Below are positions 1 through 64,000 of a DNA stretch of 64,000 nucleotides, one piece after another; the stretch's first letter is position 1, and every line of letters starts with the position of its first letter. Where the stretch lies: positions 102,920,001 through 102,984,000 of the forward strand of contig OZ024744.1 of NCBI GenBank assembly GCA_964016885.1, written 5' to 3'. The DNA is from Eledone cirrhosa (Eukaryota). Under the pieces are notes generated by a model that searched no databases, had not been told where the DNA came from, and saw only the letters and a program-made list of their open reading frames with translations. Position numbers and translations under genes: made by a program.

Positions 1-3000
1 CCTGTTGCCATTAAACTAAAAAGTAACCAGTCTACTGTTTAAAGTGGTCCTGCTGCCATGAAACTAAAAAGTAGTGAGTCTACTGTTTAAAGTGGCCCTG
101 CTTCCATGAAACTAAAAAGTAGTCAGTATACTGTTTAAAGTGGTCCTGCTGCCATGAAACTAAAAAGTGAACAGTCCACTGTTTAAAGTGGTCCTGCTGC
201 CATGAAAGTGAAAAGTAACCAGTCCACTGTTTAAAGTGGTCCTGTTGCCATGAAACCAAAAATTAGTCAGACCACTGTTTAAAGTGGTCCTGCTGCCATG
301 AAACTAAAAAGTAACCAGTCTACTGCTTAAAGTGGTCCTCTTGCAATGAAACTAAAAAGTAGTCAGTCTACTGTTTAAAGTGGTCCTGCTGCCATGAAAC
401 TAAAAAGTAGTCAGTCTACTGTTTAAAGTGGTCCTGTTGCCATGAAACTAAAAAATAGTCAGTCTTCTGTTTAAAGTGGTCCTGCTGCCATGAAACTAAA
501 AAGTAGTCAGTCTACTGTTTCAACTGGTCCTGCTGCCATGAAACTAAAAAGTAACCAGTTCCACTGTTTAAAGTGGTCCTGTTGCCATGAAACTAAAAAG
601 TAAACAGTCTACTGTTTAAAGTGGTCCTGTTGCCATGAAACTAAAAAGTAAACAGTCTACTGTTTAAAGTGGTCCTGTTGCCGTGAAACTAAAAAGTAAC
701 CATTCCACTGTTTAAAGTGGTCCTGCTGCCATGAAACTAGAAAGTAACCAGCCTACTCTTTAAAGTGGTCCTGTTGCCATTAAACTAAAAAGTAACCAGT
801 CTACTGTTTAAAGTGGTCCTGCTGCCATGAAACTAAAAAGTAGTCAGTCTACTGTTTAAAGTGGCCCTGCTTCCATGAAACTAAAAAGTAGTTAGTATAC
901 TGTTTAAAGTGGTCCTGCTGCCATGAAACTAAAAAGTAAACAGACCACTGTTTAAAGTGGTCCTGCGCCCATGAAACTAAAAAGTAACCAGTCTACTGCT
1001 TAAAGTGGTACTGTTGCCATGAAACTAAAAAGCAGTCAGTCTACTGTTTAAAGTGGTCCTGTTGCCATGAAACTCAAAAGTAACCAGTCTACTGCTTAAA
1101 GCGGTCCTCTTGCAATGAAACTAAAAAGTAGTCAGTCTACTGTTTAAAGTGGTCCTGCTGCAATGAAACTAAAAAGTAGCCAGTCTACTGTTTAAAGTGG
1201 TCCTGCTGCCATGAAACTAAAAAGTAACCAGTCCACTGTTTAAAGTGATCCTGCTGCCATGAAACTAAAAAGTAACCAGTCCACTGTTTAAAGTGATCCT
1301 GCTGCCATGAAACTAAAAAGTAACCAGTCCACTGTTTAAAGTGGTCCTGCTGCCATGAAACTAAAAAGTAACCAGTCCACTGTTTAAAGTGGTCCTGTTG
1401 CCATGAAACTAAAAAGTAGTCAGACCACTGTTTAAAGTGGTCCTGCTGCCATGAAACTAAAAAGTAGTCAGTCTACTGTTTAAAGTGGTCCTGTTGCCAT
1501 GAAACTAAAAAATAGTCAGTCTTCTGTTTAAAGTGGTCCTGCAGCCATGAAACTAAAAAGTAGTCAGTATACTGTTTAAAGTGGTCCTGCTGCCATGAAA
1601 CTAAAAAGTAACCAGTCCACTGTTTAAAGTGGTCCTGCTGCCATGAAACTAAAAAGTAACCAGTCTACTGCTTAAAGTGGTTCTGTTGCCATGAAACTAA
1701 AACGCAGTCCGTCTACTGTTTAAAGTGGTCCTGTTGCCATGAAACTCAAAAGTAACCAGTCCACTGTTTAAAATGGTCCTGTTGCCATGAAACTAAAAAG
1801 TAGCCAGTCTACTGTTTAAAGTGGTCCTGTTGCCATGAAACTAAAACGTAACCATTCCACTGTTTAAAGTGGTCCTGCTGCCATGAAACTAAAAAGTAAC
1901 CAGTCCACCGTTTAAAGTGGTCCTGCTGCCATGAAACTAAAAAGTAACCAGTCCACTATTTAAAGTGGTCCTGTTGCCATGAAACTAAAAAGTAGTCAGT
2001 CCACTGTTTAAAGTGGTCCTGCTGCCATGAAACTAAAAAGTAACCAGTCTACTGCTTAAAGTGGTCCTGCTGCCATGAAACTAAAAAGTAGTCAGTCTAC
2101 TGTTTAAAGTGGTCCTGTTGCCATGAAACTAAAAAATAGTCAGTCTACTGTTTAAAGTGGTCCTGCTGCCATGAAACTAAAAAGTAGTCAGTCTACTGTT
2201 TAAAGTAGCCCTGCTTCCATGAAACTAAAAAGTAGTCAGTATACTGTTTAAAGTGGTCCTGCTGCCATGAAACTAAAAAGTAACCAGACCACTGTTTAAA
2301 GTGGTCCTGCTCCCATGAAACTAAAAAGTAACCAGTCTACTGCTTAAAGTGGTTCTGTTGCCATGAAACTAAAAAGCAGTCAGTCTACTGTTTAAAGTGG
2401 TCCTGTTGCCATGAAACTCAAAAGTAACCAGTCTACTGCTTAAAGTGGTCCTCTTGCAATGAAACTAAAAAGTAGTCAGTCTACTGTTTAAAGTGGTCCT
2501 GCTGCCATGAAACTAAAAAGTAGTCAGTCTACTGTTTAAAGTGGTCCTGCTGCCATGAAACTAAAAAGTAACCAGTCCACTGTTTAAAGTGGTCCTGCTG
2601 CCATGAAACCAAAAATTTGTCAGACCACTGTTTAAAGTGGTCCTGCTGCCATGAAACTAAAAATAACCAGTCTACTGCTTAAAGTGGTCCTCTTGCAATG
2701 AAACTAAAAAGTAGTCAGTCTACTGTTTAAAGTGGTCCTGCTGCCATGAAACTAAAAAGTAGTCAGTCTACTGTTTAAAGTGGTCTGTTGCCATGAAACT
2801 AAAAAATAGTCAGTCTTCTGTTTAAAGTGGTCCTGCTGCCATGAAACTAAAAAGTAGTCAGTATACTGTTTAAAGTGGTCCTGCTGCCATGAAACTAAAA
2901 AGTAAGCAGTCTACTGTTTAAAGTGGTCCAGCTGCCATGAAACTAAAAAGGAGTCAGTCTACTGTTTAAACTGGTCCTGCTGCCATGAAACTAAAAAGTA

Positions 3001-5005
3001 ACCAGTTCCACTGTTTAAAGTGGTCCTGTTGCCATGAAACTAAAAAGTAAACAGTCTACTGTTAAAAGTGGTCCTGTTGCCATGGAACTAAAAAGTAAAC
3101 AGTCTACTGTTTAAAGTGGTCCTGTTGCCGTGAAACTAAAAAGTAACCATTCCACCGTTTAAAGTGGTCCTGCTGCCATGAAACTAGAAAGTAACCAGCC
3201 TACTCTTTAAAGTGGTCCTGTTGCCATTAAACTAAAAAGTAACCAGTCTACTGTTTAAAGTGGTCCTGCTGCCATGAAACTAAAAAGTAGTCAGTCTACT
3301 GTTTAAAGTGGCCCTGCTTCCATGAAACTAAAAAGTAGTCAGTATACTGTTTAAAGTGGTCCTGCTGCCATGAAACTAAAAAGTAAACAGACCACTGTTT
3401 AAAGTGGTCCTGCTCCCATGAAACTAAAAAGTAACCAGTCTACTGCTTAAAGTGGTACTGTTGCCATGAAACTAAAAAGCAGTCAGTCTACTGTTTAAAG
3501 TGGTCCTGTTGCCATGAAACTCAAAAGTAACCAGTCTACTGCTTAAAGTGGTCCTCTTGCAATGAAACTAAAAAGTAGTCAGTCTACTGTTTAAAGTGGT
3601 CCTGCTGCCATGAAATTAAAAAGTAGTCAGTCTACTGTTTAAAGTGGTCCTGCTGCCATGAAACTAAAAAGTAACCAGTCCACTGTTTAAAGTGGTCCTG
3701 CTGCCATGAAACTAAAAAGTAACCAGTCCACTTTAAAGTGGTCCTGCTGCCATGAAACTAAAAAGTAACCAGTCCACTGGTTAAAGTGGTCCTGTTGCCA
3801 TGAAACTAAAAAGTAGTCAGACCACTGTTTAAAGTGGTCCTGCTGCCATGAAACTAAAAAGTAACCAGTCTACTGCTTAAAGTGGTCCTCTTGCAATGAA
3901 ACTAAAAAGTAGTCAGTCTACTGTTTAAAGTGGTCCTGCTGCCATGAAACTAAAAAGTAGTCAGTCTACTGTTTAAAGTGGTCCTGTTGCCATGAAACTA
4001 AAAAATAGTCAGTCTTCTGTTTAAAGTGGTCCTGCAGCCATGAAACTAAAAAGTAGTCAGTATACTGTTTAAAGTGGTCCTGCTGCCATGAAACTAAAAA
4101 GTAGTCAGTATACTGTTTAAAGTGGTCCTGCTCCCATGAAACTAAAAAGTAACCAGTCTACTGCTTAAAGTGGTTCTGTTGCCATGAAACTAAAAAGCAG
4201 TCAGTCTACTGTTTAAAGTGGTCCTGTTGCCATGAAACTCAAAAGTAACCAGTCTACTGCTTAAAGTGGTCCTCTTGCAATGAAACTAAAAAGTAGTCAG
4301 TCTACTGTTTAAAGTGGTCCTGCTGCCATGAAACTAAAAAGTAGTCAGTCTACTGTTTAAAGTGGTCCTGCTGCCATGAAACTAAAAAGTAACCAGTCCA
4401 CTGTTTAAAGTGGTCCTGCTGCCATGAAACTAAAAAGTAACCAGTCCACTGTTTAAAGTGGTCCTGTTGCCGTGAAACTAAAAAGTAACCATTCCACTGT
4501 TTAAAGTGGTCCTGCTACCATGAAACTAGAAAGTAACCAGCCTACTCTTTAAAGTGGTCCTGTTGCCATTAAACTAAAAAGTAACCAGTCTACTGTTTAA
4601 AGTGGTCCTGCTGCCATGAAACTAAAAAGTAGTCAGTCTACTGTTTAACTGGTCTTGTTGCCATGAAACTAAAAAGTAACCAGTCTACTGGTCAAAGTGG
4701 TCCTGCTGCCATGAAACTAAAAAGTAGTCAGTCAACTGTTTAAAGTGGTCCTGCTGCCATGAAACTAAAAAGTAATCAGTCTACTGTTTAAACTGGTCCT
4801 GCTGCCATGAAACTAAAAAGTAACCAGTTCCACTGTTTAAAGTGGTCCTGTTGCCATGAAACTAAAACGTGAACAGTCTACTGTTTAAAGTGGTCCTGTT
4901 GCCATGAAACTAAAAAGTAAACAGTCTACTGTTTAAAGTGGTCCTGTTGCCGTGAAACTAAAAAGTAACCATTCCACTGTTTAAAGTGGTCCTGCTACCA
5001 TGAAA

Positions 5006-6206
5006 CTAGAAAGTAACCAGCCTACTCTTTAAAGTGGTCCTGTTGCCATTAAACTAAAAAGTAACCAGTCTACTGTTTAAAGTGGTCCTGCTGCCATGAA
5101 ACTAAAAAGTAGTCAGTCTACTGTTTAAAGTGGCCCTGCTTCCATGAAACTAAAAAGTAGTCAGTATACTGTTTAAAGTGGTCCTGCTGCCATGAAACTA
5201 AAAAGTAACCAGACCACTGTTTAAAGTGGTCCTGCTCCCATGAATCTAAAAAGTAACCAGTCTACTGCTTGAAGTGGTTCTGTTGCCATGAAACTAAAAA
5301 GCAGTCAGTCTACTGTTTAAAGTGGTCCTGTTGCCATGAAACTCAAAAGTAACCAGTCTACTGCTTAAAGTGGTCCTCTTGCAATGAAACTAAAAAGTAG
5401 TCAGTCTACTGTTTAAAGTGGTCCTGCTGCCATGAAACTAAAAAGTAGTCAGTCTACTGTTTAAAGTGGTCCTGCTGCCATGAAACTAAAAAGTAACCAG
5501 TCAACTGTTTAAAGTGGTCCTGCTGCCATGAAACTAAAAAGTAAACAGTCCACTGTTTAAAGTGGTCCTGCTGCCATGAAAGTAAAAAGTAACCAGTCCA
5601 CTGTTTAAAGTGGTCCTGTTGCCATGAAACCAAAAATTAGTCAGACCACTGTTTAAAGTGGTCCTGCTGCCATGAAACTAAAAAGTAACCAGTCTACTGC
5701 TTAAAGTGGTCCTCTTGCAATGAAACTAAAAAGTAGTCAGTCTACTGTTTAAAGTGGTCCTGCTGCCATGAAACTAAAAAGTAGTCAGTCTACTGTTTAA
5801 AGTGGTCCTGTTGCCATGAAACTAAAAAATAGTCAGTCTTCTGTTTAAAGTGGTCCTGCTGCCATGAAACTAAAAAGTAGTCAGTATTCTGTTTAAAGTG
5901 GTCCTGCTGCCATGAAACTAAAAAGTAACCAGTCTACTGTTTAAAGTGGTCCAGCTGCCATGAAACTAAAAAGGAGTCAGTCTACTGTTTAAACTGGTCC
6001 TGCTGCCATGAAACTAAAAAGTAACCAGTTCCACTGTTTAAAGTGGTCCTGTTGCCATGAAACTAAAAAGTAAACAGTCTACTGTTTAAAGTGGTCCTGT
6101 TGCCATGAAACTAAAAAGTAAACAGTCTACTGTTTAAAGTGGTCCTGTTGCCATGAAACTAAAAAGTAACCATTCCACTGTATAAAGTGGTCCTGCTGCC
6201 ATGAAA
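5006..6206 (+). repeat. Example of a flank higher-order repeat unit (1,201 bp, 25 monomers)
   Basis: The marker CTAGAAAG recurs at 5006 and 6207, followed by the same ordered variants (CCATTAAAC, GGCCCTGCTTCC, GTATAC, CAGACC, CTCCC). Confidence 0.7.
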
Positions 6207-8499
6207 CTAGAAAGTAACCAGCCTACTCTTTAAAGTGGTCCTGTTGCCATTAAACTAAAAAGTAACCAGTCTACTGTTTAAAGTGGTCCTGCTGCCATGA
6301 AACTAAAAAGTAGTCAGTCTACTGTTTAAAGTGGCCCTGCTTCCATGAAACTAAAAAGTAGTTAGTATACTGTTTAAAGTGGTCCTGCTGCCATGAAACT
6401 AAAAAGTAAACAGACCACTGTTTAAAGTGGTCCTGCTCCCATGAAACTAAAAAGTAACCAGACCACTGTTTAAAGTGGTCCTGCTCCCATGAATCTAAAA
6501 AGTAACCAGTCTACTGCTTGAAGTGGTTCTGTTGCCATGAAACTAAAAAATAGTCAGTCTACTGTTTAAAGTGGTCCTGCTGCCATGAAACTAAAAAGTA
6601 GTCATTCTACTGGTTAAAGTGGTTATGCTGCCATGAAACTAAAAAGTAACCAGACCACTGTTTAAACTGGTCCTGCTCCCATGAAACTAAAAAGTAACCA
6701 GTCTACTGCTTAAAGTGGTTCTGTTGCCATGAAACTAAAAAGCAGTCAGTCTACTGTTTAAAGTGGTCCTGTTGCCATGAAACTCAAAAGTAACCAGTCT
6801 ACTGCTTAAAGTGGTCCTCTTGCAATGAAACTAAAAAGTAGTCAGTCTACTGTTTAAAGTGGTCCTGCTGCCATGAAACTAAAAAGTAACCAGTCCACTG
6901 TTTAAAGTGGTCCTGCTGCCATGAAACTAAAAAGTAACCAGTCCACTGTTTAAAGTGGTCCTGTTGCCATGAAACCAAAAATTAGTCAGACCACTGTTTA
7001 AAGTGGTCCTGCTCCCATGAAACTAAAAAGTAACCAGTCCACTGTTTAAAGTGGTCCTGCTGCCATGAAACTAAAAAGTAACCAGTCCACTGTTTAAAGT
7101 GGTCCTGCTGCCATGAAACTAAAATTAACCAGTCCACCGTTTAAAGTGGTCCTGCTGCCATGAAACTAAAAAGTAACCAGTCCACTGTTTAAAGTGGTCC
7201 TGCTGCCATGAAACTAAAAAGTAACCAGTCCACTGTTTAAAGTGGTCCTGCTGCCATGAAACTAAAAAGTAACCAGTCCACTGTTTAAAGTGGTCCTGCT
7301 GCCATGAAACTAAAATTAACCAGTCCACCGTTTAAAGTGGTCCTGCTGCCATGAAACTAAAAAGTAACCAGTCCACTATTTAAAGTGGTCCTGTTGCCAT
7401 GAAACTAAAAAGTAGTCAGTCCACTGTTTAAAGTGGTCCTGTTGCCATGAAACTAAAAAGTAACCGGTCCACTGTTTAAAGTGGTCCTGCTGCCATGAAA
7501 CTAAAAAGTAACCAGTCTACTGCTTAAAGTGGTCCTGCTGCCATGAAACTAAAAAGTAGTCAGTCTACTGTTTAAAGTGGTCCTGTTGCCATGAAACTAA
7601 AAAATAGTCAGTCTACTGTTTAAAGTGGTCCTGCTGCCATGAAACTAAAAAGTAGTCATTCTACTGGTTAAAGTGGTTATGCTGCCATGAAACTAAAAAG
7701 TAACCAGACCACTGTTTAAACTGGTCCTGCTCCCATGAAACTAAAAAGTAACCAGTCTACTGCTTAAAGTGGTTCTGTTGCCATGAAACTAAAAAGCAGT
7801 CAGTCTACTGTTTAAAGTGGTCCTGCTGCCATGAAACTAAAAAGTAACCAGTCTACTGTTTAAAGTGGTCCTGCTGCCATGAAACTAAAAAGTAACCAGT
7901 CCACTGTTTAAAGTGGTCCTGCTGCCATGAAACTAAAAAGTAACCAGTCCACTGTTTAAAGTGGTCCTGCTGCCATGAAACTAAAATTAACCAGTCCACC
8001 GTTTAAAGTGGTCCTGCTGCCATGAAACTAAAAAGTAACCAGTCCACTATTTAAAGTGGTCCTGTTGCCATGAAACTAAAAAGTAGTCAGTCTACTGTTT
8101 AAAGTGGTCCTGTTGCCATGAAACTCAAAAGTAACCAGTCTACTGCTTAAAGTGGTCCTCTTGCAATGAAACTAAAAAGTAGTCAGTCTACTGTTTAAAG
8201 TGGTCCTGCTGCCATGAAACTAAAAAGTAACCAGTCCACTGTTTAAAGTGGTCCTGCTGCCATGAAACTAAAAAGTAACCAGTCCACTGTTTAAAGTGGT
8301 CCTGCTGCCATGAAACTAAAAAGTAACCAGTCCACTGTTTAAAGTGGTTCTGTTGCCATGAAACCAAAAATTAGTCAGACCACTGTTTAAAGTGGTCCTG
8401 CTGTCATGAAACTAAAAAGTAACCAGTCTACTGCTTAAAGTGGTCCTCTTGCAATGAAACTAAAAAGTAGTCAGTCTACTGTTTAAAGTGGTCCTGCTG

Positions 8500-9590
8500 C
8501 CATGAAACTAAAAAGTAGTCAGTCCACTGTTTAAAGTGGTCCTGCTGCCATAAAACTAAAAAGTAACCAGTCTACTGCTTAAAGTGGTCCTGCTGCCATG
8601 AAACTAAAAAGTAGTCAGTCTACTGTTTAAAGTGGTCCTGTTGCCATGAAACTAAAAAATAGTCAGTCTACTGTTTAAAGTGGTCCTGCTGCCATGAAAC
8701 TAAAAAGTAGTCAGTCTACTGTTTAAAGTAGCCCTGCTTCCATGAAACTAAAAAGTAGTCAGTATACTGTTTAAAGTGGTCCTGCTGCCATGAAACTAAA
8801 AAGTAACCAGACCACTGTTTAAAGTGGTCCTGCTCCCATGAAACTAAAAAGTAACCAGTCTACTGCTTAAAGTGGTTCTGTTGCCATGAAACTAAAAAGC
8901 AGTCAGTCTACTGTTTAAAGTGGTCCTGTTGCCATGAAACTCAAAAGTAACCAGTCTACTGCTTAAAGTGGTCCTCTTGCAATGAAACTAAAAAGTAGTC
9001 AGTCTACTGTTTAAAGTGGTCCTGCTGCCATGAAACTAAAAAGTAGTCAGTCCACTGTTTAAAGTGGTCCTGCTGCCATAAAACTAAAAAGTAACCAGTC
9101 TACTGCTTAAAGTGGTCCTGCTGCCATGAAACTAAAAAGTAGTCAGTCTACTGTTTAAAGTGGTCCTGTTGCCATGAAACTAAAAAATAGTCAGTCTACT
9201 GTTTAAAGTGGTCCTGCTGCCATGAAACTAAAAAGTAGTCAGTCTACTGTTTAAAGTAGCCCTGCTTCCATGAAACTAAAAAGTAGTCAGTATACTGTTT
9301 AAAGTGGTCCTGCTGCCATGAAACTAAAAAGTAACCAGACCACTGTTTAAAGTGGTCCTGCTCCCATGAAACTAAAAAGTAACCAGTCTACTGCTTAAAG
9401 TGGTTCTGTTGCCATGAAACTAAAAAGCAGTCAGTCTACTGTTTAAAGTGGTCCTGTTGCCATGAAACTCAAAAGTAACCAGTCTACTGCTTAAAGTGGT
9501 CCTCTTGCAATGAAACTAAAAAGTAGTCAGTCTACTGTTTAAAGTGGTCCTGCTGCCATGAAACTAAAAAGTAGTCAGTCTACTGTTTAA
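8500..9590 (+). repeat. Local 528-bp (11-monomer) tandem duplication; ends approximate
   Basis: TAAAAC of the rare GCCATAAAACTAAAA variant lies at 8551 and 9079 (offset 528). GTAGCCCTGCTTCC and later variants repeat at the same offset. Confidence 0.85.
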
Positions 9591-12500
9591 AGTGGTCCTG
9601 CTGCCATGAAACTAAAAAGTAGTCAGTCTACTGTTTAAAGTGGTCCTGCTGCCATGAAACTAAAAAGTAACCAGTCCACTGTTTAAAGTGGTCCTGCTGC
9701 CATGAAACTAAAAAGTAACCAGTCCACTGTTTAAAGTGGTCCTGTTGCCGTGAAACTAAAAAGTAACCATTCCACTGTTTAAAGTGGTCCTGCTACCATG
9801 AAACTAGAAAGTAACCAGCCTACTCTTTAAAGTGGTCCTGTTGCCATTAAACTAAAAAGTAACCAGTCTACTGTTTAAAGTGGTCCTGCTGCCATGAAAC
9901 TAAAAAGTAACCAGTCTACTGCTTAAAGTGGTTCTGTTGCCATGAAACTAAAAAGCAGTCAGTCTACTGTTTAAAGTGGTCCTGTTGCCATGAAACTCAA
10001 AAGTAACCAGTCTACTGCTTAAAGTGGTCCTCTTGCAATGAAACTAAAAAGTAGTCAGTCTACTGTTTAAAGTGGTCCTGCTGCCATGAAACTAAAAAGT
10101 AGTCAGTCTACTGTTTAAAGTGGTCCTGCTGCCATGAAACTAAAAAGTAACCAGTCCACTGTTTAAAGTGGTCCTGCTGCCATGAAACCAAAAATTTGTC
10201 AGACCACTATTTAAAGTGGTCCTGCTGCCATGAAACTAAAAATAACCAGTCTACTGCTTAAAGTGGTCCTCTTGCAATGAAACTAAAAAGTAGTCAGTCT
10301 ACTGTTTAAAGTGGTCCTGCTGCCATGAAACTAAAAAGTAGTCAGTCTACTGTTTAAAGTGGTCCTGTTGCCATGAAACTAAAAAATAGTCAGTCTTCTG
10401 TTTAAAGTGGTCCTGCTGCCATGAAACTAAAAAGTAGTCAGTATACTGTTTAAAGTGGTCCTGCTGCCATGAAACTAAAAAGTAAGCAGTCTACTGTTTA
10501 AAGTGGTCCAGCTGCCATGAAACTAAAAAGGAGTCAGTCTACTGTTTAAACTGGTCCTGCTGCCATGAAACTAAAAAGTAACCAGTTCCACTGTTTAAAG
10601 TGGTCCTGTTGCCATGAAACTAAAAAGTAAACAGTCTACTGTTTAAAGTGGTCCTGTTGCCATGGAACTAAAAAGTAAACAGTCTACTGTTTAAAGTGGT
10701 CCTGTTGCCGTGAAACTAAAAAGTAACCATTCCACCGTTTAAAGTGGTCCTGCTGCCATGAAACTAGAAAGTAACCAGCCTACTCTTTAAAGTGGTCCTG
10801 TTGCCATTAAACTAAAAAGTAACCAGTCTACTGTTTAAAGTGGTCCTGCTGCCATTAAACTAAAAAGTAGTCAGTCTACTGTTTAAAGTGGCCCTGTTTC
10901 CATGAAACTAAAAAGTAGTCAGTATACTGTTTAAAGTGGTCCTGTTGCCATGAAACTCAAAAGTAACCAGTCTACTGCTTAAAGTGGTCCTCTTGCAATG
11001 AAACTAAAAAGTAGTCAGTCTACTGTTTAAAGTGGTCCTGCTGCCATGAAATTAAAAAGTAGTCAGTCTACTGTTTAAAGTGGTCCTGCTGCCATGAAAC
11101 TAAAAAGTAACCAGTCCACTGTTTAAAGTGGTCCTGCTGCCATGAAACTAAAAAGTAACCAGTCCACTGTTTAAAGTGGTCCTGCTGCCATGAAACTAAA
11201 AAGTAACCAGTCCACTGTTTAAAGTGGTCCTGTTGCCATGAAACTAAAAAGTAGTCAGACCACTGTTTAAAGTGGTCCTGCTGCCATGAAACTAAAAAGT
11301 AACCAGTCTACTGCTTAAAGTGGTCCTCTTGCAATGAAACTAAAAAGTAGTCAGTCTACTGTTTAAAGTGGTCCTGCTGCCATGAAACTAAAAAGTAGTC
11401 AGTCTACTGTTTAAAGTGGTCCTGTTGCCATGAAACTAAAAAATAGTCAGTCTTCTGTTTAAAGTGGTCCTGCAGCCATGAAACTAAAAAGTAGTCAGTA
11501 TACTGTTTAAAGTGGTCCTGCTGCCATGAAACTAAAAAGTAACCAGTCCACTGTTTAAAGTGGTCCTGCTGCCATGAAACTAAAAAGTAACCAGTCTACT
11601 GCTTAAAGTGCTTCTGTTGCCATGAAACTAAAAAGCAGTCCGTCTACTGTTTAAGTGGTCCTGTTGCCATGAAACTCAAAAGTAACCAGTCCAGTGTTTA
11701 AAATGGTCCTGTTGCCATGAAACTAAAAAGTAGCCAGTCTACTGTTTAAAGTGGTCCTGTTGCCATGAAACTAAAACGTAACCATTCCACTGTTTAAAGT
11801 GGTCCTGCTGCCATGAAACTAAAATTAACCAGTCCACCGTTTAAAGTGGTCCTGCTGCCATGAAACTAAAAAGTAACCAGTCCACTATTTAAAGTGGTCC
11901 TGTTGCCATGAAACTAAAAAGTAGTCAGTCCACTGTTTAAAGTGGTCCTGTTGCCATGAAACTAAAAAGTAACCGGTCCACTGTTTAAAGTGGTCCTGCT
12001 GCCATGAAACTAAAAAGTAACCAGTCTACTGCTTAAAGTGGTCATGCTGCCATGAAACTAAAAAGTAGTCAGTCTACTGTTTAAAGTGGTCCTGTTGCCA
12101 TGAAACTAAAAAATAGTCAGTCTACTGTTTAAAGTGGTCCTGCTGCCATGAAACTAAAAAGTAGTCATTCTACTGGTTAAAGTGGTTATGCTGCCATGAA
12201 ACTAAAAAGTAGTCAGTCTACTGGTTAAAGTGGTTATACTGCCATGAAACTAAAAAGTAGTCAGTCTACTGGTTAAAGTGATCCTGTTGCCATGAAACTA
12301 AAAAGTAACCAGTTCCACTGTTTAAAGTGGTACTGTTGCCATGAAACTAAAAAGTAAACAGTCTACTGTTTAAAGTGGTCCTGTTGCCGTGAAACTAAAA
12401 AGTAACCATTCCACTGTTTAAAGTGGTCCTGCTGCTATGAAACTAAAAAGTAACCAGTCTAATGTTTAAAGTGGTCCTGCTGCCATGAAACTAAAAAGTA

Positions 12501-15500
12501 ACCAGTCTACTGCTTAAAGTGGTTCTGTTGCCATGAAACTAAAAAGCAGTCAGTCTAATGTTTAAAGTGGTCCAGTTGCCATGAAACTCAAAAGTAACCA
12601 GTCTACTGTTTAAAATGGTCCTGTTGCCATGAAACTAAAAAGTAGCCAGTCTACTGTTTAAACGGGTCCTGCTGCCATGAAACTAAAAAGTAACCAGTCC
12701 ACTTTTTAAAGTGGTCCTGCTGCCATGAAACTAAAAAGTAACCAGTCCACTGTTTAAAGTGGTCCTGCTGCCATGAAACTAAAAAGTAACCAGTCCACTG
12801 TTTAAAGTGGTCCTGCTGCCATGAAACTAAAAAGTAACCAGTCCACTGTTTAAAGTGGTCCTGTTGCCATGAAACTAATTAAGTAGTCAGTCCACTGTTG
12901 AAAGTGGTCCTGCTGCCATGAAACTAATTAAGTAGTCAGTCCATTGTTTAAAGTGGTCCTGCTGCCATGAAACTAAAAAGTAACCAGTCTACTGCTTAAA
13001 GTGGTCCTGTTGCCATGAAACTAAAAAGTAGTCAGTCTACTGTTTCAAGTGGTCCTGCTGCCATGAAACTAAAAAGTAGTCAGTCTACTGTTTAACGTGG
13101 TCCTGTTGCCATGAAACTAAAAAATAGTCAGTCTACTGTTTAAAGTGGACCTGCTGCCATGAAACTAAAAAGTAGTCAGTATACTGTTTAAAGTGGTCCT
13201 GCTGCCATGAAACTAAAAAGTAACCAGTCCACTGTTTAAAGTGGTCCTGTTGCCATGAAACTCAAAAGTAACCAGTCCACTGTTTAAAATGGTCCTGTTG
13301 CCATGAAACTAAAAAGTAGCCAGTCTAGTGTTTAAAGTAGTCCTGATACCATGAAACTAAAAAGTAACCAGTCCACTGTTTAAAGTGGTCCTGCTGCCAT
13401 GAAACTAAAAAGTAGTCAGTCCACTGTTTAAAGTGGTCCTGCTGCCATGAAACTAAAAAGTAACCAATCCATTGTTTAAAGTGGTCCTGCTGCTAGAAAC
13501 TAAAAAGTATCCAGTCTATTGCTTAAAGTGGTCCTGCTGCCATGAAACTAAAAAGTGACCAGTTCCACTGTTTAAAGTGGTCCTGTTGCCATGAAACTAA
13601 AAATAAACAGTCTACTGTTTAAAGTGGGCCTGTTGCCATGAAACTAAAAAGTAGTCAGTCTACTGTTTAACTGGCCTTGTTGCCATGAAACTGAAAAGTA
13701 ACCAGTCTACTGTTCAAAGTGGTCCTGCTGCCATGAAACTAAAAAGTAGTCAGTCAACTGTTTAAAGTGGTCCTGCTGTCATGAAATTAAAAAGTAACCA
13801 GTCCACTGTTTAAAGTGGTTCTGCTGCCATGAAACTAAAAAGTAGTCAGTCTACTGTTTAAAGTGGTCCTGCTGCCATGAAACTAAAAATAAACAGTCTA
13901 CTGTTTAAAGTGGTCCTGCTGCCATCAAACTAAAAAGTAGTCAGTCTACTGTTGAACTGGTCTTGTTACCATGAAACTAAAAAGTAACCAGTCTACTGTT
14001 CAAAGTGGTCCTGCTGCCATGAAACTACAAAGTTGTCAGTCAACTGTTTAAAGTGGTCCTGCTGCCATGAAACTAAAAAGTAACCAGTTCCACTGTTTAA
14101 AGTGGTCCTGTTGCCATGAAACTAAAAATAAACAGTCTACTGTTTAAAGTGGTCCTGTTGCCATGAAACAAAAAAGTAAACAGTCTACTGTTTAAAGTGG
14201 TCCTGTTGTCGTGAAACTAAAAAGTAACCATTCCACTGTTTAAAGTGGTCCTGCTTCCATGAAACTAGAAAGTAACCAGCCTACTCTTTAAAGTGGTCCT
14301 GTTGCCATTAAACTAAAAAGTAACCAGTCTACTGTTTAAAGTGGTCCTGCTGCCATGAAACAAAAAAGTAGTCAGTCTACTGTTTTAAGTGGTCTTGTTG
14401 CCATGAAACTAAAAGATAGTCAGTTTTCTGTTTAAAGTGGTCCTGCTGCCATGAAACTAAAAAGTAGTCAGTATACTGTTTAAAGTGGTCCTGCTGCCAT
14501 GAAACTAAAAAGTAACCAGTCCACTGTTTAAAGTGGTCCTGCTGCCATGAAACTAAAAAGGAACCAGTCTACTGCTTAAAGTGGTTCTGTTGCCATGAAA
14601 CTAAAAAGCAGTCAGTCTACTGTTTAAAGTGGTCCTGTTGCCATGAAACTAAAAAGTAGTCAGTATACTGTTTAAAGTGGTCCTGCTGCCATGAAACTAA
14701 AAAGTAACCAGCCTATTGCTTAAAATGGTTCTGTTGCCATGAAACTAAAAAGTAGCCAGTCTACTGTTTAAAGTGGTCCTGTTGCCATGAAACTAAAAAG
14801 TAACCAGTCCACTGTTTAAAGTGGTCCTGTTGCCATGAAACTAGAAAGTAACAAGCCTACTCTTTAAAGTGGTCCTGTTGCCATTAAACTAAAAATTAAC
14901 CAGTCTACTGTTTAAAGTGGTCCTGTTGCCATGAAACTAAAAAGTAGTCAGTCTACTGTTTACAGTGATCCCGCTGCCATGAAACTAAAAAGTAGTCAGT
15001 CTACTGTTTAAAGTTGTCCTGTTGCCATGAAACTAAAAAATAGTCAGTCTTCTGTTTAAAGTGGTCCTGCTGCCATGAAACTAAAAAGTAGTCATTATAC
15101 TGATTAAAGTGGTCCTGCTGCCATGAAAGTAAAAAGTAACCAGTCCACTGTTTAAAGTGGTCCTGCTGCCATGAAACTAAAAAGTAACCAATCTACTGCT
15201 TAAAGTGGTTCTGTTGCCATGAAACTAAAAAGCAGTCAGTCTACTGTTTAAAGTGGTCCTGTTGCCATGAAACTCAAAAGTAACCAGTCCACTGTTTAAT
15301 ATGGTCCTGTTGCCATGAAACTAAAAAGTAGCCAGTCTACTGTTTAAAGTGGTCCTGCTGCCATGAAACTAAAAAGTAACCATTGCACTGTTTAAAGTGG
15401 TCCTGCTGCCATGAAACTAAAAAGTAGTCATTATACTGTTTAAAGTGGTTCTGCTGCCATGAAAGTAAAAAGTAACCAGTCCACTGTTTAAAGTGGTCTT

Positions 15501-18500
15501 GCTGCCATGAAACTAAAAAGTAGTCAGTCTACTGTTTAAAGTGGTCCTGTTGCCATGAAACTAAAAAGTAGTCAGTCTACTATTTAAAGTGATCCTGTTG
15601 CCATGAAACCAAAAAGTAGTCAGTCCACTGTTTAAAGTGGTCCTGCTGCCATAAAACTATAAAGTAATCAGTCTACTGTTTAAAGTGGTCCTGCTGACAT
15701 GAAACTAAAAAGTAGTCAGTCCATGTTTAAAGTGGTCCTGCTGCCATGAAACTAAAAAGTAGTCTGTCCACCGTTTAAAGTGGTCGTGCTGCCATGAACC
15801 TAAAAATAGTCAGTCCACTGTTTAAAGCGGTCCTGCTGCCAAGAAATTAAAAAGTAGTCAGTCTACTGTTTAAAGTGGTCCTTCTGCCATGAAAATAAAA
15901 AGTAGTCAGTCCACTGTTTAAAGTGCTCCTGCTGCCATGAAACTAATAAGTAACCAGTCTACTGTTTAAAGTGGTCCTGTTGCCATGAAACCAAAGAGTA
16001 ACCAGTCCACTGTTTAAAGTGCTCCTGCTGCCATGAAACTAAAAATAGTCAGTCTACTTTTTAAAGTGGTCCTGTTGCCATGAAACTAAAAAGTAGTCAG
16101 TCCGATATTTAAAGTGGTCCTGCTGCCATGAAACTAAAAAGTAGTCAGTCTACTGTTTAAAGTAATCCTGTTGCCATGAAACCAAAAAGGAGTCAGTCCA
16201 CTGTTTAAAGTGGTCCTGCTGCCATGAAACTAAAAAGTAGTCAGTCTACTGTTTAAAGTGGTCCTGTTGCCATGAAACTAAAAAGTAGTCAGTCTACTGT
16301 TTAAAGTGGTCCTGCTGCCATGAAACTAAAAAGTAGTCAGTCTACTGTTTAAAGTGGTCCTGCTGCCATGAAACTAAAAAGTAACCAGTCTACTGTTTAA
16401 AGTGGTCCTGCTGCCATGAAACTAAAATTTAGTCAGTCTACTGTTTAAAGTGGTCCTGCTGCCATGAAAATAAAAAGTAGTCAGTCCACTGTTTAAAGTG
16501 GTCCTGCCGCCATGAAACTAAAAATAACCAGTCTACTGCTTAAAGTGGTCCTGTTGCCATTAAACTAAAAAGTAACCAGTCAACTGTATAAAGTTGTCCT
16601 GCTGCCATGAAACTAAAAAGTAACCAGTCTACTGTTTAAAGTGGTCCTGTTGCCATGAAACTAAAGAGTAACCAGTCCACTGTTTAAAGTGCTCCTGCTG
16701 CCATGAAACTAAAAATAGTCAGTCTACTTTTTAAAGTGGTCCTGTTGCCATGAAACTAAAAAGTAGTCAGTTCGATATTTAAAGTGGTCCTGCTGCCATA
16801 AAACTAAAAAGTAGTCAGTCTACTGTTTAAAGTAATCCTGTTGCCATGAAACCAAAAAGTAGTCAGTCCACTGTTTAAAGTGGTCCTGCTGCCATGAAAC
16901 TAAAAAGTAGTCAGTCTACTGTTTAAAGTGGTCCTGCTGCCATGAAACTAAAAAGTAACCAGTCTACTGTTTAAAGTGGTCCTGCTGCCATGAAACTAAA
17001 AAGTAGTCAGTCTACTGTTTAAAGTGGTCCTGCTGCCATGAAACTAAAAAGTAGTCAGTCTACTGTTTAAAGTGGTCCTGCTGCCATGAAACTAAAAAGT
17101 AACCAGTCTACTGTTTAAAGTGGTCCTGCTGCCATGGAACTAAAAAGTAATCAGTCTACTGTTTAAAGTGGGCCTGCTGCTATGAAACTAAAAAGTAGTT
17201 ATTCCACTGTTTAAAGTGGTTCTGCTGCCATGAAACTAAAAAGTAACCAGTCCACTGTTTAAAGTGGTACTGTTGCAATGAAACTAAAAAGTAACCAGTC
17301 CACTGTTTAAAGTGGTACTGTTGCAATGAAACTAAAAAGTAGTCAGTCCACTGTTTAAAGTGGTCCTGCTGCCATGAAACTAAAAAGTAACCAGTCTACT
17401 GCTTAAAGTGGTCCTGTTGCCATGAAACTAAAAAGTAGTCAGTCTACTATTTAAAGTGATCCTGTTGCCATGAAACCAAAAAGTAGTCAGTCCACTGTTT
17501 AAAGTGGTCCTGCTGCCATAAAACTATAAAGTAATCAGTCTACTGTTTAAAGTGGTCCTGCTGACATGAAACTAAAAAGTAGTCAGTCCATGTTTAAAGT
17601 GGTCCTGCTGCCATGAAACTAAATAGTAGTCTGTTCACCGTTTAAAGTGGTCGTGCTGCCATGAAACTAAAAATAGTCAGTCCACTGTTTAAAGTGGTCC
17701 TGCTGCCATGAAACTAAAAAGTAACCAGTCTACTGTTTAAAGTGGTCCTGTTGCCATGAAACTAAAGAGTAACCAGTCCACTGTTTAAAGTGCTCCTGCT
17801 GCCATGAAACTAAAAATAGTCAGTCTACTTTTTAAAGTGGTCCTGTTGCCATGGAACTAAAAAGTAGTCAGTCCGATATTTAAAGTGGTCCTGCTGCCAT
17901 GAAACTAAAAAGTAGTCAGTCTACTGTTTAAAGTTATCCTGTTGCCATGAAACCAAAAAGTAGTCAGTCCACTGTTTAAAGTGGTCCTGCTGCCATGAAA
18001 CTAAAAAGTAGTCAGTCTACTGTTTAAAGTGGTCCTGCTGCCATGAAACTAAAAAGTAACCAGTCTACTGTTTAAAGTGGTCCTGCTGCCATGAAACTAA
18101 AAAGTAGTCCGTCTACTGTTTAAAGTGGTCCTGCTGCCATGAAACCAAAAAGTAGTCAGTCCACTGTTTAAAGTGGTCCTGCTGCCATGAAACTAAAAAG
18201 TAGTCAGTCTACTGTTTAAAGTGGTCCTGCTGCCATGAAACTAAAAAGTAACCAGTCTACTGTTTAAAGTGGTCCTGCTGCCATGAAACTAAAAAGTAGT
18301 CAGTCTACTGTTTAAAGTGGTCCTGCTGCCATGAAACTAAAAAGTAGTCAGTCTACTGTTTAAAGTGGTCCCGCTGCCATGAAACTAAAAAGTAACCAGT
18401 CTACTGTTTAAAGTGGTCCTGCTGCCATGGAACTAAAAAGTAATCAGTCTACTGTTTAAAGTGGGCCTGCTGCTATGAAACTAAAAAGTAGTCAGTCCAC

Positions 18501-20829
18501 TGTTTAAAGTGGTTCTGCTGCCATGAAACTAAAAAGTAACCAGTCCACTGTTTAAAGTGGTACTGTTGCAATGAAACTAAAAAGTAACCAGTCCACTGTT
18601 TAAAGTGGTACTGTTGCAATGAAACTAAAAAGTAGTCAGTCCACTGTTTAAAGTGGTCCTGCTGCCATGAAACTAAAAAGTAACCAGTCCAGTATTTAAA
18701 GTGGTCCTGCTGCCATGAAACTAAAAATTAGTCAGTCTACTGTTTAAAGTGGTCCTGTTGCCATGAAACTAAAAAGTGGTCAGTCTACTGTTCAAAGTGG
18801 TCCTGCTGCCATGAAACTAAAAAGTAGTCAGTCTACTGTTTAACTGGTCTTGTTGCCATGAAACTAAAAAGTAACCAGTCTACTGGTCAAAGTGGTCCTG
18901 CTGCCATGAAACTAAAAAGTAGTCAGTCAACTGTTTAAAGTGGTCCTGCTGCCATGAAACTAAAAAGTAGTCAGTCTACTGTTTAAACTGGTCCTGCTGC
19001 CATGAAACTAAAAAGTAACCAGTTCCACTGTTTAAAGTGGTCCTGTTGCCATGAAACTAAAAAGTAAACAGTCTACTGTTTAAAGTGGTCCTATTGCCAT
19101 GAAACTAAAAAGTAAACAGTCTACTGTTTAAAGTGGTCCTGTTGCCGTGAAACTAAAAAGTAACCATTCCACTGTTTAAAGTGATCCTGTTGCCATGAAA
19201 CCAAAAAGTAGTCAGTCCACTGTTTAAAGTGGTCCTGGTGCCATAAAACTATAAAGTAATCAGTCTACTGTTTAAAGTGGTCCTGCTGACATGAAACTAA
19301 AAAGTAGTCAGTCCATGTTTAAAGTGGTCCTGCTGCCATGAAACTAAAAAGTAGTCTGTCCACCGTTTAAAGTGGTCGTGCTGCCATGAAACTAAAAATA
19401 GTCAGTCCACTGTTTAAAGCGGTCCTGCTGCCAAGAAATTAAAAAGTAGTCAGTCTACTGTTTAAAGTGGTCCTTCTGCCATGAAAATAAAAAGTAGTCA
19501 GTCCACTGTTTAAAGTGGTCCTGCTGCCATGAAACTAAAAAGTAACCAGTCTACTGTTTAAAGTGGTCCTGTTGCCATGAAACTAAAGAGTAACCAGTCC
19601 ACTGTTTAAAGTGCTCCTGCTGCCATGAAACTAAAAATAGTCAGTCTACTTTTTAAAGTGGTCCTGTTGCCATGGAACTAAAAAGTAGTCAGTCCGATAT
19701 TTAAAGTGGTCCTGCTGCCATGAAACAAAAAAGTAGTCAGTCTACTGTTTAAAGTTATCCTGTTGCCATGAAACCAAAAAGTAACCAGTCCACTGTTTAA
19801 AGTGGTACTGTTGCAATGAAACTAAAAAGTAACCAGTCCACTGTTTAAAGTGGTACTGTTGCAATGAAACTAAAAAGTAGTCAGTCTACTGTTTAAAGTG
19901 GTCCTGCTGCCATGAAAATAAAAAGTAGTCAGTCCACTGTTTAAAGTGGTCCTGCTGTCATGAAACTAAAAAGTAACCAGTCTACTGCTTAAAGTGGTCC
20001 TGTTGCCATTAAACTAAAAAGTAACCAGTCAACTGTATAAAGTTGTCCTGCTGCCATGAAACTAAAAAGTAACCAGTCTACTGTTTAAAGTGGTCCTGTT
20101 GCCATGAAACTAAAGAGTAACCAGTCCACTGTTTAAAGTGCTCCTGCTGCCATGAAACTAAAAAGTAGTCAGTCTACTGTTTAAAGTGGTCCTGCTGCCA
20201 TGAAACTAAAAAGTAACCAGTCTACTGTTTAAAGTGGTCCTGCTGCCATGAAACTAAAAAGTAGTCAGTCTACTGTTTAAAGTAATCCTGTTGCCATGAA
20301 ACCAAAAAGTAGTCAGTCCACTGTTTAAAGTGGTCCTGCTGCCATGAAACTAAAAAGTAGTCAGTCTACTGTTTAAAGTGGTCCTGCTGCCATGAAACTA
20401 AAAAGTAACCAGTCTACTGTTTAAAGTGCTCCTGCTGCCATGAAACTAAAAAGTAGTCAGTCTACTGTTTAAAGTGGTCCTGCTGCCATGAAACTAAAAA
20501 GTAGTCAGTCTACTGTTTAAAGTGGTCCTGCTGCCATGAAACTAAAAAGTAACCAGTCTACTGTTTAAAGTGGTCCTGCTGCCATGGAACTAAAAAGTAA
20601 TCAGTCTACTGTTTAAAGTGGGCCTGCTGCTATGAAACTAAAAAGTAGTCAGTCCACTGTTTAAAGTGGTTCTGCTGCCATGAAACTAAAAAGTAACCAG
20701 TCCACTGTTTAAAGTGGTACTGTTGCAATGAAACTAAAAAGTAACCAGTCCACTGTTTAAAGTGGTACTGTTGCAATGAAACTAAAAAGTAGTCAGTCCA
20801 CTGTTTAAAGTGGTCCTGCTGCCATGAAA

Positions 20830-23800
20830 CTAAAAAGTAACCAGTCTACTGCTTAAAGTGGCCCTGTTGCCATGAAACTAAAAAGTAGTCAGTCTACTGT
20901 TTAAAGTGGTCCTGCTGCCATGAAACTAAAAAGTAGTCAGTCTACTGTTTAAAGTGGTCCTGTTGCCATGAAACTAAAAAAATAGTCAGTCTGCTGTTTA
21001 AAGTGGTCCTGCTGCCATGAAACTAAAAAGTAACCAGTCCAGTATTTAAAGTGGTCCTGCTGCCATGAAACTAAAAATTAGTCAGTCTACTGTTTAAAGT
21101 GGTCCTGTTGCCATGAAACTAAAAAGTGGTCAGTCTACTGTTCAAAGTGGTCCTGCTGCCATGGAACTAAAAAGTAGTCAGTCTACTGTTTAACTGGTCT
21201 TGTTGCCATGAAACTAAAAAGTAACCAGTCTACTGGTCAAAGTGGTCCTGCTGCCATGAAACTAAAAAGTAGTCAGTCAACTGTTTAAAGTGGTCCTGCT
21301 GCCATGAAACTAAAAAGTAGTCAGTCTACTGTTTAAACTGGCCCTGCTGCCATGAAACTAAAAAGTAACCAGTTCCACTGTTTAAAGTGGTCCTGTTGCC
21401 ATGAAACTAAAAAGTAAACAGTCTACTGTTTAAAGTGGTCCTGTTGCCATGAAACTAAAAAGTAAACAGTCTACTGTTTAAAGTGGTCCTGTTGCCGTGA
21501 AACTAAAAAGTAACCATTCCACTGTTTAAAGTGATTCTGTTGCCATGAAACCAAAAAGTAGTCAGTCCACTGTTTAAAGTGGTCCTGCTGCCATAAAACT
21601 ATAAAGTAATCAGTCTACTGTTTAAAGTGGTCCTGCTGCCATGAAACTAAAAAGTAGTCTGTCCACCGTTTAAAGTGGTCGTGCTGCCATGAAACTAAAA
21701 ATAGACAGTCCACTGTTTAAAGCGGTCCTGCTGCCAAGAAATTAAAAAGTAGTCAGTCTACTGTTTAAAGTGGTCCTTCTGCCATGAAACTAAAAAGTAA
21801 CCAGTCTACTGTTTAAAGTGGTCCTGTTGCCATGAAACTAAAGAGTAACCAGTCCACTGTTTAAAGTGCTCCTGCTGCGACGAAACTAAAAATAGTCAGT
21901 CTACTGTTTAAAGTTATCCTGTTGCCATGAAACCAAAAAGTAGTCAGTCCACTGTTTAAAGTGGTCCTGCTGCCATGAAACTAAAAAGTAGTCCATCTAC
22001 TGTTTAAAGTGGTCCTGCTGCCATGAAACTAAAAAGTAACCAGTCTACTGCTTAAAGTGGTTCTGTTGCCATGAAACTAAAAAGCAGTCAGTCTACTGTT
22101 TAAAGTGGTCCTGTTGCCATGAAACTCAAAAGTAACCAGTCCACTGTTTAATATGGTCCTGTTGCCATGAAACTAAAAAGTAGCCAGTCTACTGTTTAAA
22201 GTGGTCCTGCTGCCATGAAACTAAAAAGTAACCATTGCACTGTTTAAAGTGGTCCTGCTGCCATGAAACTAAAAAGTAGTCATTATACTGTTTAAAGTGG
22301 TTCTGCTGCCATGAAAGTAAAAAGTAACCAGTCCACTGTTTAAAGTGGTCCTGCTGCCATGAAACTAAAAAGTAACCAGTCTACTGCTTAAAGTGGCCCT
22401 GTTGCCATGAAACTAAAAAGTAGTCAGTCTACTGTTTAAAGTGGTCCTGCTGCCATGAAACTAAAAAGTAGTCAGTCTACTGTTTAAAGTGGTCCTGTTG
22501 CCATGAAACTAAAAAAATAGTCAGTCTGCTGTTTAAAGTGGTCCTGCTGCCATCAAACTAAAAAGTAACCAGTCCAGTATTTAAAGTGGTCCTGCTGCCA
22601 TGAAACTAAAAAGTAACCAGTCTACTGCTTAAAGTGGCCCTGTTGCCATGAAACTAAAAAGTAGTCAGTCTACTGTTTAAAGTGGTCCTGCTGCCATGAA
22701 ACTAAAAAGTAGTCAGTCTACTGTTTAAAGTGGTCCTGTTGCCATGAAACTAAAAAAATAGTCAGTCTGCTGTTTAAAGTGGTCCTGCTGCCATGAAACT
22801 AAAAAGTAACCAGTCCAGTATTTAAAGTGGTCCTGCTGCCATGAAACTAAAAATTAGTCAGTCTACTGTTTAAAGTGGTCCTGTTGCCATGAAACTAAAA
22901 AGTGGTCAGTCTACTGTTCAAAGTGGTCCTGCTGCCATGGAACTAAAAAGTAGTCAGTCTACTGTTTAACTGGTCTTGTTGCCATGAAACTAAAAAGTAA
23001 CCAGTCTACTGGTCAAAGTGGTCCTGCTGCCATGAAACTAAAAAGTAGTCAGTCAACTGTTTAAAGTGGTCCTGCTGCCATGAAACTAAAAAGTAGTCAG
23101 TCTACTGTTTAAACTGGCCCTGCTGCCATGAAACTAAAAAGTAACCAGTTCCACTGTTTAAAGTGGTCCTGTTGCCATGAAACTAAAAAGTAAACAGTCT
23201 ACTGTTTAAAGTGGTCCTGTTGCCATGAAACTAAAAAGTAAACAGTCTACTGTTTAAAGTGGTCCTGTTGCCGTGAAACTAAAAAGTAACCATTCCACTG
23301 TTTAAAGTGATTCTGTTGCCATGAAACCAAAAAGTAGTCAGTCCACTGTTTAAAGTGGTCCTGCGGCCATAAAACTATAAAGTAATCAGTCTACTGTTTA
23401 AAGTGGTCCTGCTGACATGAAACTAAAAAGTAGTCAGTCCATGTTTAAAGTGGTCCTGCTGCCATGAAACTAAAAAGTAGTCTGTCCACCGTTTAAAGTG
23501 GTCGTGCTGCCATGAAACTAAAAATAGACAGTCCACTGTTTAAAGCGGTCCTGCTGCCAAGAAATTAAAAAGTAGTCAGTCTACTGTTTAAAGTGGTCCT
23601 TCTGCCATGAAACTAAAAAGTAACCAGTCTACTGTTTAAAGTGGTCCTGTTGCCATGAAACGAAAGAGTAACCAGTCCACTGTTTAAAGTGCTCCTGCTG
23701 CGACGAAACTAAAAATAGTCAGTCTACTGTTTAAAGTTATCCTGTTGCCATGAAACCAAAAAGTAGTCAGTCCACTGTTTAAAGTGGTCCTGCTGCCATG

Positions 23801-24420
23801 AAACTAAAAAGTAGTCAGTCTACTGTTTAAAGTGGTCCTGCTGCCATGAAACTAAAAAGTAACCAGTCTACTGCTTAAAGTGGTTCTGTTGCCATGAAAC
23901 TAAAAAGCAGTCAGTCTACTGTTTAAAGTGGTCCTGTTGCCATGAAACTCAAAAGTAACCAGTCCACTGTTTAATATGGTCCTGTTGCCATGAAACTAAA
24001 AAGTAGCCAGTCTACTGTTTAAAGTGGTCCTGCTGCCATGAAACTAAAAAGTAACCATTGCACTGTTTAAAGTGGTCCTGCTGCCATGAAACTAAAAAGT
24101 AGTCATTATACTGTTTAAAGTGGTTCTGCTGCCATGAAAGTAAAAAGTAACCAGTCCACTGTTTAAAGTGGTCCTGCTGCCATGAAACTAAAAAGTAACC
24201 AGTCTACTGCTTAAAGTGGCCCTGTTGCCATGAAACTAAAAAGTAGTCAGTCTACTGTTTAAAGTGGTCCTGCTGCCATGAAACTAAAAAGTAGTCAGTC
24301 TACTGTTTAAAGTGGTCCTGTTGCCATGAAACTAAAAAAATAGTCAGTCTGCTGTTTAAAGTGGTCCTGCTGCCATCAAACTAAAAAGTAACCAGTCCAG
24401 TATTTAAAGTGGTCCTGCTG
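20830..24420 (+). repeat. 1,823-bp (38-monomer) tandem duplication, also present in the later copies; ends approximate
   Basis: ATAGACAG at 21701/23524, CGACGAAAC at 21878/23701 and CATTGCAC at 22233/24056 all show offset 1823. The same offset appears at 37981/39804. Confidence 0.85.
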
Positions 24421-27400
24421 CCATGAAACTAAAAATTAGTCAGTCTACTGTTTAAAGTGGTCCTGTTGCCATGAAACTAAAAAGTGGTCAGTCTACTGTT
24501 CAAAGTGGTCCTGCTGCCATGGAACTAAAAAGTAGTCAGTCTACTGTTTAACTGGTCTTGTTGCCATGAAACTAAAAAGTAACCAGTCTACTGGTCAAAG
24601 TGGTCCTGCTGCCATGAAACTAAAAAGTAGTCAGTCAACTGTTTAAAGTGGTCCTGCTGCCATGAAACTAAAAAGTAGTCAGTCTACTGTTTAAACTGGC
24701 CCTGCTGCCATGAAACTAAAAAGTAACCAGTTCCACTGTTTAAAGTGGTCCTGTTGCCATGAAACTAAAAAGTAAACAGTCTACTGTTTAAAGTGGTCCT
24801 GTTACCATGAAACTAAAAAGTAAACAGTCTACTGTTTAAAGTGGTCCTGTTGCCGTGAAACTAAAAAGTAACCATTCCACTGTTTACAGTGATCCTGTTG
24901 CCATGAAACCAAAAAGTAGTCAGTCCACTGTTTAAAGTGGTCCTGCTGCCATAAAACTATAAAGTAATCAGTCTACTGTTTAAAGTGGTCCTGCTGACAT
25001 GAAACTAAAAAGTAGTCAGTCCATGTTTAAAGTGGTCCTGCTGCCATGAAACTAAAAAGTAGTCTGTCCACCGTTTAAAGTGGTCGTGCTGCCATGAAAC
25101 TAAAAATAGTCAGTCCACTGTTTAAAGCGGTCCTGCTGCCAAGAAATTAAAAAGTAGTCAGTCTACTGTTTAAAGTGCTCCTGCTGCGACGAAACTAAAA
25201 ATAGTCAGTCTACTGTTTAAAGTGGTCCTGTTGCCATGAAACTCAAAAGTAACCAGTCCACTGTTTAATATGGTCCTGTTGCCTTGAAACTAAAAAGTAG
25301 CCAGTCTACTGTTTAAAGTGGTCCTGCTGCCATGAAACTAAAAAGTAACCATTGCACTGTTTAAAGTGGTCCTGCTGCCATGAAACTAAAAAGTAGTCAT
25401 TATACTGTTTAAAGTGGTTCTGCTGCCATGAAAGTAAAAAGTAACCAGTCCACTGTTTAAAGTGGTCCTGCTGCCATGAAACTAAAAAGTAGTCAGTCTA
25501 CTGTTTAAAGTGGTCCTGTTGCCATGAAACTAAAAAGTAGTCAGTCCACTGTTTAAAGTGGTCCTGCTGCCATGAAACTAAAAAGTAGTCAGTCTACTAT
25601 TTAAAGTGATCCTGTTGCCATGAAACCAAAAAGTAGTCAGTCCACTGTTTAAAGTGGTCCTGCTGCCATAAAACTATAAAGTAATCAGTCTACTGTTTAA
25701 AGTGGTCCTGTTGCAATGAAACTAAAGAGTAACCAGTCCACTGTTTAAAGTGCTCCTGCTGCCATGAAACTAAAAATAGTCAGTCTACTTTTTAAAGTGG
25801 TCCTGTTGCCATGAAACTAAAAAGTAGTCAGTCCGATATTTAAAGTGGTCCTGCTGCCATGAAACTAAAAAGTAGTCAGTCTACTGTTTAAAATTATCCT
25901 GTTGCCATGAAACCAAAAAGTAGTCAGTCCACTGTTTAAAGTGGTCCTGCTGCCATGAAACTAAAAAGTAGTCAGTCTACTGTTTAAAGTGGTCCTGCTG
26001 CCATGAAACTAAAAAGTAACCAGTCTACTGTTTAAAGTGGTCCTGCTGCCATGAAACTAAAATTTAGTCAGTCTACTGTTTAAAGTGGTCCTGCTGCCAT
26101 GAAAATAAAAAGTAGTCAGTCCACTGTTTAAAGTGGTCCTGCTGCCATGAAACTAAAAAGTAACCAGTCTACTGTATAAAGTTGTCCTGCTGCCATGAAA
26201 CTAAAAAGTAACCAGTCTACTGTTTAAAGTGGTCCTGTTGCCATGAAACTAAAGAGTAACCAGTCCACTGTTTAAAGTGCTCCTGCTGCCATGAAACTAA
26301 AAAGTAACCAGTCCACTGTTTAAAGTGGTACTGTTGCAATGAAACTAAAAAGTAGTCAGTCCACTGTTTAAAGTGGTCCTGCTGCCATGAAACTAAAAAG
26401 TAACCAGTCTACTGCTTAAAGTGGTCCTGTTGCCATGAAACTAAAAAGTAGTCAGTCTACTATTTAAAGTGATCCTGTTGCCATGAAACCAAAAAGTAGT
26501 CAGTCCACTGTTTAAAGTGGTCCTGCTGCCATAAAACTATAAAGTAATCAGTCTACTGTTTAAAGTGGTCCTGCTGACATGAAACTAAAAAGTAGTCAGT
26601 CCATGTTTAAAGTGGTCCTGCTGCCATGAAACTAAAAAGTAGTCTGTCCACCGTTTAAAGTGGTCGTGCTGCCATGAAACTAAAAATAGTCAGTCCACTG
26701 TTTAAAGCGGTCCTGCTGCTAAGAAATTAAAAAGTAGTCAGTCTACTGTTTAAAGTTGTCCTTCTGCCATGAAAATAAAAAGTAGTCAGTCCACTGTTTA
26801 AAGTGGTCCTGCTGCCATGAAACTAAAAAGTAACCAGTCTACTGTTTAAAGTGGTCCTGTTGCCATGAAACTAAAGAGTAACCAGTCCACTGTTTAAAGT
26901 GCTCCTGCTGCCATGAAACTAAAAATAGTCAGTCTACTTTTTAAAGTGGTCCTGTTGCCATGGAACTAAAAAGTAGTCAGTCCGATATTTAAAGTGGTCC
27001 TGCTGCCATGAAACTAAAAAGTAGTCAGTCTACTGTTTAAAGTTATCCTGTTGCCATGAAACCAAAAAGTAGTCAGTCCACTGTTTAAAGTGGTCCTGCT
27101 GCCATGAAAGTAAAAAGTAGTCAGTCTACTGTTTAAAGTGGTCCTGCTGCCATGAAACTAAAAAGTAACCAGTCTACTGTTTAAAGTGGTCCTGCTGCCA
27201 TGAAACTAAAAAGTAGTCAGACTACTGTTTAAAGTGGTTCTGCTGCCATGAAAATAAAAAGTAGTCAGTCCACTGTTTAAAGTGGTCCTGCTGTCATGAA
27301 ACTAAAAAGTAACCAGTCCACTGTTTAAAGTGGTACTGTTGCAATGAAACTAAAAAGTAACCAGTCCACTGTTTAAAGTGGTACTGTTGCAATGAAACTA

Positions 27401-30400
27401 AAAAGTAGTCAGTCCACTGTTTAAAGTGGTCCTGCTGCCATGAAACTAAAAAGTAACCAGTCTACTGCTTAAAGTGGTCCTGTTGCCATGAAACTAAAAA
27501 GTAGTCAGTCTACTGTTTAAAGTGGTCCTGCTGCCATGAAACTAAAAAGTAGTCAGTCTACTGTTTAAAGTGGTCCTGTTGCCATGAAACTAAAAAAATA
27601 GTCAGTCTGCTGTTTAAAGTGGTCCTGCTGCCATGAAACTAAAAAGTAACCAGTACAGTATTTAAAGTGGTCCTGCTGCCATGAAACTAAAAATTAGTCA
27701 GTCTACTGTTTAAAGTGGTCCTGTTGCCATGAAACTAAAAAGTGGTCAGTCTACTGTTCAAAGTGGTCCTGCTGCCATGAAACTAAAAAGTAGTCAGTCT
27801 ACTGTTCAACTGGTCTTGTTGCCATGAAACTAAAAAGTAACCAGTTCCACTGTTTAAAGTGGTCCTGTTGCCATGAAACTAAAAAGTAAACAGTCAACTG
27901 TTTAAAGTGGTCCTGTTGCCATGAAACTAAAAAGTAAACAGTCTACTGTTTAAAGTGGTCCTGTTGCCGTGAAACTAAAAAGTAACCATTCCACTGTTTA
28001 AAGTGATCCTGTTGCCATGAAACCAAAAAGTAGTCAGTCCACTGTTTAAAGTGGTCCTGCTGCCATAAAACTATAAAGTAATCAGTCTACTGTTTAAAGT
28101 GGTCCTGCTGACATGAAACTAAAAAGTAGTCAGTCCATGTTTAAAGTGGTCCTGCTGCCATGAAACTAAAAAGTAGTCTGTCCACTGTTTAAAGTGGTCG
28201 TGCTGCCATGAAACTAAAAATAGTCAGTCCACTGTTTAAAGCGGTCCTGCTGCCAAGAAATTAAAAAGTAGTCAGTCTACTGTTTAAAGTGGTCCTTCTG
28301 CCATGAAAATAAAAAGTAGTCAGTCCACTGTTTAAAGTGGTCCTGCTGCCATGAAACTAAAAAGTAACCAGTCTACTGTTTAAAGTGGTCCTGTTGCCAT
28401 GAAACTAAAGAGTAACCAGTCCACTGTTTAAAGTGCTCCTGCTGCCATGAAACTAAAAATAGTCAGTCTACTTTTTAAAGTGGTCCTGTTGCCATGAAAC
28501 TAAAAAGTAGTCAGTCCGATATTTAAAGTGGTCCTGCTTCCATGAAACTAAAAAGTAGTCAGTCTACTGTTTAAAGTGGTCCTGCTGCCATGAAACTAAA
28601 AAGTAACCAGTCTACTGTTTAAAGTGGTCCTGCTGCCATGAAACTAAAAAGTAGTCAGTCCACTGTTTAAAGTGGTCCTGCTGCCATGAAACTAAAAAGT
28701 AACCAGTCTATTGCTTAAAGTGGTCCTGCTGCCATGAAACTAAAAAGTAACCAGTCTACTGCTTAAAGTGGTCCTGTTGCCATGAAACTAAAAAGTAGTC
28801 AGTCTACTATTTAAAGTGATCCTGTTGCCATGAAACCAAAAAGTAGTCAGTCCACTGTTTAAAGTGGTCCTGCTGCCATAAAACTATAAAGTAATCAGTC
28901 TACTGTTTAAAGTGGTCCTGCTGACATGAAACTAAAAAGTAGTCAGTCCATGTTTAAAGTGGTCCTGCTGCCATGAAACTAAAAATAGTCAGTCCACTGT
29001 TTAAAGCGGTCCTGCTGCCAAGAAATTAAAAAGTAGTCAGTCTACTGTTTAAAGTGGTCCTTCTGCCATGAAAATAAAAAGTAGTCAGTCCACTGTTTAA
29101 AGTGGTCCTGCTGCCATGAAACTAAAAAGTAACCAGTCTACTGTTTAAAGTGGTCCTGTTGCCATGAAACTAAAGAGTAACCAGTCCACTGTTTAAAGTG
29201 CTCCTGCTGCCATGAAACTAAAAATAGTCAGTCTACTTTTTAAAGTAGTCCTGTTGCCATGGAACTAAAAAGTAGTCAGTCCGATATTTAAAGTGGTCCT
29301 GCTGCCATGAAACTAAAAAGTAGTCAGTCTACTGTTTAAAGTTATCCTGTTGCCATGAAACCAAAAAGTAGTCAGTCCACTGTTTAAAGTGGTCCTGCTG
29401 CCATGAAACTAAAAAGTAGTCAGTCTACTGTTTAAAGTGGTCCTGCTGCCATGAAACTAAAAAGTAACCAGTCTACTGTTTAAAGTGGTCCTGCTGCCAT
29501 GAAACTAAAAAGTAGTCAGTCTACTGTTTAAAGTGGTCCTGCTGCCATGAAAATAAAAAGTAGTCAGTCCACTGTTTAAAGTGGTCCTGCTGTCATGAAA
29601 CTAAAAAGTAACCAGTTCCACTGCTTAAAGTGGTCCTGTTGCCATTAAACTAAAAAGTAACCAGTCAACTGTATAAAGTTGTCCTGCTGCCATGAAACTA
29701 AAAAGTAACCAGTCTACTGTTTAAAGTGGTCCTGTTGCCATGAAACTAAAGAGTAACCAGTCCACTGTTTAAAGTGCTCCTGCTGCCATGAAACTAAAAA
29801 GTAGTCAGTCTACTTTTTAAAGTGGTCCTGCTGCCATGAAACTAAAAAGTAACCAGTCTACTGTTTAAAGTGGTCCTGCTGCCATGGAACTAAAAAGTAG
29901 TCAGTCTACTGTTTAAAGTGGTCCTGCTGCCATGGAACTAAAAAGTAATCAGTCTACTGTTTAAAGTGGGCCTGCTGCTATGAAACTAAAAAGTAGTCAG
30001 TCCACTGTTTAAAGTGGTTCTGCTGCCATGAAACTAAAAAGTAACCAGTCCACTGTTTAAAGTGGTACTGTTGCAATGAAACTAAAAAGTAACCAGTCCA
30101 CTGTTTAAAGTGGTACTGTTGCAATGAAACTAAAAAGTAGTCAGTCCACTGTTTAAAGTGGTCCTGCTGCCATGAAACTAAAAAGTAACCAGTCTACTGC
30201 TTAAAGTGGTCCTGTTGCCATGAAACTAAAAAAATAGTCAGTCTGCTGTTTAAAGTGGTCCTGCTGCCATGAAACTAAAAAGTAACCAGTCCAGTATTTA
30301 AAGTGGTCCTGTTGCCATGAAACTAAAAAATAGTCAGTCTACTGTTTAAAGTGGTCCTGTTGCCATGAAACTAAAAAGTAGTCAGTCCACTGTTTAAAGT

Positions 30401-32193
30401 GGTCCTGCTGCCATGAAACTAAGAAGTAACCAGTCTACTGCTTAAAGTGGTCCTGTTGCCATTAAACTAAAAAGTAACCAGTCAACTGTATAAAGTTGTC
30501 CTGCTGCCATGAAACTAAAAAGTAACTAGTCTACTGTTTAAAGTGGTCCTGTTGCCATGAAACTAAAGAGTAACCAGTCCACTGTTTAAAGTGCTCCTGC
30601 TGCCATGAAACTAAAAATAGTCAGTCTACTTTTTAAAGTGGTCCTGTTGCCATGAAACTAAAAAGTAGTCAGTCCGATATTTAAAGTGGTCCTGCTGCCA
30701 TGAAACTAAAAAGTAGTCAGTCTACTGCTTAAAGTAATCCTGTTGCCATGAAACCAAAAAGTAGTCAGTCCACTGTTTAAAGTGGTCCTGCTGCCATGAA
30801 ACTAAAAAGTAGTCAGTCTACTGTTTAAAGTGGTCCTGCTGCCATGAAACTAAAAAGTAACCAGTCTACTGTTTAAAGTGGTCCTGCTGCCATGAAACTA
30901 AAAAGTAGTCAGTCTACTGTTTAAAGTGGTCCTGCTTCCATGAAACTAAAAAGTAGTCAGTCTACTGTTTAAAGTGGTCCTGCTGCCATGAAACTAAAAA
31001 GTAACCAGTCTACTGTTTAAAGTGGTCCTGCTGCCATGGAACTAAAAAGTAATCAGTCTACTGTTTAAAATGGGCCTGCTGCTATGAAACTAAAAAGTAG
31101 TCAGTCCACTGTTTAAAGTGGTTCTGCTGCCATGAAACTAAAATTAACCAGTCCACTGTTTAAAGTGCTCCTGTTGCAATGAAACTAAAAAGTAGTCAGT
31201 CCACTGTTTAAAGTGGTCCTGCTGCCATGAAACTAAAATTAACCAGTCCACTGTTTAAAGTGGTACTGTTGCAATGAAACTAAAAAGTAACCAGTCCACT
31301 GTTTAAAGTGGTACTGTTGCAATGAAACTAAAAAGTAGTCAGTCCACTGTTTAAAGTGGTCCTGCTGCCATGAAACTAAAAAGTAACCAGTCTATTGCTT
31401 AAAGTGGTCCTGCTGCCATGAAACTAAAAAGTAACCAGTCTACTGCTTAAAGTGGTCCTGTTGCCATGAAACTAAAAAGTAGTCAGTCTACTATTTAAAG
31501 TGATCCTGTTGCCATGAAACCAAAAAGTAGTCAGTCCACTGTTTAACTGGTCTTGTTGCCATGAAACTAAAAAGTAACCAGTTCCACTGTTTAAAGTGGT
31601 CCTGTTGCCATGAAACTAAAAAGTAAACAGTCTACTGTTTAAAGTGGTCCTGTTGCCATGAAACTAAAAAGTAAACAGTCTACTGTTTAAAGTGGTCCTG
31701 TTGCCGTGAAACTAAAAAGTAACCATTCCACTGTTTAAAGTGATCCTGTTGCCATGAAACCAAAAAGTAGTCAGTCCACTGTTTAAAGTGGTCCTGCTGC
31801 CATAAAACTATAAAGTAATCAGTCTACTGTTTAAAGTGGTCCTGCTGACATGAAACTAAAAAGTAGTCAGTCCATGTTTAAAGTGGTCCTGCTGCCATGA
31901 AACTAAAAAGTAGTCTGTCCACTGTTTAAAGTGGTCGTGCTGCCATGAAACTAAAAATAGTCAGTCCACTGTTTAAAGCGGTCCTGCTGCCAAGAAATTA
32001 AAAAGTAGTCAGTCTACTGTTTAAAGTGGTCCTTCTGCCATGAAAATAAAAAGTAGTCAGTCCACTGTTTAAAGTGGTCCTGTTGCCATGAAACTAAAGA
32101 GTAACCAGTCCACTGTTTAAAGTGCTCCTGCTGCCATGAAACTAAAAATAGTCAGTCTACTTTTTAAAGTGGTCCTGTTGCCATGAAACTAAA

Positions 32194-32498
32194 TATCGGA
32201 CTGACTACTTTTTAGTTTCATGGCAACAGGACCACTTTAAAAAGTAGACTGACTACTTTTTAGTTTCATGGCAGCAGGACCACTTTAAACAGTAGACTGG
32301 TTACTTTTTAGTTTCATGGCAGCAGGACCACTTTAAACAGTAGACTGACTACTTTTTAGTTTCATGGCAGCAGGACCACTTTAAACAGTGGACTGACTAC
32401 TTTTTGGTTTCATGGCAACAGGATTACTTTAAACAGTAGACTGACTACTTTTTAGTTTCATGGCAGCAGGACCACTTTAAATATCGGACTGACTACTT
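32194..32498 (-). repeat. 305-bp inverted satellite segment (6 monomers plus 17 nt), copy 1
   Basis: It reads as the reverse complement of the array (TTTTTAGTTTCATGGCAGCAGGACCACTTTAAACAGTAGACTGACTAC). It begins and ends with TATCGGACTGACTACTT (32194 and 32482, 288 bp apart) and is flanked by TAAA (32190-32193) and TTTA (32499-32502). Confidence 0.98.
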
Positions 32499-34473
32499 TT
32501 TAAAGTGGTCCTGCTGCCATGAAACTAAAAAGTAGTCAGTCTACTGTTTAAAGTAATCCTGTTGCCATGAAACCAAAAAGTAGTCAGTCCACTGTTTAAA
32601 GTGGTCCTGCTGCCATGAAACTAAAAAGTAGTCAGTCTACTGTTTAAAGTGGTCCTGCTGCCATGAAACTAAAAAGTAACCAGTCTACTGTTTAAAGTGG
32701 TCCTGCTGCCATGAAACTAAAAAGTAGTCAGTCTACTGTTTAAAGTGGTCCTGCTTCCATGAAACTAAAAAGTAGTCAGTCTACTGTTTAAAGTGGTCCT
32801 GCTGCCATGAAACTAAAAAGTAACCAGTCTACTGTTTAAAGTGGTCCTGCTGCCATGAAACTAAAAAGTAGTCAGTATACTGTTTAAAGTGGTCCTGCTG
32901 CCATGGAACTAAAAAGTAATCAGTCTACTGTTTAAAGTGGGCCTGCTGCTATGAAACTAAAAAGTAGTCAGTCCACTGTTTAAAGTGGTTCTGCTGCCAT
33001 GAAACTAAAATTAACCAGTCCACTGTTTAAAGTGGTCCTGTTGCAATGAAACTAAAAAGTAGTCAGTCCACTGTTTAAAGTGGTCCTGCTGCCATGAAAC
33101 TAAAATTAACCAGTCCACTGTTTAAAGTGGTACTGTTGCAATGAAACTAAAAAGTAACCAGTCCACTGTTTAAAGTGGTACTGTTGCAATGAAACTAAAA
33201 AGTAGTCAGTCCACGGTTTAAAGTGGTCCTGCTGCCATGAAACTAAAAAGTAACCAGTCTATTGCTTAAAGTGGTCCTGCTGCCATGAAGCTAAAAAGTA
33301 ACCAGTCAACTGCTTAAAGTGGTCCTGTTGCCATGAAACTAAAAAGTAGTCAGTCTACTATTTAAAGTGATCCTGTTGCCATGAAACCAAAAAGTAGTCA
33401 GTCCACTGTTTAAAGTGGTCCTGCTGCCATAAAACTATAAAGTAATCAGTCTACTGTTTAAAGTGGTCCTGCTGACATGAAACTAAAAAGTAGTCAGTCC
33501 ATGTTTAAAGTGGTCCTGCTGCCATGAAACTAAAAATAGTCAGTCCACTGTTTAAAGCGGTCCTGCTGCCAAGAAATTAAAAAGTAGTCAGTCTACTGTT
33601 TAAAGTGGTCCTTCTGCCATGAAAATAAAAAGTAGTCAGTCCACTGTTTAAAGTGGTCCTGCTGCCATGAAACTAAAAAGTAACCAGTCTACTGTTTAAA
33701 GTGGTCCTGTTGCCATGAAACTAAAGAGTAACCAGTCCACTGTTTAAAGTGCTCCTGCTGCCATGAAACTAAAAATAGTCAGTCTACTGTTTAAAGTTAT
33801 CCTGTTGCCATGAAACCAAAAAGTAGTCAGTCCACTGTTTAAAGTGGTCCTGCTGCCATGAAACTAAAAAGTAGTCAGTCTACTGTTTAAAGTGGTCCTG
33901 CTGCCATGAAACTAAAAAGTAACCAGTCTACTGTTTAAAGTGGTCCTGCTGCCATGAAACTAAAAAGTAGTCAGTCTACTGTTTAAAGTGGTCCTGCTGC
34001 CATGAAAATAAAAAGTAGTCAGTCCACTGTTTAAAGTGGTCCTGCTGTCATGAAACTAAAAAGTAACCAGTCTACTGCTTAAAGTGGTCCTGTTGCCATT
34101 AAACTAAAAAGTAACCAGTCAACTGTATAAAGTTGTCCTGCTGCCATGAAACTAAAAAGTAACCAGTCTACTGTTTAAAGTGGTCCTGTTGCCATGAAAC
34201 TAAAGAGTAACCAGTCCACTGTTTAAAGTGCTCCTGCTGCCATGAAACTAAAAAGTAGTCAGTCTACTTTTTAAAGTGGTCCTGCTGCCATGAAACTAAA
34301 AAGTAACCAGTCTACTGTTTAAAGTGGTCCTGCTGCCATGGAACTAAAAAGTAGTCAGTCTACTGTTTAAAGTGGTCCTGCTGCCATGGAACTAAAAAGT
34401 AATCAGTCTACTGTTTAAAGTGGGCCTGCTGCTATGAAACTAAAAAGTAGTCAGTCCACTGTTTAAAGTGGTT

Positions 34474-37400
34474 CTGCTGCCATGAAACTAAAAAGTAACC
34501 AGTCCACTGTTTAAAGTGGTACTGTTGCAATGAAACTAAAAAGTAACCAGTCCACTGTTTAAAGTGGTACTGTTGCAATGAAACTAAAAAGTAGTCAGTC
34601 CACTGTTTAAAGTGGTCCTGCTGCCATGAAACTAAAAAGTAACCAGTCTACTGCTTAAAGTGGTCCTGTTTCCATGAAACTAAAAAAATAGTCAGTCTGC
34701 TGTTTAAAGTGGTCCTGCTGCCATGAAACTAAAAAGTAACCAGTCCAGTATTTAAAGTGGTCCTGTTGCCATGAAACTAAAAAATAGTCAGTCTACTGTT
34801 TAAAGTGGTCCTGTTGCCATGAAACTAAAAAGTGGTCAGTCTACTGTTCAAAGTGGTCCTGCTTCCATGAAACTAAAAAGTAGTCAGTCTACTGTTTAAC
34901 TGGTCTTGTTGCCATGAAACTAAAAAGTAACCAGTCTACTGGTCAAAGTGGTCCTGCTGCCATGAAACTAAAAAGTAGTCAGTCAACTGTTTAAAGTGGT
35001 CCTGCTGCCATGAAACTAAAAAGTAGTCAGTCTACTGTTTAAACTGGTCCTGCTGCCATGAAACTAAAAAGTAACCAGTTCCACTGTTTAAAGTGGTCCT
35101 GTTGCCATGAAACTAAAAAGTAAACAGTCTACTGTTTAAAGTGGTCCTGTTGCCATGAAACTAAAAAGTAAACAGTCTACTGTTTAAAGTGGTCCTGTTG
35201 CCGTGAAACTAAAAAGTAACCATTCCACTGTTTAAAGTGATCCTGTTGCCATGAAACCAAAAAGTAGTCAGTCCACTGTTTAAAGTGGTCCTGGTGCCAT
35301 AAAACTATAAAGTAATCAGTCTACTGTTTAAAGTGGTCCTGCTGACATGAAACTAAAAAGTAGTCAGTCCATGTTTAAAGTGGTCCTGCTGCCATGAAAC
35401 TAAAAAGTAGTCTGTCCACCGTTTAAAGTGGTCGTGCTGCCATGAAACTAAAAATAGTCAGTCCACTGTTTAAAGCGGTCCTGCTGCCAAGAAATTAAAA
35501 AGTAGTCAGTCTACTGTTTAAAGTGGTCCTTCTGCCATGAAAATAAAAAGTAGTCAGTCCACTGTTTAAAGTGGTCCTGCTGCCATGAAACTAAAAAGTA
35601 ACCAGTCTACTGTTTAAAGTGGTCCTGTTGCCATGAAACTAAAGAGTAACCAGTCCACTGTTTAAAGTGCTCCTGCTGCCATGAAACTAAAAATAGTCAG
35701 TCTACTTTTTAAAGTGGTCCTGTTGCCATGGAACTAAAAAGTAGTCAGTCCGATATTTAAAGTGGTCCTGCTGCCATGAAACAAAAAAGTAGTCAGTCTA
35801 CTGTTTAAAGTTATCCTGTTGCCATGAAACCAAAAAGTAACCAGTCCACTGTTTAAAGTGGTACTGTTGCAATGAAACTAAAAAGTAACCAGTCCACTGT
35901 TTAAAGTGGTACTGTTGCAATGAAACTAAAAAGTAGTCAGTCTACTGTTTAAAGTGGTCCTGCTGCCATGAAAATAAAAAGTAGTCAGTCCACTGTTTAA
36001 AGTGGTCCTGCTGTCATGAAACTAAAAAGTAACCAGTCTACTGCTTAAAGTGGTCCTGTTGCCATTAAACTAAAAAGTAACCAGTCAACTGTATAAAGTT
36101 GTCCTGCTGCCATGAAACTAAAAAGTAACCAGTCTACTGTTTAAAGTGGTCCTGTTGCCATGAAACTAAAGAGTAACCAGTCCACTGTTTAAAGTGCTCC
36201 TGCTGCCATGAAACTAAAAAGTAGTCAGTCTACTGTTTAAAGTGGTCCTGCTGCCATGAAACTAAAAAGTAACCAGTCTACTGTTTAAAGTGGTCCTGCT
36301 GCCATGAAACTAAAAAGTAGTCAGTCTACTGTTTAAAGTAATCCTGTTGCCATGAAACCAAAAAGTAGTCAGTCCACTGTTTAAAGTGGTCCTGCTGCCA
36401 TGAAACTAAAAAGTAGTCAGTCTACTGTTTAAAGTGGTCCTGCTGCCATGAAACTAAAAAGTAACCAGTCTACTGTTTAAAGTGCTCCTGCTGCCATGAA
36501 ACTAAAAAGTAGTCAGTCTACTGTTTAAAGTGGTCCTGCTGCCATGAAACTAAAAAGTAGTCAGTCTACTGTTTAAAGTGGTCCTGCTGCCATGAAACTA
36601 AAAAGTAACCAGTCTACTGTTTAAAGTGGTCCTGCTGCCATGGAACTAAAAAGTAATCAGTCTACTGTTTAAAGTGGGCCTGCTGCTATGAAACTAAAAA
36701 GTAGTCAGTCCACTGTTTAAAGTGGTTCTGCTGCCATGAAACTAAAAAGTAACCAGTCCACTGTTTAAAGTGGTACTGTTGCAATGAAACTAAAAAGTAA
36801 CCAGTCCACTGTTTAAAGTGGTACTGTTGCAATGAAACTAAAAAGTAGTCAGTCCACTGTTTAAAGTGGTCCTGCTGCCATGAAACTAAAAAGTAACCAG
36901 TCTACTGCTTAAAGTGGCCCTGTTGCCATGAAACTAAAAAGTAGTCAGTCTACTGTTTAAAGTGGTCCTGCTGCCATGAAACTAAAAAGTAGTCAGTCTA
37001 CTGTTTAAAGTGGTCCTGTTGCCATGAAACTAAAAAAATAGTCAGTCTGCTGTTTAAAGTGGTCCTGCTGCCATGAAACTAAAAAGTAACCAGTCCAGTA
37101 TTTAAAGTGGTCCTGCTGCCATGAAACTAAAAATTAGTCAGTCTACTGTTTAAAGTGGTCCTGTTGCCATGAAACTAAAAAGTGGTCAGTCTACTGTTCA
37201 AAGTGGTCCTGCTGCCATGGAACTAAAAAGTAGTCAGTCTACTGTTTAACTGGTCTTGTTGCCATGAAACTAAAAAGTAACCAGTCTACTGGTCAAAGTG
37301 GTCCTGCTGCCATGAAACTAAAAAGTAGTCAGTCAACTATTTAAAGTGGTCCTGCTGCCATGAAACTAAAAAGTAGTCAGTCTACTGTTTAAACTGGCCC

Positions 37401-40400
37401 TGCTGCCATGAAACTAAAAAGTAACCAGTTCCACTGTTTAAAGTGGTCCTGTTGCCATGAAACTAAAAAGTAAACAGTCTACTGTTTAAAGTGGTCCTGT
37501 TGCCATGAAACTAAAAAGTAAACAGTCTACTGTTTAAAGTGGTCCTGTTGCCGTGAAACTAAAAAGTAACCATTCCACTGTTTAAAGTGATTCTGTTGCC
37601 ATGAAACCAAAAAGTAGTCAGTCCACTGTTTAAAGTGGTCCTGCTGCCATAAAACTATAAAGTAATCAGTCTACTGTTTAAAGTGGTCCTGCTGACATGA
37701 AACTAAAAAGTAGTCAGTCCATGTTTAAAGTGGTCCTGCTGCCATGAAACTAAAAAGTAGTCTGTCCACCGTTTAAAGTGGTCGTGCTGCCATGAAACTA
37801 AAAATAGACAGTCCACTGTTTAAAGCGGTCCTGCTGCCAAGAAATTAAAAAGTAGTCAGTCTACTGTTTAAAGTGGTCCTTCTGCCATGAAACTAAAAAG
37901 TAACCAGTCTACTGTTTAAAGTGGTCCTGTTGCCATGAAACTAAAGAGTAACCAGTCCACTGTTTAAAGTGCTCCTGCTGCGACGAAACTAAAAATAGTC
38001 AGTCTACTGTTTAAAGTTATCCTGTTGCCATGAAACCAAAAAGTAGTCAGTCCACTGTTTAAAGTGGTCCTGCTGCCATGAAACTAAAAAGTAGTCCATC
38101 TACTGTTTAAAGTGGTCCTGCTGCCATGAAACTAAAAAGTAACCAGTCTACTGCTTAAAGTGGTTCTGTTGCCATGAAACTAAAAAGCAGTCAGTCTACT
38201 GTTTAAAGTGGTCCTGTTGCCATGAAACTCAAAAGTAACCAGTCCACTGTTTAATATGGTCCTGTTGCCATGAAACTAAAAAGTAGCCAGTCTACTGTTT
38301 AAAGTGGTCCTGCTGCCATGAAACTAAAAAGTAACCATTGCACTGTTTAAAGTGGTCCTGCTGCCATGAAACTAAAAAGTAGTCATTATACTGTTTAAAG
38401 TGGTTCTGCTGCCATGAAAGTAAAAAGTAACCAGTCCACTGTTTAAAGTGGTCCTGCTGCCATGAAACTAAAAAGTAACCAGTCTACTGCTTAAAGTGGC
38501 CCTGTTGCCATGAAACTAAAAAGTAGTCAGTCTACTGTTTAAAGTGGTCCTGCTGCCATGAAACTAAAAAGTAGTCAGTCTACTGTTTAAAGTGGTCCTG
38601 TTGCCATGAAACTAAAAAAATAGTCAGTCTGCTGTTTAAAGTGGTCCTGCTGCCATCAAACTAAAAAGTAACCAGTCCAGTATTTAAAGTGGTCCTGCTG
38701 CCATGAAACTAAAAAGTAACCAGTCTACTGCTTAAAGTGGCCCTGTTGCCATGAAACTAAAAAGTAGTCAGTCTACTGTTTAAAGTGGTCCTGCTGCCAT
38801 GAAACTAAAAAGTAGTCAGTCTACTGTTTAAAGTGGTCCTGTTGCCATGAAACTAAAAAAATAGTCAGTCTGCTGTTTAAAGTGGTCCTGCTGCCATGAA
38901 ACTAAAAAGTAACCAGTCCAGTATTTAAAGTGGTCCTGCTGCCATGAAACTAAAAATTAGTCAGTCTACTGTTTAAAGTGGTCCTGTTGCCATGAAACTA
39001 AAAAGTGGTCAGTCTACTGTTCAAAGTGGTCCTGCTGCCATGGAACTAAAAAGTAGTCAGTCTACTGTTTAACTGGTCTTGTTGCCATGAAACTAAAAAG
39101 TAACCAGTCTACTGGTCAAAGTGGTCCTGCTGCCATGAAACTAAAAAGTAGTCAGTCAACTGTTTAAAGTGGTCCTGCTGCCATGAAACTAAAAAGTAGT
39201 CAGTCTACTGTTTAAACTGGCCCTGCTGCCATGAAACTAAAAAGTAACCAGTTCCACTGTTTAAAGTGGTCCTGTTGCCATGAAACTAAAAAGTAAACAG
39301 TCTACTGTTTAAAGTGGTCCTGTTGCCATGAAACTAAAAAGTAAACAGTCTACTGTTTAAAGTGGTCCTGTTGCCGTGAAACTAAAAAGTAACCATTCCA
39401 CTGTTTAAAGTGATTCTGTTGCCATGAAACCAAAAAGTAGTCAGTCCACTGTTTAAAGTGGTCCTGCTGCCATAAAACTATAAAGTAATCAGTCTACTGT
39501 TTAAAGTGGTCCTGCTGACATGAAACTAAAAAGTAGTCAGTCCATGTTTAAAGTGGTCCTGCTGCCATGAAACTAAAAAGTAGTCTGTCCACCGTTTAAA
39601 GTGGTCGTGCTGCCATGAAACTAAAAATAGACAGTCCACTGTTTAAAGCGGTCCTGCTGCCAAGAAATTAAAAAGTAGTCAGTCTACTGTTTAAAGTGGT
39701 CCTTCTGCCATGAAACTAAAAAGTAACCAGTCTACTGCTTAAAGTGGTCCTGTTGCCATGAAACGAAAGAGTAACCAGTCCACTGTTTAAAGTGCTCCTG
39801 CTGCGACGAAACTAAAAATAGTCAGTCTACTGTTTAAAGTTATCCTGTTGCCATGAAACCAAAAAGTAGTCAGTCCACTGTTTAAAGTGGTCCTGCTGCC
39901 ATGAAACTAAAAAGTAGTCAGTCTACTGTTTAAAGTGGTCCTGCTGCCATGAAACTAAAAAGTAACCAGTCTACTGCTTAAAGTGGTTCTGTTGCCATGA
40001 AACTAAAAAGCAGTCAGTCTACTGTTTAAAGTGGTCCTGTTGCCATGAAACTCACAAGTAACCAGTCCACTGTTTAATATGGTCCTGTTGCCATGAAACT
40101 AAAAAGTAGCCAGTCTACTGTTTAAAGTGGTCCTGCTGCCATGAAACTAAAAAGTAACCATTGCACTGTTTAAAGTGGTCCTGCTGCCATGAAACTAAAA
40201 AGTAGTCATTATACTGTTTAAAGTGGTTCTGCTGCCATGAAAGTAAAAAGTAACCAGTCCACTGTTTAAAGTGGTCCTGCTGCCATGAAACTAAAAAGTA
40301 ACCAGTCTACTGCTTAAAGTGGCCCTGTTGCCATGAAACTAAAAAGTAGTCAGTCTACTGTTTAAAGTGGTCCTGCTGCCATGAAACTAAAAAGTAGTCA

Positions 40401-43400
40401 GTCTACTGTTTAAAGTGGTCCTGTTGCCATGAAACTAAAAAAATAGTCAGTCTGCTGTTTAAAGTGGTCCTGCTGCCATCAAACTAAAAAGTAACCAGTC
40501 CAGTATTTAAAGTGGTCCTGCTGCCATGAAACTAAAAATTAGTCAGTCTACTGTTTAAAGTGGTCCTGTTGCCATGAAACTAAAAAGTGGTCAGTCTACT
40601 GTTCAAAGTGGTCCTGCTGCCATGGAACTAAAAAGTAGTCAGTCTACTGTTTAACTGGTCTTGTTGCCATGAAACTAAAAAGTAACCAGTCTACTGGTCA
40701 AAGTGGTCCTGCTGCCATGAAACTAAAAAGTAGTCAGTCAACTGTTTAAAGTGGTCCTGCTGCCATGAAACTAAAAAGTAACCAGTCCACTGTTTAAAGT
40801 GGTACTGTTGCAATGAAACTAAAAAGTAACCAGTCCACTGTTTAAAGTGGTACTGTTGCAATGAAACTAAAAAGTAGTCAGTCCACTGTTTAAAGTGGTC
40901 CTGCTGCCATGAAACTAAAAAGTAACCAGTCTACTGCTTAAAGTGGTCCTGTTTCCATGAAACTAAAAAAATAGTCAGTCTGCTGTTTAAAGTGGTCCTG
41001 CTGCCATGAAACTAAAAAGTAACCAGTCCAGTATTTAAAGTGGTCCTGTTGCCATGAAACTAAAAAATAGTCAGTCTACTGTTTAAAGTGGTCCTGTTGC
41101 CATGAAACTAAAAAGTGGTCAGTCTACTGTTCAAAGTGGTCCTGCTTCCATGAAACTAAAAAGTAGTCAGTCTACTGTTTAACTGGTCTTGTTGCCATGA
41201 AACTAAAAAGTAACCAGTCTACTGGTCAAAGTGGTCCTGCTGCCATGAAACTAAAAAGTAGTCAGTCAACTGTTTAAAGTGGTCCTGCTGCCATGAAACT
41301 AAAAAGTAGTCAGTCTACTGTTTAAACTGGTCCTGCTGCCATGAAACTAAAAAGTAACCAGTTCCACTGTTTAAAGTGGTCCTGTTGCCATGAAACTAAA
41401 AAGTAAACAGTCTACTGTTTAAAGTGGTCCTGTTGCCATGAAACTAAAAAGTAAACAGTCTACTGTTTAAAGTGGTCCTGTTGCCGTGAAACTAAAAAGT
41501 AACCATTCCACTGTTTAAAGTGATCCTGTTGCCATGAAACCAAAAAGTAGTCAGTCCACTGTTTAAAGTGGTCCTGGTGCCATAAAACTATAAAGTAATC
41601 AGTCTACTGTTTAAAGTGGTCCTGCTGACATGAAACTAAAAAGTAGTCAGTCCATGTTTAAAGTGGTCCTGCTGCCATGAAACTAAAAAGTAGTCTGTCC
41701 ACCGTTTAAAGTGGTCGTGCTGCCATGAAACTAAAAATAGTCAGTCCACTGTTTAAAGCGGTCCTGCTGCCAAGAAATTAAAAAGTAGTCAGTCTACTGT
41801 TTAAAGTGGTCCTTCTGCCATGAAAATAAAAAGTAGTCAGTCCACTGTTTAAAGTGGTCCTGCTGCCATGAAACTAAAAAGTAACCAGTCTACTGTTTAA
41901 AGTGGTCCTGTTGCCATGAAACTAAAGAGTAACCAGTCCACTGTTTAAAGTGCTCCTGCTGCCATGAAACTAAAAATAGTCAGTCTACTTTTTAAAGTGG
42001 TCCTGTTGCCATGGAACTAAAAAGTAGTCAGTCCGATATTTAAAGTGGTCCTGCTGCCATGAAACAAAAAAGTAGTCAGTCTACTGTTTAAAGTTATCCT
42101 GTTGCCATGAAACCAAAAAGTAACCAGTCCACTGTTTAAAGTGGTACTGTTGCAATGAAACTAAAAAGTAACCAGTCCACTGTTTAAAGTGGTACTGTTG
42201 CAATGAAACTAAAAAGTAGTCAGTCTACTGTTTAAAGTGGTCCTGCTGCCATGAAAATAAAAAGTAGTCAGTCCACTGTTTAAAGTGGTCCTGCTGTCAT
42301 GAAACTAAAAAGTAACCAGTCTACTGCTTAAAGTGGTCCTGTTGCCATTAAACTAAAAAGTAACCAGTCAACTGTATAAAGTTGTCCTGCTGCCATGAAA
42401 CTAAAAAGTAACCAGTCTACTGTTTAAAGTGGTCCTGTTGCCATGAAACTAAAGAGTAACCAGTCCACTGTTTAAAGTGCTCCTGCTGCCATGAAACTAA
42501 AAAGTAGTCAGTCTACTGTTTAAAGTGGTCCTGCTGCCATGAAACTAAAAAGTAACCAGTCTACTGTTTAAAGTGGTCCTGCTGCCATGAAACTAAAAAG
42601 TAGTCAGTCTACTGTTTAAAGTAATCCTGTTGCCATGAAACCAAAAAGTAGTCAGTCCACTGTTTAAAGTGGTCCTGCTGCCATGAAACTAAAAAGTAGT
42701 CAGTCTACTGTTTAAAGTGGTCCTGCTGCCATGAAACTAAAAAGTAACCAGTCTACTGTTTAAAGTGCTCCTGCTGCCATGAAACTAAAAAGTAGTCAGT
42801 CTACTGTTTAAAGTGGTCCTGCTGCCATGAAACTAAAAAGTAGTCAGTCTACTGTTTAAAGTGGTCCTGCTGCCATGAAACTAAAAAGTAACCAGTCTAC
42901 TGTTTAAAGTGGTCCTGCTGCCATGGAACTAAAAAGTAATCAGTCTACTGTTTAAAGTGGGCCTGCTGCTATGAAACTAAAAAGTAGTCAGTCCACTGTT
43001 TAAAGTGGTTCTGCTGCCATGAAACTAAAAAGTAACCAGTCCACTGTTTAAAGTGGTACTGTTGCAATGAAACTAAAAAGTAACCAGTCCACTGTTTAAA
43101 GTGGTACTGTTGCAATGAAACTAAAAAGTAGTCAGTCCACTGTTTAAAGTGGTCCTGCTGCCATGAAACTAAAAAGTAACCAGTCTACTGCTTAAAGTGG
43201 CCCTGTTGCCATGAAACTAAAAAGTAGTCAGTCTACTGTTTAAAGTGGTCCTGCTGCCATGAAACTAAAAAGTAGTCAGTCTACTGTTTAAAGTGGTCCT
43301 GTTGCCATGAAACTAAAAAAATAGTCAGTCTGCTGTTTAAAGTGGTCCTGCTGCCATGAAACTAAAAAGTAACCAGTCCAGTATTTAAAGTGGTCCTGCT

Positions 43401-46400
43401 GCCATGAAACTAAAAATTAGTCAGTCTACTGTTTAAAGTGGTCCTGTTGCCATGAAACTAAAAAGTGGTCAGTCTACTGTTCAAAGTGGTCCTGCTGCCA
43501 TGGAACTAAAAAGTAGTCAGTCTACTGTTTAACTGGTCTTGTTGCCATGAAACTAAAAAGTAACCAGTCTACTGGTCAAAGTGGTCCTGCTGCCATGAAA
43601 CTAAAAAGTAGTCAGTCAACTATTTAAAGTGGTCCTGCTGCCATGAAACTAAAAAGTAGTCAGTCTACTGTTTAAACTGGCCCTGCTGCCATGAAACTAA
43701 AAAGTAACCAGTTCCACTGTTTAAAGTGGTCCTGTTGCCATGAAACTAAAAAGTAAACAGTCTACTGTTTAAAGTGGTCCTGTTGCCATGAAACTAAAAA
43801 GTAAACAGTCTACTGTTTAAAGTGGTCCTGTTGCCGTGAAACTAAAAAGTAACCATTCCACTGTTTAAAGTGATTCTGTTGCCATGAAACCAAAAAGTAG
43901 TCAGTCCACTGTTTAAAGTGGTCCTGCTGCCATAAAACTATAAAGTAATCAGTCTACTGTTTAAAGTGGTCCTGCTGACATGAAACTAAAAAGTAGTCAG
44001 TCCATGTTTAAAGTGGTCCTGCTGCCATGAAACTAAAAAGTAGTCTGTCCACCGTTTAAAGTGGTCGTGCTGCCATGAAACTAAAAATAGACAGTCCACT
44101 GTTTAAAGCGGTCCTGCTGCCAAGAAATTAAAAAGTAGTCAGTCTACTGTTTAAAGTGGTCCTTCTGCCATGAAACTAAAAAGTAACCAGTCTACTGTTT
44201 AAAGTGGTCCTGTTGCCATGAAACTAAAGAGTAACCAGTCCACTGTTTAAAGTGCTCCTGCTGCGACGAAACTAAAAATAGTCAGTCTACTGTTTAAAGT
44301 TATCCTGTTGCCATGAAACCAAAAAGTAGTCAGTCCACTGTTTAAAGTGGTCCTGCTGCCATGAAACTAAAAAGTAGTCCATCTACTGTTTAAAGTGGTC
44401 CTGCTGCCATGAAACTAAAAAGTAACCAGTCTACTGCTTAAAGTGGTTCTGTTGCCATGAAACTAAAAAGCAGTCAGTCTACTGTTTAAAGTGGTCCTGT
44501 TGCCATGAAACTCAAAAGTAACCAGTCCACTGTTTAATATGGTCCTGTTGCCATGAAACTAAAAAGTAGCCAGTCTACTGTTTAAAGTGGTCCTGCTGCC
44601 ATGAAACTAAAAAGTAACCATTGCACTGTTTAAAGTGGTCCTGCTGCCATGAAACTAAAAAGTAGTCATTATACTGTTTAAAGTGGTTCTGCTGCCATGA
44701 AAGTAAAAAGTAACCAGTCCACTGTTTAAAGTGGTCCTGCTGCCATGAAACTAAAAAGTAACCAGTCTACTGCTTAAAGTGGCCCTGTTGCCATGAAACT
44801 AAAAAGTAGTCAGTCTACTGTTTAAAGTGGTCCTGCTGCCATGAAACTAAAAAGTAGTCAGTCTACTGTTTAAAGTGGTCCTGTTGCCATGAAACTAAAA
44901 AAATAGTCAGTCTGCTGTTTAAAGTGGTCCTGCTGCCATCAAACTAAAAAGTAACCAGTCCAGTATTTAAAGTGGTCCTGCTGCCATGAAACTAAAAAGT
45001 AACCAGTCTACTGCTTAAAGTGGCCCTGTTGCCATGAAACTAAAAAGTAGTCAGTCTACTGTTTAAAGTGGTCCTGCTGCCATGAAACTAAAAAGTAGTC
45101 AGTCTACTGTTTAAAGTGGTCCTGTTGCCATGAAACTAAAAAAATAGTCAGTCTGCTGTTTAAAGTGGTCCTGCTGCCATGAAACTAAAAAGTAACCAGT
45201 CCAGTATTTAAAGTGGTCCTGCTGCCATGAAACTAAAAATTAGTCAGTCTACTGTTTAAAGTGGTCCTGTTGCCATGAAACTAAAAAGTGGTCAGTCTAC
45301 TGTTCAAAGTGGTCCTGCTGCCATGGAACTAAAAAGTAGTCAGTCTACTGTTTAACTGGTCTTGTTGCCATGAAACTAAAAAGTAACCAGTCTACTGGTC
45401 AAAGTGGTCCTGCTGCCATGAAACTAAAAAGTAGTCAGTCAACTGTTTAAAGTGGTCCTGCTGCCATGAAACTAAAAAGTAGTCAGTCTACTGTTTAAAC
45501 TGGCCCTGCTGCCATGAAACTAAAAAGTAACCAGTTCCACTGTTTAAAGTGGTCCTGTTGCCATGAAACTAAAAAGTAAACAGTCTACTGTTTAAAGTGG
45601 TCCTGTTGCCATGAAACTAAAAAGTAAACAGTCTACTGTTTAAAGTGGTCCTGTTGCCGTGAAACTAAAAAGTAACCATTCCACTGTTTAAAGTGATTCT
45701 GTTGCCATGAAACCAAAAAGTAGTCAGTCCACTGTTTAAAGTGGTCCTGCTGCCATAAAACTATAAAGTAATCAGTCTACTGTTTAAAGTGGTCCTGCTG
45801 ACATGAAACTAAAAAGTAGTCAGTCCATGTTTAAAGTGGTCCTGCTGCCATGAAACTAAAAAGTAGTCTGTCCACCGTTTAAAGTGGTCGTGCTGCCATG
45901 AAACTAAAAATAGACAGTCCACTGTTTAAAGCGGTCCTGCTGCCAAGAAATTAAAAAGTAGTCAGTCTACTGTTTAAAGTGGTCCTTCTGCCATGAAACT
46001 AAAAAGTAACCAGTCTACTGCTTAAAGTGGTCCTGTTGCCATGAAACGAAAGAGTAACCAGTCCACTGTTTAAAGTGCTCCTGCTGCGACGAAACTAAAA
46101 ATAGTCAGTCTACTGTTTAAAGTTATCCTGTTGCCATGAAACCAAAAAGTAGTCAGTCCACTGTTTAAAGTGGTCCTGCTGCCATGAAACTAAAAAGTAG
46201 TCAGTCTACTGTTTAAAGTGGTCCTGCTGCCATGAAACTAAAAAGTAACCAGTCTACTGCTTAAAGTGGTTCTGTTGCCATGAAACTAAAAAGCAGTCAG
46301 TCTACTGTTTAAAGTGGTCCTGTTGCCATGAAACTCACAAGTAACCAGTCCACTGTTTAATATGGTCCTGTTGCCATGAAACTAAAAAGTAGCCAGTCTA

Positions 46401-47063
46401 CTGTTTAAAGTGGTCCTGCTGCCATGAAACTAAAAAGTAACCATTGCACTGTTTAAAGTGGTCCTGCTGCCATGAAACTAAAAAGTAGTCATTATACTGT
46501 TTAAAGTGGTTCTGCTGCCATGAAAGTAAAAAGTAACCAGTCCACTGTTTAAAGTGGTCCTGCTGCCATGAAACTAAAAAGTAACCAGTCTACTGCTTAA
46601 AGTGGCCCTGTTGCCATGAAACTAAAAAGTAGTCAGTCTACTGTTTAAAGTGGTCCTGCTGCCATGAAACTAAAAAGTAGTCAGTCTACTGTTTAAAGTG
46701 GTCCTGTTGCCATGAAACTAAAAAAATAGTCAGTCTGCTGTTTAAAGTGGTCCTGCTGCCATCAAACTAAAAAGTAACCAGTCCAGTATTTAAAGTGGTC
46801 CTGCTGCCATGAAACTAAAAATTAGTCAGTCTACTGTTTAAAGTGGTCCTGTTGCCATGAAACTAAAAAGTGGTCAGTCTACTGTTCAAAGTGGTCCTGC
46901 TGCCATGGAACTAAAAAGTAGTCAGTCTACTGTTTAACTGGTCTTGTTGCCATGAAACTAAAAAGTAACCAGTCTACTGGTCAAAGTGGTCCTGCTGCCA
47001 TGAAACTAAAAAGTAGTCAGTCAACTGTTTAAAGTGGTCCTGCTGCCATGAAACTAAAAAGTA
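34474..47063 (+). repeat. 6,283-bp near-perfect tandem duplication (34474-40756 and 40757-47039; match runs to 47063)
   Basis: GTTTCCATG at 34668/40951, GGTCCTGGTG at 35287/41570, AGTCAACTAT at 37331/43614 and CTCACAAG at 40051/46334 all show offset exactly 6283. Confidence 0.92.
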
Positions 47064-50000
47064 GTCAGTCTACTGTTTAAACTGGCCCTGCTGCCATGAA
47101 ACTAAAAAGTAACCAGTTCCACTGTTTAAAGTGGTCCTGTTGCCATGAAACTAAAAAGTAAACAGTCTACTGTTTAAAGTGGTCCTGTTACCATGAAACT
47201 AAAAAGTAAACAGTCTACTGTTTAAAGTGGTCCTGTTGCCGTGAAACTAAAAAGTAACCATTCCACTGTTTAAAGTGATCCTGTTGCCATGAAACCAAAA
47301 AGTAGTCAGTCCACTGTTTAAAGTGGTCCTGCTGCCATAAAACTATAAAGTAATCAGTCTACTGTTTAAAGTGGTCCTGCTGACATGAAACTAAAAAGTA
47401 GTCAGTCCATGTTTAAAGTGGTCCTGCTGCCATGAAACTAAAAAGTAGTCTGTCCACCGTTTAAAGTGGTCGTGCTGCCATGAAACTAAAAATAGTCAGT
47501 CCACTGTTTAAAGCGGTCCTGCTGCCAAGAAATTAAAAAGTAGTCAGTCTACTGTTTAAAGTGCTCCTGCTGCGACGAAACTAAAAATAGTCAGTCTACT
47601 GTTTAAAGTGGTCCTGTTGCCATGAAACTCAAAAGTAACCAGTCCACTGTTTAATATGGTCCTGTTGCCTTGAAACTAAAAAGTAGCCAGTCTACTGTTT
47701 AAAGTGGTCCTGCTGCCATGAAACTAAAAAGTAACCATTGCACTGTTTAAAGTGGTCCTGCTGCCATGAAACTAAAAAGTAGTCATTATACTGTTTAAAG
47801 TGGTTCTGCTGCCATGAAAGTAAAAAGTAACCAGTCCACTGTTTAAAGTGGTCCTGCTGCCATGAAACTAAAAAGTAGTCAGTCTACTGTTTAAAGTGGT
47901 CCTGTTGCCATGAAACTAAAAAGTAGTCAGTCCACTGTTTAAAGTGGTCCTGCTGCCATGAAACTAAAAAGTAGTCAGTCTACTATTTAAAGTGATCCTG
48001 TTGCCATGAAACCAAAAAGTAGTCAGTCCACTGTTTAAAGTGGTCCTGCTGCCATAAAACTATAAAGTAATCAGTCTACTGTTTAAAGTGGTCCTGTTGC
48101 AATGAAACTAAAGAGTAACCAGTCCACTGTTTAAAGTGCTCCTGCTGCCATGAAACTAAAAATAGTCAGTCTACTTTTTAAAGTGGTCCTGTTGCCATGA
48201 AACTAAAAAGTAGTCAGTCCGATATTTAAAGTGGTCCTGCTGCCATGAAACTAAAAAGTAGTCAGTCTACTGTTTAAAATTATCCTGTTGCCATGAAACC
48301 AAAAAGTAGTCAGTCCACTGTTTAAAGTGGTCCTGCTGCCATGAAACTAAAAAGTAGTCAGTCTACTGTTTAAAGTGGTCCTGCTGCCATGAAACTAAAA
48401 AGTAACCAGTCTACTGTTTAAAGTGGTCCTGCTGCCATGAAACTAAAATTTAGTCAGTCTACTGTTTAAAGTGGTCCTGCTGCCATGAAAATAAAAAGTA
48501 GTCAGTCCACTGTTTAAAGTGGTCCTGCTGCCATGAAACTAAAAAGTAACCAGTCTACTGTATAAAGTTGTCCTGCTGCCATGAAACTAAAAAGTAACCA
48601 GTCTACTGTTTAAAGTGGTCCTGTTGCCATGAAACTAAAGAGTAACCAGTCCACTGTTTAAAGTGCTCCTGCTGCCATGAAACTAAAAAGTAACCAGTCC
48701 ACTGTTTAAAGTGGTACTGTTGCAATGAAACTAAAAAGTAGTCAGTCCACTGTTTAAAGTGGTCCTGCTGCCATAAAACTATAAAGTAATCAGTCTACTG
48801 TTTAAAGTGGTCCTGCTGACATGAAACTAAAAAGTAGTCAGTCCATGTTTAAAGTGGTCCTGCTGCCATGAAACTAAAAAGTAGTCTGTCCACCGTTTAA
48901 AGTGGTCGTGCTGCCATGAAACTAAAAATAGTCAGTCCACTGTTTAAAGCGGTCCTGCTGCTAAGAAATTAAAAAGTAGTCAGTCTACTGTTTAAAGTTG
49001 TCCTTCTGCCATGAAAATAAAAAGTAGTCAGTCCACTGTTTAAAGTGGTCCTGCTGCCATGAAACTAAAAAGTAACCAGTCTACTGTTTAAAGTGGTCCT
49101 GTTGCCATGAAACTAAAGAGTAACCAGTCCACTGTTTAAAGTGCTCCTGCTGCCATGAAACTAAAAATAGTCAGTCTACTTTTTAAAGTGGTCCTGTTGC
49201 CATGGAACTAAAAAGTAGTCAGTCCGATATTTAAAGTGGTCCTGCTGCCATGAAACTAAAAAGTAGTCAGTCTACTGTTTAAAGTTATCCTGTTGCCATG
49301 AAACCAAAAAGTAGTCAGTCCACTGTTTAAAGTGGTCCTGCTGCCATGAAAGTAAAAAGTAGTCAGTCTACTGTTTAAAGTGGTCCTGCTGCCATGAAAC
49401 TAAAAAGTAACCAGTCTACTGTTTAAAGTGGTCCTGCTGCCATGAAACTAAAAAGTAGTCAGACTACTGTTTAAAGTGGTTCTGCTGCCATGAAAATAAA
49501 AAGTAGTCAGTCCACTGTTTAAAGTGGTCCTGCTGTCATGAAACTAAAAAGTAACCAGTCCACTGTTTAAAGTGGTACTGTTGCAATGAAACTAAAAAGT
49601 AACCAGTCCACTGTTTAAAGTGGTACTGTTGCAATGAAACTAAAAAGTAGTCAGTCCACTGTTTAAAGTGGTCCTGCTGCCATGAAACTAAAAAGTAACC
49701 AGTCTACTGCTTAAAGTGGTCCTGTTGCCATGAAACTAAAAAGTAGTCAGTCTACTGTTTAAAGTGGTCCTGCTGCCATGAAACTAAAAAGTAGTCAGTC
49801 TACTGTTTAAAGTGGTCCTGTTGCCATGAAACTAAAAAAATAGTCAGTCTGCTGTTTAAAGTGGTCCTGCTGCCATGAAACTAAAAAGTAACCAGTACAG
49901 TATTTAAAGTGGTCCTGCTGCCATGAAACTAAAAATTAGTCAGTCTACTGTTTAAAGTGGTCCTGTTGCCATGAAACTAAAAAGTGGTCAGTCTACTGTT

Positions 50001-53000
50001 CAAAGTGGTCCTGCTGCCATGAAACTAAAAAGTAGTCAGTCTACTGTTCAACTGGTCTTGTTGCCATGAAACTAAAAAGTAACCAGTTCCACTGTTTAAA
50101 GTGGTCCTGTTGCCATGAAACTAAAAAGTAAACAGTCAACTGTTTAAAGTGGTCCTGTTGCCATGAAACTAAAAAGTAAACAGTCTACTGTTTAAAGTGA
50201 TTCTGTTGCCATGAAACCAAAAAGTAGTCAGTCCACTGTTTAAAGTGGTCCTGCTGCCATAAAACTATAAAGTAATCAGTCTACTGTTTAAAGTGGTCCT
50301 GCTGACATGAAACTAAAAAGTAGTCAGTCCATGTTTAAAGTGGTCCTGCTGCCATGAAACTAAAAAGTAGTCTGTCCACTGTTTAAAGTGGTCGTGCTGC
50401 CATGAAACTAAAAATAGTCAGTCCACTGTTTAAAGCGGTCCTGCTGCCAAGAAATTAAAAAGTAGTCAGTCTACTGTTTAAAGTGGTCCTTCTGCCATGA
50501 AAATAAAAAGTAGTCAGTCCACTGTTTAAAGTGGTCCTGCTGCCATGAAACTAAAAAGTAACCAGTCTACTGTTTAAAGTGGTCCTGTTGCCATGAAACT
50601 AAAGAGTAACCAGTCCACTGTTTAAAGTGCTCCTGCTGCCATGAAACTAAAAATAGTCAGTCTACTTTTTAAAGTGGTCCTGTTGCCATGAAACTAAAAA
50701 GTAGTCAGTCCGATATTTAAAGTGGTCCTGCTTCCATGAAACTAAAAAGTAGTCAGTCTACTGTTTAAAGTGGTCCTGCTGCCATGAAACTAAAAAGTAA
50801 CCAGTCTACTGTTTAAAGTGGTCCTGCTGCCATGAAACTAAAAAGTAGTCAGTCCACTGTTTAAAGTGGTCCTGCTGCCATGAAACTAAAAAGTAACCAG
50901 TCTATTGCTTAAAGTGGTCCTGCTGCCATGAAACTAAAAAGTAACCAGTCTACTGCTTAAAGTGGTCCTGTTGCCATGAAACTAAAAAGTAGTCACTCTA
51001 CTATTTAAAGTGATCCTGTTGCCATGAAACCAAAAAGTAGTCAGTCCACTGTTTAAAGTGGTCCTGCTGCCATAAAACTATAAAGTAATCAGTCTACTGT
51101 TTAAAGTGGTCCTGCTGACATGAAACTAAAAAGTAGTCAGTCCATGTTTAAAGTGGTCCTGCTGCCATGAAACTAAAAATAGTCAGTCCACTGTTTAAAG
51201 CGGTCCTGCTGCCAAGAAATTAAAAAGTAGTCAGTCTACTGTTTAAAGTGGTCCTTCTGCCATGAAAATAAAAAGTAGTCAGTCCACTGTTTAAAGTGGT
51301 CCTGCTGCCATGAAACTAAAAAGTAACCAGTCTACTGTTTAAAGTGGTCCTGTTGCCATGAAACTAAAGAGTAACCAGTCCACTGTTTAAAGTGCTCCTG
51401 CTGCCATGAAACTAAAAATAGTCAGTCTACTTTTTAAAGTAGTCCTGTTGCCATGGAACTAAAAAGTAGTCAGTCCGATATTTAAAGTGGTCCTGCTGCC
51501 ATGAAACTAAAAAGTAGTCAGTCTACTGTTTAAAGTTATCCTGTTGCCATGAAACCAAAAAGTAGTCAGTCCACTGTTTAAAGTGGTCCTGCTGCCATGA
51601 AACTAAAAAGTAGTCAGTCTACTGTTTAAAGTGGTCCTGCTGCCATGAAACTAAAAAGTAACCAGTCTACTGTTTAAAGTGGTCCTGCTGCCATGAAACT
51701 AAAAAGTAGTCAGTCTACTGTTTAAAGTGGTCCTGCTGCCATGAAAATAAAAAGTAGTCAGTCCACTGTTTAAAGTGGTCCTGCTGTCATGAAACTAAAA
51801 AGTAACCAGTTCCACTGCTTAAAGTGGTCCTGTTGCCATTAAACTAAAAAGTAACCAGTCAACTGTATAAAGTTGTCCTGCTGCCATGAAACTAAAAAGT
51901 AACCAGTCTACTGTTTAAAGTGGTCCTGTTGCCATGAAACTAAAGAGTAACCAGTCCACTGTTTAAAGTGCTCCTGCTGCCATGAAACTAAAAAGTAGTC
52001 AGTCTACTTTTTAAAGTGGTCCTGCTGCCATGAAACTAAAAAGTAACCAGTCTACTGTTTAAAGTGGTCCTGCTGCCATGGAACTAAAAAGTAGTCAGTC
52101 TACTGTTTAAAGTGGTCCTGCTGCCATGGAACTAAAAAGTAATCAGTCTACTGTTTAAAGTGGGCCTGCTGCTATGAAACTAAAAAGTAGTCAGTCCACT
52201 GTTTAAAGTGGTTCTGCTGCCATGAAACTAAAAAGTAACCAGTCCACTGTTTAAAGTGGTACTGTTGCAATGAAACTAAAAAGTAACCAGTCCACTGTTT
52301 AAAGTGGTACTGTTGCAATGAAACTAAAAAGTAGTCAGTCCACTGTTTAAAGTGGTCCTGCTGCCATGAAACTAAAAAGTAACCAGTCTACTGCTTAAAG
52401 TGGTCCTGTTGCCATGAAACTAAAAAAATAGTCAGTCTGCTGTTTAAAGTGGTCCTGCTGCCATGAAACTAAAAAGTAACCAGTCCAGTATTTAAAGTGG
52501 TCCTGTTGCCATGAAACTAAAAAATAGTCAGTCTACTGTTTAAAGTGGTCCTGTTGCCATGAAACTAAAAAGTAGTCAGTCCACTGTTTAAAGTGGTCCT
52601 GCTGCCATGAAACTAAGAAGTAACCAGTCTACTGCTTAAAGTGGTCCTGTTGCCATTAAACTAAAAAGTAACCAGTCAACTGTATAAAGTTGTCCTGCTG
52701 CCATGAAACTAAAAAGTAACCAGTCTACTGTTTAAAGTGGTCCTGTTGCCATGAAACTAAAGAGTAACCAGTCCACTGTTTAAAGTGCTCCTGCTGCCAT
52801 GAAACTAAAAATAGTCAGTCTACTTTTTAAAGTGGTCCTGTTGCCATGAAACTAAAAAGTAGTCAGTCCGATATTTAAAGTGGTCCTGCTGCCATGAAAC
52901 TAAAAAGTAGTCAGTCTACTGTTTAAAGTAATCCTGTTGCCATGAAACCAAAAAGTAGTCAGTCCACTGTTTAAAGTGGTCCTGCTGCCATGAAACTAAA

Positions 53001-54435
53001 AAGTAGTCAGTCTACTGTTTAAAGTGGTCCTGCTGCCATGAAACTAAAAAGTAACCAGTCTACTGTTTAAAGTGGTCCTGCTGCCATGAAACTAAAAAGT
53101 AGTCAGTCTACTGTTTAAAGTGGTCCTGCTTCCATGAAACTAAAAAGTAGTCAGTCTACTGTTTAAAGTGGTCCTGCTGCCATGAAACTAAAAAGTAACC
53201 AGTCTACTGTTTAAAGTGGTCCTGCTGCCATGGAACTAAAAAGTAATCAGTCTACTGTTTAAAATGGGCCTGCTGCTATGAAACTAAAAAGTAGTCAGTC
53301 CACTGTTTAAAGTGGTTCTGCTGCCATGAAACTAAAATTAACCAGTCCACTGTTTAAAGTGGTCCTGTTGCAATGAAACTAAAAAGTAGTCAGTCCACTG
53401 TTTAAAGTGGTCCTGCTGCCATGAAACTAAAATTAACCAGTCCACTGTTTAAAGTGGTACTGTTGCAATGAAACTAAAAAGTAACCAGTCCACTGTTTAA
53501 AGTGGTACTGTTGCAATGAAACTAAAAAGTAGTCAGTCCACTGTTTAAAGTGGTCCTGCTGCCATGAAACTAAAAAGTAACCAGTCTATTGCTTAAAGTG
53601 GTCCTGCTGCCATGAAACTAAAAAGTAACCAGTCTACTGCTTAAAGTGGTCCTGTTGCCATGAAACTAAAAAGTAGTCAGTCTACTATTTAAAGTGATCC
53701 TGTTGCCATGAAACCAAAAAGTAGTCAGTCCACTGTTTAACTGGTCTTGTTGCCATGAAACTAAAAAGTAACCAGTTCCACTGTTTAAAGTGGTCCTGTT
53801 GCCATGAAACTAAAAAGTAAACAGTCTACTGTTTAAAGTGGTCCTGTTGCCATGAAACTAAAAAGTAAACAGTCTACTGTTTAAAGTGGTCCTGTTGCCG
53901 TGAAACTAAAAAGTAACCATTCCACTGTTTAAAGTGATCCTGTTGCCATGAAACCAAAAAGTAGTCAGTCCACTGTTTAAAGTGGTCCTGCTGCCATAAA
54001 ACTATAAAGTAATCAGTCTACTGTTTAAAGTGGTCCTGCTGACATGAAACTAAAAAGTAGTCAGTCCATGTTTAAAGTGGTCCTGCTGCCATGAAACTAA
54101 AAAGTAGTCTGTCCACTGTTTAAAGTGGTCGTGCTGCCATGAAACTAAAAATAGTCAGTCCACTGTTTAAAGCGGTCCTGCTGCCAAGAAATTAAAAAGT
54201 AGTCAGTCTACTGTTTAAAGTGGTCCTTCTGCCATGAAAATAAAAAGTAGTCAGTCCACTGTTTAAAGTGGTCCTGCTGCCATGAAACTAAAAAGTAACC
54301 AGTCTACTGTTTAAAGTGGTCCTGTTGCCATGAAACTAAAGAGTAACCAGTCCACTGTTTAAAGTGCTCCTGCTGCCATGAAACTAAAAATAGTCAGTCT
54401 ACTTTTTAAAGTGGTCCTGTTGCCATGAAACTAAA

Positions 54436-54740
54436 TATCGGACTGACTACTTTTTAGTTTCATGGCAACAGGACCACTTTAAAAAGTAGACTGACTACTT
54501 TTTAGTTTCATGGCAGCAGGACCACTTTAAACAGTAGACTGGTTACTTTTTAGTTTCATGGCAGCAGGACCACTTTAAACAGTAGACTGACTACTTTTTA
54601 GTTTCATGGCAGCAGGACCACTTTAAACAGTGGACTGACTACTTTTTGGTTTCATGGCAACAGGATTACTTTAAACAGTAGACTGACTACTTTTTAGTTT
54701 CATGGCAGCAGGACCACTTTAAATATCGGACTGACTACTT
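54436..54740 (-). repeat. 305-bp inverted satellite segment, copy 2
   Basis: Same sequence and junctions as 32194-32498 by eye. TATCGGACTGACTACTT lies at 54436 and 54724, with TAAA at 54432-54435 and TTTA at 54741-54744. Confidence 0.98.
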
Positions 54741-57481
54741 TTTAAAGTGGTCCTGCTGCCATGAAACTAAAAAGTAGTCAGTCTACTGTTTAAAGTAATC
54801 CTGTTGCCATGAAACCAAAAAGTAGTCAGTCCACTGTTTAAAGTGGTCCTGCTGCCATGAAACTAAAAAGTAGTCAGTCTACTGTTTAAAGTGGTCCTGC
54901 TGCCATGAAACTAAAAAGTAACCAGTCTACTGTTTAAAGTGGTCCTGCTGCCATGAAACTAAAAAGTAGTCAGTCTACTGTTTAAAGTGGTCCTGCTTCC
55001 ATGAAACTAAAAAGTAGTCAGTCTACTGTTTAAAGTGGTCCTGCTGCCATGAAACTAAAAAGTAACCAGTCTACTGTTTAAAGTGGTCCTGCTGCCATGA
55101 AACTAAAAAGTAGTCAGTATACTGTTTAAAGTGGTCCTGCTGCCATGGAACTAAAAAGTAATCAGTCTACTGTTTAAAGTGGGCCTGCTGCTATGAAACT
55201 AAAAAGTAGTCAGTCCACTGTTTAAAGTGGTTCTGCTGCCATGAAACTAAAATTAACCAGTCCACTGTTTAAAGTGGTCCTGTTGCAATGAAACTAAAAA
55301 GTAGTCAGTCCACTGTTTAAAGTGGTCCTGCTGCCATGAAACTAAAATTAACCAGTCCACTGTTTAAAGTGGTACTGTTGCAATGAAACTAAAAAGTAAC
55401 CAGTCCACTGTTTAAAGTGGTACTGTTGCAATGAAACTAAAAAGTAGTCAGTCCACGGTTTAAAGTGGTCCTGCTGCCATGAAACTAAAAAGTAACCAGT
55501 CTATTGCTTAAAGTGGTCCTGCTGCCATGAAGCTAAAAAGTAACCAGTCTACTGCTTAAAGTGGTCCTGTTGCCATGAAACTAAAAAGTAGTCAGTCTAC
55601 TATTTAAAGTGATCCTGTTGCCATGAAACCAAAAAGTAGTCAGTCCACTGTTTAAAGTGGTCCTGCTGCCATAAAACTATAAAGTAATCAGTCTACTGTT
55701 TAAAGTGGTCCTGCTGACATGAAACTAAAAAGTAGTCAGTCCATGTTTAAAGTGGTCCTGCTGCCATGAAACTAAAAATAGTCAGTCCACTGTTTAAAGC
55801 GGTCCTGCTGCCAAGAAATTAAAAAGTAGTCAGTCTACTGTTTAAAGTGGTCCTTCTGCCATGAAAATAAAAAGTAGTCAGTCCACTGTTTAAAGTGGTC
55901 CTGCTGCCATGAAACTAAAAAGTAACCAGTCTACTGTTTAAAGTGGTCCTGTTGCCATGAAACTAAAGAGTAACCAGTCCACTGTTTAAAGTGCTCCTGC
56001 TGCCATGAAACTAAAAATAGTCAGTCTACTGTTTAAAGTTATCCTGTTGCCATGAAACCAAAAAGTAGTCAGTCCACTGTTTAAAGTGGTCCTGCTGCCA
56101 TGAAACTAAAAAGTAGTCAGTCTACTGTTTAAAGTGGTCCTGCTGCCATGAAACTAAAAAGTAACCAGTCTACTGTTTAAAGTGGTCCTGCTGCCATGAA
56201 ACTAAAAAGTAGTCAGTCTACTGTTTAAAGTGGTCCTGCTGCCATGAAAATAAAAAGTAGTCAGTCCACTGTTTAAAGTGGTCCTGCTGTCATGAAACTA
56301 AAAAGTAACCAGTCTACTGCTTAAAGTGGTCCTGTTGCCATTAAACTAAAAAGTAACCAGTCAACTGTATAAAGTTGTCCTGCTGCCATGAAACTAAAAA
56401 GTAACCAGTCTACTGTTTAAAGTGGTCCTGTTGCCATGAAACTAAAGAGTAACCAGTCCACTGTTTAAAGTGCTCCTGCTGCCATGAAACTAAAAAGTAG
56501 TCAGTCTACTTTTTAAAGTGGTCCTGCTGCCATGAAACTAAAAAGTAACCAGTCTACTGTTTAAAGTGGTCCTGCTGCCATGGAACTAAAAAGTAGTCAG
56601 TCTACTGTTTAAAGTGGTCCTGCTGCCATGGAACTAAAAAGTAATCAGTCTACTGTTTAAAGTGGGCCTGCTGCTATGAAACTAAAAAGTAGTCAGTCCA
56701 CTGTTTAAAGTGGTTCTGCTGCCATGAAACTAAAAAGTAACCAGTCCACTGTTTAAAGTGGTACTGTTGCAATGAAACTAAAAAGTAACCAGTCCACTGT
56801 TTAAAGTGGTACTGTTGCAATGAAACTAAAAAGTAGTCAGTCCACTGTTTAAAGTGGTCCTGCTGCCATGAAACTAAAAAGTAACCAGTCTACTGCTTAA
56901 AGTGGTCCTGTTTCCATGAAACTAAAAAAATAGTCAGTCTGCTGTTTAAAGTGGTCCTGCTGCCATGAAACTAAAAAGTAACCAGTCCAGTATTTAAAGT
57001 GGTCCTGTTGCCATGAAACTAAAAAATAGTCAGTCTACTGTTTAAAGTGGTCCTGTTGCCATGAAACTAAAAAGTGGTCAGTCTACTGTTCAAAGTGGTC
57101 CTGCTTCCATGAAACTAAAAAGTAGTCAGTCTACTGTTTAACTGGTCTTGTTGCCATGAAACTAAAAAGTAACCAGTCTACTGGTCAAAGTGGTCCTGCT
57201 GCCATGAAACTAAAAAGTAGTCAGTCAACTGTTTAAAGTGGTCCTGCTGCCATGAAACTAAAAAGTAGTCAGTCTACTGTTTAAACTGGTCCTGCTGCCA
57301 TGAAACTAAAAAGTAACCAGTTCCACTGTTTAAAGTGGTCCTGTTGCCATGAAACTAAAAAGTAAACAGTCTACTGTTTAAAGTGGTCCTGTTGCCATGA
57401 AACTAAAAAGTAAACAGTCTACTGTTTAAAGTGGTCCTGTTGCCGTGAAACTAAAAAGTAACCATTCCACTGTTTAAAGTG

Positions 57482-60400
57482 GTCCTGCTGCCATGAAACT
57501 AAAAAGTAGTCAGTATACTGTTTAAAGTGGTCCTGCTGCCATGAAACTAAAAAGTAACCAGACCACTGTTTAAAGTGGTCCTGCTCCCATGAAACTAAAA
57601 AGTAACCAGTCTACTGCTTAAAGTGGTTCTGTTGCCATGAAACTAAAAAGCAGTCAGTCTACTGTTTAAAGTGGTCCTGTTGCCATGAAACTCAAAAGTA
57701 ACCAGTCTACTGCTTAAAGTGGTCCTCTTGCAATGAAACTAAAAAGTAGTCAGTCTACTGTTTAAAGTGGTCCTGCTGCCATGAAACTAAAAAGTAGTCA
57801 GTCTACTGTTTAAAGTGGTCCTGCTGCCATGAAACTAAAAAGTAACCAGTCCACTGTTTAAAGTGGTCCTGCTGCCATGAAACTAAAAAGTAACCAGTCC
57901 ACTGTTTAAAGTGGTCCTGCTCCCATGAAAGTAAAAAGTAACCAGTCCACTGTTTAAAGTGGTCCTGTTGCCATGAAACCAAAAATTAGTCAGACCACTG
58001 TTTAAAGTGGTCCTGCTGCCATGAAACTAAAAAGTAACCAGTCTACTGCTTAAAGTGGTCCTCTTGCAATGAAACTAAAAAGTAGTCAGTCTACTGTTTA
58101 AAGTGGTCCTGCTGCCATGAAACTAAAAAGTAGTCAGTCTACTGTTTAAAGTGGTCCTGTTGCCATGAAACTAAAAAATAGACAGTCTTCTGTTTAAAGT
58201 GGTCCTGCTGCCATGAAACTAAAAAGTAGTCAGTATACTGTTTAAAGTGGTCCTGCTGCCATGAAACTAAAAAGTAACCAGTCTACTGTTTAAAGTGGTC
58301 CAGCTGCCATGAAACTAAAAAGGAGTCAGTCTACTGTTTAAACTGGTCCTGCTGCCATGAAACTAAAAAGTAACCAGTTCCACTGTTTAAAGTGGTCCTG
58401 TTGCCATGAAACTAAAAAGTAAACAGTCTACTGTTTAAAGTGGTCCTGTTGCCATGAAACTAAAAAGTAGTCAGTCTACTGTTTAAAGTGGTCCTGTTGC
58501 CGTGAAACTAAAAAGTAACCATTCCACTGTTTAAAGTGGTCCTGCTCCCATGAAACTAAAAAGTAGTCAGTATACTGTTTAAAGTGGTCCTGCTGCCATG
58601 AAACTAAAAAGTAACCAGACCACTGTTTAAAGTGGTCCTGCTCCCATGAAACTAAAAAGTAACCAGTCTACTGCTTAAAGTGGTTCTGTTGCCATGAAAC
58701 TAAAAAGCAGTCAGTCTACTGTTTAAAGTGGTCCTGTTGCCATGAAACTCAAAAGTAACCAGTCTACTGCTTAAAGTGGTCCTCTTGCAATGAAACTAAA
58801 AAGTAGTCAGTCTACTGTTTAAAGTGGTCCTGCTGCCATGAAACTAAAAAGTAGTCAGTCTACTGTTTAAAGTGGTCCTGCTGCCATGAAACTAAAAAGT
58901 AACCAGTCCACTGTTTAAAGTGGTCCTGCTGCCATGAAACTAAAAAGTAACCAGTCCACTGTTTAAAGTGGTCCTGTTGCCATGAAACCAAAAATTAGTC
59001 AGACCACTGTTTAAAGTGGTCCTGCTGCCATGAAACTAAAAAGTAACCAGTCTACTGCTTAAAGTGGTCCTCTTGCAATGAAACTAAAAAGTAGTCAGTC
59101 TACTGTTTAAAGTGGTCCTGTTGCCATGAAACTAAAAAGTAGTCAGTCTTCTGTTTAAAGTAGTCCTGCTGCCATGAAACTAAAAAGTAGTCAGTATACT
59201 GTTTAAAGTGGTCCTGCTGCCATGAAACTAAAAAGTAACCAGTCTACTGTTTAAAGTGGTCCAGCTGCCATGAAACTAAAAAGGAGTCAGTCTACTGTTT
59301 AAACTGGTCCTGCTGCCATGAAACTAAAAAGTAACCAGTTCCACTGTTTAAAGTGGTCCTGTTGCCATGAAACTAAAAAGTAAACAGTCTACTGTTTAAA
59401 GTGGTCCTGTTGCCATGAAACTAAAAAGTAAACAGTCTACTGTTTAAAGTGGTCCTGTTGCCGTGAAACTAAAAAGTAACCATTCCACTGTTTAAAGTGG
59501 TCCTGCTGCCATGAAACTAGAAAGTAACCAGCCTACTCTTTAAAGTGGTCCTGTTGCCATTAAACTAAAAAGTAACCAGTCTACTGTTTAAAGTGGTCCT
59601 GCTGCCATGAAACTAAAAAGTAGTCAGTATACTGTTTAAAGTGGTCCTGCTGCCATGAAACTAAAAAGTAAACAGACCACTGTTTAAAGTGGTCCTGCTC
59701 CCATGAAACTAAAAAGTAACCAGTCTACTGCTTAAAGTGGTACTGTTGCCATGAAACTAAAAAGCAGTCAGTCTACTGTTTAAAGTGGTCCTGTTGCCAT
59801 GAAACTCAAAAGTAACCAGTCTACTGCTTAATGTGGTCCTCTTGCAATGAAACTAAAAAGTCGTCAGTCTACTGTTTAAAGTGGTCCTGCTGCCATGAAA
59901 CTAAAAAGTAACCAGTCCACTGTTTAAAGTGGTCCTGCTGCCATGAAACTAAAAAGTAGTCAGTCTACTGTTTAAAGTGGTCCTGCTGCCATGAAACTAA
60001 AAAGTAAACAGACCACTGTTTAAAGTGGTCCTGCTCCCATGAAACTAAAAAGTAACCAGTCTACTACTTAAAGTGGTACTGTTGCCATGAAACTAAAAAG
60101 CAGTCAGTCTACTGTTTAAAGTGGTCCTGTTGCCATGAAACTCAAAAGTAACCAGTCTACTGCTTAATGTGGTCCTCTTGCAATGAAACTAAAAAGTCGT
60201 CAGTCTACTGTTTAAAGTGGTCCAGCTGCCATGAAACTAAAAAGTAGTCAGTCTACTGTTTAAAGTGGTTCTGCTGCCATGAAACTAAAAAGTAACCAGT
60301 CCACTGTTTAAAGTGGTCCTGCTGCCATGAAACTAAAAAGTAACCAGTCCACTGTTTAAAGTGGTCCTGCTGCCATGAAACTAAAAAGTAACCAGTGCAC

Positions 60401-63400
60401 TGTTTAAAGTGGTCCTGTTGCCATGAAACTAAAAAGTAGTCAGTCTACTGTTTAAAGTGGTCCTGCTGCCATGAAACTAAAAAGTAACCAGTCTACTGCT
60501 TAAAGTGGCTCTGTTGCCATGAAACTAAAAAGCAGTCCGTCTACTGTTTAAAGTGGTCCTGTTGCCATGAAACTCAAAAGTAACCAGTCCACTGTTTAAA
60601 ATGGTCCTGTTGCCATGAAACTAAAAAGTAGCCAGTCTACTGTTTAAAGTGGTCCTGTTGCCATGAAACTAAAACGTAACCAGTCCACCGTTTAAAGTGG
60701 TCCTGCTGCCATGAAACTAAAAAGTAACCAGTCCACTATTTAAAGTGGTCCTGTTGCCATGAAACTAAAAAGTAGTCAGTCCACCGTTTAAAGTAGTCCT
60801 GCTACCATGAAACTAAAAAGTAGTCAGTCTACTGTTTAAAGTGGTCCTGCTGCCATGAAACTAAAAAGTAACCAGCCCACTGTTTAAAGTGGTCCTGCTG
60901 CCATGAAACTAAAAAGTAACCAGTCCACTGTTTAAAGTGGTCCTGCTGCCATGAAACTAAAAAGTAACCAGTCCACCGTTTAAAGTGGTCCTGCTGCCAT
61001 GAAACTAAAAAGTAACCAGTCCACTATTTAAAGTGGTCCTGTTGCCATGAAACTAAAAAGTAGTCAGTCCACTGTTTAAAGTGGTCCTGCTGCCATGAAA
61101 CTAAAAAGTAACCAGTCTACTGTTTAAAGTGGTCCAGCTGCCATGAAACTAAAAAATAGTCAGTCTACTGTTTAAAGTGGTCCTGCTGCTATGAAACTAA
61201 AAAGTAACCAGTCTACTGTTTAAAGTCGTCCTGCTGCCATGAAACTAAAAAATAGTCGGTCTACTGTTTAAAGTGGTCCTGCTGCCATGAAACTAAAACG
61301 TAGTCATTCTACTGGTTAAAGTGGTTATGCTGCCATGAAACTAACAAGTAGTCAGTCTACTGGTTAAAGTGGTTATACTGCCATGAAACTAAAAAGTAGT
61401 CAGTCTAGTGGTTAAAGTGATCCTGTTGCCATGAAACTAAAAAGTAGTCAGTCCACTGTTTAAACTGGTCCTGCTGCCATGAAACTAAAAAGTAACCAGT
61501 TCCACTGTTTAAACTGGTCCTGCTGCCATGAAACTAAAAAGTAACCAGTTCCACTGTTTAAAGTGGTCCTGCTGCCATGAAACTAGAAAGTAACTAGCCT
61601 ACTCTTTAAAGTGGTCCTGTTGCCATTAAACTAAAAAGTAACCAGTCTACTGTTTAAAGTGGTCCTGCTGCCATGAAACTAAAAAGTAGTCAGTCTACTG
61701 TTTAAAGTGGTCCTGTTGCCATGAAACTAAAAAATAGTCAGTCTTCTGTTTAAAGTGGTCCTGCTGCCATGAAACTAAAAAGTAGTCAGTATACTGTTTA
61801 AAGTGGTCCTGCTGCTATGAAACTAAAAAGTAACCAGTCTACTGTTTAAAGTCGTCCTGCTGCCATGAAACTAAAAAGTAACCAGTCTACTGCTTAAAGT
61901 GGTTCTGTTGCCATGAAACTAAAAAGCAGTCAGTCTAATGTTTAAAGTGGTCCTGTTATCATGAACCTCAAAAGTAACCAGTCCACTGTTTAAAATGGTC
62001 CTGTTGCCATGAAACTAAAAAGTAGCCAGTCTACTGTTTAAACTGGTCCTGCTGCCATGAAACTAAAAAGTAACAAGTCCACTGTTTAAAGTGGTCCTGC
62101 TGCCATGAAACCAAAAAGTAGTCAGTCCACTGTTTAAAGTGGTCCTGCTGCCATAAAACTATAAAGTAGTCAGTCTACTGTTTAAAGTGGTCCTGTTGCC
62201 ATGAAACTAAAAAGTAAACAGTCTACTGTTTAAAGTGGTCCTGTTGCCATGAAACTAAAAAGTAAACAGTCTACTGTTTAAAGTGGTCCTGTTGCCGTGA
62301 AACTAAAAAGTAACCATTCCACTGTTTAAAGTGGTCCTGCTGCCATGAAACTAAAAAGTAGTCAGTATACTGTTTAAAGTGGTCCTGCTGCCATGAAACT
62401 AAAAAGTAACCAGACCACTGTTTAAAGTGGTCCTGCTCCCATGAAACTAAAAAGTAACCAGTCTACTGCTTAAAGTGGTTCTGTTGCCATGAAACTAAAA
62501 AGCAGTCAGTCTACTGTTTAAAGTGGTCCTGTTGCCATGAAACTCAAAAGTAACCAGTCTACTGCTTAAAGTGGTCCTCTTGCAATAAAACTAAAAAGTA
62601 GTCAGTCTACTGTTTAAAGTGGTCCTGCTGCCATGAAACTAAAAAGTAGTCAGTCTACTGTTTAAAGTGGTCCTGCTGCCATGAAACTAAAAAGTAACCA
62701 GTCCACTGTTTAAAGTGGTCCTGCTGCCATGAAACTAAAAAGTAACCAGTCCACTGTTTAAAGTGGTCCTGCTGCCATGAAAGTAAAAAGTAACCAGTCC
62801 ACTGTTTAAAGTGGTCCTGTTGCCATGAAACCAAAAATTAGTCAGACCACTGTTTAAAGTGGTCCTGCTGCCATGAAACTAAAAAGTAACCAGTCTACTG
62901 CTTAAAGTGGTCCTCTTGCAATGAAACTAAAAAGTAGTCAGTCTACTGTTTAAAGTGGTCCTGCTGCCATGAAACTAAAAAGTAGTCAGTCTACTGTTTA
63001 AAGTGGTCCTGTTGCCATGAAACTAAAAAGTAGTCAGTCTTCTGTTTAAAGTGGTCCTGCTGCCATGAAACTAAAAAGTAGTCAGTATACTGTTTAAAGT
63101 GGTCCTGCTGCCAGGAAACTAAAAAGTAACCAGTCTACTGTTTAAAGTGGTCCAGCTGCCATGAAACTAAAAAGGAGTCAGTCTACTATTTAAACTGGTC
63201 CTGCTGCCATGAAACTAAAAAGTAACCAGTTCCACTGTTTAAAGTGGTCCTGTTGCCATGAAACTAAAAAGTAAACAGTCTACTGTTTAAAGTGGTCCTG
63301 TTGCCATGAAACTAAAAAGTAAACAGTCTACTGTTTAAAGTGGTCCTGTTGCCGTGAAACTAAAAAGTAACCATTCCACTGTTTAAAGTGGTCCCGCTGC

Positions 63401-64000
63401 CATGAAACTAGAAAGTAACCAGCCTACTCTTTGAAGTGGTCCTGTTGCCATTAAACTAAAAAGTAACCAGTCTACTGTTTAAAGTGGTCCTGCTGCCATG
63501 AAACTAAAAAGTAGTCAGTCTACTGTTTAAAGTGGCCCTGCTTCCATGAAACTAAAAAGTAGTCAGTATACTGTTTAAAGTGGTCCTGCTGCCATGAAAC
63601 TAAAAAGTAAACAGACCACTGTTTAAAGTGGTCCTGCTCCCATGAAACTAAAAAGTAACCAGTCTACTGCTTAAAGTGGTACTGTTGCCATGAAACTAAA
63701 AAGCAGTCAGTCTACTGTTTAAAGTGGTCCTGTTGCCATTAAACTCAAAAGTAACCAGTCTACTGCTTAATGTGGTCCTCTTGCAATGAAACTAAAAAGT
63801 AGTCAGTCTACTGTTTAAAGTGGTCCTGCTGCCATGAAACTAAAAAGTAGTCAGTCTACTGTTTAAAGTGGTCCTGCTGCCATGAAACTAAAAAGTAACC
63901 AGTCCACTGTTTAAAGTGGTCCTGCTGCCATGAAACTAAAAAGTAACCAGTCCACTGTTTAAAGTGGTCCTGCTGCCATGAAACTAAAAAGTAACCAGTC
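57482..64000 (+). repeat. Right flank sub-domain (variant family 1), variable higher-order repeat of about 20-25 monomers
   Basis: CCTCTTGCAATG, CAGACC, CTAGAAAG/CCTACTCTTT and CCAGCTGCC/AAGGAG return. The 49-bp CAGTTCCAC monomer recurs at 57321, 58378 and 59339 (spacings 1057 and 961 bp, or 22 and 20 monomers). Confidence 0.8.

Follow-up and report, generated by a model that had tools for sequence, protein, structure and literature searches.

A 305-bp inverted insert with both fold-back junctions on one 17-nt spacer in a 48-bp satellite array of Eledone cirrhosa

Several classes of short inverted rearrangement have been described as scars of replication or repair, and we use them here as characterized in the reports cited. 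Small inverted triplications contain a central inverted fragment of a few hundred base pairs and two short spacers, with medians of 160, 30 and 6 bp for fragment, spacer and microhomology, respectively, and consist of one segment in forward-inverted-forward order with the junctions at the two ends of that segment; they have been linked to FEN1 loss and to the ends of Okazaki fragments (Lei et al. 2026, PMC13334657). Four-point template switching assembles a product from three pieces, one of them inverted, and can generate inverted spacers and new inverted repeats through inter-strand copying (Loytynoja and Goldman 2017, PMC5453318). Microinversions are clean inversions of 17-33 nt between inverted repeats of 3-75 nt; their proposed model is one-ended and copy-neutral, and their origin is unsettled between template switching and break repair (Potapova et al. 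2022, PMC8755829). ODIRA involves a leading-to-lagging strand switch at interrupted inverted repeats of 2-14 bp, with palindromic junctions that bracket an amplified, origin-holding segment and a preferred spacing of 40-80 bp (Martin et al. 2024, PMC10766183; Brewer et al. 2024, PMC10766186). Fold-back inverted duplications possess a palindromic arm, a spacer and an inverted microhomology of a few base pairs (Hermetz et al. 2014, PMC3907307), and can be resolved when they anneal to the opposite end of the break (Li, Putnam and Kolodner 2020, PMC7467729). They contain a single fold-back and proceed through terminal loss or a dicentric intermediate (PMC3907307, PMC7467729). Strand switches in human satellites are reported to be randomly spread, and the available part of that preprint gives no microhomology data (bioRxiv 10.64898/2026.07.22.740206). 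Here, we describe an inverted insert in a cephalopod satellite that shares features with these classes.

Anatomy and age of the insert

The window, the whole 64,000-nucleotide stretch that was analysed (positions 1-64000, forward strand), consists entirely of a 48-bp tandem repeat and represents the mid-section of one array of ~330 kb. Flanks of 200 kb were added on either side for the analysis, giving a region of 464 kb that contains no N bases and in which the array comprises ~6,900 monomers in a single orientation. A 32-mer of the 48-bp unit matches the 3.0-Gb genome 779 times in forward and 6 times in reverse orientation, always inside the 464-kb region, and the repeat is single-locus as far as this probe sees. 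Absence from a genome search is by itself no proof of rarity; the genome count of the 32-mer equals the count in the 464-kb region. We imply no function or phenotype for the array, which is non-coding.

The insert is centered on an inverted block of 305 bp (32194-32498, minus strand), composed of an inverted spacer, 271 bp of inverted flanking sequence (A'/B') and a second inverted spacer. The limits of the block widen to 32190-32502 when the 4-bp TAAA/TTTA ambiguity is included. Flank arm A lies to the left (32149-32193, plus strand, 45 bp, with TAAA at its end) and flank arm B to the right (32499-32737, plus strand, 239 bp, with TTTA at its start). Junction 1 (32190-32214) consists of TAAA, the inverted 17-nt spacer (32194-32210) and TTTA, and folds back onto A, such that A' (32211-32255, minus strand) is a perfect inverted copy of 32149-32193. 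B' (32243-32481, minus strand) is a perfect inverted copy of 32499-32737 and runs into junction 2 (32478-32502), which folds back onto B; its 25 bp are identical to those of junction 1, and the spacer is again inverted (32482-32498). The two arm pairs, both perfect at 45 bp on the left and 239 bp on the right, overlap by 13 bp common to A' and B' (32243-32255, minus strand). This overlap constitutes a third junction, which is in register, and its context was found nowhere in forward orientation. The identical junction sequences form a direct repeat of 25 bp, and reversion of the block in silico produced a tandem duplication of 288 bp that is perfect, with identity over 301 bp at a lag of 288. 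The initial annotation had proposed an inverted insert with the same 17-nt spacer at both junctions, which junction and arm comparison confirmed. It had also put the net gain at 288 bp with no bases lost or added at the junctions, as we find relative to the inferred ancestor, and had described the insert as a circular permutation of its flanks, which is borne out by a permuted 288 bp bounded by the 25-bp direct repeat. The inverted insert is real in the assembly and well resolved.

A second, identical copy of the whole structure, overlooked in the initial annotation, is located at 54391-54979, with its inverted block at 54436-54740. Both copies lie within a duplication of ~16 kb, of which copy 1 (approximately 18600-35200, plus strand) bears the insert described above and copy 2 occupies approximately 41000-57500 (plus strand). 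Between the duplication copies, 15,626 aligned bp contain 11 substitutions, and there are 4 monomer-scale indels. The structure therefore represents a single, recent event that was copied once later. An unrearranged paralogue at 52727-53232 (plus strand), with its spacer at 52857-52873, matches the inferred ancestral haplotype exactly, over 130 bp to the left and 359 bp to the right of the spacer. The unrearranged reference previously chosen, near 30663, differs from the insert by one base (30728), and the exact reference is that at 52857. This CCGATA-containing unit at 30663, which is related to the monomer that carries the insert, lies 1,520 bp upstream.

Microinversions, stems and chance alignment

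The array contains two other inversions, also missed initially. Both are clean 17-nt flips between identical TAAA/TTTA motifs in other monomer types, the first present in 2 copies (array pieces L028:7117 and L029:762) and the second in 7 copies (array pieces L033 to L035). Each reverts exactly to a standing monomer type and has its own neighbours, and thus the two microinversions are likely to be independent. A 16-mer scan of the array returned these two microinversions and the insert and no other inversion, giving three events in 11 copies among ~6,900 monomers, each starting at TAAA and ending at TTTA. Five short signals of 12-14-mers were rejected as inversions, since their contexts look like point variants. 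A genome search for other fold-backs of either polarity found none in the satellite besides the two inserts, and 4 unrelated short palindromes elsewhere. The consensus monomer offers 14 registers of inverted microhomology (at least 4 bp, spacer up to 60), and all three events fall in one of them, an outcome that by our own arithmetic has a probability of about 0.5% if the choice is even (n=3).

The predicted fold at the TAAA/TTTA site is weak in the common monomer (-4.0 kcal/mol) and worse in the three monomers that were hit (0.0 for the CCGATA monomer, -1.1 and -0.5 kcal/mol). All three events have their breaks at the outer 4 bp. The class of sites with the strongest hairpin, 31% of 4,621 sites, hosts none of the three events, which is not significant at n=3. 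We rejected a hairpin or cruciform drive for the CCGATA monomer, since it has no predicted hairpin and cruciform cutting is therefore implausible. Microhomology beside a break or stall appears to fit better than an extruded cruciform. Substitutions that would perfect the palindrome are not enriched, with G41T in 22 monomer types versus G41A in 54, and A25C, A25G and A25T in 8, 12 and 8 monomer types, respectively. The lack of such an excess means that the stem shows no broader trace of template switching.

How often two sites would match in this manner by chance was estimated from monomer pairs in the array, with the monomers next to the two inserts left out. Among 33,677 pairs that are 2-12 monomers apart, 62 (0.18%) share the same spacer plus 45 bp on each side, and 83 (0.25%) lie within a near-perfect, whole-period tandem duplication. 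At a lag of 6 monomers, none of 3,065 pairs is on equivalent places. An independent duplication and inversion would thus align as observed in about 0.2% of cases, and these pair counts support the earlier argument that the shared site speaks against a random inversion. The earlier emphasis on a single rare monomer holds in that both junctions are on one monomer; its rarity is not special in itself, as spacers with at most 25 copies occupy 1,011 of 4,544 sites, and merely makes the event readable.

Two-ended repair and alternative routes

The shortest exact copy path from the local ancestor has 4 segments: forward to TAAA, backward through the spacer and A, then after an in-register jump backward through B and the spacer, and forward from TTTA. 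The first and the last switch are at the same site. We favor, at about an even chance (probability near 0.5), the interpretation that the insert was made in a single repair at one monomer, with inverted synthesis primed from both ends and the resulting tails annealed in register. In this view the insert is probably an extended version of the two microinversions. Breakage at the TAAA-17 nt-TTTA site, or the stalling of two strands there, would produce two ends, each of which would prime backward synthesis through the 4-nt inverted repeat. The left end would gain the inverted spacer and at least 32-45 nt of A', and the right end the spacer and at least 226-239 nt of B. The new tails would then anneal to each other six monomers out of step, and would do so in register because A' belongs to one strand of the satellite and B to the other, after which flaps would be trimmed and gaps filled. 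If the ends paired at the spacer instead, a plain 17-nt microinversion would result. For the spacer to be inverted, either the opposite strand (of the sister chromatid or the lagging template) would have to serve for priming or, with the same sequence outcome, closed hairpin caps would have to be opened on the parental strand.

This two-ended route alone would require no coincidence of location, because both ends of a break sit at one place, and on simulation it reproduced the observed sequence exactly. Simulated products of a direct intra-strand fold-back of both ends, of four-point type 3-1-4-2 and of a staggered two-break inversion (one version) differed from the observed sequence, and these candidates were rejected. 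Single steps of the route have precedents in published work, namely asymmetric invasion that follows spacer breakage and takes place at short inverted repeats (PMC8755829), the use of 4-bp stems beside a break, and the capture of fold-back tails by the opposite end of that break through single-strand annealing (both PMC7467729). Its weak points are that a single repair would need two rare 4-nt primings, that the CCGATA monomer has no predicted hairpin, and that palindrome-perfecting substitutions show no excess. The initial annotation did not weigh a reading in which two ends at one site are each copied backwards and joined in register; its three models, a circle integrated at a micro-inverted spacer, a duplication followed by inversion, and a copy with three switches, each yielded the observed sequence in our simulations. 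Since these routes and the two-ended one give the same product, the preference for two ends rests on parsimony and priors. While the anatomy, counts and simulations are direct results, the break, priming and annealing are reconstructed from one event, and the donor need not have been local, as identical A and B sequences are found in an upstream paralogue.

The closest rival is the third of those models, serial template switching by one nascent strand, a form of run-on microinversion that we regard as unlikely. The strand would leave at TAAA for the opposite strand, copy the inverted spacer and A', shift by six monomers while staying in register, continue through B' and the inverted spacer, and return at TTTA. 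This corresponds to the minimal 4-segment parse and uses a register identical to that of the microinversions; inter-strand switches that invert a spacer are common in human-chimpanzee data (PMC5453318), and the sizes are similar to those of small inverted triplications (PMC13334657). However, the strand must return to its entry monomer by chance, with 12 TTTA exits on offer in the inverted tract, of which 6 share the hairpin register, and the stem homology of the CCGATA monomer is shorter than that of ordinary monomers. Repeats closer than the spacing favored by ODIRA junctions are, in addition, expected to self-pair (PMC10766183).

We consider it improbable that a 288-bp tandem duplication was followed by a plain inversion of 305 bp, reaching from TAAA in the first copy to TTTA in the second. 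These are two ordinary steps, and monomer-scale gains and losses are frequent here, as the 4 indels within the ~16-kb duplication show. On the other hand, the expected intermediate, a direct pair of CCGATA monomers 288 bp apart, has 0 forward matches in the genome, and no forward CCGATA monomer exists 288 bp before or after the insert. Perfect tandem duplications of at least 4 monomers number only 3 in 330 kb (periods up to 1,000 bp), none of them of 6 monomers, and the 83 of 33,677 pairs above show how seldom random sites occupy equivalent places of a near-perfect duplication.

Similarly improbable is a sequencing or assembly artefact, either a fold-back chimera or a mis-join. Long perfect palindromes are a known artefact of sequencing libraries, and the two copies of the insert could be two haplotypes set in tandem. 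Against this, all three junctions recur in the second copy, in surroundings that have diverged by 11 substitutions and 4 monomer-scale indels, whereas a fold-back chimera has one junction. The array resumes its own orientation and register after the insert, the 464-kb region is free of N, and 9 short inversions in varied contexts use the same register. In 10 sequencing runs, the share of sampled words (n=33) was 0.12-0.48 in 5 runs and reached half in none, a result that favors neither side.

Still less credible is the route in which the spacer was micro-inverted and an excised 288-bp circle was then integrated via the 25-bp identity. It would account for the 25-bp direct repeat that bounds the circular permutation. 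Its first step, micro-inversion at TAAA/TTTA, is real in the array, where it is found in two other monomer types and not in CCGATA. The genome contains 21 forward and 0 micro-inverted CCGATA monomers: a 24-mer of the left junction has 2 matches, which are the two inserts, and matches to the right junction are likewise limited to these. Micro-inverted monomers amount to only 9 of ~6,900, and neither a deletion scar adjoining the insert nor an excision scar was found, in a single assembly to which circles are invisible. The circle would also need to carry the exact haplotype with an uninverted spacer, and would have to use 25 bp of inverted homology although thousands of sites offered it 288 bp of direct homology. 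There is no indication of a circle. Neither of the intermediates proposed in the initial annotation is present in this assembly, and one assembly may miss lost alleles.

A 1.5-kb inverted triplication between the CCGATA monomer at 30663 and that of the insert, with the inverted middle later collapsed in register to 288 bp, is barely tenable: a related unit does lie upstream and palindrome arms are known to undergo secondary deletion (PMC10766183, PMC10766186), but the units flanking the insert differ by 4 substitutions and by gaps of 48, 240 and 48 bp between them (copy-2 pair, used after a first alignment with 23 mismatches looked sub-optimal against the monomer table), and the distal monomer order of the downstream unit matches the unit at 28481 and not the upstream unit, which indicates that the flanking units are older paralogues rather than fresh copies and largely refutes the collapse.

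Returning to two-ended repair, both fold-back junctions on one spacer, together with two plain microinversions in the same register, suggest a two-ended intermediate. It is possible, though we hold the idea only tentatively, that the microinversions and the insert are two outcomes of one such intermediate, with both ends folding via the same 4-nt repeat. If so, unique DNA would rejoin cleanly only at the spacer, as a microinversion, while a satellite could also rejoin further in, in register, and so keep the intermediate visible in the form of a twin fold-back. The formation of microinversions would then be on record in satellite arrays, and TAAA/TTTA in this monomer would be a constant site of breakage or stalling, independent of hairpin strength. 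The value of the insert lies in being a readable, intermediate-like product beside simpler siblings. It raises a question that can be answered by counting in any set of satellite assemblies, namely whether an inverted tract exits at its entry monomer. The insert also illustrates how a one-way satellite can acquire monomers in reverse orientation along with a 239-bp palindrome, from which larger strand switches may possibly start. All of this comes from one event in a single assembly, and the mechanistic interest is modest.

Comparison with described inverted rearrangements

The insert resembles small inverted triplications in its central inverted fragment and two short spacers, with values of 305, 17 and 4 bp for fragment, spacer and microhomology against the published medians. 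Inverted microhomology is likewise present (TAAA/TTTA), though both spacers occupy the same site. No single segment is arranged in forward-inverted-forward order; instead, the arms derive from different flanks (45 bp from upstream on the left, 239 bp from downstream on the right), both junctions are at one site, and there is a third, in-register junction. In terms of the four-point model, junction 1 resembles the start of type 3-1-2-4 and junction 2 the end of type 1-3-4-2 (PMC5453318), and the spacer is inverted as expected of an inter-strand switch. The insert needs four pieces rather than three, and type 3-1-4-2 leaves one central spacer.

The two 17-nt events in the array fit microinversions fully, and each junction of the insert bears the same signature of a clean inversion in the 17-33 nt range (PMC8755829). 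The insert itself adds 288 bp and contains the inverted spacer twice, in contrast to the constant copy number of microinversions. Like ODIRA junctions, those of the insert are palindromic and consistent with a strand switch at interrupted short inverted repeats, but they span 25 bp and both lie on one monomer, with nothing between the two junction sites, rather than at different sites around an amplified segment. Fold-back inverted duplications share the palindromic arm, spacer and short inverted microhomology, and their resolution through the other end of the break is shared by our model. A forward spacer and loss beyond the fold are expected of them, whereas their simulated product differs from the insert and nothing was lost; closed hairpins opened on the parental strand would, by our reasoning, invert the spacer.

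Our search of a limited body of literature found no description of two fold-back junctions on one spacer, and the event table of the small inverted triplications (PMC13334657) may contain cases. In its workings the insert is comparable to a fold-back or an inverted template switch of short range. It is no member of the small inverted triplication, four-point, ODIRA or simple fold-back classes, as it lacks a defining feature of each. Taken together, the insert is a novel form within the known scars of replication and repair.

Microinversions and end duplications of 17 nt

Elsewhere in the array, two 17-nt microinversions were found, both bounded by the TAAA and TTTA of the monomer. The first is present in two copies (L028:7117-7141 and L029:762-786, where L numbers denote pieces of the window and its 200-kb flanks), and the second in seven (L033:3533, L033:9835, L034:2440, L034:4993, L034:6673, L034:9968 and L035:8711). 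Neighbouring monomers were co-amplified with the microinversion in both cases, and the two are likely to be independent of each other.

Monomers of 64-65 bp are numerous in L029-L038 (window-relative 106,850-202,840). In these, the end of the monomer is duplicated in tandem over 17 bp, and one monomer contains three copies of this end (82 bp). The duplication equals the inverted spacer in length but differs from it in register.

Monomer loss, nested duplications and the array edge

At window 33750-33845, 1.3 kb downstream of the insert, a unit in its usual context lacks the CCGATA monomer and the monomer next to it, a 96-bp in-register loss. In a search of the species' own genome, the closest pair of forward CCGATA monomers (L020-L021; G000:C28:102887038 and G000:C28:102887613, on the same contig) was separated by 575 bp (12 monomers). 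Recent duplications, nested in one another, occupy window ~18600-57500, with lags of ~22.2-22.4 kb, 16.1 kb, 6.3 kb and 1.5-1.8 kb.

At its left edge, the array is made up of a related 43/46-bp repeat (L013, window-relative about -121000 to -114350), which passes seamlessly into the 48-bp unit and lacks the TTTAAA ending. This repeat may represent the older form.

Persistence of the palindrome

A palindrome with perfect 239-bp arms around a 17-nt spacer lies at window 32243-32737 and again at 54485-54979, with a predicted folding energy of -300 kcal/mol as a single strand. In PMC13334657, structures of this palindromic kind disappeared from plasmids, whereas both copies here are still intact.
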